64,000 nt of DNA, taken from contig JBBSUV010000003.1 of assembly GCA_038234075.1 (NCBI GenBank), positions 65,136 through 129,135 on the forward strand. Direction: 5' to 3'. A program made the position numbers and the translations under genes. Every line of letters begins with the position of its first letter. Within the stretch, counting starts at the first letter, position 1. The stretch is from Flavobacteriales bacterium. GTDB taxonomy: Bacteria; Bacteroidota; Bacteroidia; Flavobacteriales_F; PHOS-HE28. Below the pieces are notes generated by a model. It made no database searches. It saw nothing but the letters and a program-made list of their open reading frames with translations, and had not been told where the DNA came from. Positions 1-64,000 of this stretch are shown here, piece by piece.

Positions 1-328
1 AGGTATCGGACGTGGAAGGCACTTCGAAATCGAATCGCATGTTGGGGCGGATGATGCGGCCGTCCACATCGAATTTCACCGTGGACCAAGGGCCTGCGGC
101 AAATGCGAACGGTGCTTCATCCCCCGTGATCAAGCCTCCTTCCTTGGTCAAACGCGCGGCGCCTGCGTCCGGCAATGTCCCACTGATATTGCGGGGGCTG
201 CTACCGATCAGCATCTTCACGCTGTTCTTCACGACATGCTGCTGTGCAGTGGTCATCCATTGCCAGACCAAGAGCCCTGCCCCAACGAGGATGACCAGGA
301 CACCGATGATGCGCAGGAACCTCTTCAC
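1..328 (-). CDS. hypothetical membrane-anchored protein, partial (3' end lies beyond window start)
   Basis: Minus-strand frame is open from the window edge up to GTG(~328) or ATG(~255). The N-terminus carries a hydrophobic helix, RFLRIIGVLVILVGAGLLVW. It is absent from the ORF table because no stop falls inside the window. Confidence 0.3.
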   Translation of the reverse strand, partial: MKRFLRIIGVLVILVGAGLLVWQWMTTAQQHVVKNSVKMLIGSSPRNISGTLPDAGAARLTKEGGLITGDEAPFAFAAGPWSTVKFDVDGRIIRPNMRFDFEVPSTSDT

Positions 329-376
329 GCGGCGAAAGTAACCGGAATACAGGTGGGCTTCAGGGCTGCGCAGCGG

Positions 377-1105
377 TCACACCAAAGCGATATCCTTCTC
401 CTTCACCACCGCCTCCCCGCGTAGCCGCAGGAAGAGCTGAGCCGTGGCCACCACGTCCTTCTTGCAGTAGGTGGCGATGCGTTCAATGTCCTTGTCCTCG
501 TAGTAGACCCGCGCCACGTCAGCACCCGAGATATCGTCCTTGGGCGTGGGAATGCCGAGGATGTGGGTGAGCAGCGCCAGCGAGGTGAAGTTCTTGCGGT
601 CCCCGAAGCTCCACATGGTCATGGTGTCCAGGAAGCCCACTTCCCACGGTTTCAATCCGCCCACGTCGAGCAGCTTCGGCAGCTTGATGCCGTGCACGAT
701 GCAGCGGCGCGCGATCCACGGAAAATCGAACTCCTTGCCGTTGTGGCCGCACAGCCAGTGTTCTTCAGTGCTGTAGTTCTTGTTGAGCATATCCACGAAG
801 CGATGGAGCACTTCGCGCTCGTCATCGCCGTGGAACGAGGTGACGCGCATGGCGTGGCCGATGCCTTCCCGCTTCAGCCCGCCCACACCGATGCAGATGA
901 TCTTCCCGAACTCGGAGAAGATGCCGGCCTTATCGCCGTAAACCTCTTCGGCTGTCTTCCCGCTGCGTTCCTGATCGAAGCGTGTCTTGTCCCCGAAGAG
1001 TTTCGCGGTGCGTTCATCCAGCTCACTGAACTCCTGGACGGCGGGCACGGTCTCGATGTCGAGGAAGAGGATCTTGCTGAGGTCTTTCACGTGGTCGGCT
1101 CGCAT
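377..1105 (-). CDS. RNase-H-like 3'-5' exonuclease (PolB exonuclease-domain-like, COG3298-type)
   Basis: 242-aa ORF with N-terminal ILFLDIETVP (DEDD exo I motif) and downstream acidic/His motifs typical of the predicted PolB-like exonuclease family. Confidence 0.55.
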   Translation of the reverse strand: MRADHVKDLSKILFLDIETVPAVQEFSELDERTAKLFGDKTRFDQERSGKTAEEVYGDKAGIFSEFGKIICIGVGGLKREGIGHAMRVTSFHGDDEREVLHRFVDMLNKNYSTEEHWLCGHNGKEFDFPWIARRCIVHGIKLPKLLDVGGLKPWEVGFLDTMTMWSFGDRKNFTSLALLTHILGIPTPKDDISGADVARVYYEDKDIERIATYCKKDVVATAQLFLRLRGEAVVKEKDIALV

Positions 1106-1153
1106 GTCTTCTTGGTTTTGAGATTTGGCAACCTTGGACTTTTTGTGGGTACT

Positions 1154-1227
1154 GGAGGTAAGGGATGTAAGGGATGTCAGGGAGGGGCTACCATCACCTC
1201 CATCACGCCCTTTACCTCCCTTACCCC
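1154..1227. repeat. GTAAGGGA-type repeat plus inverted copy forming a hairpin immediately 3' of the four-helix-bundle gene
   Basis: GGAGGTAAGGGATGTAAGGGATGTCAGGGAGGGG is followed by CCCTTTACCTCCCTTACCCC, its near reverse complement. It probably acts as a terminator. The left end is a near-perfect inverted match to 1755-1777. Confidence 0.5.
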
Positions 1228-1229
1228 AA

Positions 1230-1625
1230 TCACCTCCGTTTCTTCCGATCCTCCAGACTCACAATGAATTTCAGTAATGCAGTACTCAGGCCATTCAAAA
1301 GGTCGATGGTCGGCTTAGTATCTGCTTCAGTTACAAATCCCTGACCAACGGCGATCAGCAACTGCGTCTCGATCTCCGCGACCGATCCACGGGCGTAGGT
1401 GAGACCGAGTTGAAGAAAACCGACCTTATTCCTGGCCCAACCTTCAGCCACGTTGGATGGCACCGAAACCGCAGCCCTTCTTAATTGTGATGTAAGACCG
1501 TACAACTCATCTTTAGGAAACTTACGGGTCAAGGTATATATCGTGGTGGTCAACGCCATTCCCTGTGACCACACCCAAAGGTCCTTGAACCCTTTCGCCG
1601 GCCGGCCGTCAGGCTCGGATACCAT
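1230..1625 (-). CDS. four helix bundle protein (23S rRNA intervening-sequence protein family)
   Basis: FKDLWVWSQGMALTTTIYTLTRKFPKDELYGLTSQLRRAAVSVPSNVAEGWAR...SVAEIETQL is diagnostic of TIGR02436-type proteins. The start was chosen at MVSEPDG; the upstream in-frame ATGs at 1709 and 1754 are less likely. Confidence 0.75.
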   Translation of the reverse strand: MVSEPDGRPAKGFKDLWVWSQGMALTTTIYTLTRKFPKDELYGLTSQLRRAAVSVPSNVAEGWARNKVGFLQLGLTYARGSVAEIETQLLIAVGQGFVTEADTKPTIDLLNGLSTALLKFIVSLEDRKKRR

Positions 1626-1754
1626 GGAGACCTCCGAACCGGGTTCAAAATATCCCTCCAACAGCCAGTCACGTTCCTGAGGGTCATAGCTTGCAAAGAC
1701 ATCTTCCATTTGTATGTGGGCTTGATGGTCGATCAGTACCAAGGAGAGGAACAC

Positions 1755-1777
1755 CCTCCCTTACTTCCCTTACCTCC
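1755..1777. repeat. terminal inverted repeat partner of 1154-1176, followed by a ~60-bp polypyrimidine (CT) tract
   Basis: The reverse complement is GGAGGTAAGGGAAGTAAGGGAGGG, versus GGAGGTAAGGGATGTAAGGGATG at the other flank. The CT-rich tract runs 1778-1830. Confidence 0.5.
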
Positions 1778-1817
1778 TTCTCATCCCTTCCCTCCCTTTC
1801 TTCCCTACCTCCTTCTC

Positions 1818-2993
1818 TCACTCCGGTTTCTCCGCCGCCAAAGCCCGAGCGATCTCCGTGTACTGGAACACGTCCTTCGGATGGCCCACATCGTTATGCT
1901 CCTCCCACTTCATTCCCGTGCGCACCATGATCAAGCGCTCCTGCGGGATCACCACCACATATTCGCCATGGAAACCGCGGCAGTAGTACATCTGCATGCC
2001 GTCCACCGTTGCGAGCCACCAGTAGTAGCCGTAGCGCGCGTTGGGTTCACCCTTGTCCATCACCTTCGCTGGTGTGATCGATTCCTTCCAGTATTCCTCG
2101 GGAACGATGCGCGTCCCCTTCCACATGCCGCTGTCCAACCACAATTGGCCAATGCGCCCGAAGTCACGCGCTGTGGCGTAGAGGCAGCAGAAGGCCTTGA
2201 AATCGCCATCCTTGCGGTCCTTGCCCCAGTACGCATCGTGCTCGGCGCCGAGCGGCTTCCAGATCTTCTCGCGCACCAGTTCGTCCAAGGGCTTGTTGTA
2301 GATCTTCTGTAGCACATCGCACATGATCTGCGTGCTTCCGCTGATGTAGTCGAACTCCTGCCCGGGTTCTTCGCTGCACGGCTGGTCCATCGCCAGTCGG
2401 CTCACATCGGTCCCATAGTAGCCCTTGGCATTGTCGCTGAACGGGTTGGCACCGCTCTCGCTCCAGTCCAGGCCGGTGCTCATGGTGAGCAGGTTCCACA
2501 AGGTGATCTTCTGGTGGCATCCATCGAACGTGTCGAACTCCGGCAAGTAGTGCCCCACCGGCGTCTGCAGGTCGGTGATCTTGCCCTCCTTCATCGCCAC
2601 GCCCACCAGCACGCTGATGTAGCTCTTCGCCACGCTGAAGCTGTTGCTCACCGAATCTTCGCGCCAGCCGTCGAAGTAGTCCTCGAAGAGCAGGCTGTCA
2701 TCCTTGATCACCACGAAGCCCACGGTGTTCAGCTTTTGGAGCGCGACCACCTGTGCATCGGTGAGTGACAGCTTGCCATAGCGCGGACTCTTTGGCCACG
2801 GCTGCGGATCGTCTGCAGGGATGGTGTTGTAGGGGAAGAAGTTGCGGTCGTCGATCTCCGGTCCTCCGCGCCCTTTCAGGTAGGTGAAGCGCACGCCCTT
2901 CACCAAATGGCCATTACCGGTGACATAGCAGAGGGCGATCAGTATCGCGATGATACCGACGAGCCAGAGGAGGAACTTGATGAGGGTGCGCAT
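1818..2993 (-). CDS. serine hydrolase / beta-lactamase-family protein (class C-like), N-terminal membrane anchor
   Basis: 391 aa with an N-terminal TM/signal (LLWLVGIIAILIALC), an S-x-x-K motif (SVAK) and a YxN-type downstream region. It has the length and organisation of PBP/beta-lactamase-fold esterases. Confidence 0.6.
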   Translation of the reverse strand: MRTLIKFLLWLVGIIAILIALCYVTGNGHLVKGVRFTYLKGRGGPEIDDRNFFPYNTIPADDPQPWPKSPRYGKLSLTDAQVVALQKLNTVGFVVIKDDSLLFEDYFDGWREDSVSNSFSVAKSYISVLVGVAMKEGKITDLQTPVGHYLPEFDTFDGCHQKITLWNLLTMSTGLDWSESGANPFSDNAKGYYGTDVSRLAMDQPCSEEPGQEFDYISGSTQIMCDVLQKIYNKPLDELVREKIWKPLGAEHDAYWGKDRKDGDFKAFCCLYATARDFGRIGQLWLDSGMWKGTRIVPEEYWKESITPAKVMDKGEPNARYGYYWWLATVDGMQMYYCRGFHGEYVVVIPQERLIMVRTGMKWEEHNDVGHPKDVFQYTEIARALAAEKPE

Positions 2994-3394
2994 GGTGGAG
3001 TGTTGCGGTCCGAAAGTAAGTGCCTGAGCGCACTTCTATTGAACACGCTACCTTTGGTATATGCGGAAGCACAAGAGAGAAGCTCGGGAAAAGAAGGTGA
3101 AGAAGACTGCAGGGGAACAATCCGCTCAGCCAGTTCCTAAATTGCTCGATGCCAAGAAATTCCACGGCATTATTCCGTCGTTCTCGAAAATTACGTTGGA
3201 GGAAATGCGCTCTTGGCGCGATGACCGGTAACTTGATCTTCGCAACAAGAAGCTTGAACAAGCGAACTCGCCTGCTCTGAGCGAATTGCTTCACACCAGT
3301 TCCACGTCGAACAGGTCCGCCAGCTACTACTTCAAGCGATGCTCGCCTCTTCCAGCATTACCGCAGATCGAACACGTTCTCGGCGCAGAAGCCT

Positions 3395-6025
3395 TCAAGA
3401 CTCCTCCACCTCCAGCAGCGCCGCAGGAATGAAGAACAAGTCCAGGTCGTGGTCGTAGGCCAGGAACTTATCGCTCCACGCGGGGCCGAACTTTTCCTTG
3501 AAGGAGCGCAAGCCCTTGTAGTGGGAGAAGCGTGCGATGCGCTCATAAGCGAATTTCAAGGCGCGCTCCGGGAGGTCCTTCGCTTGGGTGATGCCGGACA
3601 TGGGCACCAGCCCGAGGTTCACATGCGTGTAGCCTTCCGCCTTGAAGTGCGCGAAGAGCTTCACCATCAGGAAATCGGTGACGTAGCCCGGAGCATCCTC
3701 AACGGTGCGTAACAGGTCATAAGTAGCCTCGCCCGGCACACCGTCCGGAATGATGTTGGTGAAGGCCAACACACGGCCACCTTCATTCTCCACGGTCAGG
3801 ATCGTATCCTGCCGAAGCTGCGCCTCATCGTACACGCCTTGTGAGAAACCCGCTTCCTGCTTACCCGTTGCCAGCCATTCCGTGCTGACGGACTTCAACT
3901 TCTGGAGCACGCCATCGGACACCGGTGCTGGATAGGTCACCAGTACCAGCCCTTCGCGCTCCGCACGGCTCAGGCTATTGCGCAGCGTCTTCTGGTCCTT
4001 GCCCGCCAGATTGAACGAGGTGAGATCGAGCACGGCCTCTTGGCCGATCGGCAGGACCTTCTTGCCCATGGCCTTCAGTCTTGCAGCATCGGTGGCACCC
4101 ACCCGGTAGTACACCGGCCGCAGGTTGTTCTCCCGGCAATTAATGTCGAACGCATGCACCAACGCATCACGCTCCGCATCGGTCGCCGCCGTCGGCATGC
4201 CCAAGACGATCGCATAGCCCTTGGCCGTTCCGTACGAAACGAATCCTTGGCTGCCTTCGGGCAGGAACAGTTGCTTGTCCGCTAACAGCTTGAACTGGTC
4301 CAATGGCGAATCACCCCATTTCTGCAACATCGCCTTGGCCCTTTCGTGTTCCTCGCTGTCCGTGCTGCTGTCAGCGGTCCATGGGCGCCACAAGGCGTAA
4401 AGGCCGAAGGTGATCGCGCAGGCGAAGGCCACGCGCAGGCCCACGATGAACTCCTTGGCGAAGTGCGTATGCGCCACCAGCCCGTCCTGGCCGAATAGGA
4501 AGACGACCTTCAAGGTGTTCGCGATGGACTGGCGCAAGGTGAAGTCGATGTTGAAGTCGCGCCGATCGAGGAAATAAAAGCCCACGATACCGAAGACCAG
4601 CACGCCACCGATCGAGGCCACCAGCACGGTAATGCCGGTGTAGCGCTTGCGCCGATCGCCTTTCACGCGGTACTGAGCGTGTGTATAGAGCAGCACGAGG
4701 ACCATGATCAGTGCCAGGACGGCCCCCATTATGGCGAAGTGCTTACCGAGGTGTCCGACCATCGAGGCCAGCGCCAGCAGCAGTGCGAACCACCACGCCA
4801 GCCGCAAGCCGCGCACCAGCGCCACGGAGACGAAGAGCAGCAGCAACCCGGCAACCAGGATGGTGATCGAACTGGCATCGATGGTGGCCGAGGGGACCAG
4901 CCCGTGCAACACACGCATGCGGTGGGCAGCCGCAGGGCTTGCTGCGGAGACGATGTTCACCACGCCCAGGATCAATGCCATTAACGCAGGCAACAGGCGC
5001 AGCGTGAGGCTGCTGCGGCCGCGGATGAAGCTGAGCACACCCCAGACCAAGGGCAGCCAGAATTCGAACAAGCGGAAGAGTAGTACGGCGGCGAGCGCCT
5101 GTGCTTCATGCACTCCATAACGTGTAAGTACCACGGTCATCGATACCTCGATCGCGCCGAGGCCGCGCAGGAATGGTGAAGCGATCAACAGCAACACCGC
5201 CACCACATAGCCCACCGCCGCCAGCTCCCAATGCCCACCCAGGCCCAAGGCTTGCATCGCCACATAGAGGTGCGCCATGCCCACGAATTCGATCGCCATT
5301 GAGGCCAGAAGCGTTTTCACCACTTCGCTGCGTTTCACATGGCCTTGGCCCATTTCCTCCAGCACAGCGCCCAAGGAGGGATCCAACTTGGTCGCCCAGC
5401 GTGCCGCCCAGCCTTGGTGTGTCAGCGAGCGGACCAGCCACAACAACAAAACGATGAGCAGCACCAATGCGACAAAGGCGTAGGCGATATCGCTGGAAAG
5501 CCCATGGACCAGGAAGAGGTATCCCAGCACAGGGACCGCCACCACCACCACCGTTATCAGGCCAGCGATGGCGTAGATCGTGGAAGCGAAATGGATCACC
5601 GTTGGACGTTCCCCACGCTCCTCCAAACTGCGGGTGAACAAGGCGAGCGAGGTGAAGCCTCCTGCCGGAAGGAAGACGCTCGCCAGGTTTCTCCGCAGGT
5701 ACAGGTTCACCGCCTCGCCCCACGTGATCCTGCCGCCAACTGCGCGGAAGCCATACACATACATCGCCGCCTGCAACAGCACATAGACCACCATCAACAC
5801 CAAGCCGACCAGCACCCAGCCCGGCCTTGCAGCGCTGAGACCGTGGACGATACCATGCAGTTCATGCGGCTCGTGGCGGAAGAAATAGACAGCGAGCAAA
5901 ATGCTCATGATGCCCATTGTCACCTGGAACGCACGGCCCAGGTCCAAGCGCGCCCAAAGCGTTCTTAAGCGGGACATCCAGGGGTTCTGCCGTTTCCGAG
6001 GTTCATGGACCAAAGGCCGATTCAA
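3395..6025 (-). CDS. mprF: bifunctional aminoacyl-phosphatidylglycerol flippase/synthase (MprF family, lysyl/alanyl-PG synthase)
   Basis: 876 aa. There are about 14 predicted TM helices, followed by a C-terminal LPG-synthase (DUF2156) domain, QFKLLADKQLFLPEGSQGFVSYG...GDLLR-like, ending LAYDHDLDLFFIPAALLE. Confidence 0.75.
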   Translation of the reverse strand: MNRPLVHEPRKRQNPWMSRLRTLWARLDLGRAFQVTMGIMSILLAVYFFRHEPHELHGIVHGLSAARPGWVLVGLVLMVVYVLLQAAMYVYGFRAVGGRITWGEAVNLYLRRNLASVFLPAGGFTSLALFTRSLEERGERPTVIHFASTIYAIAGLITVVVVAVPVLGYLFLVHGLSSDIAYAFVALVLLIVLLLWLVRSLTHQGWAARWATKLDPSLGAVLEEMGQGHVKRSEVVKTLLASMAIEFVGMAHLYVAMQALGLGGHWELAAVGYVVAVLLLIASPFLRGLGAIEVSMTVVLTRYGVHEAQALAAVLLFRLFEFWLPLVWGVLSFIRGRSSLTLRLLPALMALILGVVNIVSAASPAAAHRMRVLHGLVPSATIDASSITILVAGLLLLFVSVALVRGLRLAWWFALLLALASMVGHLGKHFAIMGAVLALIMVLVLLYTHAQYRVKGDRRKRYTGITVLVASIGGVLVFGIVGFYFLDRRDFNIDFTLRQSIANTLKVVFLFGQDGLVAHTHFAKEFIVGLRVAFACAITFGLYALWRPWTADSSTDSEEHERAKAMLQKWGDSPLDQFKLLADKQLFLPEGSQGFVSYGTAKGYAIVLGMPTAATDAERDALVHAFDINCRENNLRPVYYRVGATDAARLKAMGKKVLPIGQEAVLDLTSFNLAGKDQKTLRNSLSRAEREGLVLVTYPAPVSDGVLQKLKSVSTEWLATGKQEAGFSQGVYDEAQLRQDTILTVENEGGRVLAFTNIIPDGVPGEATYDLLRTVEDAPGYVTDFLMVKLFAHFKAEGYTHVNLGLVPMSGITQAKDLPERALKFAYERIARFSHYKGLRSFKEKFGPAWSDKFLAYDHDLDLFFIPAALLEVEES

Positions 6026-6666
6026 ATGCTTCGCTCCCGGTTCATGCTTCTATACATGGCCCAAGCGAGGGTGAGCAAATAGACGTAGTAAACAACAAGG
6101 TATGCACGCTGCCAAAGACCGAGCCCCCAGCACAAACCGGCCTTTGCCGCACCAAAGAGCAGCATGAACAGACCGCCAAGCAACAGCGTGGCCCAGGATA
6201 TCGCCCGCAGGCGCGGTCCTTGCACAGGCGGTCTTAAAAGCCACACCAGCGGTAGCAGGTATAACGCGGCAGACCCCATCACGCTCATTGCGGCATGGAG
6301 CTTCCCCATCACCGTTAGCACTCCGTCGCTATGGTTGAACGGGAAGATCCCGGATCCCAAACCCTCTCCGATGGCATAAAGCATAAGGAGCCAGGCAGCC
6401 AAGCTCATCCGCTTTGCCGTTGGCCAGAACGCCTGCTGCAGTCCCCATGCGAACACGAAGAACAGTAACGCAAGGCATAGGCTCCAAACAGTGAACCATC
6501 CAGCGACCGGGCTGCCTGCCGCTCCCAGGATGCTTTCCGACTGCATCACAGGGTTGTATCCGGGATAGGAACCTGCGAGAATTTCGGGGACCACGACGTC
6601 ACCTGCACAGGCCAGCAGACAGGAGATCACGCCGGCTTTGACCCATGCTGAAGAAGGAGCGCTCAT
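6022..6666 (-). CDS. DUF998-family integral membrane protein
   Basis: Hydrophobic 214-aa ORF starting at internal Met (MSAPSSAWVKAG...). The upstream part of the 296-aa table ORF is Arg/His-rich and non-protein-like. There is a 4-bp overlap with the mprF start, which suggests translational coupling. Confidence 0.5.
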   Translation of the reverse strand: MSAPSSAWVKAGVISCLLACAGDVVVPEILAGSYPGYNPVMQSESILGAAGSPVAGWFTVWSLCLALLFFVFAWGLQQAFWPTAKRMSLAAWLLMLYAIGEGLGSGIFPFNHSDGVLTVMGKLHAAMSVMGSAALYLLPLVWLLRPPVQGPRLRAISWATLLLGGLFMLLFGAAKAGLCWGLGLWQRAYLVVYYVYLLTLAWAMYRSMNRERSI

Positions 6667-6782
6667 CGTTGTGAATGATCCGTACAGTGCGCTATGGAAC
6701 GAGGCATCAGAAGGTCGGCAGAAGTGACAAAGTACGGTCCGGATCCATGGAAGCCGCCGGTGACGACCGGTGCACGTCCGGA

Positions 6783-7487
6783 TCACACTACCAGCTCGAC
6801 ATCGAAGAGGTCCGCCAGTTCCAGCTTCAGCCGGTCCTTTACCCCTTGCATGTCGATCAGCCCACCCAGTTCCTTCGCCATGCAGGTGACGCCCTTGTCG
6901 GTGATGCCGCAAGGCACGATGTGGTCGAAGTAACTGATGTCCGTGTTCACGTTGAACGCGAAGCCGTGCATAGTGACCCAGCGGCTGGCCTTGATACCGA
7001 ACGCGCAGATCTTCCGTGCCTTGGCGGGGTCATCGCCATCGAGCCATACGCCGGTCAATCCATCGATGCGCCCTGCCTTGATCTTGTATGCTTCCAGCGT
7101 GCCGATCACCGCCTCCTCCAAGGTTCGCAGGAAGCGGTGCACATCGGTGAAGTGGTGATCGAGGTCGAAGATGGGATAGCCCACGATCTGGCCCGGGCCG
7201 TGGTAGGTGATGTCGCCGCCGCGATCGATCGGGAAGAACTGGACGCCGGCTTCCCGCAGGCCCTCCTCGTTCAACAGGAGATGCGAGGCCTTACCGCTCT
7301 TGCCCAAGGTATAGACGTGCGGATGCTCACAGAAAAGAAGGTGGTCCTCCGTGGGCACTTGCTGCTCCGGCGGCAGGTCGCGGTTGGCCACCTTCCGGTC
7401 GATGATGGCTTGGAATAGCTTCTTCTGGTAGTCCCACGCAGCAGCGTATTCAATGGGGCCGAGGTCTTGAAAATGGATCGTTTTCAC
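6783..7487 (-). CDS. lipB: lipoyl(octanoyl) transferase
   Basis: 234 aa. The motifs HPHVYTLG, RGGDITYHGPGQ and the catalytic Cys region VPCGI are LipB signatures. Confidence 0.9.
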   Translation of the reverse strand: MKTIHFQDLGPIEYAAAWDYQKKLFQAIIDRKVANRDLPPEQQVPTEDHLLFCEHPHVYTLGKSGKASHLLLNEEGLREAGVQFFPIDRGGDITYHGPGQIVGYPIFDLDHHFTDVHRFLRTLEEAVIGTLEAYKIKAGRIDGLTGVWLDGDDPAKARKICAFGIKASRWVTMHGFAFNVNTDISYFDHIVPCGITDKGVTCMAKELGGLIDMQGVKDRLKLELADLFDVELVV

Positions 7488-7863
7488 ACCGCAAAGATCG
7501 GATTGAATGCTTTAACCGCAGAGGAATGCGTTGTTGGTGATGCGCCATTCCAACGCGGCCGCAAGCCCGAATACATCCCGCACGTCATCGCGAAGCCCGC
7601 ATTTGGGGCTGAAGCGATCTCAGGCAACGGAGCTCGATCCCTCTAGCTCGTAATGAACGGGACCTGTCTCCGGAGCCATTCGTCCCTCTATCAGGGGCGG
7701 GTACACTGACGCTCTCAAGTAAGAGATCGCTTCCCGGCTCGGAGGCCGGGACCGAAGACTCCTCGCGATGACTATAGGTGGATCTCGTTGCATGCTTTAC
7801 GATCCGCGTCCTCTGCGGTTAAAATCCTTCCACGATAAAGCCCTCCGTAAATTCGCGGTGCCA

Positions 7864-9702
7864 ATGCCCTCTTCCATAGACGTCCGTGACAAGGTATCCC
7901 TGCTGCCCAACGGGCCCGGGGTGTATCAGTTCTATGACAGCGATGGCAAGATCCTCTACGTCGGCAAGGCCACCAACCTCAAGAGCCGCGTCAGCAGCTA
8001 CTTCGCGAAGAACCACCCCGACGGCAAGACCCGGGCGTTGGTGAGCCACATCGCCGACCTGCGCACCATCGTGGTGGAGACGCCCTATGATGCGCTGTTG
8101 CTGGAGAACTCACTGATCAAGGAATATCAGCCGCGCTACAACATCATGTTGCGCGACGATAAGAGCTATCCGTGGATCCGCATCCGCAACGAGCATTATC
8201 CGCGCATCGAGGGCATGCGCAATCCCGAGGACGATGGCTCGGAATACATCGGCCCCTTCGCCTCCGTGCGCGCAATGCGTACGCTGCTGAAGCTCGTACA
8301 TCAGCTCTATAAATTGCGCACCTGCAACTACGACCTCAGCCCGGCGAACGTCGCCAAAGGCAAGTACAAGCGCTGCCTGGAATACCACCTCGGCAACTGC
8401 AAGGCACCCTGCGAAGGATTGCAGGATGAGGCGGAGTACAACGCGAACGTCGCACAGGCCAGGCAATTGGTGAAAGGACGCATCAGCGGCGTGGTGCGGC
8501 TGCTGAAAGAGCAGATGCACGCCCATGCCGAAAAGCTCGAATTCGAGCAGGCCGAAGAGGTGCGCGATCAGCTCGAGCAGTTGGAGAAGTACCAGGCCCG
8601 CAGCACCGTGGTGAACCCGGACATCGGCGATGTGGACGTGTTCGGGCTGGCGCGGAACACCTTCAGCACCTACGTGAACTACCTGCGCGTGATCGATGGC
8701 GCCATCGTGCAAGGCATCACCATCGAGCTGAAACGCAAACTGGACGAACCGGACGACGAGGTGCTGCAATTCGCCATCGCCGAGCTGCGCCAGCGCTACC
8801 GCAGCAATGCGCCGGAAGCCATCGTGCCCATGGAGCCGGGCATCGACATGCCGGACCTGCGCTTCACCGTACCCCAACGCGGCGACAAAAAGCACCTGCT
8901 GGACCTGAGCGTGCGCAACGCTCAGTACTTCATGCTGGACAAGCAAAAGCAGGAATCACTGGTGGACCCCGAGGCGGCCACCAACCGCATCCTCGAACAG
9001 CTCAAGCAGGATCTGCGCCTCAGCGAGCTGCCGCGCCACATCGAATGCTTCGACAACAGCAACACCCAGGGCACCGACCCCGTGAGCGCCTGCGTGGTCT
9101 TCAAGGACGCCAAGCCCAGCAAGAAGGATTACCGCCACTTCAACATCCGCACGGTGGTAGGCCCGGACGATTTCGCCAGTATGGAAGAAGCCGTGGAACG
9201 ACGTTATGCACGGTTGGTGACAGAGGGCGAACCTCTGCCGCAACTCGTGGTGATCGATGGCGGCAAAGGCCAGTTGCACGCCGCACTGAACGTCTTCGAC
9301 CGGCTCGGCCTACGCGGGAAGATCGCTGTGGTGGGCATCGCGAAGAACCTCGAGGAGATCTTCTTCCCCGGCGATCCATATCCGCTTTACATCGACAAGC
9401 GCAGCACCAGCCTGCGACTGATCCAGCACATGCGCAACGAGGCGCACCGCTTCGGCATCACGCACCACCGCAGCAAGCGCAGCAAGCGCACCGTGCGCAC
9501 TGCTTTGGAGGACATCCCCGGAGTCGGCCCCGGCACCGCGCAGAAATTGCTCAAGCGTTTCGGCTCCATCAAAGGCATCCGTGAAGCGAGCAGCGAAGAG
9601 GTGGTAGCAGAGATCGGTGCGAAGAAGGCGGAGGTGGTGCTGAAGGGGTTGGCTGTGGTATCTTTGAATGAGACCCAAGCCAATGACCAAGCTCGACCTT
9701 AA
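7864..9702 (+). CDS. uvrC: excinuclease ABC subunit C
   Basis: The GIY-YIG N-terminus (PGVYQFYDSDGKILYVGKATNLKSRVSSYF), the UvrBC motif and the C-terminal (HhH)2 are present. The start is placed at the internal ATG 7864. The last ~18 codons are rewritten by the insertion at 9648. Confidence 0.9.
   Translation: MPSSIDVRDKVSLLPNGPGVYQFYDSDGKILYVGKATNLKSRVSSYFAKNHPDGKTRALVSHIADLRTIVVETPYDALLLENSLIKEYQPRYNIMLRDDKSYPWIRIRNEHYPRIEGMRNPEDDGSEYIGPFASVRAMRTLLKLVHQLYKLRTCNYDLSPANVAKGKYKRCLEYHLGNCKAPCEGLQDEAEYNANVAQARQLVKGRISGVVRLLKEQMHAHAEKLEFEQAEEVRDQLEQLEKYQARSTVVNPDIGDVDVFGLARNTFSTYVNYLRVIDGAIVQGITIELKRKLDEPDDEVLQFAIAELRQRYRSNAPEAIVPMEPGIDMPDLRFTVPQRGDKKHLLDLSVRNAQYFMLDKQKQESLVDPEAATNRILEQLKQDLRLSELPRHIECFDNSNTQGTDPVSACVVFKDAKPSKKDYRHFNIRTVVGPDDFASMEEAVERRYARLVTEGEPLPQLVVIDGGKGQLHAALNVFDRLGLRGKIAVVGIAKNLEEIFFPGDPYPLYIDKRSTSLRLIQHMRNEAHRFGITHHRSKRSKRTVRTALEDIPGVGPGTAQKLLKRFGSIKGIREASSEEVVAEIGAKKAEVVLKGLAVVSLNETQANDQARP
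9606..9647. repeat. 42-bp direct repeat copy 1 (inside uvrC 3' end)
   Basis: AGCAGAGATCGGTGCGAAGAAGGCGGAGGTGGTGCTGAAGGG is identical to 10221-10262. Confidence 0.9.
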
Positions 9703-9919
9703 GCAAGCCGCCATCGCCAAGCAGGTGTTCAACACTACGGACGAGCAGGTGCTGGACCAGGTGAAAGCCGTGCTTGAATCGCAGAGCGATACATGGTTCC
9801 AAAGCCTGCCCGCCAAAGTGCGCAAGGACATTGAGGCCAGCTTGGCCCAAGCGGATCAGGGAGAAACGGTGAGCCACAAGGAGGCCATGAAGCAGGTGCG
9901 GGCATCGCGAAAGAAGTAA
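9683..9919 (+). CDS. type II antitoxin (putative addiction-module component)
   Basis: The ORF is 78 aa and Lys/Glu-rich. It lies immediately upstream of a ParE/RelE-like toxin ORF. The start at MTKLDLK overlaps the uvrC stop. Confidence 0.5.
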   Translation: MTKLDLKQAAIAKQVFNTTDEQVLDQVKAVLESQSDTWFQSLPAKVRKDIEASLAQADQGETVSHKEAMKQVRASRKK

Positions 9920-9954
9920 GGTGGACGCCCAAGGCGATCGCCAACTACCTCGAT

Positions 9955-10221
9955 GTGCTGAAGTGGTTGCGTATTCACTGGACTGCCAAAGAGGAGCAGC
10001 GCTTCGTTGATGATGTGGAGAAGACGATCCGGTATATCCTGAAGTATCCGCAGGGCTTCCGTAGTGCTGGCCATGAGCGTTTGCGGGAGGCTCCGATCAA
10101 GCCATACAACCTGCTTCTTTATCGGATCGACGCGAAGGCCATTGTCATCATTGGCCTGTTCGATATGCGCAAGCACCCAAAGACGCTACGGGCGCTGAAA
10201 CGCGGTTGGTATAAAGAATAA
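9955..10221 (+). CDS. type II toxin, RelE/ParE family
   Basis: 88 aa; it resembles ParE-fold toxins (KPYNLLLYRIDAKAIVIIGLFDMRKHP). The frame is open upstream (..VRWTPKAIANYLD) without a canonical start, so the true start is uncertain. Confidence 0.55.
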   Translation: MLKWLRIHWTAKEEQRFVDDVEKTIRYILKYPQGFRSAGHERLREAPIKPYNLLLYRIDAKAIVIIGLFDMRKHPKTLRALKRGWYKE

Positions 10222-10262
10222 GCAGAGATCGGTGCGAAGAAGGCGGAGGTGGTGCTGAAGGG
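10221..10262. repeat. 42-bp direct repeat copy 2; the ancestral uvrC 3' end (..KGLTSVA*) follows it
   Basis: Perfect copy of 9606-9647; begins at the toxin stop codon. Confidence 0.9.
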
Positions 10263-10302
10263 ATTGACCTCAGTAGCGTGACCAAGCCACCACGCTTACC
10301 AT

Positions 10303-10680
10303 TCACGCAAGCTTCAGCCCCTTTATCCCCTTGAAGTGCTTCTGGTTCAAAGTGAGCAGCGAGCAATCGTGTGCCATGGAGGTGGCTGCGATGAGCTGAT
10401 CCGCAAAATGCACTCCCAGATCACGTGCCTCATGCGCCATAATGCCCCTGAAGTGCTGCGAAACCTCCATGGTGAACGGCAGAATGTGGAACTGCTTGTT
10501 CAATTCACGTTGGGTGGCATTGTACTCCGCCCTGTTGCGGACCCCGGCCAGCACCTCCGCCACCACGACATCGCAAAGCACCAGCTGTTGACCGGCCACT
10601 TTTTCCAAGGCCGCCATGGCCCGGGGCTCATTTCTGATACGACCTATCAGGATGTTGGTATCGATCAGGACCGCTTTCAT
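10303..10680 (-). CDS. vapC: PIN-domain toxin VapC
   Basis: 125 aa; MKAVLIDTNILI, conserved acidic residues, and the PIN fold consensus. Confidence 0.8.
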   Translation of the reverse strand: MKAVLIDTNILIGRIRNEPRAMAALEKVAGQQLVLCDVVVAEVLAGVRNRAEYNATQRELNKQFHILPFTMEVSQHFRGIMAHEARDLGVHFADQLIAATSMAHDCSLLTLNQKHFKGIKGLKLA

Positions 10681-10883
10681 GCGCGCTCACGCAATTCCTT
10701 CGCAGTAACGGGATTGTCCTTCCAGATCTCACTCAGCTTGGCGAATGGATCTTTCTCCTTTGCTGCCTCCCGCTCGATCAGTTCCACCACCAGCGCACTG
10801 ATGCTCTTGCCACGACGGCGGCTGAGCTTCCGGGCGGTAAGCTTGAACTTAACGGGAACGGACAGGGTGAGCTTTGTCGTCAT
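10677..10883 (-). CDS. VapB-type antitoxin
   Basis: About 68 aa from MTTKLTLSVPVKFKL. A 4-bp overlap with vapC gives the classic TA architecture. Confidence 0.6.
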   Translation of the reverse strand: MTTKLTLSVPVKFKLTARKLSRRRGKSISALVVELIEREAAKEKDPFAKLSEIWKDNPVTAKELRERA

Positions 10884-10960
10884 CGGAGTTACGTACGTGA
10901 TGACGAAGATACGTAACATGGTTCGCAGGTGTTACTTTGATCGCTGTATCGGACGTTAGC

Positions 10961-11959
10961 ATGCCAAAGGTCTCCGTCATCCTCCCCATCCACAACACGG
11001 CCTCCATGCTCGATGCCGCCGTCGCTAGCATTGCCGCACAGAGTTTCACGGACTTCGATCTGCTATTGATCGACAACGCATCCACGGACGAAAGCAACAC
11101 GATCGCCAAGCGTTGGGCTGAGAAGGATGATCGCATTCACTTGATCGAAGAACCGATCCTCGGCATCGCGCATGCGCTCAACACAGGACTCCTGCATGCT
11201 CAAGGCCGTTACATGGCCCGTATGGATGCCGACGATATCAGCCATCCGGAACGCTTTGCGAAGCAGGTCGCATACTTGGATGAACATCCGGAGATCGGCG
11301 TGTTGGGAACGCAAACAACGTTCAGCACAACCGTGGAAAAGAGCAGTGGCATGCGCTGGTTCACGCAGTGGCAGAATGCCATCCTATCGCCACATGACCA
11401 CTACGTGAAACGCTTCGTGGATGCGCCACTCGCACACCCTACCGTAATGTTCCGCCGCGAGCTGGTTGTACACCATGGGGGCTACAACATCAGTCCACTG
11501 CCTGAGGATCACGAGCTCTGGCTGCGCTGGATGGACGCTGGGGTGCGCTTTGCGAAACTGCCCGAGGAACTGCTCACTTGGAACGACCATGCGCAACGGC
11601 TGAGTCGCACGCATGATAATTACAGCGTGCATGCGTTTTTCACCACCAAGGCAAAGTGGCTCGCCAAATGGATGAAGCGGGAGTTGGATGGTCGTCCCAT
11701 CATCATCGCTGGCACCAGCGCTATGTGCCGCGATCGTGCACGAATGTTGGAGGCGGAAGGGATCAACGTTCACGCCTTCACAGATGTGAAGCCGCGCGTT
11801 GTTCCCAGTTATGCGTTCATACCGCACGGCGAGCTTCCGCCTTCGGGCGAAGCCTTTATCATCTCCTTCATTTCGCAGCGCGGCACCGGTGTTCGCATTG
11901 CGGAATTCCTTGTTTCGCGGGGACTTGTGGAAGGTGAGGATTTCGTTTTAGCGGCATAG
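10961..11959 (+). CDS. family 2 glycosyltransferase
   Basis: KVSVILPIHN, the DxD motif (MDADD) and the GT-A fold pattern are present. The start is placed at internal MPKVSV. Confidence 0.8.
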   Translation: MPKVSVILPIHNTASMLDAAVASIAAQSFTDFDLLLIDNASTDESNTIAKRWAEKDDRIHLIEEPILGIAHALNTGLLHAQGRYMARMDADDISHPERFAKQVAYLDEHPEIGVLGTQTTFSTTVEKSSGMRWFTQWQNAILSPHDHYVKRFVDAPLAHPTVMFRRELVVHHGGYNISPLPEDHELWLRWMDAGVRFAKLPEELLTWNDHAQRLSRTHDNYSVHAFFTTKAKWLAKWMKRELDGRPIIIAGTSAMCRDRARMLEAEGINVHAFTDVKPRVVPSYAFIPHGELPPSGEAFIISFISQRGTGVRIAEFLVSRGLVEGEDFVLAA

Positions 11960-11977
11960 GGTCGTTGACTGGTTAAC

Positions 11978-13390
11978 TTGGCACTATCCATGGAATCCTC
12001 CACAGCCCCATCCTCGTTCAGGACCAATGAACTGGTCGCCCTCCGCACCCATTTCGAAAGCGCTGCCACACGGCCATACCAAGCCCGCCGCGATGCCTTG
12101 AAGGCACTGAGGCGCGCGATGAAAAAGCACGAAGAGGAATTGGTGGAGGCCATGCACGCCGACATGCGTAAGCCACGCTTCGAAGCCTACATGGCGGACA
12201 TCGGTCTGGTGTATTCCGAGATCAGCGATGCACTGGATAACCTGAGTGAATGGATGCAACGCATGGATGTGTCCACACCGATCAGCCTGTGGCCCGCGAG
12301 CAGTGCGGTCCATCCGGAGCCGTTGGGCGTGGTGCTGATCGTCTCTCCGTGGAATTATCCCGTGGTGCTTGCGCTTTCACCGCTGGTGGGTGCCATCGCG
12401 GCCGGGAACTGCGCAGTGTTGAAGCCCAGTAATGAAGCGCCAAGGACCTCTGAAGTTTTAGAGCGGATCACTACCGAAGCCTTCCGCAAAGATCATGTGC
12501 TCGTTGTTCAGGGATCCGGTAGCGCCGTGGTGCCGCCGTTGATCGATGCCTTCCATTTCGATCACATCTTCTTCACCGGAAGCACCAGCGTGGGTCGGAA
12601 GATCCTGGCGCAGGCCGCACCGCAGCTCGTGCCCGTCACCTTGGAGCTCGGCGGAAAAAGCCCGGCGATCGTGGACCGGAAAGCGAACATCGACCAAGCG
12701 GCGAAGCGCATCGCATGGAGCAAATTCTTCAATGCAGGTCAGACGTGCATCGCCACCGATCATGCCTTGGTCCATGCCTCCGCGATGGAGCCCTTCCTCG
12801 CTTCCTTCGCGAAGCACACCGACTACTTCTACGGCAAGGAGCCGCGCCAAAGCCCGCATTTCGCACGGCTGGTGAATGACAAGAACTTCGAACGAGTGAG
12901 AGGGTACCTCGGCGATGGCCGCATCCTGATCGGCGGGGAGTATGATGTGAGTGAACGATACATCGCACCCACCGTGCTGACGGAAGTTCCTCTTGAAAGC
13001 TCGGTGATGAAGGAGGAGATCTTCGGCCCGATACTACCGGTGATCCCGTGGAACGAACCGGAGGAGGTGCTCGCGATCGTGCGCCGGAACCCCACGCCGT
13101 TGGCGCTCTATGTCTTCAGCAAAAGCCGTTCGGCACAGCGCTATTTCACGGAACGCATCGCCTTTGGCGGCGGGTGCATCAACCATTGCCTGCTGCACTT
13201 CGGCAACCCGGAACTTCCTTTCGGGGGCGTGGGCACCAGCGGCATGGGTCGCTACCACGGCAAGCAAAGCTTCGATCTCTTCAGCCACTACAAGGGCATC
13301 GTACGTGCTGGATCCTTACCTGAGCCAGGCATCCAGTATCCACCCTACTCCAGTTGGAAAGAGCGCGTTCTGCGCTGGGCGCTGAAGTGA
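11978..13390 (+). CDS. NAD(P)-dependent aldehyde dehydrogenase (ALDH3-like)
   Basis: 470 aa with ELGGKSP, a catalytic Cys in FNAGQTCIA, and a Glu motif. Confidence 0.85.
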   Translation: MALSMESSTAPSSFRTNELVALRTHFESAATRPYQARRDALKALRRAMKKHEEELVEAMHADMRKPRFEAYMADIGLVYSEISDALDNLSEWMQRMDVSTPISLWPASSAVHPEPLGVVLIVSPWNYPVVLALSPLVGAIAAGNCAVLKPSNEAPRTSEVLERITTEAFRKDHVLVVQGSGSAVVPPLIDAFHFDHIFFTGSTSVGRKILAQAAPQLVPVTLELGGKSPAIVDRKANIDQAAKRIAWSKFFNAGQTCIATDHALVHASAMEPFLASFAKHTDYFYGKEPRQSPHFARLVNDKNFERVRGYLGDGRILIGGEYDVSERYIAPTVLTEVPLESSVMKEEIFGPILPVIPWNEPEEVLAIVRRNPTPLALYVFSKSRSAQRYFTERIAFGGGCINHCLLHFGNPELPFGGVGTSGMGRYHGKQSFDLFSHYKGIVRAGSLPEPGIQYPPYSSWKERVLRWALK

Positions 13391-13394
13391 TCGA

Positions 13395-13631
13395 TCACGG
13401 CTCCACCAACCGCTCCGCGCGTTTCGGCAACAGGCGGTCGCGCACCAGTAGCATGTGCTTCTCGTCGCACTCCAACGAGGCCACGCAGCGGCCCTGCTCC
13501 ATGGTGGTGAAGGTGCGTGGACCCGCAATACCGTTGGTCTGGCAGAATTCTTCCACGTGATGGCAGAAGTGCTCGGCCGTGGGCTTGGCATCCGGTCCGA
13601 GGAAATCCCAATGGAAACGAAGAGTAGGCAT
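13395..13631 (-). CDS. conserved small hypothetical protein (two-Cys motif)
   Basis: 78 aa: MPTLRFHWDFLGPDAKPTAEHFCHHVEEF...CVASLEC. It is compact and divergent from the ALDH gene. Function unknown. Confidence 0.4.
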   Translation of the reverse strand: MPTLRFHWDFLGPDAKPTAEHFCHHVEEFCQTNGIAGPRTFTTMEQGRCVASLECDEKHMLLVRDRLLPKRAERLVEP

Positions 13632-13829
13632 GATATTTCAGATATGCGGCGCAAAGATCTGCATTCAGGCTGACCGGGGCGGATCCAAATAGCCTGCATT
13701 TCATTGCGTCGGTTGCGAGCTTGGCTGCCGAAGGCATGCCGTTGCGGTCCAACTCTTGGCATTCCCTTTGCGCTCTTTGAGTCCTTTGCGGTTAAGATCC
13801 ACCACACTTACCTGTGGTAAATTTGCACC

Positions 13830-15302
13830 ATGTCGAAAAGAACAGCATCACCCGGAAAAGGAAAGGCGGTCAGCCCCTTGTTCCGATCGGCCAACTACAT
13901 CAACGGCGTTTGGAAAAAGACCGGTGATGGCACGTTCAACACCGTGCTGGACAAATACCACGGCACTATGCTGGCCAAACTTCCGCAGGCCACAGCGGAC
14001 CAGATGGAAGAGGCCATCGCCGCCGCCCATGCCAGCAGAGGTACGTTGCACGCGCTGAGCGCTGGCGAGCGCAGTCAAAAGCTGGAGGCATTGGCAAAAC
14101 TGATCGAACAGCGCGCGGATGATCTCGCGATGTTGATCGTGCAGGAGGGCGGAAAACCCATTGGCTATGCCAAAGGCGAGATCGCTCGCTGCATCACCAC
14201 TGTGCGCACCGCAGCGGCCGAGGCGGTCCGCTTCACCGGCGAAATGACACCGATCGACTTCGGAGCCGGTGCAGGGAAAACAGCTTTCACCAAGCGCTTC
14301 CCCATTGGCGTCATCGGCGCGATCACTCCTTTCAACTTCCCGCTGAACCTGGTGCTGCACAAAGTGGCCCCGGCGATGGCCGTCGGCTGCCCCGTCGTAC
14401 TGAAGCCTGCCCATCAGGCGCCCTTGAGCGCACTGGCCCTTGCCGGAATGATGGAAGAGATCGGCTGGCCAAAAGGCGCGTTCAGCGTGTTGACCTGTCA
14501 AACACCCGTTGCCGAGCTGATCGTGAAGGACGATCGCGTGGCCATGCTCAGCTTTACCGGCAGCGACAAGGTCGGCTGGCACCTGAAGGCGTTGTCCGGA
14601 AAGAAGAAGGTGGCATTGGAACTCGGCGGTAACGCTGCCGTGATCATCGACAAGGGTACCGACCTGGCAGCGGCAGCCAAAAGCGTCGCCATGGGTGCCA
14701 ACCTCTACGCCGGGCAAACGTGCATCAGCACCCAGCGCATCTTCGTGGTGAAGGCCGAGTTCGAAAAATTCAAGGTCCTGTTGGTGAAGGAATACAAGGC
14801 GCTGAAAGCCGGAGACCCGGCCGATCCGGCTATTTCTGTCGGGCCGATCATCGACTCGGGGCACTTCGAGCGCATCAGTTCCTGGGTGAAGGAAGCGACG
14901 AAAAGCGGAGCGGAGCTTTTAGCGGGTGGCAAGGCCGTGGATGCCAAGCGCAACGTCTACGCAGCGACACTGCTCACCAAGACCAAGCATTCCATGAAGG
15001 TGGACTGCGCAGAGGTCTTCGGTCCCATCGCCATTGTGGAAGCCGTGAAGGACTTTGCCCAAGGCATCGCACGGGTGAACGACAGCAACTACGGCCTGCA
15101 GGCAGGTGTGTACACCAACAACTTCGAACACGTGAAACAAGCGCACGAAGAGCTGGAGGTAGGCGGGGTGATCATCAACGGTATCCCCGGCTTCCGCATC
15201 GACAGCATGCCATACGGTGGCATCAAGGACAGCGGCCTGGGGCGCGAAGGCCTGAAGTACGCGATGGAAGAGATGAGCGAGCCGCGGTTGATCGTTTACT
15301 GA
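13830..15302 (+). CDS. aldehyde dehydrogenase family protein
   Basis: 490 aa with LELGGNAA, a catalytic Cys in YAGQTCIS, and PFNFPL. Confidence 0.85.
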   Translation: MSKRTASPGKGKAVSPLFRSANYINGVWKKTGDGTFNTVLDKYHGTMLAKLPQATADQMEEAIAAAHASRGTLHALSAGERSQKLEALAKLIEQRADDLAMLIVQEGGKPIGYAKGEIARCITTVRTAAAEAVRFTGEMTPIDFGAGAGKTAFTKRFPIGVIGAITPFNFPLNLVLHKVAPAMAVGCPVVLKPAHQAPLSALALAGMMEEIGWPKGAFSVLTCQTPVAELIVKDDRVAMLSFTGSDKVGWHLKALSGKKKVALELGGNAAVIIDKGTDLAAAAKSVAMGANLYAGQTCISTQRIFVVKAEFEKFKVLLVKEYKALKAGDPADPAISVGPIIDSGHFERISSWVKEATKSGAELLAGGKAVDAKRNVYAATLLTKTKHSMKVDCAEVFGPIAIVEAVKDFAQGIARVNDSNYGLQAGVYTNNFEHVKQAHEELEVGGVIINGIPGFRIDSMPYGGIKDSGLGREGLKYAMEEMSEPRLIVY

Positions 15303-15310
15303 AGTTCCTA

Positions 15311-15438
15311 CCGCAACGACGCTACGACGCAACGAATGCGCAACGCCTGAAACATAGTTGCGCAAAGGCCGCGTTCTCTCGGTTCGGTCTTTCCCTGCAT
15401 TTCGTGGCGTTACCGTTGCGTCGCCGCGTCGTTGCGGT
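15311..15438. terminator. nested palindromic element (3 direct GCAACG plus 3 inverted CGTTGC) between convergent genes; probable bidirectional terminator
   Basis: ACCGCAACGACGCTACGACGCAACG at 15311-15335 is the near-perfect reverse complement of CGTTGCGTCGCCGCGTCGTTGCGGT at 15414-15438. An inner hairpin, TGCGCAACG..GTTGCGCAA, lies between them. Confidence 0.45.
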
Positions 15439-16452
15439 TCAATCCTTCTTCTCCAGCGCATTCACCCGTTCCACCAGCTTATCCAAGTTCCGGAAGTGGA
15501 TGTAGTTCTTGCGGTACTTGCTAGCCTCCCATGCCGGTGAGCCCATGTAGCTCTCGCCCGGCTTGGTGTCCTTGCTGATGCCGCTCTGGGCCGCGATGAT
15601 GGTGCCGTCGGCTATCTTCAGGTGCCCTATGATGCCCACCTGACCGCTGAACATGCAGTTCTTGCCGATCTTGGTGCTGCCCGCCACCACGCCGCCCGCC
15701 GCGTAGTAAGTATTCTCGCCCACCTCCACGTTGTGCGCGATGTGGATCAGGTTGTCGAATTTGACGCCTTTCCGCAGGATGGTGGAACCCAGTGTGGCGC
15801 GGTCGATCGCGCAGTTGGCGCCGATCTCCACATCATCCTCGATCACCACGTTGCCGATCTGTGGGACTTTCTTGCCTCCGCCGGGGCCGACGGCGAATCG
15901 GAACCCATCGCTGCCGATCACCGTGCCGCTGTGGATGATGCAGTCCTTGCCCACCACGCAGTCCGAATAGATCTTCACTCCGGCATAGATGGTGGTGTTG
16001 TCACCAATGGAAACGTTGTCCCCGATGTAGGCTTGCGGGTAGATCTTCACGTTGTTGCCGATCCGTGCATTCTCACCGATGAAGGCCAGCGGACCGATGT
16101 AGCAATCCGTTCCGTGGATCGCACCTTCGGAGATCACCGCCTGTGGAGAAACTCCTTTCTTGTTCCGCTTGATCTGGTCGTACATCTCCAGGACCTTCGC
16201 GAAGGCGCCTTGCGCATCCGCCACCCTTACGAGCGTGGTCTTCACCGGTGCGGTCAACGGAAAATCGTTGCCGATGATCACCACCGAAGCCGTGGTACCA
16301 TAGATGTAGTGCGTGTAGGCCGGGTTGGCAAGAAAGGAGAGCGAACCCGAGCCGCCCTCTTCGATCTTTGAAAGGCGCGAAACGGTGGCTTGCGAGTCCC
16401 CTTCAACCGTTCCTTGAAGGAGTTCAGCGATCTGGGCGGCAGTGAATTGCAT
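15439..16452 (-). CDS. lpxD: UDP-3-O-(3-hydroxyacyl)glucosamine N-acyltransferase
   Basis: Left-handed beta-helix hexapeptide repeats and an LpxD N-terminal domain ([19 protein letters not shown]). The start is at internal ATG 16452; the upstream extension has non-protein-like composition. Confidence 0.85.
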
Positions 16453-16544
16453 GGTGATGGAATGTGGCAACCAAGGTAGGTTCGTTAAACCGTCCGCATC
16501 TTTTTCGCGACCCCGGCGCGGGATACGGGGCGACAACAAATAGC

Positions 16545-16595
16545 GGAGAGGCCACTTGAAAACCGCGCCCAGCGCGATTTTCAAGTGGCCTCTCC
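16545..16595 (-). terminator. rho-independent-type hairpin downstream of the PGI/PMI gene
   Basis: The stem is GGAGAGGCCACTTGAAAA and TTTTCAAGTGGCCTCTCC, with a 14-nt GC loop. A T-rich tail (TATTTGTTG) follows on the minus strand. Confidence 0.5.
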
Positions 16596-16654
16596 AAGAG
16601 CGGATGTCATTCCGGGCCTCGACCCGGGATCGCGACAATGACTGCGAAGAGGAA

Positions 16655-17641
16655 CTACTTCACCTCCGCCAACTTCCCTTTCAGCATGTTGATCACCCCG
16701 ATCTCCGTGGCGTCCACACCCTTTTTCTCCGCGAGATACCAGCTGGCCCAATCGCCGAGGTGGATGAGATACAACTGACGTTCGAGCCGGTCATCGCCCT
16801 TGCTCCAAACCTCGAAGACGTTCGGCGTGTACTTGGCAATGACCTCCTTGTTGATCTCCATCCGCATTTGGCTGCGCTCATGGTCGTCCGCATGGCGGAA
16901 AATGATCACGGCCAAGCTCTTGTCACCACCGGCCCAGCCCACCAGTTCGTTGTGGTTCATTTCCGGGATGGCGTGGTGCCAGCACAGTTCCTTGCTGTTC
17001 TCGTTCAGCTGCTGTCGGAATCGGATGCTCACCGCCTCCGTGGCGGCTTCACTGTAGATGACGACACGCTTTCCGTAGATCTTCCCGGCGAGCTCTTTGG
17101 CCTCGGTCTTGATCGCCTCTTGCCCGGACTTCAGCTTTTCGGCTGCACGGGCCATAGAGGTCTCAAAGTCACTCTTGATGATCCCGAAATGCTTCAGTAT
17201 GAAGAACTGCTGGGTGAGCGAATAGGCCAACATGGTACGTGGCGGATTGCCACCGGGGATCACGATGTGGTCCAAACCTTTCGCCTTGGCTGTCTCCAGC
17301 ATGCTGCCGCCACTTGTGATGCAGACCACACGTGCTCCGTTGTCCATGGCCTGATGCATGGCGGCCAAGGTCTCCTCAGTATTGCCGCTGTAACTGCATG
17401 CGATCACCAAGCTGCCTTTCCCCACATAGGCGGGCAGGTAGTAATTGCTGTACACCTCTATAGGGCAGGTGGCCTCACCCGCCACGACCTGTGCTGCGAT
17501 CCGGCCTCCGATGCCACTTCCGCCGAGGCCCGTGACGACCACATTGGTGTAAGGCCCATTGGGAGCGCCAAGTTTGGCGTTGCGGCCGATCTTAAGCGCT
17601 TCTTGAAGGTGGTCGGGGAAATCACGGATGAGGTCGTACAT
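16655..17641 (-). CDS. bifunctional phosphoglucose/phosphomannose isomerase (SIS domain)
   Basis: 328 aa. Its SIS-domain motifs, [13 protein letters not shown] and [10 protein letters not shown], match the archaeal/bacterial PGI/PMI family. Confidence 0.75.
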
Positions 17642-17746
17642 GATGCTGGCGTCGGAAAATGTGTCTGGTCCGGTGTAAAAATAGGCTGCTCATACGCGCA
17701 ACAGCGGCACAGGTTGTGGAGGCGTCCCCGTTTTGCGCTGGAAAGC

Positions 17747-17793
17747 CATAAGCTCCAAGCCTTAAGCTTGAAGCTTATGGCTTGGAGCTTATG
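17747..17793 (-). terminator. complex hairpin between the TPR gene 3' end and the PGI 5' region
   Basis: CATAAGCTCCAAGC .. GCTTGGAGCTTATG are inverted arms. The loop carries two AAGCTT palindromes. Confidence 0.35.
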
Positions 17794-17827
17794 CGAATAA
17801 CCCAAGCAAGGTGCATTCTATCCGTGC

Positions 17828-19627
17828 TCACTTCGGCACTTCCGTCAGCTCACATTCGGAAGGTTCGATGCTCTTGAGCTCCTTCATCTTCAGGAAGGTG
17901 TCGTTCACCTGCTGGGTGATGCTGGTGCCCGCAGCCAATGCACTCACTTTCTCGAACCAGCACTTGGCCTTCGCACGGTCCATTTCGGTCGTGCTGTACA
18001 GGTAGTAGAGGCCCATGTAGTTGTATGCCTCCTCCAAGTCGGCTTTATGGCTCTCCTGCTCCTCCGGCTTCATCTTGCGGATCACCTCTTCGTAAAAGGG
18101 CTTGGCGCTCCACGATTTCACCTCGGCTGTGTCCATGCCAGCCTGTGCCCGTGCCCGGTAGAGATAGCCTTGGTAGATGTTCGGCTGCTTGGCGATGTAC
18201 TCCGCCCAAGCGCTGTCCGCGGTCTGGTACAATTTGGCGCGGTTCGCCATGGCACCGAGGTAATACCAATCGTTCACTTCAGGTTTACCCCCTTTGTTCC
18301 GCTCGCGCATGGCGGAAACGGCTTTCCCGTAGGCTTTGGCATCCGTGAAGGCCTTGGCTGCTTCCAGGAAGAGATAATCCTTGGCATTGTCCATACGCGC
18401 TGCCTTCAGGTACATCTCGGCGGCAAGGGAGTCGTACGGCGTTAGCGTGAAGCTCACCTCCGAGGAACCATCCGCGTTCTTCTTTGTGCCGGCGTACTTA
18501 GCAACATTCCCGTTCACCTGGGCGGTGCCGTTGGAGTCAATGGTGACAGGCGGGTTCTTCACGAGGTCCTTCGCCAAGCCTTGGTAGATCTTCCCTTGGT
18601 ACTCATAGTCCAAACTGATCACCTTGTCGGCGGGTTGCTGGGCGAAGTATTCCTTCATGGTGGAGTCCGCAGCGGCGAAATCGCCCTTTTCGGTAAGGTC
18701 GAACGCCTTGAGACGCTTCAATACTATGTTCTTCACACCTTCATTCTCAAGCGCTTGGATCTCGCTCAAGCTCTGGTCATACTTCTTCACGAGGAAAAGG
18801 AACTGTGCATTCCGCACGCGCGCACTGGTGCTGCCGCTGTTCAGTTGCAGATACTTCTGCATGTCGGCATTGGCCTTGTCGAAGTCGCGGGCCATGAAGT
18901 AGGCTTCCGCACGCCCACTGTATGCCGGGGCGAAACCTGGATCCAGGGTGATGGCATTGGTGTACTCGTCGATGGAGCTGGGGAAGTTCTTCGCCCGGTA
19001 ATACATGAAGGCCTTGCGCGCGACAGGCTTCGCATTCAGGGGGTCCAGCTGCATGGCCATTTTGTAGTTCTCCAGCGGGGCCGAGCCATCGCGTGGGTTC
19101 CTCTCGAAAAGGGCATCGCCCTTCAGGATGTAAACCTCCGGGTCCTTCGGATAAAGATCGATCGACTTTTGGATCAGAGCAAGCGCCGCCGTGTAGTCAG
19201 GCGACTGACCGGCCAGCAGACCCTCGGCTACTTCCCGGTAGGTGGCTGCGGTCTGAGCTTTACTGTACTTGTTGGTCTTGAGCTCCGCGATCTCCGTGGC
19301 TTTTGCGAACTGCGCCTGCGCCTCGTTGGCCTTGCCTTGGCCTTGCAGCACCTTGCCCAATCCGGCATAGTTCAGCGCAAAGCTCGGGTTCACCTCAACG
19401 CCTTTCCGGTACGCCGCCTCCGCGCTATCCGACCGGTCCTCGGCATAGTAATTCTCGCCCAAATAGAACCACGCCTCTCCGCTGTTCGGAGAACTCTGCA
19501 CGATATGCTTGAACGCTGCCGTGGCCTTCTCGAACTGCTCATTATCGGTCAGCTTGATGGCCTCCGGTAATTGTGCGAATGTGCTGAATGCGATACAGAT
19601 GGACCCAAGGGTCAGGAAGGTCTTCAT
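17828..19627 (-). CDS. tetratricopeptide-repeat protein, secreted (signal peptide)
   Basis: 599 aa with the N-terminal signal MKTFLTLGSICIAFSTFAQ and multiple TPR-like helical repeats (AWFYLGENYY, AYSGRAEAYF and others). Confidence 0.7.
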   Translation of the reverse strand: MKTFLTLGSICIAFSTFAQLPEAIKLTDNEQFEKATAAFKHIVQSSPNSGEAWFYLGENYYAEDRSDSAEAAYRKGVEVNPSFALNYAGLGKVLQGQGKANEAQAQFAKATEIAELKTNKYSKAQTAATYREVAEGLLAGQSPDYTAALALIQKSIDLYPKDPEVYILKGDALFERNPRDGSAPLENYKMAMQLDPLNAKPVARKAFMYYRAKNFPSSIDEYTNAITLDPGFAPAYSGRAEAYFMARDFDKANADMQKYLQLNSGSTSARVRNAQFLFLVKKYDQSLSEIQALENEGVKNIVLKRLKAFDLTEKGDFAAADSTMKEYFAQQPADKVISLDYEYQGKIYQGLAKDLVKNPPVTIDSNGTAQVNGNVAKYAGTKKNADGSSEVSFTLTPYDSLAAEMYLKAARMDNAKDYLFLEAAKAFTDAKAYGKAVSAMRERNKGGKPEVNDWYYLGAMANRAKLYQTADSAWAEYIAKQPNIYQGYLYRARAQAGMDTAEVKSWSAKPFYEEVIRKMKPEEQESHKADLEEAYNYMGLYYLYSTTEMDRAKAKCWFEKVSALAAGTSITQQVNDTFLKMKELKSIEPSECELTEVPK

Positions 19628-19639
19628 TCCAAGTTTGAT

Positions 19640-20602
19640 CTAGTGATGGACGATCTCGATGTTGCGCGGAGGCACAGTGATTGGGGCCACGCCGAGCTTG
19701 AGGATGATGCGTTGTCCTTTATGGTTGGCGACAAAGGAAACAAAACCAGTGCCAAGACCGCTCTTCCCTTCTGTGAGCAGTATGTTCATGGTTCTTCGCA
19801 GAGGATATCGGCCGTCCGCGATGGAGCTTTGGCTGGGTAGAACGGCGTCAGTGCCGCCTGCAGCGGAAACAGGGAGCAGTTTGATCTGCTCACGTAATGC
19901 GAGCGCAGTAGGATCATCCAGATCACTTATCGCGGCGAACGGGATGAATCCGATGGCGCTTTCATCCCGGGAAACCTGTGCGATAACGCTCCTCACATCG
20001 GGTAATGCGCCCCCGCGGATACCTCCCTTCAAGTGCAGAGTGTCCATCAGCATACGCGCAACGCCGCTGCCACTGCCTGCGAAAACCGCCCGCAAAGTGA
20101 CCCCGCCCGAGTTCACCCCAGCGGTGGTGTCGCTGTTCAAAATGGCACGAACCTCAGCCAGGTCCAGCCGAACGATGGGGTTGACCTTGTTCACCACCAC
20201 GGCGATGGCGTCGGTATAAATGGGCACCACGGGCAGTGTATTCAACTTCCGTCGCTGGAAATCGGCCTGCTGGTCGGGTCCATACGCTCCGGAGGTGACC
20301 ACGCACCGCACGCTGTCATTCATCATCGCCTTCAGCAGTTCGCCCTCGCTCATGTACCGGACCTCTACCTCGGCATTGGCATAGATCGCGTTGAAGATGG
20401 TCGCTTCTGCTTCGATCACAGTTCGGCTGTCCACATCCGCCAGCAAAAGCACCTTACCGGAAGTGGGCGTGTCATCCATGCCTGGATCGGGCGCGGTGAA
20501 GCGGCAACCGTGCAACAGCAAGGCACTGGCCACCACGATGAGGCCGGGGATCGCTCTGTTGCGCTGCTCCACTATTCGTTCTCCGCTTGTTTCTGGCGCC
20601 AC
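19640..20602 (-). CDS. PstS-like phosphate-binding periplasmic protein (PBP superfamily) associated with the Ton cluster
   Basis: 320 aa; lipoprotein-like signal (LLLHGC); PstS/PhoT-family C-terminal motifs (AVFAGSGSG...AIGFIPFA...GRYPLRRTMNILL). Confidence 0.6.
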   Translation of the reverse strand: MAPETSGERIVEQRNRAIPGLIVVASALLLHGCRFTAPDPGMDDTPTSGKVLLLADVDSRTVIEAEATIFNAIYANAEVEVRYMSEGELLKAMMNDSVRCVVTSGAYGPDQQADFQRRKLNTLPVVPIYTDAIAVVVNKVNPIVRLDLAEVRAILNSDTTAGVNSGGVTLRAVFAGSGSGVARMLMDTLHLKGGIRGGALPDVRSVIAQVSRDESAIGFIPFAAISDLDDPTALALREQIKLLPVSAAGGTDAVLPSQSSIADGRYPLRRTMNILLTEGKSGLGTGFVSFVANHKGQRIILKLGVAPITVPPRNIEIVHH

Positions 20603-20757
20603 ATGAAGCCTCTCACCACTCCGTAGACCACAAGGACCAGCCCCAAGGGGATCCGGAAGCGTGTGATCTCCGGTGTCAGGAAATTCGTGAACAGGATCAT
20701 AACCCCGGCCAATACATAGACCACGCTCATCGTCAATGCGAAATACTTCATCCTCAC
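20572..20757 (-). CDS. small two-TM membrane protein
   Basis: 61 aa and hydrophobic (LAGVMILFTNFL...LVLVVYGVV). It fills the gap between tonB and the PstS-like gene. There is a 31-bp overlap with the downstream gene. Confidence 0.35.
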   Translation of the reverse strand: MRMKYFALTMSVVYVLAGVMILFTNFLTPEITRFRIPLGLVLVVYGVVRGFMWRQKQAENE

Positions 20758-20760
20758 ACG

Positions 20761-21627
20761 CTATCGGGTCTCAAATCTAATGGGCAAAGTAAGGCGGCAC
20801 CGCACATCGTGGCCGTTCATGCGGGCGGGTTTCCAGCGGGGCATTCGCCGCAAGGTGCGTTCTGCCGCGCCCTTGTAAGCGGCCTGCTGGCCTTTCACCG
20901 CAAGCACATCTTCCACTGACCCGTCCAGTCCCACCGTGAACTGCACGTAGACCACGTCCTTTGCCGCCCCGTCGGAGGGGAATTCCAGATTGCGCCGTAC
21001 CCATTCGGCCAACGCTGACTCGCCGCCTGGGAACAAAGGCACCTCCTGCACCTCGTAGCCGTTCCAGACGTTCCTTCCAAGGTCCGTGCCTGCACCACCG
21101 CTCACGCTCCCTCCGGGATCAGTGGCCGCCCCTTTCCTGCCGCCTCCAAGTAGGCCGGGAAAAGTGACGGCGGTCTGGATCGTATCCACACGAGGAGCTA
21201 CTGAAACCACCGGAATATCCACCACTTCCACCACTTTCGGCTTCTCCGGGTCCGGTTTCACAGGAAGCAATACAGCGGCTTTAGCGGAGGTCGTCGGTTG
21301 CGGTGGTATCGGAGGAAGGTCGATCACGCGGCCGAGATCGACGTCCACCACTATCTGATGAGGCACGTCGGCCACTGGATGCCAACCGATGTGCGCGATC
21401 GCCGTAACGACCACCACGGCTGTGCATATGGAGCCCACAGAGGCCAGAAGGGCGACGCCGACGCGGTTGTTGTAATCCTCCCGTAGGCGATAGGCGCCAT
21501 ACTCCCGGTTGCGGTCAGCGAACACAAGGGCGTTGCGATCGGCGTGAGTCTCATCGTTCCACGAACTACCCGGACCTAATGCAAGACAGAGCAGGACGAA
21601 AAGGACCAATGCAGCGGAGATGAACAT
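20761..21627 (-). CDS. tonB: energy transducer TonB (paralog 1)
   Basis: N-terminal TM, a Bacteroidota YGAYRLREDYNNR motif, a Pro-rich linker and a C-terminal TonB domain (VYVQFTVGLDGSVEDV...RRMPRWKPARMNGHDVRCRLTLPIRF). Confidence 0.8.
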   Translation of the reverse strand: MFISAALVLFVLLCLALGPGSSWNDETHADRNALVFADRNREYGAYRLREDYNNRVGVALLASVGSICTAVVVVTAIAHIGWHPVADVPHQIVVDVDLGRVIDLPPIPPQPTTSAKAAVLLPVKPDPEKPKVVEVVDIPVVSVAPRVDTIQTAVTFPGLLGGGRKGAATDPGGSVSGGAGTDLGRNVWNGYEVQEVPLFPGGESALAEWVRRNLEFPSDGAAKDVVYVQFTVGLDGSVEDVLAVKGQQAAYKGAAERTLRRMPRWKPARMNGHDVRCRLTLPIRFETR

Positions 21628-21868
21628 GAGGGTGCGGTGTTGGTTGAACAGGGTTTCCTTTCACCTGTACAACCGGAGAAGCCGACCGTTCATTGCACCG
21701 ATGACCCGATCGCCACGACCGTTGCTCAAGGACCGACCTGAACTTGGGGCTGGGTCAAAAGGAACTATCCGGCCTAGCCCCATAAAAGGTGCACGGATCG
21801 CCGCCGCTGACAAATGACGCAACACGCGCGTAGCCTTGTGCCGCTCGATGCTTACGATGATAACGACC

Positions 21869-22708
21869 CTACTTCAGCTTGAAGTCCACAGGGATGGTGA
21901 ACCGGCACTTCACTGCCTTGCCGTTCATCTTGCCCGGGCTCCATTTTGGCATGGACTTTACCGCGCGCAAGGCCTCCTTGTCCAGACCGGGGCTTACCCC
22001 CCGGCGCACTTTCACGTCCTCCACACTGCCGTCCTTGTCCACAACGAACTCGATATAGACCTTGCCTTGGATCCCAGCATCGAACTCCATGTCAGGATAC
22101 TTTGTATTGGCATGGAGGTATTCATACATCTTGGCCATTCCACCGGGAAAATCCGGTTGCTCTTGCACGGCGGCCAGGTCATAGGTCTCCTCCTCCACGG
22201 GCGGTGGGGGCGGGGGCGCATCGATCTTTTGGCCTTCCTGCGTGGAGGTGCTTGCAGTGGTCGTACTGAGATCCTCTTGGGTGGGCGGGGGAGCTTCCAC
22301 AGGCGCATCGGCAGCCTCCACTGCCGTGAATTTCACGGTCTCGATCTGCGGCTGCGGAGGAGGCACCACTTCAGGTGGAGGCGGTGGTTCATCCGGCTTC
22401 TCTTCTTGGAAAAGGTCCAAGTTCACGTCCACGATCTTCACTTTCTCCGGCTCCTTATCAGTAGTTCCGAATTTGGAGACCACGAAAGGCGTGCCTACCA
22501 ACAAGGCGAAGAAACCGACAGCGCACAGGATGGCCAGGCCGAGACGACGGTTGTAGTCGAGCCGCAGTTCATATGCCCCATAATCCTTGTGGCGGGTAGC
22601 GAACACCAGATCGTTGCGAAGACCCTGGAGCAGGTTCATCCACGAGGTATCGTAGGTGAGACCCACGCTCAACAGGAGCAGTACGGCTATGATGATCGCG
22701 TAGGCCAT
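21869..22708 (-). CDS. tonB: energy transducer TonB (paralog 2)
   Basis: Same architecture as paralog 1: YGAYELRLDYNRR, a PPPPPEVVPPPQP linker, and a C-terminal TonB domain (VYIEFVVDKDGSVEDVKV...KSMPKWSPGKMNGKAVKCRFTIPVDF). Confidence 0.8.
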   Translation of the reverse strand: MAYAIIIAVLLLLSVGLTYDTSWMNLLQGLRNDLVFATRHKDYGAYELRLDYNRRLGLAILCAVGFFALLVGTPFVVSKFGTTDKEPEKVKIVDVNLDLFQEEKPDEPPPPPEVVPPPQPQIETVKFTAVEAADAPVEAPPPTQEDLSTTTASTSTQEGQKIDAPPPPPPVEEETYDLAAVQEQPDFPGGMAKMYEYLHANTKYPDMEFDAGIQGKVYIEFVVDKDGSVEDVKVRRGVSPGLDKEALRAVKSMPKWSPGKMNGKAVKCRFTIPVDFKLK

Positions 22709-22711
22709 GGA

Positions 22712-23332
22712 TCAGAATTTGAGTTTCTCCGCTTCCACAAGTGTTGATTCGGCCGGCTTTAGACTATCCTGCACGGAATATTTGTCGATCCCGCTGATGG
22801 ACATATCGTCCACGATGTCGATCATGTTCCGGTACTTGGCATCCTTGTCCGGCTTGATGATCACGAAGAGTGCGTCCTTTTCCTTCTGCACGTTCTTCTT
22901 CAGCGAATCATATGCGGCCTGCGTGATCTGGTTCGCATTGAGCCTTCTGCCAAGCTCCTGCACTTGGTCGAAGGTGGTTTTGTTCATGTCGACCAACAGC
23001 GGTGTGATCTTGCTGAAATCCGTGCGGGTCAAGGTCGTGGATTCCGGCTTGAACTCGTCCTTGTAATAAAGGATCTGGTTGTCCTTGGTGAGGAAAAGTG
23101 TGAGCGCGTTGTTCACCTTATCCGGCTTGTTCTCTTTTTCCTTATCAGGAACGGGGAAGGTCAACTGCAATGTTGACGGCTTGTACATGGTGGTGGTGAG
23201 GATGAAGAAAGTGAGCAACAGGAAGGCCAGATCGACCATGGGTGTCATGTCGATCTTGGTGTTGCCCTTCTTGGCCCGCTTCTTCTGGTGCCGGCCGCCG
23301 CCGCCTCCATCCCCTCCTGGTACGTCTGCCAT
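22712..23332 (-). CDS. exbD: biopolymer transport protein ExbD/TolR
   Basis: DMTPMVDLAFLLLTFFILTT motif plus a periplasmic domain. Confidence 0.8.
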   Translation of the reverse strand: MADVPGGDGGGGGRHQKKRAKKGNTKIDMTPMVDLAFLLLTFFILTTTMYKPSTLQLTFPVPDKEKENKPDKVNNALTLFLTKDNQILYYKDEFKPESTTLTRTDFSKITPLLVDMNKTTFDQVQELGRRLNANQITQAAYDSLKKNVQKEKDALFVIIKPDKDAKYRNMIDIVDDMSISGIDKYSVQDSLKPAESTLVEAEKLKF

Positions 23333-23428
23333 GTTTTTTTCAGTGTCTACCCCCGGTCGGCGGGGCGTTGCGTGGTTGCTTCGTTGCTCAGTGGACAGTG
23401 TTCATATATAACGCGGTACACCCAAGGA

Positions 23429-24085
23429 TCATTTTTTTTCAGTCGCCGGTGTCATGATCCGGCTTTCCTCCAGGTCGGTGATCATCTTGAACCGGTTGAT
23501 CGCCACAGTGGGGCTTTGGAAGATCTTGATCACCTTGCTGATAACCGAATAGTTCACATTGCCATCGCCCTTCAACGCCACGATGGGATTCTTCCCTTCG
23601 GCACCGCTGCTAAAGATAAGCTGTGTAACGCGGATCCAGTTCAATAACTGGTTGTCGGTGCTGTCGATCGGGACCCCAGGCGAGGCCCGGTCCATCTCCT
23701 TACGTTCCAAGGGGCTGTCCAGTGACAAGTAGGCCGAAAGTTTTTGCATGGGGATGCCGATGTCGTTGAGGTTCACGAAGCGTTGTTCTTGCTCGGGTCC
23801 CAAGGTCAGGTTGTAGCGTTTGGCCATCTCCTTGATCACCTCGGCGCGCACTTTCTTGTCGGTGAAATCCCAGAACACGCGACCGCTGCTGTCCACGGTC
23901 ACCGTCATCAGGTTCTCTGTGGGGATCGGGCTCTGGCTCATGCTGCTGGGCGTATCAACAACCACGGCCTCCTCTGGACGGAACTGGGCAGTAAGCATGA
24001 AGAAGGTGACCAGCAGGAACCCGAGGTCCACCATCGGCGTCATATCCAGCGAAGGGCTGGTGCGGGGCATCTTGAGCTTCGACAT
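23429..24085 (-). CDS. exbD: biopolymer transport protein ExbD/TolR (second copy)
   Basis: DMTPMVDLGFLLVTFFMLTAQF; start at internal MSKLKMP. Confidence 0.8.
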   Translation of the reverse strand: MSKLKMPRTSPSLDMTPMVDLGFLLVTFFMLTAQFRPEEAVVVDTPSSMSQSPIPTENLMTVTVDSSGRVFWDFTDKKVRAEVIKEMAKRYNLTLGPEQEQRFVNLNDIGIPMQKLSAYLSLDSPLERKEMDRASPGVPIDSTDNQLLNWIRVTQLIFSSGAEGKNPIVALKGDGNVNYSVISKVIKIFQSPTVAINRFKMITDLEESRIMTPATEKK

Positions 24086-24135
24086 GCTGTTGGGGCTAGC
24101 AACGTATAGGCGATACATGCATCGCCCGTAAGTTG

Positions 24136-24948
24136 TTATTTGTGGTTCGCCAAGGTTTGGCTGACGCTGAAGCCGGCCTCATCGATGCCGTGGGTGATGC
24201 CGTCGATCTTGGTGCTGAAGTAATTGAACATGATGATGGCGATGCAGGAACCAGTGATACCGAGGGCGGTGTTGATAAGGGCCTCGGAGATACCGGTGGA
24301 GAGCGCAGTGGCGTCGGGGGTGCCAGCTACGGCCATGGCGTTGAAGGCCCGGATCATCCCGAGCACCGTGCCGATCAGGCCCACGAGGGTGCTGATGGAG
24401 GCGCATGTGGAGATGATCACCAGATTCTTGCTCAACATGGGAAGCTCCAGTGCGGTGGCCTCCTCGATCTCCTGCTTCACGATATTGATCTTCGTCTCTT
24501 TGTCCAAGAGATCGTCGTGCAGCACGGTCTGGTACTTCTCCAGCCCGCTACGCATCACGCTGGCCACGCTGCCGCGTTGCTCGTCGCAGGCCGCGATGGC
24601 CTCGTCCACGCGGTCGGCGGCAAGCAACTGGCGTACGTTGTGCAGGAACTCGTCGATCCGTCCCTTCCCTTTGGCTCGTCCCAAGGTGACAAACCGCTCA
24701 ATGGAGAAGATGATCACCAGTAGCAAGATCGTGATCAGGATCGGAACGATGAAGCCCCCCTTGTGGATCAGGCCATAGGTCTGGTTAGGGGCGAACTTCA
24801 CCGGGTGCCCGTTGATCGGGTCCCCGCCCTCGAAATTCCCTGGATCACCTAGGACGAACATGTAGAACAAGATGCTGACACCAAGTGCCACGGGTATCGC
24901 CAAAGCCACGAACAGGCTTGACATCTTTCCGGATTTGCGTTCGCTCAT
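24136..24948 (-). CDS. exbB: MotA/TolQ/ExbB proton-channel protein
   Basis: 270 aa with three TM helices and the motif TLVGLIGTVLGMIRAF. Confidence 0.85.
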   Translation of the reverse strand: MSERKSGKMSSLFVALAIPVALGVSILFYMFVLGDPGNFEGGDPINGHPVKFAPNQTYGLIHKGGFIVPILITILLLVIIFSIERFVTLGRAKGKGRIDEFLHNVRQLLAADRVDEAIAACDEQRGSVASVMRSGLEKYQTVLHDDLLDKETKINIVKQEIEEATALELPMLSKNLVIISTCASISTLVGLIGTVLGMIRAFNAMAVAGTPDATALSTGISEALINTALGITGSCIAIIMFNYFSTKIDGITHGIDEAGFSVSQTLANHK

Positions 24949-25310
24949 GTATTGTTGGTTTCGAAGTTGAAGGTAGCTCGTGGGTTCGTTCGTCCGATGT
25001 TCGATGCCTTACCTCGACGGCTATTGCCGAGGGGGGCGCAAACATAGCAAGTACATCGTTTTCCAGAACCGTGTGCTGCGAATGTTCACATAGGACCCCC
25101 CCCTCGTGGGCCGGTCGGAACTGAACGCGTGTCCGCACCGATCCTTGCCCGAAGCGTGGAACACTCCCGGAATACGGTGGGTTCTGATCAAGCATCGGTT
25201 GCGCGCGACCGAGGTTCGCGTTGCTGTCCACTGCCTCAATATGCGGTGCGCCCATTTCAGGCATCCAACTATCCGTGCATTATTTGGGTCGGATATATTT
25301 TCCATGTAAA

Positions 25311-25318
25311 GTAAATTT
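25311..25318 (+). promoter_or_regulatory. Bacteroidota-type -7 element TAnnTTTG upstream of the pirin gene
   Basis: TAAATTTG lies 20 nt upstream of the ATG at 25339, inside the AT-rich patch of a 390-bp divergent intergenic region. The -33 TTG is only weakly matched. Confidence 0.3.
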
Positions 25319-25338
25319 GTACTACCAGCGACTACATC

Positions 25339-26079
25339 ATGAACACATCAACATCCTCCCTGCAGACCATTCTTCACACAGCCGATACCCGTGGCCATGC
25401 CGATCACGGATGGTTGAACGCTTGGCATTCCTTCAGCTTCGCCAACTGGTACAACCCGGAGCGCATGCACTTCGGCGCGTTACGCGTCCTGAACGACGAC
25501 ACGATCGCCGCAGGCAAAGGCTTCGGCACGCATCCTCACGATAACATGGAGATCATCACCATCGTGATGGAAGGCGCTCTCATGCACAAGGACAGCATGG
25601 GCAACGAAGGCATCATCAAGGCCGGTGACTTGCAAGTGATGAGCGCCGGCACCGGAGTCCGTCACAGCGAGTTCAACCCCGATCCGGAGCACAGAAGCAA
25701 GCTCTTCCAAGTGTGGCTTTTCCCCAGCGAGCGTGGACTGGCGCCGCGGTATGACCAGATCACGCTGGACCCGAAGGAGAGGGTGAACAAGTTCCAACAG
25801 ATCGTTTCCCCGGATCCGGACGATGCCGGAACATGGATCCATCAAGATGCTTGGTTCCAGCTCGGCAAGTTCGATGGCGGACGCACAGAGCGCTACACCA
25901 TCAAGCGATCTGGCCATGGAGTTTACGCGCTTGTAGTTTCCGGCAGTGCCGGGATCCAAGGTCAAAAACTGAACACACGCGATGCGATCGGCGTTAGCGG
26001 GGTGGAGGAACTGGAGATACATATCGGGAGCGACGGGGCGGAGCTGCTGCTGATCGATGTGCCGATGGAATTGAACTGA
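25339..26079 (+). CDS. pirin-family cupin protein
   Basis: The HPH..E metal-binding motifs are present (GFGTHPHDNMEIITIVMEGAL). The ORF is 246 aa. Confidence 0.85.
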   Translation: MNTSTSSLQTILHTADTRGHADHGWLNAWHSFSFANWYNPERMHFGALRVLNDDTIAAGKGFGTHPHDNMEIITIVMEGALMHKDSMGNEGIIKAGDLQVMSAGTGVRHSEFNPDPEHRSKLFQVWLFPSERGLAPRYDQITLDPKERVNKFQQIVSPDPDDAGTWIHQDAWFQLGKFDGGRTERYTIKRSGHGVYALVVSGSAGIQGQKLNTRDAIGVSGVEELEIHIGSDGAELLLIDVPMELN

Positions 26080-26105
26080 GCACAAACCAAGACAACAAAC
26101 ACAAC

Positions 26106-26684
26106 ATGAAAGACCAAGCTGAAATGACCGCTGCGGAAACCGCCAATTCGAAACGTGTGAAGTGGACGATCGATCCCGCGCACAGCGAGATCCAGTTCAA
26201 GGTGAAGCACCTGATGATCACCACCGTCACGGGCAGCTTCCAGAAATTCGATGCCGACATCGAAGTAGCCGGTGATGACCTGAGCACGGCCAAGGTGGAG
26301 TTCTCAGCTGATATCAATAGCATCACCACCAACAACGAGCAGCGGGACGCGCACCTGAAGACGGCGGATTTCTTCAACAGTGAAAAGAACCCCAAGATCA
26401 CCTTCACCGCTACTGGCGCGGAATCCGTGGACCACGACGGAAGCTGGACCCTCAGGGGCGACCTCACCATGAGCGGTATCACCAAGGCGGTGAAGCTGGA
26501 TGTGGAATGGGGCGGCGTGATCAAGGACCCGTATGGCAATACGAAGGCCGGGGTGAGCATTCACGGTAAGATGAACCGCAAGGATTGGGGTATCAATTGG
26601 AACGCAGCCTTGGAGGCAGGCGGGGTGATGTTGAGCGACGAGGTGCGCATCGCCTGTGAATTGGAATTGGTGAAGCAGGGCTGA
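26106..26684 (+). CDS. YceI-family periplasmic protein
   Basis: IDPAHSEIQFKVKHLMITTVTGSF is the YceI-like lipocalin signature. Confidence 0.8.
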   Translation: MKDQAEMTAAETANSKRVKWTIDPAHSEIQFKVKHLMITTVTGSFQKFDADIEVAGDDLSTAKVEFSADINSITTNNEQRDAHLKTADFFNSEKNPKITFTATGAESVDHDGSWTLRGDLTMSGITKAVKLDVEWGGVIKDPYGNTKAGVSIHGKMNRKDWGINWNAALEAGGVMLSDEVRIACELELVKQG

Positions 26685-26713
26685 GGTTGGAGGATGGTCG
26701 GAGATATGTGAAA

Positions 26714-26757
26714 AGTCAGGAGTCGGGAGTCATGAGTCCGACTCTCCACTCCTGACT
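26714..26757 (+). terminator. hairpin after the YceI gene
   Basis: AGTCAGGAGT...ACTCCTGACT is a perfect 10-bp outer stem with an imperfect inner stem. Confidence 0.35.
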
Positions 26758-26786
26758 CAGACCTGCACTCCCCCTAACTTCACCGC

Positions 26787-27530
26787 GTGAAAAAGATCAA
26801 CGACACCACCATCGCCCTCCTGATCGACGGCGATAACGCGGCACCGCGCCGCCTCGCTCCTATTTTGGAGGAAGTCTCGAAGAAGGGCACCATCACCATC
26901 CGCCGCATCTATGGCGATTGGACCACCACTGGCATGAGCGGCTGGAAGGACCTGCTGAACGCCAACGCCATCCAGCCCGTGCAGCAATTCGCTTACACAA
27001 AGGGCAAGAACAGCACCGACAGCGCGCTCATCATCGATGCCATGGACATCCTCCACGGTGGTATGGTGGACGCCTTCTGTATCGTTAGCAGCGACAGCGA
27101 CTATACCCGTCTCGCGACCCGCTTGCGCGAGGCCGGCCTGTACGTGATGGGCGTAGGTGAGAAAAAGACCCCCGATGCCTTCGTGCAGGCCTGCGAACGC
27201 TTCATCTATGTGGAGAACCTGGATGTGCAGGACGAACCTCGTGCAGCTGCCAAGAAGAACGGCACACGGGCCAAAGCCCCCTCGGCCCCCTTGTCCGGCA
27301 ATGCTTCGCTGATGAAAAAGCTGCGCAAGGCCTTCATCGTGGCCAAAGGAGAGGAGGAGGAAGCCTCGCTGAGCCTTGTGGGCCAAGCCCTGCGTCGGTT
27401 GGACCCGGGCTTCGATCCGCGTAGCTACGGCCACGGCTCGCTCTCTTCCTTGATCAACGCATTGAAGGATCAGGTGGAGACCCGCCGCGAGGAGAAGGGG
27501 AATACGGTTATGATGCGGCTCAAGGGGTGA
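26787..27530 (+). CDS. NYN (LabA-like) RNase-domain protein with C-terminal OST-HTH/LOTUS domain
   Basis: GTG start; ALLIDGDNA...CIVSSDSDYTRLATRLREAGLYVMGVG (NYN); C-terminal ASLSLVGQALRRLDPGFDPRSYGHGSLSSLI (OST-HTH). Confidence 0.7.
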   Translation: MKKINDTTIALLIDGDNAAPRRLAPILEEVSKKGTITIRRIYGDWTTTGMSGWKDLLNANAIQPVQQFAYTKGKNSTDSALIIDAMDILHGGMVDAFCIVSSDSDYTRLATRLREAGLYVMGVGEKKTPDAFVQACERFIYVENLDVQDEPRAAAKKNGTRAKAPSAPLSGNASLMKKLRKAFIVAKGEEEEASLSLVGQALRRLDPGFDPRSYGHGSLSSLINALKDQVETRREEKGNTVMMRLKG

Positions 27531-27626
27531 GGGGGAATTTGAAGCGCCTCTATTCGGGAAGAGTCTATCTGGTGCGAGTGTCAATTCCCGAAAGTCGACC
27601 CGCTAAACCCGCTACCTTGGTCAAGC

Positions 27627-27865
27627 ATGCCCAAACTGTTACAGAAGAACGGCTTCAGCTTTTACTTTTGGAGCGAGGAAGGCAACGAACCACCGCACGT
27701 GCATGTGAGCAAAGGCGAAGGATTGGCCAAGTGGTGGTTGACACCGACGCTTCGAGCAGAATACTCGAACGGCTTCAAGAAATCGGAACAACGACAGATC
27801 AAGGAGCTTATCGAAGAACAGCCTTCATCAAAGCTTGGGAAAAGTACTTCAACGCACATGGATGA
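27627..27865 (+). pseudogene. DUF4160-family gene disrupted by a 1-nt frameshift (or fused in frame to the downstream DUF2442)
   Basis: The N-terminus, MPKLLQKNGFSFYFWSEEGNEPPHVHV..IKELIEEQ, is in frame 0. The expected C-terminus, AFIKAWEKYFNAHG*, is in the -1 frame and ends at 27865. The two frames join at about 27818, where CAG|CC lacks one base. Confidence 0.5.
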
Positions 27866-28232
27866 CGTTCGCGCCACTGATCCGCTTGACCGCTTGATCA
27901 TCGAGGAAGGACTGCGCATCAAAGGGATCCAGCCGGTCCCCGATGGTAGTGCCTTGGTGCTGAAGCTGACCAATGGCGCCACCGTATTCGCGCCGCTGGA
28001 TGATGTGCCGCAATTGGCCAAGGCCAGTAAAAAAGACCGGCTTGCTTACAAGTTGATCGCCAGTGGAACAGCCATCGGTTGGGAAAAGCTGGATGTGCAT
28101 TTGTCCTTGAAGGGCTTCCTCACTTCCGTGGTCCGGAGCGAGGTGATCCGGCGATTGACCGAACCAACACACGGGCCATTTGTTGCCCAAGCACGGAAAC
28201 CCGCACCTGTCCGGACCCGCAAAAAGAATTGA
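27858..28232 (+). CDS. DUF2442-family protein
   Basis: ORF beginning MDDVRATD; core LRIKGIQPVPDGSALVLKLTNGATVFAPLDDV...IGWEKLDVHLSLKGFL matches the DUF2442 pattern. There is an ATGGATGA overlap with the DUF4160 stop. Confidence 0.55.
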   Translation: MDDVRATDPLDRLIIEEGLRIKGIQPVPDGSALVLKLTNGATVFAPLDDVPQLAKASKKDRLAYKLIASGTAIGWEKLDVHLSLKGFLTSVVRSEVIRRLTEPTHGPFVAQARKPAPVRTRKKN

Positions 28233-28237
28233 CCATC

Positions 28238-29545
28238 ATGCGCTATACACCCCTCTCCGCCGCCACCTATCGTGAACACCGTGCCCGTTTCCGCAAGGCC
28301 ATGGAAAAGGGTGGTCTCGCTGTCTTCCACAGCAACGACATCATGCCCACCAGCGCGGACGGCTCCATGCCGTTCCACCAAGCGGCGGATATTTTTCACC
28401 TCAGCGGCATCGATCAGGAAGAGACCGTGTTGCTGCTCTTCCCGGATGCTTTCGACCCGAAGGACCGCGAGATCCTTTTCGTGCGGGAGACCAGCCCGAG
28501 CATCGCCATTTGGGAAGGTGCGAAGCTGACACAGAAGCAGGCCACAGAGCTCAGCGGCATCGCAACCGTGCTGTGGACCAGCAGCTATGAGGCCACCTTG
28601 CAGCGCTTGCTCCCGCAGGCCAGCAGCATCTACCTCAACAGCAACGAGCACCTGCGCCAAAGCAACGAGGTGGAAACACGCGAGGAGCGCAAGAACAAGG
28701 AGTTGCGCGACAAGTACCCTTTGTATGAGGTGAAGCGCAGCGCACCCACCATGCACCGCATCCGTTCGCGGAAAACGGAGGAGGAGATCGCACAGATCCA
28801 GAACGCCGTGAAAATCACCGCCAAGGCGCTACAGCGAGTGCTCCACTTTGTGAAGCCCGGTGTGAAGGAATATGAGATCGAGGCGGAGATCACATACGAG
28901 TTCCTGCGCAACGGCTCGCGCGGCCATGCCTACACGCCGATCATCGCCAGCGGGCACAACGCTTGCGTGCTGCACTACATCACCAACGACGATACCTGCA
29001 AGGACGGAGACATGATCCTGATGGACTTCGGCTCTGAATACGGCGGATACGCCAGCGACCTTACGCGCAGCATTCCGGTGAACGGCAAGTTCACCCCGCG
29101 CCAACGCGATGTGTACAACGCCGTGCTGAATGTGCAAAAGGAAGCAACCAAGCTGCTCCTTCCGGGCGTCTTCCTCGCCGACTACCACAAGCAGGTGGGC
29201 GAGCTGATGGAGAAGGAACTGATCGGCCTCGGCCTGTTGAACAAGGCCGCTGTGGCGAAGCAGGATCCGGAAAAGCCGCTGTACAAAAGGTACTTCATGC
29301 ACGGCACCAGCCACTTCCTCGGCCTTGATGTGCATGATGTTGGCCTCTGGCACGAGCCGATCGTTGAAGGCATGGTCTTCACCGTGGAACCGGGCATCTA
29401 CATCCCCGAGGAGAACCTCGGCATCCGCATCGAGAACAACATCGTGGTGACCAAGAACGGCCAGGACGATCTGTTCAAGGATATTCCACGTGAGGTGGAC
29501 GAGATCGAGGCGCTGATGGCGCAGGGGAAGAAGGTTGTGGCATGA
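28238..29545 (+). CDS. pepP: Xaa-Pro aminopeptidase (M24B)
   Basis: 435 aa from internal ATG; pita-bread fold metal ligands (DGDMILMDFGSEYGGYASDLTR, HGTSHFLGLDVHD, EPGIYIPEE). Confidence 0.85.
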   Translation: MRYTPLSAATYREHRARFRKAMEKGGLAVFHSNDIMPTSADGSMPFHQAADIFHLSGIDQEETVLLLFPDAFDPKDREILFVRETSPSIAIWEGAKLTQKQATELSGIATVLWTSSYEATLQRLLPQASSIYLNSNEHLRQSNEVETREERKNKELRDKYPLYEVKRSAPTMHRIRSRKTEEEIAQIQNAVKITAKALQRVLHFVKPGVKEYEIEAEITYEFLRNGSRGHAYTPIIASGHNACVLHYITNDDTCKDGDMILMDFGSEYGGYASDLTRSIPVNGKFTPRQRDVYNAVLNVQKEATKLLLPGVFLADYHKQVGELMEKELIGLGLLNKAAVAKQDPEKPLYKRYFMHGTSHFLGLDVHDVGLWHEPIVEGMVFTVEPGIYIPEENLGIRIENNIVVTKNGQDDLFKDIPREVDEIEALMAQGKKVVA

Positions 29546-29893
29546 TCCACCGGCACTCCACACTGGAGCAGATCGAAAGGGATTTCTGGCCCGCTGGGGA
29601 ATATCCAACGGGATTGGTAAAGCGATGTCATGAGGTTGCGGAAGGTGCCGCTCAACCGGCTCACGGTGGAGGACCTCCGTCTATTGATCGGGCAGGGCAT
29701 CGGTCTTCAATACCTTGTTCCCATAGCACTTGAGTTTCTCGAAGTAGACCCATTGGTGGAAGGTGACTATTTCCCAGGGGACCTATTGAAGAACGTACTG
29801 GCTGTGAAAGATGCATATTGGCACGAACACGTGGAACAAAAGCTCGCACTCGAAAGAATAGCTGCTCCTGTTCTCGACCGATTGAAGAAGTAG
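29542..29893 (+). pseudogene. CdiI-like contact-dependent-inhibition immunity protein, frameshifted
   Basis: The N-terminal part (MIHRHSTLEQIERDFWPAGEYPTGLVKRCHE) is in frame 1. The C-terminal part (LRKVPLNRLTVEDLRLLIGQGIGLQYLVPIALEFLEVDPLVEGDYFPGDLLKNVL) is in frame 2. The two frames switch near 29640. The ATG overlaps the pepP stop as ATGA. Confidence 0.45.
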
Positions 29894-29942
29894 TTGTCTC
29901 ACGCTCCACTTCCTCCCCCTTATCTTCGCAAGAGCAACCACA

Positions 29943-30200
29943 ATGGAAACAAGCCTGCGCATCAAGGTATCGGAATTGGACATGGATCTTTTGAACAAGA
30001 TCAAACGCTTGTTCGATAAGGACCGTGAACTCACGCTGACCATCCGCTCCAGCACGGATTTCGAGCTGACACGGTCGGAAAGCAAGAAGGTGTATCTCCA
30101 GCGCTTGGACAAGGCGATCAAGAACCTTGAAAAAGGAAATGCGGTAACGCTTTCAGAGGCTGATCTGGATGCCTTGGTGATCGAGCGCCTCAAGGCATGA
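29943..30200 (+). CDS. yefM: type II antitoxin Phd/YefM family (copy A)
   Basis: 85 aa upstream of and overlapping a YoeB toxin; 97-98% identical to the 50790..51047 copy. Confidence 0.7.
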   Translation: METSLRIKVSELDMDLLNKIKRLFDKDRELTLTIRSSTDFELTRSESKKVYLQRLDKAIKNLEKGNAVTLSEADLDALVIERLKA

Positions 30201-30466
30201 AACGCATCATCTTCGAGCAGAATGCCTATGAAGATTTCTGCGATTGGGGAATCTATGACAAAGCACGGTACATTAAGATCCACGACCTGATCAAGGCTAT
30301 CCTTCGGGAACCCTTCAAAGGAGTGGGCAAACCGGAACCATTGAAGGGAGCGCTCAAAGGCTATTGGTCCCGGCGGATCGATGAAAAGCATCGGCTGGTC
30401 TACCGAATGACCAGTGAAGGGTCTGTTGAGATAGTGAGCTGCAAAGGGCACTACGGGGATAAGTGA
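30197..30466 (+). CDS. yoeB: type II toxin YoeB/Txe family (copy A)
   Basis: 89 aa; motifs PFKGVGKPEPLKGALKGYWSRRIDEKHRLVY...GHY. Confidence 0.8.
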   Translation: MKRIIFEQNAYEDFCDWGIYDKARYIKIHDLIKAILREPFKGVGKPEPLKGALKGYWSRRIDEKHRLVYRMTSEGSVEIVSCKGHYGDK

Positions 30467-30553
30467 AGAAGTCCTTGTGCTCACCCGGTCCGGCGAACAA
30501 CGGTAGCGTGTGAGCAATACCTTTCACTCAGGAGTGCTTACATTCCGGGATCC

Positions 30554-33307
30554 ATGCCTACATCCGAACCCACTCAAGAGCATTTTAATGCCACCCGGCT
30601 TCGCACGCATACGTGGGACCATCTGAAAACAGCCGTCTCCGAGTTGGCGGTGGCCAAGTCCGGCACGAGCGGATCCGTGAGCGAGGTGGACGCATTACTC
30701 GAGGATCTGCAAGTGATCGAACAGTACTGGGCCTTTCCCGGAAGGGATGCGGTCCAGGGCCTTCGCAACATGCTTGCACGCAAAGAATATGCGGCACTGG
30801 AATCGCGGGTTTTGAAACTTGTGCGCACGTTGGTGAGCGGCCAGGTCCGGTTGAACACGGGCGAACAGGAGGAGCATGCACTGGACCACGAGGATGATAG
30901 CCAGGAACGCCCACGCACGAAGTATTTCGAGGTGCTCTTCGTGGACGACCTGAGCGAGAAGGAGGAACGCGAGCTGAAGGCGAACCTCGCCGATGTCAGG
31001 GAGCCCAACGATCCCTTCACTTATGATGTCATCGTGGTGCCCACGGTGCAGGACGCCCTCATCGCGCTGCTCTTCAACTCCAACATCCAGGCGTGTGTGA
31101 TCCGATACGGCATGCCCTTCGCCTCGGAAAACGCCAAGGGGTTCCTGAAGGACTACATCCGTGCTATCACAGAGGTGGACCTCAGTGATCGCAACAAGGC
31201 GGACATGGGGCCACTTCTCGGCAAGCTCATGCGCTGGTTCCGCCCGGAGGTGGACCGCTACTACGTCACCGACACGCCCGTGAGCGACCTGAAAGACACG
31301 ACGGTGCAGAACTTCCGCCGGATCTTCTACCGTCAAGAGGATCATCAAGAACTGCACCTCAACCTGCTAAGAGGTGTGCAGGAGAAGTACGATACGCCCT
31401 TCTTCACGGCACTGATGGACTACAGCCGCCGGCCAATGGGCGTGTTCCATGCCATGCCGATCTCGCGTGGCAACTCGGTGTTCAAGAGCCGTTGGATCCA
31501 GGACTTCGGTGACTTCTATGGTCGCAACCTCTTTCTCGCGGAGACCTCCAGCACCAGCGGTGGATTGGACTCGTTGCTTCAACCGACCGGCCCGCTGAAG
31601 AAGGCGCAGGAACGCGCCGCGCGCGCTTTCGGGGCACAATTCACCTACTTCGCCACCAATGGCACAAGCACTAGCAACAAAATCGTGCTCCAAGCGCTGG
31701 TGGAGCCGCACGACATGGTGCTGATCGACCGCGATTGCCACAAGAGCCACCACTACGGCTTGGTGCTTTCCGGCGCCTACCCGGTTTATCTCGACAGCTA
31801 TCCGCTACCGGACTACAGCATGTACGGGGCGGTGCCGTTGGAGGTGATCCGGGAAAAGCTGCTCGAGCTGAAACGTGCCGGACGCCTTCACCATGTGAAG
31901 ATGCTGCTGCTCACCAACTGCACCTTCGACGGCGTGGTTTACAACGTGCAGCGCGTGATGGAACAGGTGCTCGCCATCAAGCCGGACATGATCTTCCTCT
32001 GGGATGAGGCTTGGTTCGCCTTCGCGGGCTTCAGCTACATCTTCAAGCAGCGCACCGCCATGTTCAGCGCCGCTCGCCTGCACCGCAAGTACCACAGCGA
32101 TGCCTACCGCGAGGAATACAACGCACACATCGCCTCATTGAAAAAGGGCGAAGAGCCGCGCATGCCCGACCCCGACAAGGTGCGCATCCGCGTCTACGCC
32201 ACGCAGAGCACGCACAAGACACTTACGTCCATGCGCCAGGGCAGCATGATCCACATCTGGGATGAGGACTTCCGCCGCAAGAGCGAGGACAGCTTCCACG
32301 AGGCCTACATGGCGCACACCAGCACCAGCCCCAATTACCAGATCCTCGCCAGCCTCGACGTGGGCCGCAGGCAAGTGGAATTCGAGGGCTACGAGCTGGT
32401 GGAAAAGGCGATCGAGCAAGGCATGCTGCTGCGCCATAAGATCAACGACCACCCCAAGCTGCGGCGCTATTTCGACGTGGTGACCTTGGAAGACCTCGTG
32501 CCCGCCAAGTTCCGTCCCAGTGGGCTGAGGGAATATTATACCAAGGAGAAAGGTTGGAACAGGATCGAGGAGGCTTGGGCGAACGACGAGTTCACCGTGG
32601 ACCCCACCAAGATCAACCTGTACACTGGCAAGACGGGCGTGGACGGTGACACCTTCAAGAACCGGTACTTGATGGACAAGCACCAGATCCAGGTGAACAA
32701 GACCTCGCGCAACAGCGTGTTGTTCATGACGAACATCGGCACCACGCGCGGCTCCGTGGCCTACCTGATCAAGGTGCTCCTCACCATCGCCGACGAGCTG
32801 GAGGCGCGCAACAACGCGCTGAACCACGCCGAGAAGCAACTGCACATCGCACGCATCCGTTCACTCACACAGGAAACGCCACCACTACCGGATTTCAGCC
32901 GCTTCCACGATTCCTTCCGCGCAGTGCCCGGTGTGCCCGGCGGCGACCTGCGCAAGGCCTACTTCCTCTCCTACAACGAGCTGAACTGTGAGTATGTGAA
33001 GATCCGCGATTGCCATGGTAGGATGTGCGATGGGCGTGAGCTCGTCTCGGCCAGCTTCGTCATCCCCTACCCGCCCGGCTTCCCCGTGTTGGTGCCCGGC
33101 CAAGTGGTGAGCAAGGACATCCTCGACTTCCTCATCGCCATCGACGTGAAGGAAATACATGGCTATCGCGAAGATCTGGGCCTGCGCGTGTTCAACGATC
33201 ATGCGCTGGGAAGGCAGCGGACCGGGACCGCTATGGGCGGAATGCGGATCCCAGCGCCGCAGGAAAACGGTAACTCTACAAGTTCGAGCAAGAAGAAAAA
33301 AGCATGA
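30554..33307 (+). CDS. fold-type I PLP-dependent Orn/Lys/Arg decarboxylase family protein with long N-terminal extension and receiver-like wing domain
   Basis: 917 aa. The OKR_DC_1 major domain has TNGTSTSNKIVL and the PLP-lysine motif YATQSTHKTL. A receiver-like wing domain is present (YFEVLFVDD...DVIVVPTVQDALIALL). An extra ~130-aa N-terminal segment precedes it. Confidence 0.75.
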   Translation: MPTSEPTQEHFNATRLRTHTWDHLKTAVSELAVAKSGTSGSVSEVDALLEDLQVIEQYWAFPGRDAVQGLRNMLARKEYAALESRVLKLVRTLVSGQVRLNTGEQEEHALDHEDDSQERPRTKYFEVLFVDDLSEKEERELKANLADVREPNDPFTYDVIVVPTVQDALIALLFNSNIQACVIRYGMPFASENAKGFLKDYIRAITEVDLSDRNKADMGPLLGKLMRWFRPEVDRYYVTDTPVSDLKDTTVQNFRRIFYRQEDHQELHLNLLRGVQEKYDTPFFTALMDYSRRPMGVFHAMPISRGNSVFKSRWIQDFGDFYGRNLFLAETSSTSGGLDSLLQPTGPLKKAQERAARAFGAQFTYFATNGTSTSNKIVLQALVEPHDMVLIDRDCHKSHHYGLVLSGAYPVYLDSYPLPDYSMYGAVPLEVIREKLLELKRAGRLHHVKMLLLTNCTFDGVVYNVQRVMEQVLAIKPDMIFLWDEAWFAFAGFSYIFKQRTAMFSAARLHRKYHSDAYREEYNAHIASLKKGEEPRMPDPDKVRIRVYATQSTHKTLTSMRQGSMIHIWDEDFRRKSEDSFHEAYMAHTSTSPNYQILASLDVGRRQVEFEGYELVEKAIEQGMLLRHKINDHPKLRRYFDVVTLEDLVPAKFRPSGLREYYTKEKGWNRIEEAWANDEFTVDPTKINLYTGKTGVDGDTFKNRYLMDKHQIQVNKTSRNSVLFMTNIGTTRGSVAYLIKVLLTIADELEARNNALNHAEKQLHIARIRSLTQETPPLPDFSRFHDSFRAVPGVPGGDLRKAYFLSYNELNCEYVKIRDCHGRMCDGRELVSASFVIPYPPGFPVLVPGQVVSKDILDFLIAIDVKEIHGYREDLGLRVFNDHALGRQRTGTAMGGMRIPAPQENGNSTSSSKKKKA

Positions 33308-35034
33308 GCAAGAAGAATTTGAAAAAGGCCGCGGCGACCAAAGTGAAGCCTGCTCCAGCCAATAAGAAGGTCGTTGCAAAGAAGAAAGCGGCCACCCCTT
33401 CTCGAGCGATCACCAAGGCCGTGGCCCAAAAGCCACCCGTGGCGAAGCGGGCCGCTGCCAAAAAGAAGGCCGGCCCCGCTGCCCGAACGGCCACCAAGGC
33501 CGTGGTCAAAAAGCGCCCTGTAGTGAAGCGCGCTGTCGCCAAAAAGAAGGCCGGTGCACGCAAGAAGAAAACCGGTCCTTCAGTCCTGCGCGGCGTCAGT
33601 GACATCCGGCGTTTTTTCCACCGCAACGAGACGCCGATCTACTTCATCAGCGCCACCAACTTCAATCTGCTTGGCGCGGACGAATGGATCAAGGGCTTCA
33701 AGTTCATCACCTACATCGACTGCTTCGATGGGATGCATCCCAACCTGATGAGCCCGCAGAACGAGCAGCCGCACGCCGAGTTCCAGAGCATCGAGGACAT
33801 CAACAACTACCTGCTCACCCACAGCACGGTGAAGGACTACATCGAGAAGCGGAAGAAGGGGAAGAGCGCGGGAAAGGCCCTCTTCCTCATGTTCGACGAG
33901 GAGACTGAAAAGCGTGCGCGGAAGCTGGGCTTGGACGTGATCTTCCCCAGCGCCAAGATGCGCACCTTCATGGACAACAAGGTGAACACCAACCGCGTGG
34001 CTGAGAAGGCCGGCGTGCCCTGTGTGCCCTATGTGCTCAGCCCGGTGAAGAACTATGCGCACCTCAATAAGGTGTCGGCGAAGCTTGGCAACGACCTCGT
34101 GTTGCAAACGCCCTTCGGCGATAGCGGCCATACCACCTTCTTCATCAGCAACGAGACGGAATACCGCAAGTATGCCAAGGAGATCGAGGCCGAGAAGGAG
34201 TGCAAGATCATGAAGCGCATCAATTGCCGCGGCGCGGCGATGGAGGCTTGCGTCACGCACCACGGTACGATCGTGGCCCCGCTCATGACCGAGCTGGTGG
34301 GCTTCAAGGAACTGACCCCGTACAAGGGAGGCTGGTGCGGCAACGAGATCTATGCCGAGGCCTTCACGCCCACCATCCGCCGCAAGGCCCGGAAATATGC
34401 GCAGCTCTTCGGCGACCAGCTCCGCAAGGAAGGCTACAAGGGCTACTTCGAGCTGGACTTTCTCATCGACCAGGACAATGGCGAGATCTACCTCGGCGAG
34501 TTGAACCCGCGCATCACCGGCGCCAGTAGCATCACCAACCACGCGGCCTTCGCCATGAGCGACGCGCCGCTCCACCTTTTCCACATCCTGGAATGGATGG
34601 ACAGGCCATACACGCTGAACGTGAACGGGCTGAACCGCCGCTGGGCCAATGCCGAGAACATCGACTCTTGGGGCCAGATGGTGATCAAGCACACCGTGGA
34701 CGACATCCGCAGCGTTACTGAGGCGCCTCGTAGCGGCATCTGGCACATGCGGCCCGACGGTAGCATCCAGTTCCTGCGCATGGACACCCATCGCCGCTAC
34801 GTGGAGACCGAGGACGAGGCCTTCTTCCTTCGCATCACACGCGTGGGCGACTGGCTTTACGAAGGTGCCGACATGGGCATCCTCGTGATGCGCGGCCGGA
34901 TGATGACCGATGAATTCGAACTGCTCGAGCGTTCCAAGAAATGGCTGAAGGCGATCAAGGCGCAGTACAAGAGCGTGTCGCCCGGGGAGGATAAGACCGG
35001 GCCTTTAGAGATCGGTGGTTTCAAGATGATGTGA
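33304..35034 (+). CDS. ATP-grasp family ligase with ~110-aa histone-H1-like Lys/Ala/Pro-rich N-terminal tail
   Basis: 576 aa. The N-terminus is made of KKAAATKVKPAPANKKVVAKKKAA.. repeats. The ATP-grasp core follows (VLQTPFGDSGHTTFFI..., GYFELDFLIDQDNGEIYLGELNPRITGAS). The ATG overlaps the decarboxylase stop as ATGA. Confidence 0.65.
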   Translation: MSKKNLKKAAATKVKPAPANKKVVAKKKAATPSRAITKAVAQKPPVAKRAAAKKKAGPAARTATKAVVKKRPVVKRAVAKKKAGARKKKTGPSVLRGVSDIRRFFHRNETPIYFISATNFNLLGADEWIKGFKFITYIDCFDGMHPNLMSPQNEQPHAEFQSIEDINNYLLTHSTVKDYIEKRKKGKSAGKALFLMFDEETEKRARKLGLDVIFPSAKMRTFMDNKVNTNRVAEKAGVPCVPYVLSPVKNYAHLNKVSAKLGNDLVLQTPFGDSGHTTFFISNETEYRKYAKEIEAEKECKIMKRINCRGAAMEACVTHHGTIVAPLMTELVGFKELTPYKGGWCGNEIYAEAFTPTIRRKARKYAQLFGDQLRKEGYKGYFELDFLIDQDNGEIYLGELNPRITGASSITNHAAFAMSDAPLHLFHILEWMDRPYTLNVNGLNRRWANAENIDSWGQMVIKHTVDDIRSVTEAPRSGIWHMRPDGSIQFLRMDTHRRYVETEDEAFFLRITRVGDWLYEGADMGILVMRGRMMTDEFELLERSKKWLKAIKAQYKSVSPGEDKTGPLEIGGFKMM

Positions 35035-35157
35035 GCGCAGGCGTACCACAAGGTTTTTATACCACGAAGGACGCTAAGGACACGAAGGAAATAGTAGACC
35101 AAAGGAGAGAACGAATGATGACGAGTGCCGAACTGTTGAACTGTGCACTTCCCGTTA

Positions 35158-35544
35158 ATGACTGCTGACGAACTTTCCCATATTGTGATAGGACGGGCCA
35201 TTGCGGTTCATAGCGACCTAGGGCCGGGATTGTTCGAGAAGATCTATGAGAAGGCGTTGGCCTATGAACTGAGGAATCTGGGCTTTGCTGTTCAAGACCA
35301 GTTGGAGCTGCCTGTGATCTATAAGGGCCAGAACTTGGATATGGGATATCGGCTTGACCTTCTGGTTGAAGGGAAGTTGATCATTGAGGTGAAGGCGATA
35401 TCGGCATTTGACGAGATACACATGTCGCAAGTCCTGACCTATCTTAAACTCCCCGGTTGTACCCTTGGTCTCCTGCTTAACTTCAATGTGGGCCAAATGA
35501 AAAAAGGGATCAAGCGGATTGCTTTGGGTGATCCGAACAAATGA
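35158..35544 (+). CDS. GxxExxY protein (PD-(D/E)XK-like)
   Basis: It carries the GLFEKIYEKALAYEL motif and LDLLVEGKLIIEVKA. Confidence 0.75.
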   Translation: MTADELSHIVIGRAIAVHSDLGPGLFEKIYEKALAYELRNLGFAVQDQLELPVIYKGQNLDMGYRLDLLVEGKLIIEVKAISAFDEIHMSQVLTYLKLPGCTLGLLLNFNVGQMKKGIKRIALGDPNK

Positions 35545-35663
35545 TGCGATCAAGAACCCGAACATTCTCATGAGCGTATTTTTCGCTGATATTCTCCGTC
35601 CATTCATGAGACTTCGCCTCACTCCTTCGTGTTCTTCGCGTCCTTCGTGGTAGTCATTCCCTC

Positions 35664-36656
35664 ATGTACATCCATCTAAAACTCATCCACGAACCGCTTC
35701 CCTCAGAGCGTTGGCTGCGGTTCTTCAACCGCGTCTGGCCGCTCTACCTTGACTGGTTCGTGAGCGAGGGCCATGGAAAGCGCGCAGAGCTGCCCGAATG
35801 CCGGAACGCCTTGGCCGTGCACATGCCGGAGCTTCTGCCCTTTTACGACCGCATGTGCGAGCTGGCCGGTGGCGGTGACCTCGAGTCGCGCTTCCTGAGC
35901 ATGTGGTGCCCGCCCGCCTACATGGCCGGCTGCTCTCAGGCCGCATGGGTGCGCGGCAATCCCACCTTGGTGCGCAACTATGATTACGATCCGCGCCTTT
36001 TCGATGGGCGCATGCGCTATACCGAATGGCTGAAGCCGGTGATCAGTATACAGGACAGTGCGTGGGGCGCGCTGGACGGCATGAACGTCGACGGACTTGC
36101 AATTGCACTGGCTTTCGGTGGAAGGAAGGTGAGCGGAGTCGGCTTCGGCATCCCGCTGGTGGTGCGCTATGTGCTGGAGACCTGCTCCACCACTGCAGAG
36201 GCGATGGCCGCCCTCAGCCGCATCCCCGTGCACATGAGCTACAACGTGATCGCCTTGGACAAGGACGGGAACTACGCGGTGGCCTACCTCAACCCCGATC
36301 GGCCCGCCAAAGTGGTGAAGAAGCCCGTGTGCACCAACTTCCAGGAACAGGTGGAATGGGACGAATACGCCGCCTTCACCCAGACCTTGCAGCGGAACGA
36401 CTACCTGGAGGATATGCTGCGCGACGAGAATGTGGACCGTGCCCAATTGATGAAACGCTTCCTGAAGCCGCCCCTCTATCACCAGCAATACCTCCGCGGC
36501 TTCGGCACCCTCTACAGCGTGGCCTACGATCTCAAACGCAGGAAAGCCCGTGTCTTCTGGCCCGATCAGCATATCGAGGTCGGCTTCAACGACTTCGTAG
36601 AGCAGGACCTGAAGGTGGTCCTTTTGCGGCCTGCGGGACGCTATATGGCCAAATAG
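35664..36656 (+). CDS. C45-family autoproteolytic Ntn-hydrolase (acyl-CoA:6-APA acyltransferase / choloylglycine-hydrolase-like)
   Basis: 330 aa. The AGCSQAAW processing site has a Gly-Cys nucleophile. The C-terminus is a CGH/AAT-like fold (NVIALDKDGNYAVAYLNPD). Confidence 0.6.
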   Translation: MYIHLKLIHEPLPSERWLRFFNRVWPLYLDWFVSEGHGKRAELPECRNALAVHMPELLPFYDRMCELAGGGDLESRFLSMWCPPAYMAGCSQAAWVRGNPTLVRNYDYDPRLFDGRMRYTEWLKPVISIQDSAWGALDGMNVDGLAIALAFGGRKVSGVGFGIPLVVRYVLETCSTTAEAMAALSRIPVHMSYNVIALDKDGNYAVAYLNPDRPAKVVKKPVCTNFQEQVEWDEYAAFTQTLQRNDYLEDMLRDENVDRAQLMKRFLKPPLYHQQYLRGFGTLYSVAYDLKRRKARVFWPDQHIEVGFNDFVEQDLKVVLLRPAGRYMAK

Positions 36657-36694
36657 GCACTTCCGTGCGGCACGCATGAAATATCTTCGCCGAC

Positions 36695-39352
36695 TTGCTG
36701 TTCTTACAGCACGCTGAAATGCGCCGTTCCTCCATCCGATATCTCCTGCCCGCGCTGGTCATTTTGACCGTGGTGGCCTGCTCGACGAACAAGGACGCTT
36801 TCCTCAACCGCACTTTCCACCGGTTGGTGACCCGCGACAACGGCTGGTTCAATGCCAACGAGAAGCTGAAGGAGACCGTGGCGGCCATGCAGAAGTCCCA
36901 TGCGGACGACTACGATCAGGTACTCCCCATCTTCGTTAACGGCACCAAAGAGGAGGCGACCAGCATGACCCCCGAACTGGAGATCTGCATCGAGAAGTGC
37001 GCTACCGTGATCGACCGCAACTCCATGGATATCGGCGGCAAGGAGAAGAACAACTGGATCCCCGATGCTTGGTTCGTGATCGGCAAAAGCCACTTCTACA
37101 AGCAACGCTACTTGGACGCCCTGCGCACCTTCGACTACATCGGAAGGCGCTACAAAGGCGACGACAAGCAGATGGAGGCCAAGATCTGGCTGGCACGCAC
37201 GGCCATTGAACTGGAGCAATATTCCAAGGCCCAAAGCACGCTGGATGAGGTGAAGGGACAGAAGGTGTTGCCCAAGAAATTCCCACATGATCAGCTCAGC
37301 GCCGTGCAGGCCGATGTGGACATCCACCGCGGGAAGGTGGACGATGCCATCCTCAATCTGGAACATGCCGTGCAGATCGCGAGCAAGAAGAAGGACCGCA
37401 TCCGTTGGTCCTTCATCCTCGCACAGCTCTATCAACTGAAGGGCCAAGAGGACAAGGCCATCGCCACGTACAACAAGGTGGCCCACATGGGGGCGCCCTA
37501 TGAGATGGCCTTCCACGCCCAGATCTTCCAAGCACTGGCCTTCGACCGCGGCGACAGCAAGAACCTGCGTAAAAAGCTGGCCCGGATGCTCCGCGACGAG
37601 AAGAACGTGGACCACTTCGACATCATCCACTATGCCTTGGCGGACCTGGACCTGAAGGAGAACAAGCGGGACAATGCCATCGTCCAATTGAAGATGAGCG
37701 CGCGGACCAGCACCGTGGACACCCGCCAAAAAGCCAAGAGTTTCCTGAAGCTGGCCGACCTCTACTTCGACGATAAAAAATACCCGCCGGCACAGCAGTA
37801 CTACGACAGCACTAGCACCTTGCTGGCTGAGGACAACATTCGCTTCGACGAGGTGAAGACGCGAGCCGAAGTCCTTGGCGACCTGGTGGTCCAGCTGAAC
37901 GTGATCTCCCGCGAGGACAGCCTGCAGGCCTTCGCCAAATTGGACCCCGAGGAGCGGAAGAAGCGGATCCAAAGCCTTATCAAAGATCGGGAGCGCCAAG
38001 AGGAGGTGGACCAGCAAGCCGCTGATGATGCCCGGGACGTTGTGGCGAGCACGCCTCTGACGCCAAAAGGCCAAGGGACGCCCGGTGCTGGGGGTGCTTG
38101 GTATTTCTACAATCCAACCCAAGTGGCACGCGGTATCGCCGACTTCAAGAAGAAGTGGGGCAACCGACCGAACGACGATGATTGGCGCCGTGCGGACAAG
38201 AGCGGCACCGCCTTGGTGGACGTGGCCGAGGAAGAAGAACCCGACACGGTGGCAACCACTTCTGCCGCAGCCGCCACCGGCGAACCGGCCTGGAAAGATC
38301 CCGAGAATTACCTCAAGGAGGTCCCCACCAACGATGCGATGCTCGACTCCAGCAACTCCAGGATCTGCGAGGCGCTCTACCTCTCCGGGATGATCTACAA
38401 GGAGAAGCTGAAGGATGTGGACAACGCCATCGAGAGCTTCCAGGTGCTGAACGACCGCTTCGAGGATTGCCGCTATACCCCCGAATCCTACTACCAGCTC
38501 TACCGCATCTATCTCGCCAAAGAGAAGGCCGGCAACTTCATGGACTTCGGCGGGGCCAGCTCGAAGCACTATTCAGACATCATTCTTGAGCGCTGGCCCG
38601 ATTCGGAGTTCGCCCGCTTGGTCCGGAACCCGGACCAACTGCAGGCCGACGAAGCCACGCGGATCGCGGAGGCCCAGGCTTACGACCAGCTTTATGGCCA
38701 GTTCAAGCAAGGCGCCTACAACGGTGTGATGGCCACCTGCGAAGGGGTGATCGCAACCGAGCCCCGGAACCACCTTCTTCCGAAATACGCACTGCTGAAG
38801 GCGATGTCCATTGGCGGACTTCACCTGATGGGTCCCTTCCGCGACGCTTTGAGCCGTGTAAGGGATGACTATCCCAGTACCGATGAGGCCAAAGCCGCCA
38901 TCGCTCTGCTCGCCAACCTGGACAAGATGGCCGGCAACCAAATACGGGATACCACCTCCGTCCTCACGCCGGAGGGTCCCTCTTACGATACCGGCAAGGG
39001 CGACCACTATGTGGTGTTGATGGTACCCGACAGTGCAGGCCCCATCGCCAGCGTGAAGACCGCCATCAGCAACTTCAACCAGCGCTTTTTCCGGAACCAA
39101 CCCATCGAGGTGAAGGCCAGCATCTGGGACACCAGGACACAGGTCGTCCTCATCCGCCTGTTCCAGACCAAGGAGCTGGCCATGACCTACTACGATACGT
39201 TCAAGAACAACAAGGGCGACCTCGCAGGTCTCAACGACCAAGGCTTCCCCCTGTTCGCGATCAGCAGCGGCAACTACCAGCTTTTCTATGTGGCCAAGGA
39301 CGCTGACGGTTATGAGGATTTCTTCAGCAGGACCTACCTCGACGGGAAGTAG
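36695..39352 (+). CDS. TPR-repeat lipoprotein, SprE/PorW-family-like T9SS/gliding component
   Basis: 885 aa with a lipoprotein signal (LLPALVILTVVAC) and long TPR/helical repeat arrays. Its size and architecture match SprE (Flavobacterium) and PorW (Porphyromonas). Confidence 0.5.
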   Translation: MLFLQHAEMRRSSIRYLLPALVILTVVACSTNKDAFLNRTFHRLVTRDNGWFNANEKLKETVAAMQKSHADDYDQVLPIFVNGTKEEATSMTPELEICIEKCATVIDRNSMDIGGKEKNNWIPDAWFVIGKSHFYKQRYLDALRTFDYIGRRYKGDDKQMEAKIWLARTAIELEQYSKAQSTLDEVKGQKVLPKKFPHDQLSAVQADVDIHRGKVDDAILNLEHAVQIASKKKDRIRWSFILAQLYQLKGQEDKAIATYNKVAHMGAPYEMAFHAQIFQALAFDRGDSKNLRKKLARMLRDEKNVDHFDIIHYALADLDLKENKRDNAIVQLKMSARTSTVDTRQKAKSFLKLADLYFDDKKYPPAQQYYDSTSTLLAEDNIRFDEVKTRAEVLGDLVVQLNVISREDSLQAFAKLDPEERKKRIQSLIKDRERQEEVDQQAADDARDVVASTPLTPKGQGTPGAGGAWYFYNPTQVARGIADFKKKWGNRPNDDDWRRADKSGTALVDVAEEEEPDTVATTSAAAATGEPAWKDPENYLKEVPTNDAMLDSSNSRICEALYLSGMIYKEKLKDVDNAIESFQVLNDRFEDCRYTPESYYQLYRIYLAKEKAGNFMDFGGASSKHYSDIILERWPDSEFARLVRNPDQLQADEATRIAEAQAYDQLYGQFKQGAYNGVMATCEGVIATEPRNHLLPKYALLKAMSIGGLHLMGPFRDALSRVRDDYPSTDEAKAAIALLANLDKMAGNQIRDTTSVLTPEGPSYDTGKGDHYVVLMVPDSAGPIASVKTAISNFNQRFFRNQPIEVKASIWDTRTQVVLIRLFQTKELAMTYYDTFKNNKGDLAGLNDQGFPLFAISSGNYQLFYVAKDADGYEDFFSRTYLDGK

Positions 39353-39415
39353 GCTGATCCAAAGAGGATATTACCTTCGCATCTTCCACATCCCGCCCCG
39401 TAAAGCCCGATCACC

Positions 39416-39916
39416 ATGTTCCGGAACGATAAAGCCCACGAAACCATGACCAAGCCCAGCGAACCCGTCAGCCCCGGCAAGATCAACAGCATCATGGAAG
39501 GCACCGTCATCGAGGGCGAAGTGCGTTCCGACAGCAATGTCCGCATCGACGGAAAGGTGAAGGGCACCATCAACGTGCGGGGTCGCCTCATCGTGGGCGC
39601 CACCGGCATCGTGGAGGGCAACGTGACCTGCCAGAGCAGTGACATCGAAGGCACCGTAAAGGGAAAGATCAACTGCCAGGACCTGCTTTCGCTGAAGGCC
39701 ACTGCCAAGTTGGACGGCGACATCATCACGAAGAAATTAGCCATCGAACCCGGTGCTGAGTTCACCGGCAATTGCAACATGGGCGGTGGAGGTTCCATCA
39801 AGGAGCCGGAACCCGTGCGGCTCAGCACCTCTTCGGAGCGGTCGACCGGCAGCGGATCGATCGGTAGCGGCCCAAGTGCCAGCTCCCGGCCCGAGCCCGT
39901 GAAGGCCTCCCTTTGA
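39416..39916 (+). CDS. bactofilin (polymer-forming cytoskeletal protein)
   Basis: Beta-helical repeats (VIEGEVRSDSNVRIDGKVKGTINVRGRLIVGATGIVEGNVTC...) and a C-terminal Ser/Gly-rich tail. Confidence 0.8.
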   Translation: MFRNDKAHETMTKPSEPVSPGKINSIMEGTVIEGEVRSDSNVRIDGKVKGTINVRGRLIVGATGIVEGNVTCQSSDIEGTVKGKINCQDLLSLKATAKLDGDIITKKLAIEPGAEFTGNCNMGGGGSIKEPEPVRLSTSSERSTGSGSIGSGPSASSRPEPVKASL

Positions 39917-40353
39917 TAGGTGGCTCCATAGGTATGCCTGACCCCGTCCCGATGCCTGAGGCAGATCGCATGGCCTATCGGTCCCTGATCGCCGTTCTCT
40001 TATTCACCGTCGCCGTGGGTGCAGCCACCTATGCGATCTGCTTGCTGGCCCATTGGCCCTTCGGCTTGCCGCAGCTGGCTATGCTCGCGTTCTTGGCCGT
40101 ACTCACCGCTTCCCTACATCTGTGGCAGGAGAATGCGATGGTCACTGACCCCAAGGGCTTTATGTTCCGCTTCATGATCGGCCTGGTGCTGAAACTCGGC
40201 AGCGCTTTGGTGGCCGTGGTGGTCATCCTCATGCTCTTTCCCCGGGAAAAGGCGGTACCCCTCTCACTCACCTTTGCTGCACTCTATCTGGCCTTCCTTG
40301 CTTTCTCCACGGTCCGGCTCAGTGCCCGCTCACGCAACTTGCCGCGCCCATGA
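39913..40353 (+). CDS. 4-TM membrane protein (ATP-synthase-operon associated)
   Basis: 146 aa, hydrophobic; ATGA overlaps at both ends (bactofilin stop and AtpZ start). Confidence 0.5.
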   Translation: MIGGSIGMPDPVPMPEADRMAYRSLIAVLLFTVAVGAATYAICLLAHWPFGLPQLAMLAFLAVLTASLHLWQENAMVTDPKGFMFRFMIGLVLKLGSALVAVVVILMLFPREKAVPLSLTFAALYLAFLAFSTVRLSARSRNLPRP

Positions 40354-40577
40354 GCGCCGAGGACCCGGCCTCGAAGCGGAAAAGGGCGGCGAACAGCTAT
40401 ATGCGCCTCAGCGGCATCGGCTTCCAAATGGCCGCCATCATCGGTATCGGTGCCTATGGCGGCTGGTGGACCGATCAGCGCACCGGTTGGGAATTCCCCG
40501 TCCTGACGCTCGTGGGATCGCTGGGCGGCGTGGCCATCGCCATGTACATCCTGTTCAAGGAAACCCGCGTCCGTTAA
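40350..40577 (+). CDS. AtpZ/AtpI-family protein
   Basis: 75 aa; NSYMRLSGIGFQMAAIIGIGAYGGWWTD...LVGSLGGVAIAMY. Confidence 0.7.
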   Translation: MSAEDPASKRKRAANSYMRLSGIGFQMAAIIGIGAYGGWWTDQRTGWEFPVLTLVGSLGGVAIAMYILFKETRVR

Positions 40578-40692
40578 GGGCGAAGTGCCCTTACCGGGAA
40601 GAGGAATGTTTTCCGTGTGCGCCATTGAAGGGGCTTGCTTACATTTGCGCCCGCTAAAGAGGGGGTAAACACCCCACGATCCTCAAAAATCC

Positions 40693-41790
40693 TTGATGCG
40701 CGCCGTATTCCTCGCCTTTTGCATGCTGATCGCCGGATGGTCGGTCGCGCAACCCGACGGGCACGCTGATCAGCATGAGGCCGTTGCCGAAGGGCATACC
40801 GGATCCGAGCAGTCGGCCGAGTTCAACGCTGGTGAGCTCATCATGGGCCACATCGCCGATGAGCATGGCTGGCACATCGCAGGCGACCTCTCCCTTCCTC
40901 TGCCTGTGATCATCTACGATACCCGCAGCGGCCTGCACGTCTTCAGCAGCGCACGTTTCGAGCACGGCCATGCCACCTACGAGGGCTATAAGCTCCACGA
41001 AGGCAGTATCGTGGCCGTGGACGCCACAGGCAACATCGACGAGGCCGGATCAAAGGCTATTTGGGACATCTCCATCACCAAGAACGTGGTCTCCATCTTC
41101 CTGGTCATGATCGCCTTGGTGTGGGTGTTCACCAGCGTTGCGCGCTCCTATGCCAAGCGGGTAGGCCAAGCGCCCAAGGGGCTGCAGTCCTTCATGGAGC
41201 CGATCATCATCTTCGTTCGTGACGACGTGGCCAAGGGCGCTATCGGCCCGCATAAGTATCAGCGGTTCATGCCCTACCTACTTACGATCTTCTTCGTGAT
41301 CCTCTTCGCCAACCTGATCGGCTTGATCCCCTTCTTTCCGGGCGGAGCGACCCTCACCGGTAACATCGCCATCACCCTCACACTCGCACTTTTCACCTTC
41401 GTGATCGTCACGGTGAACGGCAACAAGAACTACTGGCGCCACATCGTCGCGATGCCCGGCGTACCTGGATGGGTGCTGTTCATCCTTACGCCGGTTGAGA
41501 TCCTGGGCATGTTCCTGAAGCCTTTCGTGCTCATGATCCGGTTGTTCGCCAACATGGCCGCCGGGCACATCATCTCCCTCAGCTTCTTCAGCCTCATCTT
41601 CGTATTCGGCGCTACCAACGCGTTGGCCGGCTACGGTGTATCCGTCGTCAGCCTAGCGTTCACCATCTTCATGTTCTTCCTGGAACTGCTAGTAGCATTC
41701 ATCCAGGCCTACGTCTTTACCTTCCTCTCGGCCCTCTACATCGGTGCCGCCATGGAAGAACACCACGAACACAAAGAATCAATCGTCTAA
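40693..41790 (+). CDS. atpB: F0F1 ATP synthase subunit a
   Basis: 365 aa; it has the Bacteroidota N-terminal extension and LIRLFANMAAGHII. Confidence 0.9.
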   Translation: MMRAVFLAFCMLIAGWSVAQPDGHADQHEAVAEGHTGSEQSAEFNAGELIMGHIADEHGWHIAGDLSLPLPVIIYDTRSGLHVFSSARFEHGHATYEGYKLHEGSIVAVDATGNIDEAGSKAIWDISITKNVVSIFLVMIALVWVFTSVARSYAKRVGQAPKGLQSFMEPIIIFVRDDVAKGAIGPHKYQRFMPYLLTIFFVILFANLIGLIPFFPGGATLTGNIAITLTLALFTFVIVTVNGNKNYWRHIVAMPGVPGWVLFILTPVEILGMFLKPFVLMIRLFANMAAGHIISLSFFSLIFVFGATNALAGYGVSVVSLAFTIFMFFLELLVAFIQAYVFTFLSALYIGAAMEEHHEHKESIV

Positions 41791-41803
41791 ACCAACCCTC
41801 AGC

Positions 41804-42046
41804 ATGTTTCTTTCAGCCCTCCTCGACATTGGCACTGGTTACGGTATCGCAGCCCTCGGCGCCGGTCTGGCAGCCCTTGGTGCCGGCGTAGGCATCGGAC
41901 GTATCGGCGGTGACGCCGTGCAAGCCATGGCACGCCAACCGGAAGCCATGAACGACCTCCGCGCCAACATGATCCTCACCGCGGCATTGGTGGAAGGCGC
42001 TGCCTTCTTCGCCATGGTGGTGGGCCTGCTGGTGGTGCTGAAGTAA
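41804..42046 (+). CDS. atpE: F0F1 ATP synthase subunit c
   Basis: 80 aa; GIAALGAGLAALGAGVGIGRIG...ALVEGAAFFAMV; start at internal ATG 41804. Confidence 0.9.
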   Translation: MFLSALLDIGTGYGIAALGAGLAALGAGVGIGRIGGDAVQAMARQPEAMNDLRANMILTAALVEGAAFFAMVVGLLVVLK

Positions 42047-42104
42047 GCCGCCGTCGGCATCCCCGACGCGTTCATTCCTCTTCGTTCACCTCAACGCAAC
42101 AGCC

Positions 42105-42614
42105 ATGCTGCTCGCCAGTCTTGTAGAACCCGCATTCGGCCTGATCTTCTGGATGACACTTTCCTTCGGGATCGTGTTCTTCCTGTTGGCCAAGTTCGCG
42201 TGGAAGCCCATCCTCAAAGCGCTCCACGAGCGTGAGAGCTCCATCGAGGACGCCATCGGCGAGGCCCGCAAGGCCCGTGAGGAAGTGGATGCCATGAAGG
42301 CCGGCAACGAGGACCTGCTGCGCGAAGCACGCGCCGAGCGCGAGCAGATGCTCAAGGAGGCCCGCGACATCCGGGACAAGGAGATCGCCGAAGCCAAGGG
42401 ACGCGCAAAAGCCGAAGGCGATGCGATGCTCGCCCGTGCCCGCGAAGAGATCCGCAACGAGAAGAACGCCGCCATCACGGAGATGAAGAACCAAGTTGGT
42501 GAACTCAGCATCGAAGTGGCTGAACGCATCCTCCGTGAAAAGCTCGGTGACAAGGCCGCCCAACAGGCCCTGCTGGACAAGGTGATGAAGGAAAGCGACC
42601 TGCACTTGTCATGA
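42105..42614 (+). CDS. atpF: F0F1 ATP synthase subunit b
   Basis: N-terminal TM plus a long charged coiled coil. Confidence 0.85.
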   Translation: MLLASLVEPAFGLIFWMTLSFGIVFFLLAKFAWKPILKALHERESSIEDAIGEARKAREEVDAMKAGNEDLLREARAEREQMLKEARDIRDKEIAEAKGRAKAEGDAMLARAREEIRNEKNAAITEMKNQVGELSIEVAERILREKLGDKAAQQALLDKVMKESDLHLS

Positions 42615-43171
42615 TCGTATCCCCCGTCGCATACCGCTACGCCCACTCCCTGATGCAACTCGCACAGGAGAAAGGTGAAGTGGAGGCCGTGCGCGAGGAC
42701 ATGCTCCTGGTGGCTTCCACCTGTGCCGAGAACCGGGACCTAGAAGTCATGCTGAACAGCCCGGTGATCAAGGCGGAAAGCAAGAATAAGGTGCTGAGCC
42801 GCGTGTTCGGCGGACATATCGGGCACATGACCGAACGCTTCATCGCGATCCTGGTGCGCAAAGGCCGCGAAGGCCTATTGGCCGAGATCGCCGAAGGCTT
42901 CCAGAACGTGTACCGCCAAGAGCACAACATCCTGATGGCGGAGGTGCGCAGCGCCATCCCTCTCAACGATGAGAGCCGCGCACAAGTGAAGAAGATGGCC
43001 GAGGAACGCCACCCCGGCAAGTCCATCCTGCTCACCGAAACGGTGGACCCGAGCCTCATCGGCGGTGTGGTCATCCGCATCGGCGATGAGCAGATCGACG
43101 CCAGCGTAAGTCGCCGCCTGAGCGACCTGCGCCGTAAATTTTCAGAGAATCCCTACATCCCCGAGATCTAA
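42611..43171 (+). CDS. atpH: F0F1 ATP synthase subunit delta (OSCP)
   Basis: 186 aa; ARRYAHSL-type N-terminus ([12 protein letters not shown]). Confidence 0.85.
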
Positions 43172-43182
43172 AGAGATCCATC

Positions 43183-44760
<1,578 letters not shown>

Positions 44761-44912
44761 ATGAGCCGCAGAGACGCAGAGGCGCAGAGGATGAACCGTG
44801 ACATTAACGTGTCTGGATCCCCACTGCATTTCTCCGTGTCTCCGTGTCTCTGTGGTTTAAACTTCTCTTCTCCGCGCCTCAGCGCCTCCGCGTTTAAAAC
44901 TCTTCCCTCTTA

Positions 44913-45800
44913 ATGGCCAGCCTGAAGGAAGTCCGCAGTCGGATCGTTTCGGTGAACAGCACCAAGCAGATCACCGCCGCCATGAAGATGGTGAGCGCGG
45001 CCAAGCTGCGCCGTGCGCAGGACGCCATCATCCGCATGCGGCCTTATGCCGAGAAGCTGAGCGTGCTGTTGAGCAACGTGAGCGCTTCCTTGGACGGCAA
45101 TGAGAACAAGTTCGCGCAGGAGCGTATCGTGAAGAACGTCCTCTTCGTGGCCATCGTGAGCAATCGTGGTCTGGCCGGTGCCTTCAATACGCAGGTGTTC
45201 CGCCTGATCCGCAAGGCCACTGCAGCAGCGGAAGCCCGCGGGGAGCGCGTACATGTGCTCTCCTTGGGCAAGAAGGCTGCCGACCTCTATCGCCGCACGC
45301 CGTGGCACGCTTCGGGCTTCCCGGAGAACCTGGCAGCGCTGTATGACGGCCTGAACTTCGACAAAGTATCACCCGTAGCTGAAGCCATCATGGCCAAGTT
45401 CGCTGACGGCGAATACGACCGCGTGGAGCTCTTCTACAACAAGTTCAAGAACGCCGCCTCCCAGGTCGTCACCGAGGAGCGCTACCTGCCCATCGAGCCG
45501 CCACAAGCGGCCGCTGAAGGAAAAGGCGCCAGCGTGAAGACCGACCACATCATGGAGCCGGACCGGCAGACCATCGTGGAGGAGATCATCCCCAAGAGCC
45601 TGAAGATCCAGCTCTACAAAGCGATGCTGGACAGCTTCGCCTCCGAGCACGGCGCCCGCATGACCGCCATGCACAAGGCCACGGACAACGCGGACGACCT
45701 CCTGAAGGACCTTCGCTTGACCTACAACAAGGCCCGCCAAGCGTCCATCACCAATGAGATCCTGGAGATCGTGGGCGGTGCTGAGGCTTTGAAGGGGTAG
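44913..45800 (+). CDS. atpG: F0F1 ATP synthase subunit gamma
   Basis: 295 aa; MASLKEVRSRIVSVNSTKQITAAMKMVSAAKLRRAQ. Confidence 0.95.
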   Translation: MASLKEVRSRIVSVNSTKQITAAMKMVSAAKLRRAQDAIIRMRPYAEKLSVLLSNVSASLDGNENKFAQERIVKNVLFVAIVSNRGLAGAFNTQVFRLIRKATAAAEARGERVHVLSLGKKAADLYRRTPWHASGFPENLAALYDGLNFDKVSPVAEAIMAKFADGEYDRVELFYNKFKNAASQVVTEERYLPIEPPQAAAEGKGASVKTDHIMEPDRQTIVEEIIPKSLKIQLYKAMLDSFASEHGARMTAMHKATDNADDLLKDLRLTYNKARQASITNEILEIVGGAEALKG

Positions 45801-45974
45801 GTTTCACCTATTTCTGATTGCCATGCACAGTACAACAGTTGTGTCATGCCGTACTTCGATGCCGAACCTCATGTATGAGTTCCAATGATGAGTATAAAAC
45901 ACATTGGAAGCCATCGGATCGATCAGGCTAGAAATAGCAGATAAGCGAGGTATGTCGAAGCCAACAGGGCATTA

Positions 45975-47105
45975 CTAATCTCTACGCTTATTAACCTCTG
46001 CTTCCATCCGGGCTAGATTCACGCTCTTGCGATCATTGTCAGCCTTTAGGATTTTAGTGAGCTGTTGCACAAACATTGATGTATCTGCATAATAGTTCGG
46101 ATAGGCCTTCTTAAGGGCTTGGACAGACCCTGCCGATACAAGCACCACTTGGACACCTTTCTTGCCTCTGGTGCGTTCTTCCGCCTCCTCATATCGCTCA
46201 GTTGCTATGGCACTCTCTCTTTTAGAGAAGCCCGTCACAGTGAGGATTTTGCTATCCGGATCAAGTACCATCAAGTAGTACTCAGCTCGTTTAAGTTCAG
46301 GAGGAAGCTTGAAGAGCGCACTGAAGTTCATGAGCTTCGCTGCCACATTCAAATGCAAAGACAGACTAGCTGTTTCCTTTATCAATTCAACTGGATCAGT
46401 GGGTACTCCTTCAATTGCACTTTCAGTCTTTTCCTCAATCGCAAAAACCGAACTAACCAGCTGAAAGAATCGGTCCCATTCCGGTTCGCCTCTGCCGCTC
46501 TTGATCGCCGTTCCGTTCATAGTATCAACCGTCTCCACAGCAGTTGCCCAACAGTGCTGAAGGTGAGTTCGGAGTTGAATTTCGACTAGCTGGTCATCAA
46601 AAACATCGGTGGAGGATCCTTTGTATTTGTAAATGAGGTGGACACTCCTGTATCCGGATTTCTTCGGCTTAATCAAGTAGTTGTCAATCTTGACCAACTC
46701 ATGATCAATTGTTGCCGTCGACCGGTAGTAGTTCAGAATATCATTCACTTGCTTCATGTCTGATACAATGGCCCTACATCCGGCTATATCCTGCATTCGC
46801 TTCAGGCTCATGTGCTGTTGCTCCCGCAGTTTATTCAGTATTGAGGGTGTCCGCTTGAGTCGTTGAGCAACAATCGCTGTCCGACCGAACTTCCTAGCAA
46901 CCCAACGAAGTGTTACTTGGAATGTGTTCATCGGATAACTGTGGCAAGCCCTCCAATTGTCAAGTACTTCTTGTGCGTAAAGCCTTTCAGCCTCAGTAAT
47001 ATCCTCAGTTATCAGGAGCTTCCCAGCCTTTTCGATCTGATTGCGAGAATACTTACGCTCTGCCCAGTTTGCCATACTCCTTAGTGTCTTGGCAAGATAG
47101 AACAA
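45975..47105 (-). CDS. RelA/SpoT-domain nucleotidyltransferase with C-terminal extension (fused toxSAS / CapRel-like defence candidate)
   Basis: 376 aa in a locally low-GC segment. The synthetase motifs are DIAGCRAIV, SGYRSVHLIY and EIQLRTHLQHCWA. There is no hydrolase domain. The C-terminal domain is ~170 aa and uncharacterised. Confidence 0.7.
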   Translation of the reverse strand: MFYLAKTLRSMANWAERKYSRNQIEKAGKLLITEDITEAERLYAQEVLDNWRACHSYPMNTFQVTLRWVARKFGRTAIVAQRLKRTPSILNKLREQQHMSLKRMQDIAGCRAIVSDMKQVNDILNYYRSTATIDHELVKIDNYLIKPKKSGYRSVHLIYKYKGSSTDVFDDQLVEIQLRTHLQHCWATAVETVDTMNGTAIKSGRGEPEWDRFFQLVSSVFAIEEKTESAIEGVPTDPVELIKETASLSLHLNVAAKLMNFSALFKLPPELKRAEYYLMVLDPDSKILTVTGFSKRESAIATERYEEAEERTRGKKGVQVVLVSAGSVQALKKAYPNYYADTSMFVQQLTKILKADNDRKSVNLARMEAEVNKRRD

Positions 47106-47126
47106 TGCATCGTGAATATCCCATCT

Positions 47127-47192
47127 CCCACGCTCGGCTGGGTCAACAATATTTCCAGGCGCTCGGCTAAACGATAACCTCCCGGACCTGCC
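47127..47192 (+). repeat. island direct repeat copy 1 (~70 bp)
   Basis: CCCACGCTCGGCTGGGTCAACAATATTTCCAGGCGCTCGGCTAAACGATAACCTCCCGGACCTGCC. It is the most divergent copy and lies just 5' of the RelA/SpoT gene. Confidence 0.7.
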
Positions 47193-47399
47193 ACATGCCG
47201 TCCGGCGAACCGTCGGCCATCAAGGTCACGACATCAAGGTGCTCTCCCCCTCCGTCCCGCCGTTCGTTCTGAAAGCGCTTACACAGTTGGGATATGCCTA
47301 GAGTACGAGTGAAGAAGCTCGCGCCAGAGAGGGGGTGAAGACGTACGAGCTAGGACAGACTTGCAACTCGTAATGCTGATCCGAGGGCACGGGTCCAGA

Positions 47400-48650
47400 T
47401 CATTTGACTACAACGGTTTGCACCACTGTACTACCCGCATTCTGGACGCGCAACGAATACGTGCCCTTGGCAAACCTTGAAAGGTCGATCAACCGAATGT
47501 TTCTGGTCCCATTGCCGTTGAAGACCTCATTCTGCACCAACTGCCCCTTCACGTCGAAGACTTGCAGTGAGACCAAGCCCGACAGCTCTGTTTCCAATGT
47601 GAACTGGCCGGCATTAGGATTTGGGTAGACCCGGACGTTCCCGTTGACCGACATTTCATTCCCGTTGATCCCTTCACCGAGATCAACTGTGGTACAAAGG
47701 CCAGCGGTGTTGATGCATCCGTCCACATCGACATAGGTATAGGTCACACTGTGGGTTCCAACACCCGCCATTCCAGGGTCGAAAGTGCTACCGGATACCC
47801 CTGGGCCGATAAAGATACCTCCAGCAGGAACCCCAATCAATTCAACAATGCCATCAGTTGTGGTGTAAGATGCATCTAGACCAGTAAGGGAAACCGGCGT
47901 CTGACTACGACACGGGGATGCGGGCGTACCAGAGAACAGCCCCGTGATTTCTTGTTGGGATAATGCCCGGTCCCATATGCCAATATCGTCGATCAGTCCG
48001 CCAAATCCATCGAAGCCGGATATCGATTTCCTACCAATGTTCCAAGTTGTAGTAGTGCTTAATGGTGCATTGTTAATGCCTGTGTCTGTAAGGACACCAT
48101 CAATATATAGCGCGGCCTCACCGGCATTATAGTCAGAAGTGAATAAAATGTGGTGCCATTCGTATTTTGTAATTGCGAAAGTGGATGGCCATACTTGAGA
48201 ACCGGACGCGGCATATGAACATTTGATTGTTACCGTCGAGCCTATATCACTATTTACTATTATCCCTGGCTCACCGGAGGAGATTACTCTCGAATTGCTT
48301 GTAGCTGCGTCAAACCACACCCAACAGGAGATTGAGATTCTATCTGGCGACAGTTGGGGTAACGTACCTAAATCAATATAGTTGGAGCTGCTTAAGGAGT
48401 TGGGCCAGCTATAGGCACTATTCGAACTCCCAAAACGATCACTGGTTAGTGTGAGGGCTCCATTCACAGTTCCGTTATTCCCTGATCCGCTTTCATCATT
48501 CGCATCACCATTGAATGGCCACCAACCAACAAGGCCATTGGTGGGGATATAACTAGGGACTTGCGCAAACGCAAGGTTTGACAATACAATGATGGCAAGT
48601 GTTGCTAAGAGTGTCCTTCTTGCTCCCATTTTGGGTTTGTTTTGTTTCAA
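47400..48650 (-). CDS. secreted LamG/concanavalin-like domain protein with type-A T9SS C-terminal sorting domain
   Basis: Signal peptide (LLATLAIIVLSNLAFAQ), a LamG-like region, and a C-terminal Por_Secre_tail (VYPNPNAGQFTLE...GTYSLRVQ). Confidence 0.65.
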   Translation of the reverse strand: MKQNKPKMGARRTLLATLAIIVLSNLAFAQVPSYIPTNGLVGWWPFNGDANDESGSGNNGTVNGALTLTSDRFGSSNSAYSWPNSLSSSNYIDLGTLPQLSPDRISISCWVWFDAATSNSRVISSGEPGIIVNSDIGSTVTIKCSYAASGSQVWPSTFAITKYEWHHILFTSDYNAGEAALYIDGVLTDTGINNAPLSTTTTWNIGRKSISGFDGFGGLIDDIGIWDRALSQQEITGLFSGTPASPCRSQTPVSLTGLDASYTTTDGIVELIGVPAGGIFIGPGVSGSTFDPGMAGVGTHSVTYTYVDVDGCINTAGLCTTVDLGEGINGNEMSVNGNVRVYPNPNAGQFTLETELSGLVSLQVFDVKGQLVQNEVFNGNGTRNIRLIDLSRFAKGTYSLRVQNAGSTVVQTVVVK

Positions 48651-48747
48651 TCAGATTGGTGGGGACTATACGGTTTTGGCTGGAGAGATAATCCAACATT
48701 GGTCGAATGTAGTGCAATGACGTACAAGCGAGCAAATTACCCTCGAA

Positions 48748-48822
48748 CCCCACGCTCGGCTGCGTCATCAATAGTTCCCGGCGCTCGGCTCAACGATAAC
48801 CTCACAGACCTGCCGAGTGCCC
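48748..48822 (+). repeat. island direct repeat copy 2 (~75 bp)
   Basis: CCCCACGCTCGGCTGCGTCATCAATAGTTCCCGGCGCTCGGCTCAACGATAACCTCACAGACCTGCCGAGTGCCC, followed by a GC hairpin. Confidence 0.75.
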
Positions 48823-49002
48823 AGTTCTTTTCCGCCGAGCCTGCCCCGGAGCCGCATCCGGGGGCGGGCTCCGCCGATCTTGCCATTCAATCTCTCCTTC
48901 CTTAGGGCATGCGCGTGGTCCGAGGCATATTGGACCCGCCCAGCGTCAAGAACAACCCCTTAACTTTACGTCTCAACCATCCGTCAGACTGACCAACAAG
49001 CC

Positions 49003-49242
49003 ATGACCACTCTAGAGCTAAGGGCCGAGATCAACCAGTTGCTGAGCCACGAGAACAACACTTCCGTGCTGGAGGCGATACGTATGCTTTTGCGCAGGGA
49101 AGAAGCGGATGTTGATGATGACTTCACCGATGAGGAGATCGCCGAGCTCGAGCAACGCCGCGCGCGCTATCTGAGCGGAGAGAGTAAGCCCCATACCGTG
49201 GAAGAATCCATGCGTCTTGCACGCGAAGGGTTCAAGCGGTGA
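49003..49242 (+). CDS. type II antitoxin (addiction-module component)
   Basis: 79 aa; acidic; 4-bp overlap with downstream ParE-like toxin. Confidence 0.55.
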   Translation: MTTLELRAEINQLLSHENNTSVLEAIRMLLRREEADVDDDFTDEEIAELEQRRARYLSGESKPHTVEESMRLAREGFKR

Positions 49243-49529
49243 ATTTCACGGTTCAAGTCCTACCGGAAGCTACTGAGGAGGTCGGGGTGATCTTCGGCTA
49301 TTATGAAGACAAAAAATCCGGTTTGGGGAAACGCTTTCAACAAGCACTGAACGCGTGTTACGAGGATCTGGCGCTCGATCCGTGGAGGCAGAAGCGCAAG
49401 GGCGTTTTCCGGCATGCCATGATCCAAAAGTTCCCCTATCGCGTGGTGTATGAAGTTCATGGCAAACGTGTGATCGTTTACCAAGTGCGCCACACCAGCC
49501 GCAAACCCAGTAAGAAGTTCGGGCCGTAA
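49239..49529 (+). CDS. type II toxin RelE/ParE family
   Basis: 96 aa; KFPYRVVYEVHGKRVIVYQVRHTSRKP. Confidence 0.65.
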   Translation: MNFTVQVLPEATEEVGVIFGYYEDKKSGLGKRFQQALNACYEDLALDPWRQKRKGVFRHAMIQKFPYRVVYEVHGKRVIVYQVRHTSRKPSKKFGP

Positions 49530-49554
49530 TCACAGGCTGACCAAGCCGCTGAGG

Positions 49555-49628
49555 AGACCCCATCCCCGCGCTCAGCTGGGTCAACAATAGTTCCCGGTGC
49601 TCGGCTCAACGATAACCTCACAGACCTG
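49555..49628 (+). repeat. island direct repeat copy 3 (~74 bp)
   Basis: CCCCGCGCTCAGCTGGGTCAACAATAGTTCCCGGTGCTCGGCTCAACGATAACCTCACAGACCTGCCGAGTGCCC, followed by a CCGCC..GGCGG hairpin. Confidence 0.75.
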
Positions 49629-49801
49629 CCGAGTGCCCGGCTCCTGTCCGCCTCTGGCGGGCTCTGCGATACGGATATGAGTGTTGAAGATGGCCGGTGG
49701 CCGCAAGAGTTGGGCACTCGGGAACTCCGGATGAGACTCCGGGGCCGAGCGCCGGGTTCAGAGAGACTCTGCGTTCCGGACGGGCCAAACTGTCATAGCA
49801 C

Positions 49802-50110
49802 TCAACGCCTTCTTTCTTCAAACCGGCTTTTCAGGTCCATCCTTTCGTGTAGGACCCTGATGATCTCGATCTCCAGTTCGTTCAAGGCCATGAAGAATAC
49901 GATATGCCGACCGGTGCGCACTCCTTTCAGGCCCGCACGGATCTCGTCATAGTTCCTGCCTGAACCAGGGTTGTCGGCCAATTCTTGAAAAGCATCCAAA
50001 AAATCCCGGTAGTATTTGTCTGCTTGCTTTTCTGACCATCGATCGAATGTGAAATTCCAGATGTCCCCTAGATCTCCGATAGCCTTGTTAGAGAGGATAT
50101 ACCTACCCAT
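49802..50110 (-). CDS. parE: type II toxin ParE
   Basis: 102 aa; MGRYILSNKAIGDLGDIWNFTFDRWSEKQADKYYRDF...GRHIVFF. Confidence 0.75.
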   Translation of the reverse strand: MGRYILSNKAIGDLGDIWNFTFDRWSEKQADKYYRDFLDAFQELADNPGSGRNYDEIRAGLKGVRTGRHIVFFMALNELEIEIIRVLHERMDLKSRFEERRR

Positions 50111-50354
50111 TCGTTCCCCTCTTGGCCTTCAGTTCCGCAAGATGTTCCTTCGGATCGAAGTCCTTGGCGAGCCCACTCTGCACGCCCTCTTCAATGGCCA
50201 TGCGCAAAGCAGATATTTTACTCTCCTCTTCCTCCAATAACCGCAGCGCGGCGCGGATCACCTCGCTGATATTCCCGTAGCGGCCTTCGGTTACGCTCCG
50301 TTGAATGAACTGCTCATAATAGGAGCCGAGTGAAACGGGGGTGTTCTTGCTCAT
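50103..50354 (-). CDS. parD: type II antitoxin ParD
   Basis: 83 aa; GRYGNISEVIRAALRLLEEEE; 8-bp overlap with parE. Confidence 0.75.
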   Translation of the reverse strand: MSKNTPVSLGSYYEQFIQRSVTEGRYGNISEVIRAALRLLEEEESKISALRMAIEEGVQSGLAKDFDPKEHLAELKAKRGTNG

Positions 50355-50523
50355 TGTTCAATGCTTCCATCCCAAAGGTAACGTGCTTAGGGACATTCCG
50401 GCAGTCTTCAGCCTGCTGCGCGGAACCACCCCGTTCCTTCCTCTTGGATAGCTTCGCCTTTCGAGGCCGGTCACAAAATGTGACCACCTTATGAAACGCT
50501 GGCCTCCGATATGGAAGCCCTCG

Positions 50524-50793
50524 TCACTTATCGCCGTAGTGCCCTTTGCAGCTCATTACTTCTACCGATCCTTCACTGGTCATTCGATAGACCAACCGGT
50601 GCTTTTCATCGATCCGTCGGGACCAATACCCTTTGAGTGCTCCTTTCAATGGTTCCGGCTTACCCACGCCTTTGAAGGGTTCGCGCAGGATAGCCTTGAT
50701 CAAGTCGTGGATCTTGATGTACCGCGCTTTGTCGTAGATGCCCCAGTCGCAAAAATCATCGTAGGCGTTCTGCTCGAAGATAATGCGCTTCAT
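50524..50793 (-). CDS. yoeB: type II toxin YoeB/Txe family (copy B)
   Basis: 89 aa; 2 aa substitutions relative to copy A. Confidence 0.8.
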   Translation of the reverse strand: MKRIIFEQNAYDDFCDWGIYDKARYIKIHDLIKAILREPFKGVGKPEPLKGALKGYWSRRIDEKHRLVYRMTSEGSVEVMSCKGHYGDK

Positions 50794-51047
50794 GCCTTGA
50801 GGCGCTCCATCACCATAGCGTCCAGATCAGCCTCTGAAAGTGTGACGGAGTTTCCTTTTTCAAGGTTCTTGATCGCCTTGTCCAAGCGCTGGAGGTAGAC
50901 CTTCTTGCTTTCCGAGCGTGTCAACTCGAAATCCGTACTGGAGCGGATGGTAAGCGTGAGCTCGCGGTCCTTGTCGAACAAGCGTTTGATCTTGTTCAAC
51001 AGGTCCATGTCCAACTCCGATACCTTGATGCGCAGGCTTGTTTCCAT
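50790..51047 (-). CDS. yefM: type II antitoxin Phd/YefM family (copy B)
   Basis: 85 aa; 3 aa substitutions relative to copy A. Confidence 0.7.
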   Translation of the reverse strand: METSLRIKVSELDMDLLNKIKRLFDKDRELTLTIRSSTDFELTRSESKKVYLQRLDKAIKNLEKGNSVTLSEADLDAMVMERLKA

Positions 51048-51153
51048 TGGGCTTAACTCTTGCGAAGATAGGAGATCATCCCAAGGGCCTGAAGATCCAA
51101 CTTCGCAAGGTTATCGTTACTCCCTCCGTGTTGGTAGTCCTTCCGCAAGCGAT

Positions 51154-52137
51154 TTAGAACGCACTACTGGTCATCCTTCTTGAGCGACCCGAGATCGTTC
51201 CGTAATACACGATCGAGAATTCGAATGCGCCGTTGTTGTTCGTGTAGGTGCGCAGCGGTGAGGTATTGATGTCGTAGCTGAAGCGGTACATGTTGTTACC
51301 GTGCTTGATGCCGACCTGTGCGATAACAGCATCATCCAAACGATAGGAGCAGCCTGCCACCACGCCATACACACCGTTCATCAGCGCCACCTGGCCTAAG
51401 AGGCCGGCCTGGATCATCTGGTCCGGGCCTTGGCGCATGTAGAGCCCTTGCGGGATGATGTCCACACCTTCGGCTACCGTGATGTACGCACCCGCGTTCA
51501 CCGAATAGCGGATCGGCAGGTCGCTCTTCTCCTCGCGGAAAATGGATTCGTCCGGCGTGGTGACGTGGAAGAGCGCGAAGTTCCCGAAGGGGTTGATCAT
51601 CTTGTTCCTGTTGGTGGAACGATAGGCCACACCAGCACCGAGGTCCAGCATCATCCTTCCCTTCTTCTGGAACGCTTCCCCTGAGGGCAGGTCGTTGTCA
51701 AAATGGTCCCGGTCGTACTGGGCGTCCCAAACCAACTTGTTGTCGTTCACCTTCTTGTAGATCAAGCCCAGGTTCACTCCCGCTGAAAGCGTATAGTACT
51801 TGGATGACGAGACGTTGTACGCGCCGGTAAAGCCCGCCTGGAAGTTGTTCAACACGTTGGCCATGTTGTAGTTGTTCAGGTAGGCCCCGAAGCCGTACTT
51901 CCTGTCCATGGACATGTCCACCGCGAAGGCCGTGGTGAGGAAGTTGCTCGCCAAGCTGTTCCACTGGCTCCGCAGGTTGCTGCTCACCCGGAAGTCGCTG
52001 TTCTCATACATGCCCGTGAGCGCCGGGTTCAGGAGTACCGAGGCCGCATCGTACTGGCTCAGCTGTGCATCCTGGGCACGCGTGGCACCAGCTCCGAAGA
52101 GCATGATCGCCAAGAGGAGGGTTGCTTTCGTTCTCAT
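51154..52137 (-). CDS. T9SS PorP/SprF-family outer-membrane beta-barrel protein
   Basis: 327 aa with a signal peptide, FAVDMSMDRKYGFGAYLNNYNMANV and a terminal aromatic residue. It lies immediately downstream of a type-B-CTD giant adhesin, as with sprB-sprF. Confidence 0.75.
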   Translation of the reverse strand: MRTKATLLLAIMLFGAGATRAQDAQLSQYDAASVLLNPALTGMYENSDFRVSSNLRSQWNSLASNFLTTAFAVDMSMDRKYGFGAYLNNYNMANVLNNFQAGFTGAYNVSSSKYYTLSAGVNLGLIYKKVNDNKLVWDAQYDRDHFDNDLPSGEAFQKKGRMMLDLGAGVAYRSTNRNKMINPFGNFALFHVTTPDESIFREEKSDLPIRYSVNAGAYITVAEGVDIIPQGLYMRQGPDQMIQAGLLGQVALMNGVYGVVAGCSYRLDDAVIAQVGIKHGNNMYRFSYDINTSPLRTYTNNNGAFEFSIVYYGTISGRSRRMTSSAF

Positions 52138-52150
52138 TGTTCTGTTCTCT

Positions 52151-55100
52151 TTAGCGGATCAAAGTCACTTTACCCGAGCGGTCAAAGTCCTGGCCTTCCA
52201 CCGATGTGGCGACGACCGTGTAGACGTACACCCCGTTGATCTCCGGCTTCCCGTTGTGGGTGCCGTCCCATCCGAACTCAGGGTCGCTGGTCTCGAAGAC
52301 CATTTCGCCCCAGCCGTTGAAGACCTTCAGTTCCATGGTCTTGAAGGGGCCACCGCGGACGAAGAAGACGTCGTTCACTCCATCGCCGTTCGGGCTGAAA
52401 GCGTCCGGTAGTTTCGGTGGCACGATCTTGTTCTCGGTGATCGCGATGAGCATGGAATCGGAGGCGGTGCAGCCTGCAGCATTGGAGACCGTCTGCACGA
52501 TGATGTACTGACCTCCCTGGGTATAGGTGTGCGTGGGATCCTGGGAGAGCGAACCCTGACCATCACCGAAGTTGTAATGCCAGCCGTTGCCTCCGAAGGA
52601 ATTGTCCTCGAACACGATCGACTCACCAGTGAAGGCATCCCCGGTGAAGGAGAAGCCTGCCGTGGGTGCGAACATCACCTCCACTACTTGGCTGGTGGTG
52701 GCGCTACAGCCGTTCTGTGCGAATACTGTGAGCGTTACCGGATACTGTCCCGCTCCAGCGAAGGCGTTGCCAGCCTGTTGACCAGCTGCAGTGCTGCCGT
52801 TGCCGAAGTCCCAGTTCCAGCCGATGATGGGCGAACCCGTGGTGGTGCTGGCATCGGTGAAGGCCGTGTTCGATCCTGCACAAGCGTTGCCGAAGTTGAA
52901 GGCAGCGTTCAGCGGGTTCACGAACGACAGCTTCACGGTATCCACCGCTGCGGCGCAGAAGAGGTCACCCGTGGTGGTGAGGAACAGTTCCACTTGTTGC
53001 AATTGGGAGTCGCCGGTGCTGGGCTGGTAGGTGGCATTGGCCGTGGTGTTGTTCGGCAGGAAGATGCCGGAACCGTTGGTGGTCCATTGCAAGCCCGTGG
53101 CGCCGTTGTAGATACCTGCCAGCTGCACATCCGCCGAGGCGTCGCAGGTGGTAATGTCCGTGCCTGCGTTCACCGTGGAAGGCTGGTGCATGTTCACTGC
53201 CAGCGTATCGGTGTGCGCGGGGCAGCCCATGTTACCGGTGGTGGTGAGCACGAAGCTCAGTTGCTGGAACACCAGGTCCGGTGCGCTCGGCACGTAGCTC
53301 GCGTTCAAGGCATCGGCATTCGGCAGGAAGGTGCCTGTGCCGTTCGTGGTCCACGTGCCACCGCTCACTCCTGTGATGTTTCCGGCCAGTTGGACGATGC
53401 CACCATTGGCACACACGTCCAGGTCAACACCAGCGTTCGCGATCCGTGTGGGGCCCACTCCGATGAAGAGCGAATCCGATGCGTTGCCGCAGGTGCCCGT
53501 GCCGTAGGCCGTGAGGATCAGGTGTACGCCACCTGCGATGCTGTCATTGGCCGTAGGTGTGTAAGTAGCGTTCAGCGTATTGGCATTGGGGCTAAAGGTG
53601 CCCGTGCCTGCGGTGATCCATCGCACCAACGAATCGTTCTGCGCGGTGCCATTCAGTTGGATCGGCGACAGGCCATTGCAGAGCAACAGGTCCGTGCCGG
53701 CGTTCACCGTTGGTGGCACATGGTAGCTCACCACCAAGGTGTCCTTTCCGGCGGGGCAGCCCGCGTTGTTGGTAGTGCTCAGCACCAGGGAAATGTCACC
53801 GATCACGAAGTCCGCTGGGCCCGGGATGTAGGTGGCGTTGAGCGCCATAGCTGAAGGGCTGAAGGAACCCGTACCCGTGGTGCTCCACATGCCCGTGGTG
53901 GTACCTGCAACTGCGCCGTTCAGCGAAATGTTAGGCGCCGTGCTGCAAGTGATCACGTCTTGACCGGCCTGTGCAGAGAGCCCGCCGCCGAAGGTGATGG
54001 TGAGTGCATCCGACACCGCGCTGCAAGGCAGGGTGCCCGTGGTGGTCACGGTGAGCGTCACGGTTCCCAGTGTGCTATCAGCTACGCTTGGGTAGTAGAG
54101 CGTGGCCAAGGCATTGGCATCGAAGAAGGTGCCCGTGCCCGAAGTCGTCCACGTACCGCCAGGCGCATTGGCTGCATTGGCGGCCAACTGTACAGGTGCG
54201 CTCGTGCAAGCGACCACATCGCTACCGGCCATGATGTTCGGCACGGCCCGCAGGTTCAACGTCATGGCATCGGAGGAAGCCGCGCAGGAGCCGTTGGTGA
54301 TCGTAGTGATCGTCAACTGCACTGAACCCGCTGCGATATCCGCATTGCTGAGCGTGTAGGTAGCGTTCGGATCCGTGTTGTTGCTGAAGGATCCCGAGCC
54401 GGAAGTGCTCCACTGGATGCCTTGTGCTCCGCCGCTGAAGTTGCCCGCGAGCTGGGCGATCGGTGAGTTGACACAGAGGCTCTGATCCGGACCGGCGTAA
54501 GCAAAGCTGGTGTTACCGAAGGTCAGCGTCATCTGATCGCTACCGCTGGGGCAAGTGCCCGTGTTGGTAGCGGTGAACGTGAGCACAACCGAGCCGTTGG
54601 CCACATCGGCCGCGGAGAAGAAGTACTGCGCGTTGAGCACATCGGCATTGGGCTGGAAGGTGCCCGATCCGGTGGCTGTCCAAGTGCCCGAAGGCGATCC
54701 GTTCTGAACGGTGCCCAACAGATTGGCATGGTCGGAGAGCACACACACGCTCTGGTCCGGCCCAGCGCTCACGATGATTCCAGCGGTGAGATAGATCGTC
54801 ATCGCATCGCTCACCGCGCCGCAGTTGCCGTTGTTCAAGGAGGTGAGCGTGAAGTTGATCTGACCCGCAGCGATGTCCGCAGCACTTGCCGTGTACGTGG
54901 TGTTCAGTGCACCTGCGTTGGCGATGGTGCCGGTGCCTGTGGTGGTCCACTGGCCCACCGTGGTGATGCCGGATATCATTCCGCTCAGGTTGAACTGGCT
55001 CACTTGGTCACAGTAGGTCTGGTCCGCTCCTGCGTTCACATAAGGTGCTGGTGTCAGCTGCAGCGTCATGGCATCGCTGGCGTTGTTACAGCTGTTCACC

Positions 55101-58100
55101 GCGTTCAGCGTCAAGGTCAGCGAGCCGATGGCGGTGTCGATGTTGCTGGGAATGTAGGTGGGCGTCAGCACGCTGTTGCTCGGATAGAAGGAACCCGTGC
55201 CGGAGGTGGTCCACTGCACTTGGGTGGCATCGCCGCTGAGCGTTCCAGTGAGCTGCACCGTGGCGTTGTTCGCGCAGAAGCTCAGGTCCGGACCAGCGTT
55301 CACGTTGCCGGAAGGTTGGATGGCGATATACACCGTATCCACAGCCGCGGTGCATGCACCGGTGTTGGTGGCGGTGAGCACCAGCCTCACACCGTGTGCT
55401 AAGGAATCCTGGGCGCTGGCGTGGTAGATGTTGGCGAGCGCATCAGCCGGGTTGGCGAAGCTGCCCGATCCCAACGTGCTCCACACGCCGGTGGAAGAGG
55501 CACCGCTCACTTGGCCATTGATCAGCACGTTCAGGTTACCGAAGCAGACCACTTGATCGGCCCCAGCATTCGCGCTGGAGACCGGCACGATGGTCACGCT
55601 CATCTGATCCATGGCATTGTCACAGCTGTTCACGCTCCAGGTGAAGGTGAGCGTGCCTTGGGTCGCATCGCCCGGAGCCACTTGGTACACCGCGTTCGCA
55701 GCACTGGCGTTCGGGTTGAAGGAACCTGCACCGTTCGTGGTCCAGTGACCTTCAGTGGCGTTACCGCTGATGCTACCGGCCAGTTGCACGGTGGCTTGGC
55801 TTGCGCAGATGCTTTGGTCAACACCGGCGTTGGCGACGGCGTTCGGAAGGATGGTCAAGGTCATCATGTCCGACACCACGTTGCAGAGACCGTTGTTGGT
55901 GGAAGTCAAGGTGAGATCCACAGTGCCGTTGAGTGAATCCAGTGCACTGGCCATGTACGTGGCATTCAGCGTGGTGGCGCTCGGGAAGAAGGTGCCTGTG
56001 CCGCTGGTGGTCCAGGTACCGGTGGTGGATCCACCTTGCACGCTGCCCGTCATCGGCACTTGCAGTGCACTGGAACAGGTGGTGACGTCCGGACCGGCGC
56101 TCACCACAGGGGCGGGCGTTACGGCGAGCATCACTTGGTCCACTACGGAGAGGCAGTTGCCATTGCCAGTGGTGGTGAGCGTAAGCGCCACGCTGCCGGT
56201 CTGCAGTTCGAAGCTCGAAGGCACGTACTGTGCGTTCAGTGTCTGTGCGTTCGGCGTGTAGCTGCCGAGGCCACCGCTCCATTGTGCGCCACCGGCCACC
56301 GTGATCGCACCGTTCAGCGTTACCAGCGGGTTGTTGGCGCAAACGTCCATGTCCATACCGGCATTCACTGTGGGCGCTGGCGTGAAGGTGATGGCGAGAG
56401 TATCGCGCACAGCGAAGCAATTGCCGTTGCCGGTGGACGAGAGATAGAGGTTCAAGCTACCCGAAGCGATCTCCAATGCCGTGGGCGTGTACACGGGACT
56501 GAACACGTTGTTGGAAGGGCTGAAGGTGCCGCTTCCACCGGACCATGCACCACCGTTCGCGTTGTCCACGTTTCCGCTGAGCTGCACTGCCGCGTTGTTG
56601 GCGCACACAGCCTGATCCATGCCGGCATTCACCACAGGTGCATCGGTGAAGTAGACCGTCATCTGGTCGACGACTGCAGCACAGAATGTGGTGCCCGTGG
56701 AAGACAGCGTGAAGGTGATGGAACCTGCCGTTACCTCCGCCTCAGTGGGCGTGTACTGCAGCGCCAGCGAGGTGTTGTTCGGGAAGTAGTTGCCATTTCC
56801 TCCGGTCCATTGGCCGCCCGAGGCGTTGCCCACAAAGCCGTTCAGCTGGAAGTTCGGGTTGTTGCCGCAGATCTGTTGATCCGGTCCGGCGTTCACCACA
56901 GGAACAGGATCCACGATGATCACGAGGCTGTCGCGCACCGCATTGCAATTCCCGTTGCTGGTGGAGGTGAGCACCAAGGACATCTGTCCAGCGGCGATCT
57001 CAAGCGCAGTAGGCTGGTAAGTGGCGTTCAGCGTCTGGGCGTTAGGCGTGAAGACACCTGCACCGCCGCTCCACGCGCCGCCATTGGCCACGGTGATCGC
57101 ACCGGCCAATTGCACCTCGGAACTGTTGGCGCACACATGAGCATCCAAGCCCGCATTCACGATTGGCGCCGGAGTAAAGTCCAAGCGCACGGAATCGCGG
57201 GAGGCCAAGCAGCCGCCGTTGCCGGTCGAGGTGAGATAGAGCCACAATCCGCCTGCGCCTACTTCAGCAGCGCTCGCCGTGTACACCGCGTTCAGTGCAG
57301 TGGCATTCGGACTGAAGGATCCAGCACCGCCGCTCCATGTACCGCCGGTAGCATTGGTCACCTGGCCATTCAACGAGGCAGCGATGTTGTTGGCGCAAAG
57401 GGTTTGTGCGGCACCGGCCTCCACTACTGGAGCGGCGGTGATGTTGATGGTCACTTGAGCACTCACTGCATTGCAAAGTCCGTTGCCGGTGCTGGTCAAG
57501 GTGACCGTGGCCGTGCCTGCAATTACTTCAGCAGCGGAAGGTGTGTAGATGGCGCTCAGGCTGTTCGCATTGGGCGAGAAGCTGCCTGCACCGGTCCATG
57601 TTCCGCCCGTAGCGTTCTGCACCGATCCGGCCAGTTGCACACTCGGGTTGTTCGCGCAGGACTGCATGGGTTGACCAGCGTTCACCACTGGTGCTGGCGC
57701 GATGGTCACCACCATCTGGTCGTTCACGGCGCTGCACAGCGCATTGCCCACTGTCGTCAAGGTCAACGTGACAGTGCCTGCGGAGATCTCCGCTGCGGTC
57801 GGTGTGTACACTGCATTCAGGATGCCGCTGTTCGGCGAGAAGCTGCCCGCTCCACCGCTCCAGATGCCGCCCGTAGCTACGGTAACAGATCCGTTCAATT
57901 GCAAGGTGGCGTTGTTCGCGCAGATGCTCGCGTCCAGTCCAGCGTTGGCCGTGGGCGCAGGTGTGAAGGTGTAGGTCACTTCGTCGGTTACCGCCGTGCA
58001 ACCGCTGTTGCCCGTGGTGGTAAGCACCAGCGTGGCGCTCCCTGCGGCGATCTCACCTTGTGAAGGTGTGTACACCGCGTTCAGTGCATTGGCGTTCGGG

Positions 58101-61100
58101 CTGAAAGTTCCTCCTCCGCCGCTCCACGTTCCGCCATTGGCGACGGTGACACTGCCGGCCAATTGGATAGCCGCATTGTTCGCGCAACGCACACCATCCA
58201 CACTGGCGTTGGCCGTCGGCGAAGCGGTGAAGGTGATCAGCACTTCATCAGATACCGGCACACAATTGCCGTTACCGATAGTGGTCAAGGTCAAGGTCAT
58301 GGTACCGGCTGCGATCTCCGTTGCGGTCGGGATGTACACCGCGTTCAGCGATGCGATGGAAGGCGTGAAAGTGCCTGCACCACCGCTCCATTGTCCGCCA
58401 CCAGCACCGCTAACGGAACCACCGAGCTGCACTTGTGCATTGTTCGAGCAGACGAAGAGGTTGTTGCCCGCGTTGGCGGTTGGCGAAGCAATGATCGTGA
58501 TCGTCATCTGGTCGTTCACCGCGTTGCACAAGCCGTTCTGGGTGGTCGTGAGCGTGAGCGTTGCAGTACCCAGGGCCACCTCAGCAGGATTGGGGTGGTA
58601 GGTCGCGTTCAGCGTGTTCGCATCGGGCGACCAAGTGCCACCGCCGCCGCTCCATACACCGCCAGTGGCGATGGTCACCGCGCCGTTCAGGATAACTGAA
58701 GGATCGTTGGCGCAGACGGTGCGGTCCACTCCTGCATTCACCGTTGGGCTTTGCGAGAAGTAGATCGTCATGGCATCGTTCACCGGTGTGCAGGTGCCGT
58801 TGCCAGTGCTGGTGAGGGTAAGCGTCACTGAGCCATTCGCGAGTTCAGTAGTGCTTGGGGTGTACACCGCATTCAGCGCGTTGATGCTTGGTGAGAAGCC
58901 GCCCGTGCCACCGCTCCAGCTGCCGCCCGTGGCGTTGCTGATGGAGCCGGTCAGTTGGACACTGGAGTTGTTCGAACAAACCGTGCGATCGATACCAGCC
59001 TCCACAACTGGTGCAGGTGCGAGGGTGATCACCACTTGATCGGACACGACGTTGCAAGTTCCGTTGTTCGTGGAGGTCAGTGTCAATGTGACGGTGCCTG
59101 CGGCGATCTCACCCAAGGTCGGGGTGTAGGTAGCGTTCAGGTTGTTCGTGCTGGGGTTGAAAGTGCCCGAGCCGCCGCTCCACACACCGCCACCCGCGTT
59201 GTTCACGACACCAGCCAGTTGTGCGGTTGGGTTATTGGCGCACACGGTGAAGTTGTTGCCGGCGTTCACAACCGGTGCAGGAGAGATCGTGATCACGATC
59301 TGGTCTATCACCGGATTGCTATTGCCATTGCCCACGGAGGTGAGCGTAAGCGTCACGCTACCTGCGGCGATCTCGGCCGCTGAGGGATAGTAAGTGGTGT
59401 TGAGTGAAGTGTTGTTCGGCGTGTAGCTGCCGGTGCCGCCACTCCAGATACCACCCGTTGCGATGGTCACGCTGCCACTTAGGACAACGACCGCATTATT
59501 GCCGCAGATCACTTGGTCCGGACCGGCGTTGGTCGAGGGCGCATCGCTGAAGGTGATGATCATGGCATCGGTGGCCGCAGCGCAGGAACCGTTGCCCGTG
59601 GTGGTCAAGGTCAAGGTCACGCTGCCGGAAGCGATCTCCGCTGGCGTGGGCGTGTACACCGCGTTGGTGGTCGTGTTGTTCGGGTTGTAAGTACCCGCGC
59701 CGCCGGACCATACCATACCGCTGGCGATGGAATAGGAACCAGCCAAGGTGGTCGCTGCATTGTTGGCGCTTACAGATTGGTCAACGCCTGCATTGGCTAC
59801 CGGAGCCGTGGTGAAGGTGATCTGCACTTGGTCGGATACCGCTGCGCAATTGCCGTTGCCAGTGGTCGTGGCAGTTAGCGTCACCAAGCCGTTGGACACC
59901 TCGATCGTCGAGGGTGTATAGGTGATGTTCTGTGCGGTGCTTCCTGGTGAGTAGAGGCCGCTTCCACCGGACCACTGCACGCCAGTGGCCACCGTGATGG
60001 CGGCGCTCAGCATCGCGCTACCGTTGTTCCCGCAGAGGGTCTGGTCCACACCGGCGTTCACTGTCGGTGCAGGCGTGATAGTGAAGTGCACCTGGTCCGT
60101 TACCGGGTTGCAGGTGCCGTTTCCGGCCGAGGTGAGCGTGAGTGTGAAGCTACCAGCGGTGATCTCTGCCGCATTCGGTGTGTAGGTTGCATTGAGTGTG
60201 ATGCTGTTCGGGCTGTACGTACCGTTGCCGCCGCTCCAAACCCCGCCCACTGCTCCGTTCACGCTTCCGTTAAGGGTGACTGCTGGCGAATTCGCACAGA
60301 CAATGCCATCCAGTCCTGCGTTCACGATCGGCGCAGGTGTGTACGTGATGATGCGGGTATCGCTGGCAGGTGTGCAGTTGCCGTTGCCCGTGGTGGTCAA
60401 GGTGAGCGTCACCATGCCCGCAGCGATATCGCCAGGTCCGGGGTTGTAGGTCGCGTTCAATGTGTTCGCGTTCGGCGTGAAGCTGCCGGTGCCACCGGTC
60501 CAAGTACCGCCAGTTGCGATCACCACGCTGCCGTTCAGGGCCACGCTGCCATTGTTCGCGCAACGGGTCACATCAGGTCCTGCGTTCGCGGAAGGCGCAT
60601 CGGTGAAATTGAGCACCACTTGATCGATAGCCGCATTGCAAAGGCCGTTGCCGGTGGTGGTGAGCGTAAGCGTTACGCTGCCGTTGGTGATCTCCATCGC
60701 TGTCGGCGTGTAGATCGCGCTCATGTTCGTGGTGCTCGGATCGAAGGTGCCGTTGCCGCCGCTCCAGATTCCGCCAGTTGCCACGGTGAAGGCACCGGAC
60801 AGGGAGGTCACTGGATTGTTGGCGCAAAGCACACGATCAGAACCGGCGTTCGCCGTAGGTCCGGGAGTGATCGAATAGGAAACTTGATCGCTCACTGCGG
60901 TGCAATTGCCATTGCCCACCGTGGTAAGAGTTAGTGTGACGCTGCCTGCAGTACGCTCCGCAGCGCTGGGCGTGTAAGTGGCGTTGAGTGTGCTACTGTT
61001 CGGGCTGTAGGTACCGGTTCCTCCGCTCCAGATGGCTCCGGAAGCACCGTTGACAACACCGGCCAAGATGAGCGCCGAGTTATTCGCGCAGACCGTTCCG

Positions 61101-64000
61101 TTCATGCCGGCATCCACCGTGGGTGCTGGCGTGAAGTTGATCAGCTTGCTATCCGATACCAGACCGCAGTTGCCGTTGCCGGTGCTGGTCAAGGTGAGGA
61201 TCAGCGAACCTGCGGCGAGTTCCGAAGGCGTTGGTGTGTAGACCGCATTCAGCGTGGTGTTGTTCGGGGTGAAGGATCCCAGACCGCCGCTCCAGATGCC
61301 GCCCGTGGCCACCGTTACGGTTCCGTTCAAGGACACGTTCGCATTGTTCACGCAGACCGTTGCATCCGTTCCGGCATTCACCGTGGGTGCTGGCGTGAAT
61401 GCCAAGGTGATCGCATCGGAGACAGCCACGCAGTTGTTGTTGCCGGTGGTGGTGAGTGTGAGCGTAACCGAGCCGTTGGAGATCTCATCGGCAGTCGGCG
61501 TGTAGGTGGCGTTCATGTTCGCCGCGCTTGGGCTAAAGGTGCCCAAGCCACCGCTCCATGCGGCACCGGTAGCTACCGTGAATCCGCCGACCAAGGTGGC
61601 CGTCGCATTGTTGGCGCAGAGGCTCTGGTTGGGGCCGGCGTTCACCGTTGGTGCAGGTGTGATCGTCCAGGTCACCTGATCGCTCACTGCACTGCAGAGG
61701 CCGTTACCGGCAGAAGTCAATGTCAAGGTCACCGTGCCTGCGGTACGTTCCGCAGCGGTCGGTGTGTAGATCGCGTTCAGCGTTGAACTGTTCGGGCTGT
61801 AGGTGCCGTTGCCACCGCTCCAGATAGCGCCGGTAGCTCCATTCACGCTACCGACCAGTTGCATGGCAGGTGCGTTCGCACAGACCGAAGCATTCAGTCC
61901 CGCATTCACAGTGGGTGCGGGAGAGAAAGTGATGAGTTTGCTGTCCGAAGTTGCTCCGCAGTTACCGTTGCCGGTGCTGGTGAGCGTAAGGTTCAAGGTG
62001 CCGCCCGCGAGTTCTGCAGGAGTTGGCGTGTAAGTAGCGTTGAGGTTCGTGTTGTTCGGGGTGAAGGAACCGGCACCGCCGCTCCATACACCTCCAGTAG
62101 CGATGCTCACGCTGCCACTCAATGCCACGCTCGCATTGTTCACGCAGACAGTAGCATCAAGACCTGCATTCACCGTCGGGGCAGGTGTGAAGTTCAACAT
62201 CACCGCATCGGACACTGCCACGCAATTATTGTTGCCGGTGGTGGTCAAGGTCAGCGTCACGGATCCATTGGAGATCTCCCCCACAGTGGGCGTGTAGGTG
62301 GCGTTCACGTAAGAAGCGCTCGGGCTGAAGATGCCCAGGCCGCCGCTCCAAACAGCGCCGGTCGCCACACTGAAGCTTCCGTTCAAGGTCGCCATGGCGT
62401 TGTTCGCGCAAAGGCTTTGATCGGCCCCGGCATTCACTGTCGGTGCAGGTGTGATCACGTAGGTCACCTGGTCGTTCACTGCATTGCACTGGCCGTTGCC
62501 GGTGGTGGTCAACGTGAGGGTGACGGTGCCGGCCGTGCGCTCAGCGGCGCTCGGTGTGTACACCGCATTCAAGGTCGTGTTGTTAGGGTTGTAAGTGCCC
62601 GTTCCGCCAGTCCATGTAGCACCCGTTGCGCCATTCAAAACACCAGCCAAAGTGATCGCGCTGGAATTGGCGCAGACCGTTCCGTTAGGACCGGCATTCA
62701 CCGTAGGAGCTGGGGTGAATGTGATCTGTTTGCTGTCGGTTACAGGCGAGCAATTGCTGTTGCCTGTGGTCGTCAATACCAAGTTCACGATCCCGTTGGC
62801 GATCTCCGTCGCGGTCGGGGTGTAAGTGGCGTTGAGGGCCGCGTTGTTCGGCGCGAAGGATCCGGCTCCGCCGCTCCACACACCGCTGGTCGTACCCGTC
62901 ACGCTGCCGTTCAGCACCACACTCGCATTGTTCGCGCAGCGGGTCACATCCGCACCGGCGTTTGCCGTGGGTGCTGCGGTGAAACTCAACACCATGGCAT
63001 CGGAAACCGCAACGCAGTTGTTGTTGCCGGTGGTGGTCAACGTCAATGTCACTGAACCGTTCGCGATCTCTACAGCCGTTGGCGTGTAGGTCACGTTCAT
63101 GTTCGATGCACTCGGGCTGAAGGTGCCCAAACCACCGCCCCAGGTAGCACCCGTGGCCACCGTGAAACTTCCGTTCAAGTTCGCCACGGAGTTGTTCGCA
63201 CAAAGGCTCTGGTTCGCACCAGCGTTCACCGTTGGTGAAGGCGTGATCACGTACGTCACTTGGTTGCTCACCGCGTTGCAAATGCCATTGCCGGTGGTGG
63301 TCAGTGTGAGTGTTACCGTACCCGCCGTGCGCTCAGCTGCGCTCGGTGTATACACCGCGTTCAAGGTGGTGTTGTTCGGATTGAAGGTGCCCGTGCCGCC
63401 GGTCCAAGTGGCACCGGTGGCTCCGTTCATCACACCGGCCAAGTTGATCGCACTGGCATTGGCGCAGACCGTTCCGTTAGTACCGGCACTCACCGTAGGA
63501 GCCGGCGTGAAAGTGATCTCTTTGCTGTCCGTTGTAGCTGAGCAATTGCTGTTGCCCGTGGTGGTCAATACCAAATTCAAGATCCCTGCGGAGATCTCTG
63601 CTGCGGTCGGCGTGTAGGTCGCATTCAGCGCTGCGTTGTTCGGGGTGAAGGATCCGGCACCGCCGCTCCACACACCACCGGTTGCGATCGTCACGCTTCC
63701 GTTCAACACCACGTTCGCATTGTTTGCGCAACGCGTTACATCCACACCGGCATTCGCAGTAGGTGCTGCTGTGAAGCTCAACACCATCGCATCAGAAACC
63801 GCAACGCAGTTGTTGTTGCCCGTGGTGGTCAACGTCAGGGTAATGGAACCGTTCGCGATCTCTGCAGCTGTAGGCGTGTAGGTCGCATTCACATTGGAAG
63901 CACTTGGGCTGAACGTGCCCATCCCACCGCCCCACGACACACCCGTGGCTACGGTAAACCCGCCTGCGAGTGTCGCCACTGCATTGTTCGAGCAAAGGCT
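52151..64000 (-). CDS. giant SprB-like gliding-motility cell-surface adhesin, C-terminal ~3950 aa (gene continues beyond window)
   Basis: The protein is about 38 tandem ~95-aa repeats of the form C.NN..L.G.V..ATGG.WSGG.G.F.PN...LNA.YTP...E...G...L.LT.TGNG.C. Two PKD-like domains follow. The type-B T9SS CTD is PDAFSPNGDGVNDVF...GVYVY...GKVTLIR. The first Met in the ORF table is internal. Confidence 0.8.
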   Translation of the reverse strand, partial: SLCSNNAVATLAGGFTVATGVSWGGGMGTFSPSASNVNATYTPTAAEIANGSITLTLTTTGNNNCVAVSDAMVLSFTAAPTANAGVDVTRCANNANVVLNGSVTIATGGVWSGGAGSFTPNNAALNATYTPTAAEISAGILNLVLTTTGNSNCSATTDSKEITFTPAPTVSAGTNGTVCANASAINLAGVMNGATGATWTGGTGTFNPNNTTLNAVYTPSAAERTAGTVTLTLTTTGNGICNAVSNQVTYVITPSPTVNAGANQSLCANNSVANLNGSFTVATGATWGGGLGTFSPSASNMNVTYTPTAVEIANGSVTLTLTTTGNNNCVAVSDAMVLSFTAAPTANAGADVTRCANNASVVLNGSVTGTTSGVWSGGAGSFAPNNAALNATYTPTATEIANGIVNLVLTTTGNSNCSPVTDSKQITFTPAPTVNAGPNGTVCANSSAITLAGVLNGATGATWTGGTGTYNPNNTTLNAVYTPSAAERTAGTVTLTLTTTGNGQCNAVNDQVTYVITPAPTVNAGADQSLCANNAMATLNGSFSVATGAVWSGGLGIFSPSASYVNATYTPTVGEISNGSVTLTLTTTGNNNCVAVSDAVMLNFTPAPTVNAGLDATVCVNNASVALSGSVSIATGGVWSGGAGSFTPNNTNLNATYTPTPAELAGGTLNLTLTSTGNGNCGATSDSKLITFSPAPTVNAGLNASVCANAPAMQLVGSVNGATGAIWSGGNGTYSPNSSTLNAIYTPTAAERTAGTVTLTLTSAGNGLCSAVSDQVTWTITPAPTVNAGPNQSLCANNATATLVGGFTVATGAAWSGGLGTFSPSAANMNATYTPTADEISNGSVTLTLTTTGNNNCVAVSDAITLAFTPAPTVNAGTDATVCVNNANVSLNGTVTVATGGIWSGGLGSFTPNNTTLNAVYTPTPSELAAGSLILTLTSTGNGNCGLVSDSKLINFTPAPTVDAGMNGTVCANNSALILAGVVNGASGAIWSGGTGTYSPNSSTLNATYTPSAAERTAGSVTLTLTTVGNGNCTAVSDQVSYSITPGPTANAGSDRVLCANNPVTSLSGAFTVATGGIWSGGNGTFDPSTTNMSAIYTPTAMEITNGSVTLTLTTTGNGLCNAAIDQVVLNFTDAPSANAGPDVTRCANNGSVALNGSVVIATGGTWTGGTGSFTPNANTLNATYNPGPGDIAAGMVTLTLTTTGNGNCTPASDTRIITYTPAPIVNAGLDGIVCANSPAVTLNGSVNGAVGGVWSGGNGTYSPNSITLNATYTPNAAEITAGSFTLTLTSAGNGTCNPVTDQVHFTITPAPTVNAGVDQTLCGNNGSAMLSAAITVATGVQWSGGSGLYSPGSTAQNITYTPSTIEVSNGLVTLTATTTGNGNCAAVSDQVQITFTTAPVANAGVDQSVSANNAATTLAGSYSIASGMVWSGGAGTYNPNNTTTNAVYTPTPAEIASGSVTLTLTTTGNGSCAAATDAMIITFSDAPSTNAGPDQVICGNNAVVVLSGSVTIATGGIWSGGTGSYTPNNTSLNTTYYPSAAEIAAGSVTLTLTSVGNGNSNPVIDQIVITISPAPVVNAGNNFTVCANNPTAQLAGVVNNAGGGVWSGGSGTFNPSTNNLNATYTPTLGEIAAGTVTLTLTSTNNGTCNVVSDQVVITLAPAPVVEAGIDRTVCSNNSSVQLTGSISNATGGSWSGGTGGFSPSINALNAVYTPSTTELANGSVTLTLTSTGNGTCTPVNDAMTIYFSQSPTVNAGVDRTVCANDPSVILNGAVTIATGGVWSGGGGTWSPDANTLNATYHPNPAEVALGTATLTLTTTQNGLCNAVNDQMTITIIASPTANAGNNLFVCSNNAQVQLGGSVSGAGGGQWSGGAGTFTPSIASLNAVYIPTATEIAAGTMTLTLTTIGNGNCVPVSDEVLITFTASPTANASVDGVRCANNAAIQLAGSVTVANGGTWSGGGGTFSPNANALNAVYTPSQGEIAAGSATLVLTTTGNSGCTAVTDEVTYTFTPAPTANAGLDASICANNATLQLNGSVTVATGGIWSGGAGSFSPNSGILNAVYTPTAAEISAGTVTLTLTTVGNALCSAVNDQMVVTIAPAPVVNAGQPMQSCANNPSVQLAGSVQNATGGTWTGAGSFSPNANSLSAIYTPSAAEVIAGTATVTLTSTGNGLCNAVSAQVTINITAAPVVEAGAAQTLCANNIAASLNGQVTNATGGTWSGGAGSFSPNATALNAVYTASAAEVGAGGLWLYLTSTGNGGCLASRDSVRLDFTPAPIVNAGLDAHVCANSSEVQLAGAITVANGGAWSGGAGVFTPNAQTLNATYQPTALEIAAGQMSLVLTSTSNGNCNAVRDSLVIIVDPVPVVNAGPDQQICGNNPNFQLNGFVGNASGGQWTGGNGNYFPNNTSLALQYTPTEAEVTAGSITFTLSSTGTTFCAAVVDQMTVYFTDAPVVNAGMDQAVCANNAAVQLSGNVDNANGGAWSGGSGTFSPSNNVFSPVYTPTALEIASGSLNLYLSSTGNGNCFAVRDTLAITFTPAPTVNAGMDMDVCANNPLVTLNGAITVAGGAQWSGGLGSYTPNAQTLNAQYVPSSFELQTGSVALTLTTTGNGNCLSVVDQVMLAVTPAPVVSAGPDVTTCSSALQVPMTGSVQGGSTTGTWTTSGTGTFFPSATTLNATYMASALDSLNGTVDLTLTSTNNGLCNVVSDMMTLTILPNAVANAGVDQSICASQATVQLAGSISGNATEGHWTTNGAGSFNPNASAANAVYQVAPGDATQGTLTFTWSVNSCDNAMDQMSVTIVPVSSANAGADQVVCFGNLNVLINGQVSGASSTGVWSTLGSGSFANPADALANIYHASAQDSLAHGVRLVLTATNTGACTAAVDTVYIAIQPSGNVNAGPDLSFCANNATVQLTGTLSGDATQVQWTTSGTGSFYPSNSVLTPTYIPSNIDTAIGSLTLTLNAVNSCNNASDAMTLQLTPAPYVNAGADQTYCDQVSQFNLSGMISGITTVGQWTTTGTGTIANAGALNTTYTASAADIAAGQINFTLTSLNNGNCGAVSDAMTIYLTAGIIVSAGPDQSVCVLSDHANLLGTVQNGSPSGTWTATGSGTFQPNADVLNAQYFFSAADVANGSVVLTFTATNTGTCPSGSDQMTLTFGNTSFAYAGPDQSLCVNSPIAQLAGNFSGGAQGIQWSTSGSGSFSNNTDPNATYTLSNADIAAGSVQLTITTITNGSCAASSDAMTLNLRAVPNIMAGSDVVACTSAPVQLAANAANAPGGTWTTSGTGTFFDANALATLYYPSVADSTLGTVTLTVTTTGTLPCSAVSDALTITFGGGLSAQAGQDVITCSTAPNISLNGAVAGTTTGMWSTTGTGSFSPSAMALNATYIPGPADFVIGDISLVLSTTNNAGCPAGKDTLVVSYHVPPTVNAGTDLLLCNGLSPIQLNGTAQNDSLVRWITAGTGTFSPNANTLNATYTPTANDSIAGGVHLILTAYGTGTCGNASDSLFIGVGPTRIANAGVDLDVCANGGIVQLAGNITGVSGGTWTTNGTGTFLPNADALNASYVPSAPDLVFQQLSFVLTTTGNMGCPAHTDTLAVNMHQPSTVNAGTDITTCDASADVQLAGIYNGATGLQWTTNGSGIFLPNNTTANATYQPSTGDSQLQQVELFLTTTGDLFCAAAVDTVKLSFVNPLNAAFNFGNACAGSNTAFTDASTTTGSPIIGWNWDFGNGSTAAGQQAGNAFAGAGQYPVTLTVFAQNGCSATTSQVVEVMFAPTAGFSFTGDAFTGESIVFEDNSFGGNGWHYNFGDGQGSLSQDPTHTYTQGGQYIIVQTVSNAAGCTASDSMLIAITENKIVPPKLPDAFSPNGDGVNDVFFVRGGPFKTMELKVFNGWGEMVFETSDPEFGWDGTHNGKPEINGVYVYTVVATSVEGQDFDRSGKVTLIR

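Follow-up and report, generated by a model that had tools for sequence, protein, structure and literature searches.

An old insertion of a ParE/RelE-family toxin–antitoxin cassette into the 3′ end of uvrC, with duplication of part of the target gene

A toxin–antitoxin (TA) pair has been inserted into the 3′ end of uvrC in the window, by which we mean the whole 64,000-nucleotide stretch of Flavobacteriales DNA that was analysed, and a piece of the target gene has been duplicated. The insertion is old. The best explanation of the locus as a whole, which we consider reasonably probable, is an old insertion with long target duplication whose two copies have been homogenised by recombination since. 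A first-pass annotation had described a TA insertion with target duplication, captured at single-nucleotide resolution; empty sites in relatives bear out the insertion and the duplication, whereas old junctions shared between lineages contradict a pristine capture.

The 42-mer AGCAGAGATCGGTGCGAAGAAGGCGGAGGTGGTGCTGAAGGG occurs exactly twice in the window (Table 1), on the forward strand and with 0 mismatches, as had been reported, and a match was found in 0 of 100 dinucleotide-preserving shuffles. The copies are separated by 573 bp (repeat period 615), and their identity continues to 45/46 through ‘NTTG’. The 573 bp hold one antitoxin–toxin pair, a 78-aa ORF and a PF05016 ORF, in line with the original description of the cargo. 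Neither strand of the repeat region folds better than shuffles (z = 0.25, -0.07, 0.93), and the repeat scan detected no inverted repeat at the ends of the cassette. The insert edge had been placed at 9647/9648, which proved incorrect: homology to all other cassette copies begins at TATCTTTG (9659), and the native uvrC tails KGLAV.. of L001, L085, L086 and L109 match the copy-1 side of the window up to 9658. The segment 9648–9658 agrees with the native tail at 8/10 positions in L001 and reads AAGGGATTGGCCGTGG|CTGAG in L109, and the left junction has the same position in L110. With this junction at 9658|9659, the original duplication therefore measured ~53 nt; in the window, 42/42 positions are still identical, followed by 5/11. 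The 11 nt after copy 2 (5/11 identical to the copy-1 side) are thus a drifted relic, and the sequence from 10263 to 10302 is partly homologous to what follows copy 2 in L083.

Table 1. Features at and around the cassette (positions in the window)
Feature	Position	Strand	Basis or remarks
uvrC, 612 aa	7864..9702	+	TIGR00194 E=1e-156; UvrC Pfam domains; L081 gene call of same extent
uvrC sequence 5′ of 42-mer copy 1			..GAAGAGGTGGT
Repeat copy 1	9606..9647	+	live uvrC codons (V)AEIGAKKAEVVLKG; exact 42-mer; 37/42 vs single copy in empty-site L001
Sequence 3′ of 42-mer copy 1			GTTGGCTGTGGTATCTTTG
Target-derived remainder, copy-1 side	9648..9658	+	GTTGGCTGTGG, codons L A V; ends at left junction 9658|9659
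Putative -7 promoter box, sigma-A (TAnnTTTG)	9659..9666	+	TATCTTTG; first conserved cassette bases at every locus
Putative antitoxin, 78 aa	9683..9919	+	alternative in-frame ATG 9668; no Pfam/NCBIfam family
ParE/RelE-family toxin gene	9904..10221	+	PF05016, 33.3 bits (cut-off 23), E=7e-8; 105 aa in relatives
Repeat copy 2	10221..10262	+	displaced non-coding uvrC tail; exact 42-mer
Decayed rest of displaced uvrC end and spacer to vapC stop	10263..10302	+	ATTGACCTCAGTAGCGTGA = LTSVA*
Second, unrelated TA pair	10303..10919	-	PIN/VapC 10303-10680, PF01850 8e-17; DUF6364/VapB-like 10677-10919, PF19891
GT2 glycosyltransferase	10961..11959	+	PF00535 2e-30; directly 3′ of uvrC in empty-site genomes

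Through copy 1, uvrC is native up to 9658 (..KGLAV) and then, as first noted, reads into the insert, ending ..KGLAVVSLNETQANDQARP* with its stop at 9700–9702. Its last 14 codons, VSLNETQANDQARP, stem from the promoter/leader of the cassette and from the first antitoxin codons in another frame. The HHH_5 match ends at residue 626 of the 644-aa uvrC ORF. In TA-free relatives, uvrC ends 3–10 aa past GL, and the long ..VSLNETQANDQARP tail is present in none of them among the uvrC 3′ ends compared. The antitoxin ATG (9683), which had been described as overlapping the uvrC stop, lies 17 nt upstream of it; the two genes do overlap, by 20 nt. After copy 2 the frame reads AEIGAKKAEVVLKGLTSVA*, and this ..KGLTSVA* had been taken for the ancestral end of uvrC. 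That view has to be given up, as native tails read KGLAV... and LTSVA* occurs in no relative among the uvrC 3′ ends compared. Alignment of these ends had been suggested as a way of finding empty sites that read ..VVLKGLTSVA*; empty sites were found, but none with this reading.

The toxin match is at the level of the PF05016 superfamily, and it singles out neither the ParE (gyrase) nor the RelE (ribosome) type. Homologues of the toxin (n=41, PF05016 precomputed for most) share the N-terminus MAKEVRWTPKA, and all 35 homologues of the antitoxin adjoin a toxin, an adjacency that holds at every locus examined. The toxin and antitoxin genes overlap by 16 nt. The pair thus combines the profile match with the small, overlapping and co-occurring partner expected of type II TA modules in the ParE/RelE superfamily, and the protein is presumably toxic where intact. 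In the window, the start codon of the toxin is ATC (9904–9906), compared with ATG in all intact relatives (C9906 against G in L081), and ATC would be a very weak initiator at best. The first canonical start, GTG at 9955, gives 88 aa without the 17 N-terminal residues. Since the toxin start codon is lost, the module in the window is probably no longer addictive. Judged by its sequence, the toxin is type II TA-like, but the window genome would not yield it in intact, expressible form. The antitoxin carries S75 in place of the near-invariant W75 of its homologues. AF2 models were poor (pLDDT 59.7 for the toxin and 54.7 for the antitoxin), and with these low-pLDDT models Foldseek found nothing in the PDB at E<5. 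PDB sequence and profile searches of both proteins were empty or spurious, and PADLOC and NCBIfam had no match to the pair. Upstream, TA..TTTG is invariant ~17 nt before the ATG in all TA copies, regardless of the preceding sequence, and with the -7 box consensus taken from PMC9723704, TATCTTTG probably acts as the promoter. A scan for sigma-70 promoters and intrinsic terminators, which is not informative for Bacteroidota, found no match, nor did Rfam in the window.

The order uvrC, GT2, aldh without the TA pair was found in eight relatives (L001, L003–L007, L011 and L013; UvrC identity down to 65%) and is the deep ancestral one. At these empty sites uvrC runs into GT2, and the locus in the window is therefore an insertion with target duplication. 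Behind the toxin stop of L109 lies ..IGTKKAEVVLKGLAVAE*, with the GT2 ATG next; this copy still reads ..KGLAVAE* and, as in the empty sites, adjoins the GT2 start. In L008 and L010 the same junction holds other cargo but no duplicate of the uvrC tail; the duplication is therefore not a property of the site alone. No clear copy 2 was seen in L094. Among lineages in which uvrC is inverted or absent, BLAST homology of L085 to the window takes in 6 nt of copy 1 and 11 nt of copy 2. Weak alignment tests of uvrC-tail relics against the lineages' own uvrC tails gave p=0.02 for L085 and non-significant values, p=0.07-0.9, for L086 and L090, and these relics carry no weight in our reading.

The same junctions recur in five further lineages, represented by six further assemblies. 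The left junction ..GTGG|TATCTTTG is common to all lineages including L110. At the right junction, where the last base of the toxin TAA is the first base of copy 2, the window, L081, L083 and L112 read GC(A/G)GAG.. after the stop, and L108 and L109 show 3–6 nt of drift. Copy 2 has one substitution in L081 and orthologous copies in L083, L108, L109, L110 and L112. Within the further lineages the two copies are 81–95% identical (L083 34/42, L112 31/37, L110 122/129), and L110 keeps a target duplication of at least 129 nt. Toxin DNA is 74–88% identical between lineages, compared with 80–92% for the adjacent uvrC and 69–88% for GT2. As lineages with the same junctions have diverged in toxin DNA as far as in the core flanks, the insertion is not fresh. 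A very recent de novo event, with copy 2 and LTSVA* as the intact ancestral end, would account for the 42/42 identity and fits the existence of empty sites. We nevertheless regard it as very improbable: junctions are identical in lineages 12–26% diverged in toxin DNA, the identity ends 11 nt before the real junction (5/11), LTSVA* is found in no relative, and the toxin already carries a lesion. Very recent spread from the window lineage is excluded by the 74–88% toxin identity. The window apparently derives from a contig of a metagenome-assembled genome, in which a false repeat could arise from misassembly or chimerism. Both copies with the same junctions are, however, present in six independent assemblies from different samples (L081, L083, L084, L108, L110 and L112), so that an artefact is effectively excluded.

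Given an old insertion, the 42/42 identity requires recombinational homogenisation and not youth. The window is a mosaic of 42/42 and then 5/11 within what was formerly one duplicated segment. L083 has a 25/26 patch within its 34/42 repeat, and L108 a perfect patch of 27 nt. Mismatches between copies 1 and 2 average 3.0 within a genome, compared with 7.5 between orthologous copy 2s; copy 2 of L110 differs at 3 sites from its own copy 1 and at 8 or more from every other copy 1. Lineage-specific variants common to copies 1 and 2 point to gene conversion or recombinational re-formation, and gene conversion is a likely homogenising process. The pattern comprises tracts of 35–129 nt in five independent lineages, with thin statistics and ties in 2/5. 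Against conversion, the 11 nt at the left junction escaped homogenisation despite having belonged to the original homology. Against conversion in situ, the left edge of the high-identity block between the window and L081 (9593–9606) coincides with that of copy 1, and horizontal arrival of the block fits this coincidence at least as well.

Such an arrival could have been recent, by homologous recombination of the cassette or of a two-TA block (9606–10952) from a related genome. The incoming DNA, a fragment or excised circle with a uvrC-tail arm, would have entered by Campbell or ends-in recombination, leaving two identical copies and the old junctions. The block 9603–10952 is 97–100% identical between the window and L081, as against 93.7% for flanking uvrC and 87.6% for GT2, and its left edge lies at most 13 nt from that of copy 1. 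That both copies carry lineage-specific variants of the host uvrC would also follow, and copy 2 at a second locus (see below) resembles the tail of a non-resident allele. The block, however, includes the VapBC-like pair, which belongs to the same accessory block as the ParE-family cassette, is absent from L001 and lies outside the repeats; mere transfer of a TA circle therefore fails to account for the block. Neither circular nor tandem forms were observed, 42–53 bp is near the lower length limit for RecA-dependent exchange, and mosaic flanks are also expected if core genes recombine more often than the accessory block. We therefore see recent arrival as a possibility to be kept in mind but on the unlikely side, and prefer the old insertion with later homogenisation.

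The same TA family was found at the 3′ end of a xanthine dehydrogenase (XDH) gene, with a target duplication of 104–157 nt and with empty sites (L113, L114). The duplication is 104 nt long in L099, beginning immediately 3′ of the toxin stop; its length is 48+ nt in L101 and ~150 nt in L098. Compared with the empty site, copy 1 matches at 97/104 and copy 2 at 77/104 positions, and copy 2 resembles the tail of an XDH allele other than the resident gene. The uvrC and XDH target tails agree at as many as 20/23 nt (for some lineage pairs, p=0.002-0.03), a weak resemblance that may serve as a lead only; L098 and L085 lack it. Movement between the uvrC and XDH loci via a shared motif is contradicted, since the sequence duplicated at each locus is that of its own target.

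These data also bear on site-specific integration, in which a non-autonomous element resembling a cis-mobilizable element (CIME) would depend on a tyrosine or serine recombinase acting in trans, the repeats being attL/attR with a shared core in the conserved ..GGTG(C/T)TGA.GGGGTTG motif. The geometry is that of elements which target and restore gene 3′ ends, the resemblance of the two target tails in some lineage pairs might reflect such a core, and the cassette ends look sharp (-7 box and toxin stop) at two loci. We judge this reading improbable. No recombinase was found within ~10 kb or at >20 related loci, the length of the duplication varies (42/53, 104, ≥129 and ~150 nt), and each locus duplicates its own sequence far past the motif, whose resemblance fails in two lineages. 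Selection that trims the cassette to its functional unit would explain the sharp ends equally well.

Insertion with long target duplication is known for restriction–modification (RM) gene complexes (Nobusato et al. 2000, Gene 259:99; Furuta, Abe & Kobayashi 2010, PMC2853133). There, direct repeats of variable length, from 46 to ~420 bp, align to a single copy in the genome with the empty site; they often span the stop or start of the neighbouring gene, which therefore survives; and the insert is a small addiction-type module without a mobility gene, with DNA breakage by the cargo as the proposed driver (PMC2853133). Furuta et al. 2010 recognised such cases by repeats that correspond to a single copy in an empty genome, a duplication >30 bp, an insert <20 kb and no linked mobile element (PMC2853133). 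Here the single copy is present in L001 (37/42), L003–L007, L011 and L013 at uvrC and in L113 and L114 at XDH. The duplication is 42 bp exact and ~53 nt originally, at least 129 nt in L110 and 104–157 nt at XDH, and the insert of 573 bp holds antitoxin and toxin only. There is no integrase or transposase within ~10 kb, flanks are syntenic, and there are no viral-contig relatives. The likeness thus covers an addiction-type module without mobility gene, long variable repeats and empty sites. The cargo differs, being a type II TA pair of the ParE/RelE family and not an RM complex; as the class is defined by geometry, this widens the range of cargo and does not exclude membership. Further differences from the RM cases are the phylum (Bacteroidota, not among the RM examples), the age of the uvrC event with its several lineages and concerted evolution of repeats, and the imperfect restoration of the upstream uvrC, which gains a 14-aa neo-C-terminus. 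Transfer of the idea that breakage drives insertion hinges on the toxin being a gyrase poison. The literature searched contained no report of type II TA modules inserted in this way, which is not proof of novelty.

Other systems are similar in part. Like CIMEs and integrative elements that target the 3′ ends of tRNA, tmRNA and protein genes, the cassette has target-derived repeats and a displaced original end beyond the insert; unlike them, it has no integrase in or near any of its loci, no cognate recombinase with a common att core, and a variable duplication with nothing in common past the weak 20/23. Chromosomal-integron TA cassettes are promoter-proximal minimal TA units that stabilise cargo in variable gene arrays. 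The present cassette is likewise a minimal promoter-proximal TA unit, but lacks an attC-like structure (z ~0) and intI, and its repeats consist of target-gene coding sequence. The absence of terminal inverted repeats and a duplication that varies from 42 to ≥129 nt do not fit a DNA transposon or MITE. In Campbell-type single-crossover integration, too, the insert is flanked by a target duplication and both copies can turn host-specific. Plain Campbell integration differs in that the circle must already join the toxin stop to mid-uvrC, and no circle was observed; the model therefore explains spread or re-formation and not the first event.

Under the preferred reading, the history of the locus is as follows. 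A minimal type II TA unit of ~560 bp, from the -7 box to the toxin stop, inserted into the last uvrC codons long ago, in an ancestor of a clade of uncultured Flavobacteriales. At least 53 nt of the target were duplicated, and probably 129 nt or more, the length that L110 retains. A host-mediated illegitimate event most probably brought the cassette in; a staggered break followed by fill-in, or template switching, would be examples. The upstream copy remained the working uvrC end, gaining 14 codons from the promoter/leader and a stop within the antitoxin gene while the HhH domain stayed intact; the downstream copy is the displaced original end, which still abuts GT2 in the cleanest relative. 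Retention may have followed from the addiction property of the cargo. The non-coding copy 2 would then have been corrected repeatedly against copy 1, by intrachromosomal gene conversion or by re-formation during block transfer between genomes, resulting in the 42/42 identity between non-identical edges in the window. With the toxin start lost, the 42-bp repeats could now delete the cassette.

A bolder version, which we think rather unlikely, makes the target duplication the means by which the cassette moves, as a recombination-parasitic mobile TA cassette. Recombination between the copies would free a ~0.6 kb circle, or cell lysis would free fragments, and either would carry the TA unit with a target tail, whose homology would let it enter empty sites of related genomes without a recombinase. 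Identical repeats would be regenerated each time, and the addiction module would enforce retention. If true, the ‘virus-like life cycle’ of RM systems (hypothesised, never shown) would extend to type II TA modules, and the same reading might cover a repeat-bracketed TA pair at 49.0–49.5 kb of the window.

The spread of chromosomal TA modules without a visible mobile element is poorly explained, and insertion with long target duplication has been an unexplained mode of RM gene mobility since 2000. Its geometry is now seen for a type II TA pair in two unrelated target genes, each with its own empty sites in relatives, which suggests that long target duplication is a trait of addiction modules generally and not of DNA-cutting cargo. 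The graded series of lineages (42/53, 104, ≥129 and ~150 nt, with varied homogenisation) amounts to a natural experiment, and its junction sequences can be tested for excision, conversion and re-integration. It also cautions against dating an insertion by the perfection of its flanking repeats, as this one is old and its toxin is already decaying.

The surroundings of the cassette are unremarkable for mobility genes. No integrase or transposase was found within ~10 kb, and a Pfam scan of the larger ORFs from 0.4 to 20.6 kb returned housekeeping genes only. The flanks are syntenic with L001, viral contigs gave no cassette matches, and the repeat scan showed no flanking duplication around the VapBC-like pair. 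A 35-nt flanking repeat in L100 was rejected as a target duplication, being a dispersed REP-like element at several loci, and an apparent swap of tails (the copy-1 tail of the window resembling the copy-2 tail of L083, and the reverse) was dropped as it concerned 1–2 sites only. Elsewhere in the window, a further TA pair (49003–49529) is bracketed by repeats at 48748–48836 and 49564–49652.

The 42-nt sequence AGCAGAGATCGGTGCGAAGAAGGCGGAGGTGGTGCTGAAGGG was found at exactly two places on the same strand of the window, 9606–9647 (copy 1, in the live uvrC tail) and 10221–10262 (copy 2, 3' of the toxin gene), a match that recurred in none of 100 shuffles (0/100). The uvrC frame passes through copy 1 and terminates ..KGLAVVSLNETQANDQARP, and the copy 2 frame translates as AEIGAKKAEVVLKGLTSVA. 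The first-pass annotation had described an exact direct repeat enclosing one toxin-antitoxin (TA) pair, and both elements of that description hold, with a 78-aa ORF and a PF05016 ORF lying between the copies. A second TA pair, VapC with a VapB-like partner (10303–10919, minus strand), directly follows the displaced uvrC tail; it is present in L081, one of the related genomes and contigs compared (L001–L114), and in diverged form in L094. No duplication was found at its flanks.

Features of the window and of variable-spot sites in related genomes
Feature	Position	Strand	Remarks
uvrC	7864–9702	+	TIGR00194, E=1e-156; GIY-YIG, UVR, RNase-H-like and HhH domains
Putative antitoxin ORF	9683–9919	+	78 aa; without family assignment
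Toxin ORF		+	between the copies; Pfam ParE_toxin PF05016, 33.3 bits (threshold 23)
PIN/VapC	10303–10680	-	second TA pair, immediately 3' of cassette region
DUF6364/VapB-like gene	10677–10919	-	partner of VapC
GT2 glycosyltransferase	10961–11959		downstream of VapC/VapB-like pair
Aldehyde dehydrogenase (aldh)			after GT2
RelA/SpoT-like gene			within islet 45975–50900
Secreted 416-aa protein			within islet 45975–50900
Antitoxin-like/RelE-ParE-like pair	49003–49529		islet
ParD/ParE-like pair	49802–50354	-	islet
YoeB-like ORF	50524–50793		islet
Variable spot, L008	5797–6627
Variable spot, L010	5635–6907
Variable spot, L083	3256–3966
Variable spot, L086	3481–4050
Variable spot, L081	1449–1829

A UvrC scan with one genome per species returned relatives at 55–92% identity, all of them metagenome assemblies, the closest being uncultured Flavobacteriales or Bacteroidota throughout. 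In L001 (92% UvrC identity) the uvrC stop overlaps the GT2 start and both TA pairs are absent. Direct uvrC-GT2(-aldh) adjacency was also seen in L003–L007, L011 and L013, and since it is kept down to 65% UvrC identity, this gene order is taken as ancestral. UvrC ends 3–10 residues past "(K/R)(G/S/A)L" in all TA-free relatives. The long tail, whose presence in TA-free genomes the first-pass annotation had named as evidence against an insertion, was found in none of those examined; this favours insertion into the uvrC 3' end, with the relatives named here as empty sites.

Toxin and antitoxin homologues were surveyed together with their contigs, and the pair was found at the uvrC locus in many lineages. 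The independent MAG L081 has the same layout, with copy 1 exact and one substitution in copy 2. In L083 and L084 (two assemblies), L108, L110 and L112, uvrC (plus strand) likewise reads into the antitoxin and a second uvrC-tail copy lies 3' of the toxin. The left junction is identical in all of these lineages; at the right junction GC(A/G)GAG(A/G)TC.. begins right after the toxin stop in four cases (the window, L081, L083, L112), and L108 and L109 have 3–6 drifted bases in between. Compared with the window, these lineages are 74–88% identical in toxin DNA, 81–92% in the antitoxin and 80–92% in the adjoining uvrC segment; as these values are comparable, the cassette has resided at uvrC for about as long as the lineages have diverged. 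The freshly captured event proposed at first is thus not what the junctions record; with its structure common to several lineages, the insertion is old. In L085–L089 uvrC alone is inverted, giving the order lipB(-) uvrC(-) TA(+) GT2(+), and in L090–L093 (L092 and L002 belong to one MAG) uvrC is found on another contig; TA-GT2 linkage is kept in both groups and outlasts uvrC-TA linkage. The gene ahead of the TA pair in L090–L093 is hemerythrin-like.

The edges of the cassette were defined by comparison. Every cassette copy can be aligned from TA..TTTG onward, ~17 nt 5' of the antitoxin ATG, whatever sits upstream; in the window this is TATCTTTG (9659–9666), and TAnnTTTG is the flavobacterial sigma-A -7 box consensus (PMC9723704). 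Native uvrC tails read KGLAV.. in L001, L085 and L086, as does the copy 1 side of the window. In L109 the toxin stop is followed by ..ATCGGCACGAAGAAGGCGGAGGTGGTGTTGAAGGGATTGGCCGTGG|CTGAGTGA (..KGLAVAE*) and then by the GT2 start, as in an empty site, and the corresponding left edge of the window is ..AAGGGGTTGGCTGTGG|TATCTTTG. This places the left junction at 9658|9659, so that a piece of uvrC was indeed duplicated, over ~53 nt and not the 42 originally given. In L110 a duplication of at least 129 nt is kept (122/129 identical); its left junction is that of the others, and its right one lies 87 nt closer to the 5' end of uvrC. The duplication probably began longer and was cut back in the group to which the window belongs.

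Over the 53 nt first duplicated, the copies in the window match at 42/42 and then at 5/11 positions. A young duplicate would match at every position, and an old one that had escaped homogenisation would have diverged along its whole length. Patches occur elsewhere: L083 has 25/26 inside 34/42, L108 an unbroken match of 27 nt, and L112 31/37. Both copies of one genome also share lineage-own variants (GAGGT. and GCCGA in L083, GAAGTGGGGGAG in L110). Over a 35-nt core in five lineages, copy 1 and copy 2 differ within genomes by 0, 4, 1, 3 and 7 mismatches (mean 3.0), and the between-genome means are 7.5 (copy 2-copy 2) and 4.6 (copy 1-copy 1). The non-duplicated relic 3' of copy 2 has drifted far more than copy 2 itself (window vs L083). 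From these patterns, seen in short tracts of five lineages, we conclude that homologous recombination probably corrects copy 2 against the selected copy 1. Such correction could be either conversion in place or re-formation of the repeats as the block moved between genomes. The latter is a live alternative: block 9603–10952, with both TA pairs, shows 97–100% identity between the window and L081, as against 81–94% for uvrC and GT2 on its flanks, and the left block edge lies at most 13 nt from that of copy 1. The region shared with L081 reads as strongly mosaic, an accessory block of more recent common origin set in core DNA that recombines; lipB and the uvrC 5' end are ~98% identical.

The same TA family was found 3' of the xanthine dehydrogenase (XDH) large-subunit gene, in a purine-catabolism cluster, in L098, L099 and L101 (toxin 73–76% identical at the protein level). 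In L099 the last 104 nt of the XDH gene (971–1074, stop included) are repeated at 1701–1804, from the first base 3' of the toxin stop; against the empty site, copy 1 matches at 97/104 and copy 2 at 77/104 positions. The duplicate is 45/48 identical over its core in L101, and spans ~150 nt plus an additional duplicated block in L098. With empty sites in L113 (XDH 96% identical) and L114, the insertion geometry is recurrent for the cassette and no one-off at uvrC. No uvrC-tail duplicate was found around other cargo at the uvrC-GT2 junction (L008, L010). In L113 (3704–5044) the XDH and neighbouring DUF6986 genes are each called as several short pieces, possibly pseudogenes or assembly frameshifts.

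No integrase or transposase was found within ~10 kb of the cassette or in any related locus, and searches for hairpin propensity of the repeat, terminal inverted repeats and viral relatives were negative. A trans-acting site-specific recombinase is a minor alternative, whose one point of support is partial likeness of the target tails: uvrC (9627–9651) and XDH (L101 70–92, L099 1042–1064) have CGGAG..GGTG(C/T)TGA.GGGGTTG in common, up to 20/23 nt (p ~0.002–0.03 in some lineage pairs), with no such likeness for L098 or L085. The duplications differ in length, and what is duplicated at each locus is that locus's own sequence. Insertion with long target duplication, as defined for restriction-modification (RM) systems, involves duplications of >30 bp around inserts of <20 kb that carry no mobility genes; the repeats align to a single copy in a genome lacking the insert and often span a gene stop or start (PMC2853133). 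On how such insertions arise, the authors speculated about DNA breakage and about a cycle in which modules insert, are amplified through the repeats and are released (PMC2853133; PMC3874152). The cassette, alike in its variable duplication, lack of mobility genes and locus-own repeats, fits this definition. We hypothesize a host-mediated illegitimate insertion (staggered break and fill-in, or a template switch returning upstream), which would be fixed by its addictive cargo, trimmed by deletion to the minimal functional unit, and followed by recombinational homogenisation of the repeats. Trimming would explain why the cassette ends sharply at the -7 box and at the stop codon. [quoted passage not shown]

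The family toxin has 105 aa, the N-terminus MAKEVRWTPKA and a 16-nt overlap with the antitoxin. Its start in the window (9904–9906) is ATC, as against ATG in every intact relative (C9906 vs G in L081), and C9906 also converts a nearly invariant antitoxin Trp to Ser. Elsewhere the toxin carries a nonsense codon (L094) or frameshifts (L102/L103, L104, L106), each with an intact antitoxin; these lesions are ordinary decay of a chromosomal TA. In L081 the neighbouring VapC is shortened instead, by a 1-nt indel at window position 10622. Structure models of the toxin and the antitoxin were poor. Toxin codons VLKWL, including the first GTG (9955–9969, GTGCTGAAGTGGTTG), match 14/15 nt of GTGCTGAAGGGGTTG, which is the repeat's right end extended by TTG and encodes VLKGL of UvrC; the two coding sequences either resemble each other by chance or share a small patch of conversion.

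The uvrC-GT2 junction and the lipB-uvrC spacer form a general variable spot across lineages, carrying a 250-aa membrane protein, a 313-aa HNH-like protein, DUF2071, a 189-aa ORF or a PDDEXK_3 gene. A dispersed REP-like element with core GCCGCTGCTATCCCTCACG (..GFPLLSLT.. in spurious ORFs) is intergenic in L100 (2706, 3353), L010, L012, L098 and L099; recurring between genes of these Flavobacteriales, it can be mistaken for a target duplication at the flanks of an insert, and in L100 it was discarded as one. A second addiction-gene islet (45975–50900) holds three direct copies of an ~89-nt element (47126–47214, 48748–48836, 49564–49652), of which copies 2 and 3 (90% identical) bracket the TA pair at 49.0–49.5 kb; either serial insertions, each with a long target duplication, or a repeat dispersed locally could explain this arrangement. 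The window also contains a 3942-aa ORF of ~40 tandem 264-nt (88-aa) units (52151–63979, minus strand) and an 81-nt tandem Lys/Ala-rich repeat (33364–33525) at the start of ORF 33304–35034.

Follow-up and report, generated by a model that had tools for sequence, protein, structure and literature searches.

A conserved gene module for a decarboxylase, an ATP-grasp ligase, and a C45 hydrolase that may make and cleave a GABA- or glutamate-derived amide

The window analyzed in this study is a 64,000-nucleotide stretch of DNA from a Flavobacteriales bacterium. It carries a trio of genes for a decarboxylase, an ATP-grasp ligase, and a C45 hydrolase, and all three open reading frames (ORFs) were confirmed on the + strand at the coordinates given here.

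29943-30200: 85-aa ORF partnering YoeB, with no match in a family search
30197-30466: YoeB toxin gene, upstream flank
30554-33307, + strand: decarboxylase, 917 aa (ORF and OKR_DC_1 match)
32216-32218: codon for K555, the predicted PLP-binding Lys of the decarboxylase
33304-35034, + strand: ATP-grasp ligase, 576 aa (NF005096/PRK06524 family)
33304-33597, + strand: polybasic N-terminal tail of the ligase, residues 1-98
35060-35652, + strand: inserted GxxExxY cassette with inverted repeats at both ends
35060-35089 and 35623-35652: inverted-repeat arms, 30 nt
35143-35544, + strand: GxxExxY/PDDEXK_3 ORF (PDDEXK_3, TIGR04256)
35664-36656, + strand: C45 (AAT-like) proenzyme (Pfam AAT, NF040521)
35931-35933: codon for C45 Cys90 (predicted self-cleavage between Gly89 and Cys90)

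As claimed in an earlier note on this DNA, the three genes are co-oriented, and the decarboxylase stop codon and ligase start codon share an ATGA overlap (33304-33307, reading GCATGAGC). The flanks had likewise been described correctly as toxin-antitoxin-like and sprE-like: YoeB and its 85-aa partner ORF lie upstream, and a PorW/SprE gene forms the downstream flank of the module. A search of the locus with PADLOC anti-phage models gave no match except a spurious one to the C45 protein (E 0.0018).

The ligase and C45 genes are separated by 629 bp, and this gap holds the GxxExxY ORF (PDDEXK_3, E 9e-41; TIGR04256, E 6e-41). The 30-nt inverted repeats around this ORF are 93% complementary, and the GC content of the cassette is 0.53 compared to about 0.59 in its surroundings. 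In most relatives the ligase and C45 genes are directly adjacent, and comparable cassettes flanked by inverted repeats lie between other genes of this cluster in three loci (L011, L014, and L016). The GxxExxY gene is an insertion bracketed by inverted repeats and lies outside the module, in keeping with its earlier description as filler.

Conservation of the arrangement was surveyed in a one-genome-per-species collection, wherein at least 596 stretches encode the ligase, and neighborhood counts were taken from fetched loci with enough flanking sequence. The interpretation in the earlier note had been made to depend on the co-occurrence of decarboxylase and ligase genes in related genomes, and this was borne out by 63 of 66 loci with the decarboxylase upstream of the ligase. 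The distance is at most 2 kb in 60 of the 66, and roughly 36 of the 63 have the two genes spaced by -4 to 50 nt. A C45 gene is located downstream of the ligase in 50 of 64 loci. The linkage of the trio is far beyond chance, and the three genes constitute a genuine conserved module that is co-transcribed in appearance. Most non-mycobacterial carriers sampled have the decarboxylase translationally coupled to the ATP-grasp ligase, usually with C45 as well, and culturable carriers include Salegentibacter, Psychroflexus, Brumimicrobium, Taibaiella, Robertkochia, and Permianibacter.

The cluster was confirmed in eight phyla, and the same gene order is found in Gemmatimonadota, Balneolaceae, Chloroflexota, Bacteroidota, Pseudomonadota, Acidobacteriota, and Myxococcota. 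Across 86 genome loci and the window, only eight families recur around the ligase: the ligase itself, the decarboxylase, C45, a CN-hydrolase, a class-III aminotransferase, a small VOC-like protein, an aldehyde dehydrogenase, and an APC permease. Composition varies among lineages. Roughly one in five decarboxylase-ligase loci has no C45, some lineages have VOC, decarboxylase, and ligase genes without C45, and an Ignavibacteriota contig carries only decarboxylase, ligase, and SSADH genes. Metagenome loci, which come mostly from a distant high-GC branch, retain the ligase-C45 pair in 31 of 47 cases overall, and in this branch the pair has no decarboxylase neighbor. The trio is therefore not an obligate unit.

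The operon of most relatives also includes GabT-like and SSADH-like genes, and Nit2-like genes are present too; no GabT-like, SSADH-like, or CN-hydrolase gene lies within the 64,000-nt window. The operon aminotransferase matches E. coli GabT and PuuE (E about 1e-113; 1e-112 for PuuE) and scores 497.5 bits with TIGR00700, just short of the 506.65 cutoff. The best match of the dehydrogenase is NADP-SSADH, at 525 bits under a cutoff of 730. In most carriers sampled, the operon would otherwise encode a complete GABA shunt.

According to the earlier note, the decarboxylase would produce putrescine, cadaverine, or agmatine. The ligase would then acylate this amine and C45 would deacylate it, a scheme that we consider very unlikely. 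Equally improbable is its corollary that the module is a nonhomologous analogue of Puu/Pau gamma-glutamylation or of glutathionylspermidine synthetase/amidase. The top Pfam and NCBIfam models for the decarboxylase are indeed Orn/Lys/Arg decarboxylases (Pfam OKR_DC_1, E 9e-80), and the aminotransferase, aldehyde dehydrogenase, and amide hydrolases of the wider operon resemble a Puu-type parts list. Copper amine oxidase and amidase genes, found sporadically beside ligase-C45 in the high-GC branch, also fit polyamine metabolism. However, scores with models of characterized Lys/Arg/Orn decarboxylases fall far under their cutoffs (e.g., 212 bits versus 968), and the cluster contains no GSP_synth, CHAP, glutamine-synthetase-like, or C26 proteins. 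Within the trio itself, Pfam scans (E <= 0.01) found neither GSP_synth nor CHAP domains. Further evidence against a polyamine product comes from Rv2531c of Mycobacterium tuberculosis, the only characterized long-form ("KOR") decarboxylase, which rejects Lys, Orn, and Arg.

Rv2531c (PDB 9N0N/9N0O) aligns end to end with the window decarboxylase (HMMER, E 1.3e-244), with residues 14-901 matched to residues 23-920 of the 947-aa chain in a single alignment. Both proteins have the four-domain long-form architecture of about 900-950 aa (N-terminal helical, receiver-like, catalytic, and C-terminal), with identities of 25%, 27%, 55%, and 48% in the respective domains and 45% overall. Two papers on Rv2531c name nine residues of the glutamate and PLP site, of which eight are kept. 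Kept Rv2531c positions are S381, H405, K406, S567, the PLP Lys K570, R576, T606, S607, and N731, whereas R718 is replaced by Lys. The same pattern, including Lys in place of R718, recurs in 62 of 62 ligase-linked homologues. R576, the proposed binder of the glutamate gamma-carboxylate in Rv2531c, is thus invariant in this set, which again speaks against a polyamine precursor as substrate. ATP-grasp proteins and gene neighbors are not mentioned in either paper. In the M. tuberculosis genome, Rv2531c is not known to have an ATP-grasp or C45 neighbor.

Purified Rv2531c decarboxylates L-glutamate to GABA but does not act on Lys, Orn, or Arg, and a 2026 paper revised the function of the long-form decarboxylase from Lys/Orn/Arg to glutamate by using knockout, 13C labeling, and NMR data (PMC13506015). 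Likewise, an apicomplexan "lysine decarboxylase" was reported to act as a glutamate decarboxylase (PMC5189940), and Toxoplasma and Plasmodium sequences fall within the Rv2531c cluster of a sequence network (PMC13506015). Given the homology to Rv2531c, the kept residues, and the GabT-, SSADH-, and Nit2-like operon genes of relatives, the window decarboxylase is probably an L-glutamate decarboxylase, which would make GABA, not a polyamine, the probable amine. A GABA-shunt role for Rv2531c matches the GabT-like and SSADH-like neighbors seen in relatives. The "polyamine-amide" of the earlier note should be replaced by a GABA- or glutamate-derived amide. Points against this reading are the identity to Rv2531c of only 45% and the Lys that stands for R718 in all 62 ligase-linked homologues. 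In addition, the K0.5 of Rv2531c for glutamate is 509 mM (PMC13506015), and family members may therefore prefer a substrate other than free glutamate.

The ligase has weak Pfam matches (CPSase_L_D2 and ATP-grasp_3) and exceeds the cutoff of the equivalog-level NCBIfam model NF005096 "biotin carboxylase" (756 bits versus 684), whereas it reaches only 29-35 bits with genuine AccC models, whose cutoffs are 597-768. Its closest sequence relatives and top Foldseek matches are biotin carboxylases and PurK, at 13-15% identity to this clade. A profile alignment to pyruvate carboxylase, the sole basis for the residue assignments, pairs QVEH with TGAS and MLKA with VVQT, such that the biotin carboxylase catalytic Glu296 becomes Ala and the ATP-binding Lys159 becomes an invariant Gln (E. 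coli biotin carboxylase numbering). Among the 86 genome loci and the window, no biotin carboxyl carrier protein (BCCP) or carboxyltransferase gene recurs near the ligase. Because the catalytic Glu and ATP-binding Lys are missing by HMM alignment and there is no BCCP or carboxyltransferase partner, we judge the "biotin carboxylase" name of NF005096 to be a misnomer. The earlier note had cautioned that the ligase might prove to be a known housekeeping enzyme. This holds formally for the NF005096 name but not for the residues or partners expected of a biotin carboxylase.

A bicarbonate-dependent enzyme of biotin carboxylase/PurK type is nevertheless the alternative suggested by these nearest relatives. 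Carboxyphosphate would be the intermediate of such a ligase, and an amine such as GABA would be N-carboxylated or carbamoylated; we regard this as unlikely. The kept Mg ligands and Arg of ELNPR are consistent with this chemistry. So is the CN-hydrolase of the wider operon, whose best named NCBIfam match is N-carbamoylputrescine amidase, albeit a weak one (80 bits versus 410). An extension of similarly low probability has CO2 from the decarboxylase perhaps being re-used, with the CN-hydrolase or C45 acting on a ureido or carbamate product. In place of a BCCP or carboxyltransferase gene, the ligase gene invariably has a linked decarboxylase gene, C45 gene, or both. Amino-acid and peptide ATP-grasp ligases of the BesA, PylC, and PGM1 types are only 11-14% identical to it and do not share its gene context.

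The polybasic N-terminal tail reported in the earlier note is evident in the 98 residues before the ligase core, which include 34 K/R, 32 A/P, and no D/E; the tail is presumably disordered and has no Pfam match. In 117 close homologues, tails have a median length of 63 aa (range 10-124) and consist of about 35% K/R and about 1% D/E, and their sequence is not conserved. Balneolaceae, Chitinophagales, and others have a short tail or none at all, and in the distant high-GC branch a hydrophobic N-terminal helix takes its place. The tail may be a lineage-variable localization device, perhaps one directed at the membrane or some other polyanion, that would stand outside catalysis.

A tail whose histone-H1-like composition is maintained in many Bacteroidota could instead belong to a ligase that modifies a macromolecule in the manner of RimK, LysX, or TTL, for example by appending Glu or GABA to the C-terminus of a protein, or by regulating the decarboxylase. 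The tail would then tether the enzyme to ribosomes, the nucleoid, polyphosphate, or the membrane. We assign a low probability to this activity and just as low a one to the tethering. Tight translational coupling would suit a stoichiometric ligase-decarboxylase complex, and the 64-88% identity of the ligase across fetched genome loci fits a protein with many contacts. The hysteresis, strong cooperativity, and unusual Mg2+ requirement of Rv2531c (PMC13506015) also point in this direction.

The C45 protein exceeds the cutoffs of Pfam AAT (PF03417; 107.7 bits versus 23.2) and NCBIfam NF040521 C45_proenzyme (158.9 bits versus 85). Among 26 homologues with identities down to 47%, Cys90, R104, N105, Y106, and D107 are invariant and Gly89 is nearly so (>=90%), and self-cleavage is predicted between Gly89 and Cys90. 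Profile matches in the PDB are weak and correspond to choloylglycine hydrolases, and phmmer against the PDB found no meaningful relative (best E 0.066, an unrelated protein). Isopenicillin-N acyltransferase, the founder of family C45, is likewise a proenzyme of this size (about 330-360 aa) and also has its Gly-Cys self-cleavage site inside the chain, some 90-100 residues after the N-terminus. That enzyme cleaves an aminoadipyl omega-amide, whose chemistry resembles that of a gamma-glutamyl or 4-aminobutanoyl amide. However, the similarity is only at the family level (Pfam, 108 bits), and the window gene comes from a bacterium and does not sit in a beta-lactam context.

As its name indicates, family C45 was founded on an acyltransferase, and the N-terminal Cys of class-II amidotransferases plays an equivalent role. 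Rather than hydrolyzing the ligase product, C45 could be an Ntn subunit that donates an amide or ammonia to the ligase, forming a ligase-C45 amidotransferase, or an acyltransferase that passes on an activated acyl group. The ligase-C45 pair is the most widely conserved one in the wider family, even where the decarboxylase is missing. Nonetheless, there is no fusion or overlap that would indicate a complex, C45 is lacking from the fraction of decarboxylase-ligase loci noted above, and Pfam and PDB profile searches detected no similarity to GATase class-II domains. This arrangement is improbable in our estimation.

We favor, with a probability of roughly 45%, the view that the trio is a local form of a widespread GABA-shunt operon in which C45 cleaves a GABA- or glutamate-derived amide supplied by the ligase. 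The order and overlap of the genes, their conservation, their families, and the retained residues are observed, whereas the substrates of all three enzymes are inferred. The 917-aa enzyme would convert L-glutamate to GABA, as its close homology to Rv2531c and its context suggest. The ATP-grasp enzyme would use ATP to form an acyl-phosphate and join a carboxylate to an amine. It might conjugate GABA to a second small molecule, or it might make a gamma-glutamyl amide from which the decarboxylase then yields a 4-aminobutanoyl amide. After self-cleavage, C45 would hydrolyze or transfer the amide and free GABA. In most other genomes, the GabT-like, SSADH-like, and Nit2-like enzymes of the same operon would carry GABA to succinate. 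A point against the amide is that a ligase and a hydrolase acting on one bond would cycle futilely, barring regulation or a further step between the two.

Known systems offer partial parallels. By analogy only, the Puu/Pau pathway forms an ATP-dependent amide that is later hydrolyzed, has GABA as an intermediate, and is finished by GabT/PuuE-like and SSADH-like enzymes. However, PuuA is a glutamine-synthetase homologue and PuuD is of the C26 amidotransferase type, whereas the corresponding enzymes here are an ATP-grasp ligase and a C45 Ntn hydrolase. The module also lacks an oxidase, and its entry enzyme is a glutamate-type decarboxylase. Glutathionylspermidine synthetase/amidase similarly pairs an ATP-dependent amide synthetase with a Cys-nucleophile amidase on an amine conjugate, but the proteins here are separate rather than fused, and the amine is probably GABA, not spermidine.

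We found no paper describing a pathway or function for ligase-C45, which accords with the earlier remark that the system was not recognizable as a characterized pathway. A broader proposal, which we offer tentatively and lean against, is that hundreds of species from at least eight phyla share an unrecognized, ATP-consuming branch of glutamate/GABA metabolism, in which GABA or its gamma-glutamyl precursor is carried as an amide conjugate that a new ATP-grasp family builds and C45 releases. If this is true, the conjugate would be a new bacterial metabolite, for example a storage form, osmolyte, signal, or protected intermediate. Should the ligase indeed produce an amide from GABA or glutamate, the systematic "biotin carboxylase" misannotation of thousands of database entries would be corrected, and the module would add both a new metabolite and a new step to a central pathway.

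Three genes on the forward strand make up the module, with a small filler gene between the second and the third.

Genes of the module and the filler gene (window coordinates, strand, product, and Pfam or NCBIfam match)
30554-33307, +, decarboxylase, 917 aa; OKR_DC_1, E 9e-80
33304-35034, +, ligase, 576 aa; weak ATP-grasp signal; NCBIfam NF005096/PRK06524 "biotin carboxylase"
35143-35544, +, filler gene, 133 aa; PDDEXK_3/GxxExxY
35664-36656, +, C45 gene, 330 aa; AAT / C45_proenzyme (158.9 bits, cut-off 85)

The decarboxylase stop codon overlaps the ligase start codon (GCATGAGC). On the 5' side of the module are genes for a YoeB toxin and its 85-aa partner ORF, which has no family match, a CdiI_3 immunity protein and an Xaa-Pro aminopeptidase, and on the 3' side is PorW/SprE. 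The ORF list and the Pfam and NCBIfam matches agree with every element of the earlier note's description of the trio, including the ATGA overlap, the polybasic tail, the filler and the flanks, as well as its placement of three co-oriented genes between a toxin-antitoxin module and a sprE-like gene. A Rfam search over 29.5-37.0 kb returned nothing credible, no forward-strand terminator was found between the module genes, and PADLOC gave no defence-system match. A sigma-70 promoter scan saw no promoter, but since promoters in Bacteroidota depart from the sigma-70 model, this result carries no information. The exact window ligase sequence has no record in the assembly index.

Many small accessory genes are present just 5' of the module (26787-30466), a position filled in other phyla by aminotransferase and CN-hydrolase genes. 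A bactofilin gene (39416-39916) directly follows PorW/SprE.

Small accessory genes 5' of the module (window coordinates)
26787-27530, NYN + OST-HTH/LOTUS protein
27627-28232, DUF4160+DUF2442 protein
29630-29893, CdiI_3 immunity gene, an orphan with no CdiA nearby
29943-30200, YoeB partner ORF, 85 aa, upstream of YoeB
30197-30466, YoeB toxin

A homologous set in Gemmatimonadales consists of a decarboxylase (912 aa), a ligase joined to it by an ATGA overlap and a C45 gene, without the filler, and is preceded by genes for a class-III aminotransferase, a CN-hydrolase and a small protein. The same arrangement was reached from C45 homologues in Rhodohalobacter, Anaerolineaceae and Cyclobacteriaceae, and also occurs in Permianibacter (without the aminotransferase), Acidobacteria and Myxococcales. 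Scanning of a one-genome-per-species collection revealed at least 596 stretches that encode the ligase, from which 80 loci were fetched. When all ORFs from 86 loci and the window were clustered, only eight families were found to recur around the ligase.

Recurrent families (loci among the 86 loci and the window) and their positions (denominators include only loci with enough flank)
Ligase: 83 loci
Decarboxylase: 80 loci; upstream of the ligase in 63/66, less than 2 kb from it in 60/66
C45: 64 loci; downstream of the ligase in 50/64
CN-hydrolase: 56 loci; near the ligase in 43/55
Aminotransferase: 52 loci; near the ligase in 41/55
Small VOC-like protein: 49 loci; near the ligase in 38/55
Aldehyde dehydrogenase: 38 loci; SSADH-like dehydrogenase near the ligase in 32/58
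APC permease: 10 loci

Given these conservation statistics, we rejected chance adjacency, and the linkage whose conservation the earlier note proposed to check is kept on both sides of the ligase in most loci. The most frequent order is AT3-CNh-VOC-DC-LIG-C45-SSADH. Only the trio is present in the window and its nearest relatives (loci L007 and L009), and a tblastn search of the whole 64-kb window gave no GabT-like, CN-hydrolase, VOC-like or permease gene. The window does carry two aldehyde dehydrogenase genes (11978-13390 and 13830-15302, about 440 bp apart), and such a pair is also found 5' of the trio in L009. Their best NCBIfam matches, benzaldehyde and lactaldehyde dehydrogenase, are both below cut-off, and they were rejected as orthologues of the SSADH-like gene because they are only 27-29% identical to it. 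The VOC-like protein (about 136-188 aa; L001:4703-5269, L006:2705-3115 and 47 more loci) is encoded directly 5' of the decarboxylase in 38/55 loci and has only faint similarity to the glyoxalase/bleomycin-resistance (VOC) family (E 0.03). In some Chitinophagales-type loci it is the sole partner of the decarboxylase-ligase pair.

The window decarboxylase matches Rv2531c of Mycobacterium tuberculosis (PDB 9N0N/9N0O) over its full length (E 1.3e-244), with 45% identity overall and 55% in the catalytic domain. Rv2531c was the first member of a long four-domain form of the Lys/Orn/Arg decarboxylase superfamily to be characterised (2026), and its sequence cluster includes members from Flavobacteriia, Myxococcia and apicomplexans (PMC13506015). 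Its deletion lowers cellular GABA by 84% and abolishes 13C-labelled GABA entirely (PMC13506015). Action as a glutamate decarboxylase had earlier been reported for an apicomplexan "lysine decarboxylase" (PMC5189940). In Rv2531c numbering, the window protein keeps S381, H405, K406, S567, K570 (the PLP lysine), R576, T606, S607 and N731, and replaces Arg718 with Lys (residue 702 of the window decarboxylase, codon 32657-32659). The same pattern, including R718K, is found in 62/62 full-length ligase-linked decarboxylases (the window and 61 homologues from L001-L089, the genome-set loci). Of the residues discussed in connection with glutamate recognition, only this one changes systematically, and R718K might serve as a sequence marker of the ligase-coupled subfamily.

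Gene context adds to this picture. The aminotransferase of the operon in relatives matches E. coli GabT/PuuE (E 1e-113) and scores 497.5 bits against TIGR00700 (cut-off 506.65), and the best match of the dehydrogenase, below the model cut-off, is NADP-succinate-semialdehyde dehydrogenase. Given the homology to Rv2531c, the residue conservation and these GabT-like and SSADH-like neighbours, the product is most probably GABA and not a polyamine. The earlier note had proposed a polyamine-type amine, a reading we now regard as improbable: pure Rv2531c decarboxylates L-glutamate but is inactive on Lys, Orn and Arg (PMC13506015), and the residues concerned, apart from Arg718, are kept in the window protein. 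Because the K0.5 of Rv2531c for glutamate is 509 mM (PMC13506015), some family members could act better on a derivative of glutamate.

The chemistry of the ligase is harder to assign. By sequence, the nearest solved structure is a biotin carboxylase (E 5e-07), which matches over the ATP-binding region only and is not close. AlphaFold gave an unusable model (pLDDT 54) from a shallow alignment of sequences about 80% identical, and a confident one (pLDDT 89, pTM 0.88) from 71 sequences at 56-90% identity. Foldseek searches with this model rank biotin carboxylases and PurK at the top (TM ~0.6, 13-15% identity), and with such mixed structural neighbours the predicted fold leaves bicarbonate chemistry and amide ligation undecided. 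The earlier note had considered that the protein might be a housekeeping ligase or a carboxylase subunit, and it scores 756 bits against NF005096, the model named "biotin carboxylase" (cut-off 684). However, profile alignment places Ala at the catalytic Glu296 of biotin carboxylase and an invariant Gln at Lys159, AccC models score no more than 35 bits, and neither a biotin carrier nor a carboxyltransferase recurs near the ligase among the 86 loci and the window. These features argue against a true biotin carboxylase. A BC/PurK-like bicarbonate enzyme is in our view unlikely.

The ligase family is very strongly conserved: the window core shares 64-88% identity with the ligases of the 80 loci fetched from the genome collection, and identity to homologues in other phyla is 56-76%. 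Residues 1-98 include 34 Lys/Arg and no Asp/Glu. This polybasic tail is conserved among homologues in composition and not in sequence (median 63 aa, range 10-124, about 35% K/R); it is short or absent in Balneolaceae, Hyphomicrobiales, many Cytophagales and Chitinophagales, and is replaced by a hydrophobic N-terminal anchor in other branches. Its variability, the anchor elsewhere and a permease gene located between the decarboxylase and ligase genes in Cyclobacteriaceae suggest that the tail may localise the ligase, perhaps to the membrane. We assign a low probability to a macromolecule-modifying or regulatory role for the enzyme. At the overlap (window 33280-33330), the decarboxylase C-terminus (SSSKKKKA) and the ligase N-terminus (MSKKNLKK) yield Lys-rich peptide from two frames.

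Across 26 C45 homologues, the most distant at 47% identity, no sequence departs from Cys90 or from R104-N105-Y106-D107, and Gly89 is almost invariant. The predicted cleavage site is about 90 residues from the N-terminus, a position like that in isopenicillin-N acyltransferase, which is cleaved at Gly102/Cys103, and unlike that in bile-salt hydrolases, where the Cys is at position 2. Profile comparison to the PDB gave weak similarity to choloylglycine hydrolases only. We favour a hydrolase, and think it improbable that the protein instead acts as an amide donor or transferase.

The filler gene is an insertion. Its ORF is in a lower-GC stretch bracketed by a 30-nt inverted repeat (35060-35089 / 35623-35652), and in related Flavobacteriales similar cassettes have repeatedly entered different gaps between genes of this operon. 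The gene was rejected as a functional member of the module because this flanked insertion is absent from most relatives. Its removal would leave about 37 nt between the ligase and C45 genes.

GxxExxY/PDDEXK_3 cassettes flanked by inverted repeats (26-48 nt)
Window 35060-35652
L011:3712-4247
L011:5258-5806
L014:12621-13139
L016:3800-4471

The cassettes resemble the GxxExxY ORFs with flanking stems that occur in intervening sequences of 23S rRNA. In the mRNA, such a stem could be cut by RNase III, which would separate the ligase part of the transcript from the C45 part.

A metagenome scan was seeded with a distant branch whose ligase is 45-53% identical to that of the window and whose DNA is about 70% GC. 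In the whole metagenome set, the C45 gene is downstream of the ligase in 31/47 loci and the decarboxylase is upstream in 5/34, all five being lower in GC (0.52-0.67). Ligases of the high-GC branch (L090-L169, GC ~0.70) have an N-terminal hydrophobic helix and a Pro-rich linker and lack a polybasic tail. There the C45 gene is kept 3' of the ligase and the decarboxylase neighbour is absent, with sporadic neighbours that include M20 and S9 peptidases, a copper amine oxidase, an amidase and a GabT-like gene. Because of these loci, and of some Chitinophagales-type loci that have only VOC-decarboxylase-ligase, we conclude that ligase-C45 is the older pair and decarboxylase-ligase is the tight pair in the clade of the window.

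Taken at the level of genes, these observations are direct; all substrates are ones we infer. Our preferred reading, with a probability of roughly 0.45, is a three-step route in which the decarboxylase would convert glutamate to GABA, the ATP-grasp enzyme would form an amide involving GABA, and the C45 enzyme would cleave the amide so made. Alternatively, the ligase might make a gamma-glutamyl amide before the decarboxylase acts. Where the full operon is present, its GabT-like and SSADH-like products would then convert GABA to succinate. The earlier note did not recognise the pathway as a characterised one, and we likewise found no paper that links an ATP-grasp enzyme or C45 to this decarboxylase. 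The Rv2531c papers make no mention of ATP-grasp proteins, gene neighbourhoods or operon context, and the full-text literature search turned up no account of the ligase family or of a connection with C45 or GABA. Characterisation of the decarboxylase family dates from 2026. All parts of the module come from familiar superfamilies. The locus would represent a GABA-shunt operon to which an uncharacterised pair of ligase and hydrolase has been added.

Follow-up and report, generated by a model that had tools for sequence, protein, structure and literature searches.

An ATP-grasp gene within a conserved decarboxylase cluster

The 64-kb stretch of DNA analysed here (the window) carries, on its forward strand at 33304..35034, an open reading frame for a 576-aa protein that begins MSKKNLKKAAATKVKPAPANKK, and in which a polybasic N-terminal tail is joined to an ATP-grasp catalytic domain (Table 1). 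Its gene is the second in a cluster of conserved order, running from an Rv2531c-type decarboxylase through the ATP-grasp enzyme to a C45 hydrolase/acyltransferase. The neighbours in the window are the decarboxylase, a GxxExxY protein, the C45 enzyme and a TPR protein; elsewhere they include a CN_hydrolase and a VOC protein. In almost all of the 80 species surveyed the decarboxylase and ATP-grasp genes are neighbours, and the C45 gene (Pfam AAT, 9.5e-31; NCBIfam C45_proenzyme, 1.9e-46) lies downstream of the ATP-grasp gene in most loci, and also in the distant locus L085. A promoter and terminator scan around the operon gave results at or below shuffle expectation, and Rfam returned no matches over the whole window.

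Table 1. Features of the ATP-grasp locus, with positions in the window
Feature	Position	Strand	Basis
Long-form Orn/Lys/Arg-decarboxylase-fold enzyme, Rv2531c type, upstream of the ATP-grasp gene	30554..33307	+	Pfam, PDB 9n0n
Short basic C-terminus of the decarboxylase (SSSKKKKA), directly before the ATP-grasp start	33281..33304	+	sequence
Polybasic, acid-free, disordered N-terminal tail of the ATP-grasp protein, residues 1-94	33304..33585	+	composition, AF2, orthologs
81-nt (27-aa) tandem duplication within the tail, copies 33393-33473 / 33474-33554	33393..33554	+	self-comparison at offset 81
ATP-grasp catalytic domain, NCBIfam NF005096 (PRK06524, labelled 'biotin carboxylase')	33586..35034	+	HMM
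C45-family (AAT) autoproteolytic acyltransferase/hydrolase, conserved third cluster gene	35664..36656	+	Pfam, NCBIfam

The decarboxylase matches Pfam OKR_DC_1 at 9.4e-80 and PDB 9n0n_A (Rv2531c) at E 1.3e-244, in an alignment of residues 14-901 on 23-920 that takes in the extra N-terminal domain. Rv2531c was reported in 2026 to be an L-Glu decarboxylase, and its family a 'cloaked' glutamate decarboxylase, with H405, K406, R576, T606, R718 and N731 proposed for L-Glu recognition (PMC13506015). The active-site residues H405, K406, K570, R576, T606 and N731 are conserved in the window enzyme, and R718 is replaced by K. Given this reported activity of the family, the tightly coupled ATP-grasp and C45 genes suggest a GABA- or glutamate-derived amide metabolite as the business of the cluster. 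Our literature search on ATP-grasp enzymes together with peptidase C45 and a decarboxylase or gene cluster returned nothing relevant. The assemblage of CN-hydrolase, VOC, Rv2531c-type decarboxylase, ATP-grasp and C45 genes is flagged here as a widespread and unstudied one.

The fusion to an ATP-grasp domain, as first described, is borne out: the catalytic domain is a full-length member of NF005096 (756 bits, cutoff 684, with E 1.1e-227 and residues 87-559 aligning to profile positions 8-478 of 493), with the tail falling outside the family definition, which begins at about residue 87. The label attached to this family is another matter. Remote similarity to true biotin carboxylases can be detected (phmmer E 5e-07 to 4mv1), and the E-x-N-x-R motif is present, E399-L-N401-P-R403 aligning with E288-M-N290-T-R292 of biotin carboxylase and E399, N401 and R403 being invariant in our alignments A1 and A3. 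However, the AccC and pyruvate carboxylase models reach 29-35 bits against cutoffs of ~600-1100, and no biotinyl or carboxyltransferase domain was seen among the neighbouring genes, either in the window or at the loci of other genomes. The catalytic Glu296 of biotin carboxylase, the glutamate of the Q-V-E-H motif after E-x-N-x-R (E. coli numbering), falls on Ala407 (aligned T405-G406-A407-S408). The best Foldseek matches to the predicted model are again biotin carboxylases, at TM 0.3-0.4 and 11-14% identity; as the model is of moderate quality, they are generic to the superfamily and silent on substrate. A biotin carboxylase identity is thus unsupported; the name mirrors superfamily resemblance only and is a misleading annotation. 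A literature search on PRK06524 found nothing relevant.

The start codon of this gene, an ATG, overlaps the TGA of the decarboxylase gene (ATGA at 33304-33307), and starts of the form MSKK or MAKKK recur in nearly all of 120 close homologs (70-96% identical) as well as in the species-level loci, which together make the ATG credible. In-frame downstream ATGs occur only at residues 144 and 149, both within the conserved domain, in line with the earlier remark that any internal Met lies far downstream; in-frame alternative start codons inside the tail amount to five GTG and one TTG. Since the orthologs begin MSKK or MAKKK at the matching place, the tail is, by every indication from sequence comparison, real and translated.

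Only charge and disorder are conserved in the tail

Residues 1-95 comprise 27 K, 24 A, 11 V, 8 P, 6 R and 6 T, with neither D nor E (K 28%, A 25%, P 8%, D+E 0%), so that the K/A/P-rich, H1-like composition noted at the outset is confirmed. The net charge of this stretch is +33, against +2 for residues 96-576; it holds four bulky hydrophobics in 95 residues and no aromatics. AF2 places residues 1 to ~90 at pLDDT <50, as coil without secondary structure, in a model that is moderate overall (mean pLDDT 66, pTM 0.62) because the input alignment held only 63 sequences, each sharing 71-88% identity with the query. With a GC of 0.60 in a genome of 58-60% GC, the tail is not A-rich. The preliminary description had extended it over 33304-33640, which is correct as far as about residue 94 (about 33585); the final ~18 residues, LRGVSDIRRFFHRNETPI (to 33640), are already part of the conserved domain, since the NF005096 profile alignment starts at residue 87 and L-[KR]-G-[VI]-S-D-I-R-R-F-F is near-invariant in orthologs. 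A six-frame scan of the whole window found no further polybasic segment of at least 40 aa, and as the sole such segment the tail is not a matter of chance composition.

The repeats within the tail are degenerate, as had been said: KKAA occurs twice, AKKK three times and P[VA][AV]K twice, the regular motifs KPAA, KPVA and [ST]PKK do not occur at all, and TRF found no repeats in 33250-33700. The 81-nt duplication came instead from direct offset analysis. Its two copies are 78% identical over 81 nt, and their local alignment score of 71 (18.4 +/- 3.4 in codon shuffles) was reached by none of 300 shuffles.

The survey of tail presence and length that had been called for was run across orthologs by a locus scan based on the 8-sequence alignment A2, the 24-sequence A1 being too diverse. 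A polybasic tail of at least 25 aa is present in 42 of 80 species-level loci, and lengths over all 80 range from 3 to 117 aa. Most Bacteroidota, across several orders, carry the tail at highly variable length, and the Proteobacteria do without it; the suspicion that it might be absent from orthologs thus holds for the latter and fails for the former. Proteobacterial orthologs that keep the operon have 4-8 residues in its place, and counted together with those of Chitinophagales and others the figure is 3-10 residues, with domains 60-75% identical and the operon kept. Among the 120 close homologs basic tails run from 12 to 126 aa and D/E are almost nil, and even P0003 and P0004, whose domains are 88-90% identical to the window enzyme, carry tails of only 28-29 aa against 94 here. 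Among cultivable carriers, Salegentibacter, Brumimicrobium, Psychroflexus and Aequorivita have tails of 60-117 aa. Distant homologs (P0131, P0231, P0262, P0201 and P0175) also have basic AKP tails, P0131 in another gene context without an adjacent decarboxylase, which would point to repeated gains. Far from being rare, as had been supposed, such fusions are common in this family of enzymes. The tail is a lineage-specific accessory that lengthens and shortens quickly, partly through internal tandem duplication, and without which the conserved catalytic core can manage.

What persists is charge and disorder, not sequence. In the 42 species with a tail of at least 25 aa, K+R averages 33% and D+E 3.9%; the Ala fraction rises with genomic GC (rho 0.52) and the T/S fraction goes the opposite way (rho -0.38), with K+R steady at ~33%. 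As alanine follows genomic GC, the 'H1-like AKP' composition is the form that a generic polycation takes at high GC. Selection would then seem to act on the charge of the tail rather than on its sequence, judging from the complete exclusion of D/E here and the constancy of K+R in spite of GC-linked Ala.

What the tail may do

We see about an even chance that this disordered tail of ~94 residues and +33, on an otherwise ordinary cytoplasmic ATP-grasp ligase, is an accessory tether that acts electrostatically and without specificity. The enzyme would be kept by it on a polyanion that is abundant inside the cell, most likely nucleic acid (nucleoid or RNA) and otherwise polyphosphate or the membrane. 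Such a tether would alter where the enzyme sits or how concentrated it is locally, and would leave catalysis as it is. A cell-surface polymer, which had also been proposed as a target, is unlikely, since no hydrophobic, signal-peptide-like segment follows the tail.

There are precedents for such an arrangement. Lys/Ala/Pro-rich tails that are lineage-specific, variable in length and add non-specific nucleic-acid affinity are found on actinobacterial and Deinococcus HupB/HU, Ku and topoisomerase I. Those hosts already act on DNA, whereas the tail here is borne by a ligase of the small-molecule type, encoded in a decarboxylase/amidase operon. The closest likeness is to the C-terminal KPAA domains of Pseudomonas AlgP and PhaF, which are similarly K/A/P-rich, nearly acid-free, predicted to be disordered and appended to a folded domain, with charges of +55 and +35, respectively. 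Indeed, DNA or RNA is bound by the disordered tails of these proteins (roughly +35 to +55), and AlgP is found at polyP granules (PMC9239181, PMC12818456). Unlike them, however, the present tail is N-terminal, has neither KPAA/KPVA periodicity nor detectable homology, and sits on a metabolic enzyme rather than on a structural or regulatory protein. Membership of the H1, Hc1 or AlgP families, implied by the comparison first drawn, finds no backing: searched on its own against Pfam at E up to 10, the tail gave only a chance hit to CCSAP (E 2.1) and no match to an H1, Hc1 or KPAA family. A search for literature on lysine-rich disordered tails in Bacteroidetes gave nothing relevant.

Other points weigh against the tether. 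The tail lacks the KPAA or SPKK motifs that recur regularly in tails proven to bind nucleic acid, and there is no obvious reason for a metabolic ligase to sit on nucleic acid. Known bearers of H1-like polybasic tails are nucleoid proteins and nucleic-acid-handling enzymes, and one on a metabolic ATP-grasp ligase differs from these; if a tether it is, tail-mediated tethering or condensation would extend to small-molecule metabolism in bacteria.

Could the tail instead be mostly neutral, low-complexity sequence that has grown where translation begins at an A-rich junction? Sequence rich in Lys codons around the SD-less Bacteroidota start would expand through slippage or duplication and be tolerated at a terminus, with no specific partner and at most a role in tuning solubility or expression. 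The spread of lengths, both across species and between near-identical enzymes (28 versus 94 aa), is in keeping with most of the tail being under little selection or none, and the internal duplication and the GC-dependence of composition agree with such growth. The junction itself is basic beyond the tail: the decarboxylase directly upstream ends in SSSKKKKA, its Bacteroidota orthologs usually end in K/R runs, at locus L048 the long polybasic stretch (54 aa) lies on the decarboxylase C-terminus and the ATP-grasp protein has only 10 N-terminal residues, and tail-less orthologs too start MAARRK, MPKKT or MVKKT. Yet the exclusion of D/E is unexpected, as A-rich drift would give GAA and GAG codons too, and the tail at hand is not A-rich. 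Moreover, it is kept over several Bacteroidota orders and regained in distant homologs without the decarboxylase junction, such as P0131, and a second tail occurs on the C-terminus of the VOC protein, where there is no start-codon junction. We consider neutral growth rather unlikely.

A somewhat less probable idea is that the tail binds the enzyme electrostatically to the cytoplasmic membrane, at its anionic inner leaflet, for instance close to a transporter that carries the enzyme's substrate or product. Anionic PG in the membrane is implied by an MprF-like lysyl-PG synthase encoded in the window (3395..6025). In P0122, P0151, P0163 and P0179 (36-53% identical), the position of the tail is taken by a short, Arg-flanked hydrophobic segment followed by a long Pro/Ala/Glu linker, the start of P0122 being backed by overlap with the upstream gene; such a putative anchor with an acidic linker in some actinobacteria-like homologs would point to the membrane and count against the nucleoid. 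These actinobacterial segments are nevertheless short (13-17 residues) and remain putative anchors, and the tail itself has only four bulky hydrophobics, no aromatics and no helix in the AF2 prediction. The apparent N-terminal TM helix of the close homologs P0109 and P0111 lends no help, as it is probably an artefact of gene calling: the start that was called produces a 29-nt overlap with the upstream gene, and a start at an internal Met yields a short N-terminus of the usual kind.

Docking of the tail onto an operon partner such as the decarboxylase, in a metabolon for substrate channelling, strikes us as improbable. In its favour, the two genes are coupled in translation and lie next to each other in almost every species, the polybasic stretch may fall to the left or to the right of their junction (L048), and the VOC partner is tailed too in one clade. 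However, tail charge correlates positively with the net charge of the decarboxylase (rho 0.61) and of the catalytic domain (rho 0.42), points that are not phylogenetically independent, so that there is no sign of a complementary acidic partner. The window decarboxylase is not acidic, the operon is unchanged where the tail is missing, and P0131 is tailed with no decarboxylase beside it.

The earlier suggestion that the tail might be the enzyme's own substrate, its Lys side chains being acylated, for example, with a pathway amine or acid, is very unlikely. ATP-grasp enzymes can modify protein tails, as RimK does on S6 and LysX on LysW, and 27 Lys amines are on offer here in a similar pairing of fold and flexible tail; yet the targets of RimK and LysX are acidic residues at the C-terminus of another protein, whilst this tail is N-terminal, in cis, without a carboxylate to activate and not conserved in sequence. 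Many orthologs whose domains and operons are highly conserved have only 3-10 residues of it, and the 17 NCBIfam hits at E up to 0.01 include neither a RimK nor a LysX model.

Tails on other enzymes of the operon

The VOC-fold enzyme of the same operon has a C-terminal AKP tail in five genomes of a high-GC Flavobacteriales clade; this hints at co-localisation, and in these bacteria the VOC enzyme would be held on the same polyanion. Perhaps H1-like tails serve as a shared 'address label' that gathers several enzymes of one pathway, linked to GABA and forming amides, on a scaffold of polyanions such as the nucleoid, RNA or a polyphosphate condensate, a charge-coded bacterial metabolon for which the candidates would be the ATP-grasp enzyme (N-tail), the VOC protein (C-tail) and occasionally the decarboxylase (C-tail), with a membrane anchor as the same solution in other phyla. 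We regard this as a speculative long shot. The operon-specificity of such tails, which speaks for the tether itself, is gauged over flanks of ~17 kb rather than whole proteomes. In 1.19 Mb of related loci, leaving aside short or antisense ORFs that we took to be spurious and a basic run within the decarboxylase domain, the polybasic segments of at least 40 aa besides those on the ATP-grasp enzyme are the VOC tails of the five genomes, one decarboxylase C-terminus and one H1-like protein.

A disordered, polycationic N-terminal tail

The ATP-grasp protein opens with MSKKNLKKAAATKVKPAPANKKVVAKKKAATPSRAITKAVAQKPPVAKRAAAKKKAGPAARTATKAVVKKRPVVKRAVAKKKAGARKKKTGPSVL (residues 1-95), a stretch of 27 Lys, 24 Ala, 11 Val, 8 Pro, 6 Arg and 6 Thr with four bulky hydrophobics and no Asp or Glu, giving the tail a net charge of +33 against +2 for the other 481 residues. 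As a six-frame scan of the 64-kb window found no second polybasic segment of at least 40 aa, this composition is far from chance. The tail ends at about residue 94 (33585), after which the conserved domain opens with the motif L-[KR]-G-[VI]-S-D-I-R-R-F-F; the interval initially taken as tail, 33304-33640, thus holds up to ~33585, and its remainder is domain. AlphaFold2, run on an alignment of 63 sequences, predicts no secondary structure from residue 1 to ~90, where pLDDT stays below 50. The repeats are indeed degenerate, as the preliminary description had it: TRF reports none, KPAA and SPKK motifs number zero in the tail, and there is one real tandem duplication of 81 nt, whose alignment score of 71 compares with 18.4 +/- 3.4 in codon shuffles (reached in 0 of 300).

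A start further downstream had been raised as an objection. The ATG at 33304 shares bases with the upstream gene's TGA (ATGA), a classic coupled arrangement, and the next in-frame ATGs (residues 144 and 149) both lie within the conserved domain. Nearly all of the 120 nearest homologues in the database (70-96% identical) begin with MSKK or MAKKK and carry a basic, nearly acid-free extension of 12-126 aa; this comparison, with the overlap, favours the ATG at 33304, whilst GTG or TTG codons at residues 6, 14, 40, 46, 67 and 74 could conceivably act as minor starts.

Features of the window and of related loci
Feature	Sequence	Coordinates	Strand	Remarks
Long-form Orn/Lys/Arg-decarboxylase-fold enzyme	window	30554..33307		upstream of ATP-grasp; PDB 9n0n (M. 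tuberculosis Rv2531c), E 1.3e-244
ATP-grasp ORF	window	33304..35034	+	576 aa; 5' end is the interval first flagged
Tandem duplication in tail	window	33393-33473 / 33474-33554	+	27 aa; 78% identity
GxxExxY / PD-(D/E)XK_3 protein	window	35143..35544	+	133 aa; between ATP-grasp and C45 genes
C45-family autoproteolytic acyltransferase/hydrolase	window	35664..36656		downstream of ATP-grasp
Aldehyde dehydrogenase (SSADH/lactaldehyde-DH-like)	window	13830-15302	+	15 kb upstream
MprF-like lysyl-phosphatidylglycerol synthase	window	3395-6025	-	LPG_synthase_TM + LPG_synthase_C
Giant ORF	window	52151-63979	-	at least 3942 aa
Aldedh-family gene	L001	118-1590		same length as the window's
VOC C-terminal tail	L004	271-399
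VOC C-terminal tail	L006	3239-3367
VOC C-terminal tail	L008	4731-4865
VOC C-terminal tail	L012	2940-3068
VOC C-terminal tail	L013	4646-4774
Stand-alone H1-like protein	L013	12583-13305	+	240 aa, ~170 aa K/A/S/T-rich
Polybasic decarboxylase C-terminus	L048	1382-1546		54 aa
ATP-grasp homologue P0122	L085	8001-9947		52% identical

Distribution of polybasic segments

Surveyed over 80 species, the N-terminal extension ranges from 3 to 117 aa and reaches at least 25 aa in 42 of them (mean K+R 33%, D+E 3.9%), so that the supposed rarity of such fusions fails within this family. Cultured carriers include Salegentibacter (88-117 aa), Psychroflexus (71-83), Aequorivita (63), Brumimicrobium (60) and Flavobacterium cellulosilyticum (31); Proteobacterial orthologues have only 4-8 residues (MAARRK, MPKKT, MVKKT), and some from Chitinophagales begin 'MKT'. 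Tail length changes rapidly: P0003 and P0004, whose domains are 88-90% identical, have 28-29 aa, and the protein of the window 94 aa. The higher the genomic GC, the more Ala (rho 0.52) and the less Thr/Ser (rho -0.38) the tail tends to contain, with K+R high throughout, low-GC flavobacteria building the tail of K/T/S/N instead; the H1-like K/A/P look is therefore the high-GC form of a generic polycationic disordered tail. The histone-H1-like reading stands for composition and not for family membership, as the tail has neither a Pfam match nor the KPAA periodicity of the H1/AlgP/PhaF class. The tail is real, translated and accessory, fast-evolving and partly built by duplication, and selection acts on its charge, not its sequence.

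Amongst distant homologues, P0121, P0131, P0175, P0201, P0231 and P0262 bear basic AKP tails; P0121 retains the decarboxylase/ATP-grasp/C45 context, and that of P0131 is unrelated. In place of a basic tail, the actinobacteria-like P0122, P0151, P0163 and P0179 have a short Arg-flanked hydrophobic segment, followed by a 70-140 aa Pro/Ala/Glu-rich acidic linker; an LP(P/S)GWE motif is conserved in this group (clear in P0122, P0151 and P0179). The N-terminus of the ATP-grasp enzyme is a hot spot at which modules of a localisation or disordered type accrete.

We scanned 1.19 Mb of related loci (roughly 1,100 genes) for polybasic segments of at least 40 aa, leaving out short or antisense ORFs that we considered spurious, as well as a basic stretch within the decarboxylase domain. 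The remaining segments fall on four things, the ATP-grasp protein among them. In five high-GC Flavobacteriales genomes the operon's VOC enzyme has a 37-47 aa AKP C-terminal tail (with a basic N-terminus too in L013); elsewhere it ends in 'SKN' directly after the domain. In L048, an Ignavibacteriae MAG, the decarboxylase carries the tail and the adjacent ATP-grasp protein an extension of only 10 residues, so a polybasic stretch can occupy either side of this junction. The H1-like protein of L013, a related Flavobacteriales MAG, lies ~3 kb downstream of the cluster. Polybasic tails have already been described for nucleoid proteins and for enzymes of nucleic acids, and as a low-complexity appendage this one is of a common type; what is new is its recurrence on a metabolic ATP-grasp ligase and, in one clade, on a second enzyme of the operon as well. 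This operon-specific pattern, together with the widely distributed and uncharacterised decarboxylase/ATP-grasp/C45 cluster, deserves attention.

The host enzyme and its gene cluster

Residues 87-559 match NCBIfam NF005096 (PRK06524, 'biotin carboxylase') at 756 bits (cutoff 684). The database name is unsupported: the AccC models, with cutoffs near 600 bits, give it 29-35, and Ala407 takes the place of the catalytic Glu296 of biotin carboxylase (E. coli numbering). Kinship to genuine biotin carboxylases is remote (phmmer E 5e-07 to PDB 4mv1; Foldseek TM 0.3-0.4 at 11-14% identity). The ATP-grasp motif E399-x-N401-x-R403 is present; the protein is a predicted ATP-grasp ligase.

A recent paper reports that Rv2531c decarboxylates L-glutamate and so supplies the GABA shunt (PMC13506015); of the residues named there, the window decarboxylase keeps H405, K406, R576, T606 and N731, plus the PLP lysine K570, and has K for R718. 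Short K/R runs are common at the Bacteroidota decarboxylase C-terminus (here SSSKKKKA).

Taking one genome per species, we obtained 80 loci from Flavobacteriales, Cytophagales, Chitinophagales/Saprospiraceae, Balneolaceae, Ignavibacteriae, Trueperaceae, Anaerolineales, and Alpha- and Gammaproteobacteria. The decarboxylase gene lies directly 5' of the ATP-grasp gene in nearly all, and C45 3' in most; a CN-hydrolase gene lies upstream in other loci, as does a VOC/Ble-like gene in about half, and neither occurs in the window or in the flanks annotated for its closest relative (L001/L002). The cluster of CN-hydrolase, VOC/Ble-like, Rv2531c-type decarboxylase, ATP-grasp and C45 genes (window 30554-36656; L003-L083) is widely conserved in Bacteroidota, Balneolaceae and Proteobacteria. 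Since P0122 has an M20 deacylase, a GATase-like protein and C45 as neighbours and lacks the decarboxylase, the conserved core is ATP-grasp plus C45, usually with amidases around. L003 has, in addition, an aldehyde dehydrogenase and a gene resembling GABA transaminase, which fits a glutamate/GABA connection, and the gene content suggests that the cluster may make a Glu/GABA-derived amide metabolite of new identity. We found no literature on NF005096 or on the decarboxylase/ATP-grasp/C45 cluster, which is apparently undescribed so far.

The GxxExxY gene is missing between ATP-grasp and C45 in the closest relative. The window's aldehyde dehydrogenase scores below all equivalog cutoffs; the L001 gene lies ~1.5 kb upstream of the decarboxylase, and a member of this family also lies beside the cluster in L003.

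What the tail may do

The best-supported reading, to which we give an even chance, is that the tail would tether the enzyme, electrostatically and without specificity, to a polyanion inside the cell, much as in the H1/AlgP/PhaF class. It would hold the enzyme on nucleic acid (nucleoid or RNA), chosen because the tail is acid-free, K/A/P-rich and almost without hydrophobics, with polyphosphate as the alternative: the KPAA tails of AlgP (+55) and PhaF (+35) bind DNA or RNA, and AlgP is found at polyP granules (PMC9239181, PMC12818456).

Neutral expansion, an unlikely but not negligible reading, would account for the extreme length variation, the internal duplication, the K-rich decarboxylase/ATP-grasp junction and the decarboxylase-side stretch of L048; however, acidic residues are strictly excluded, the tail persists in several orders, gains recur away from the junction, and the VOC tail is C-terminal. 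Somewhat less probable still is a membrane tether, a reading kept in view by the anchor-bearing homologues (P0122, P0151, P0163, P0179) and the MprF-like gene, the latter implying anionic, charge-modified PG in the membrane. Docking onto an operon partner finds no support in charge statistics, as the charge of the tail goes up with that of the decarboxylase (rho 0.61) and of the domain (rho 0.42), over points that are not phylogenetically independent. That the tail is the enzyme's own substrate, as the preliminary description proposed by analogy with RimK/LysX, is very unlikely: it offers no carboxylate for activation, is missing from many orthologues that retain domain and operon, and the enzyme shows no kinship to RimK or LysX.

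The giant ORF of the window has PKD domains and, at its C-terminus, a CHU_C type IX secretion signal; its product is probably a surface protein exported by the T9SS.
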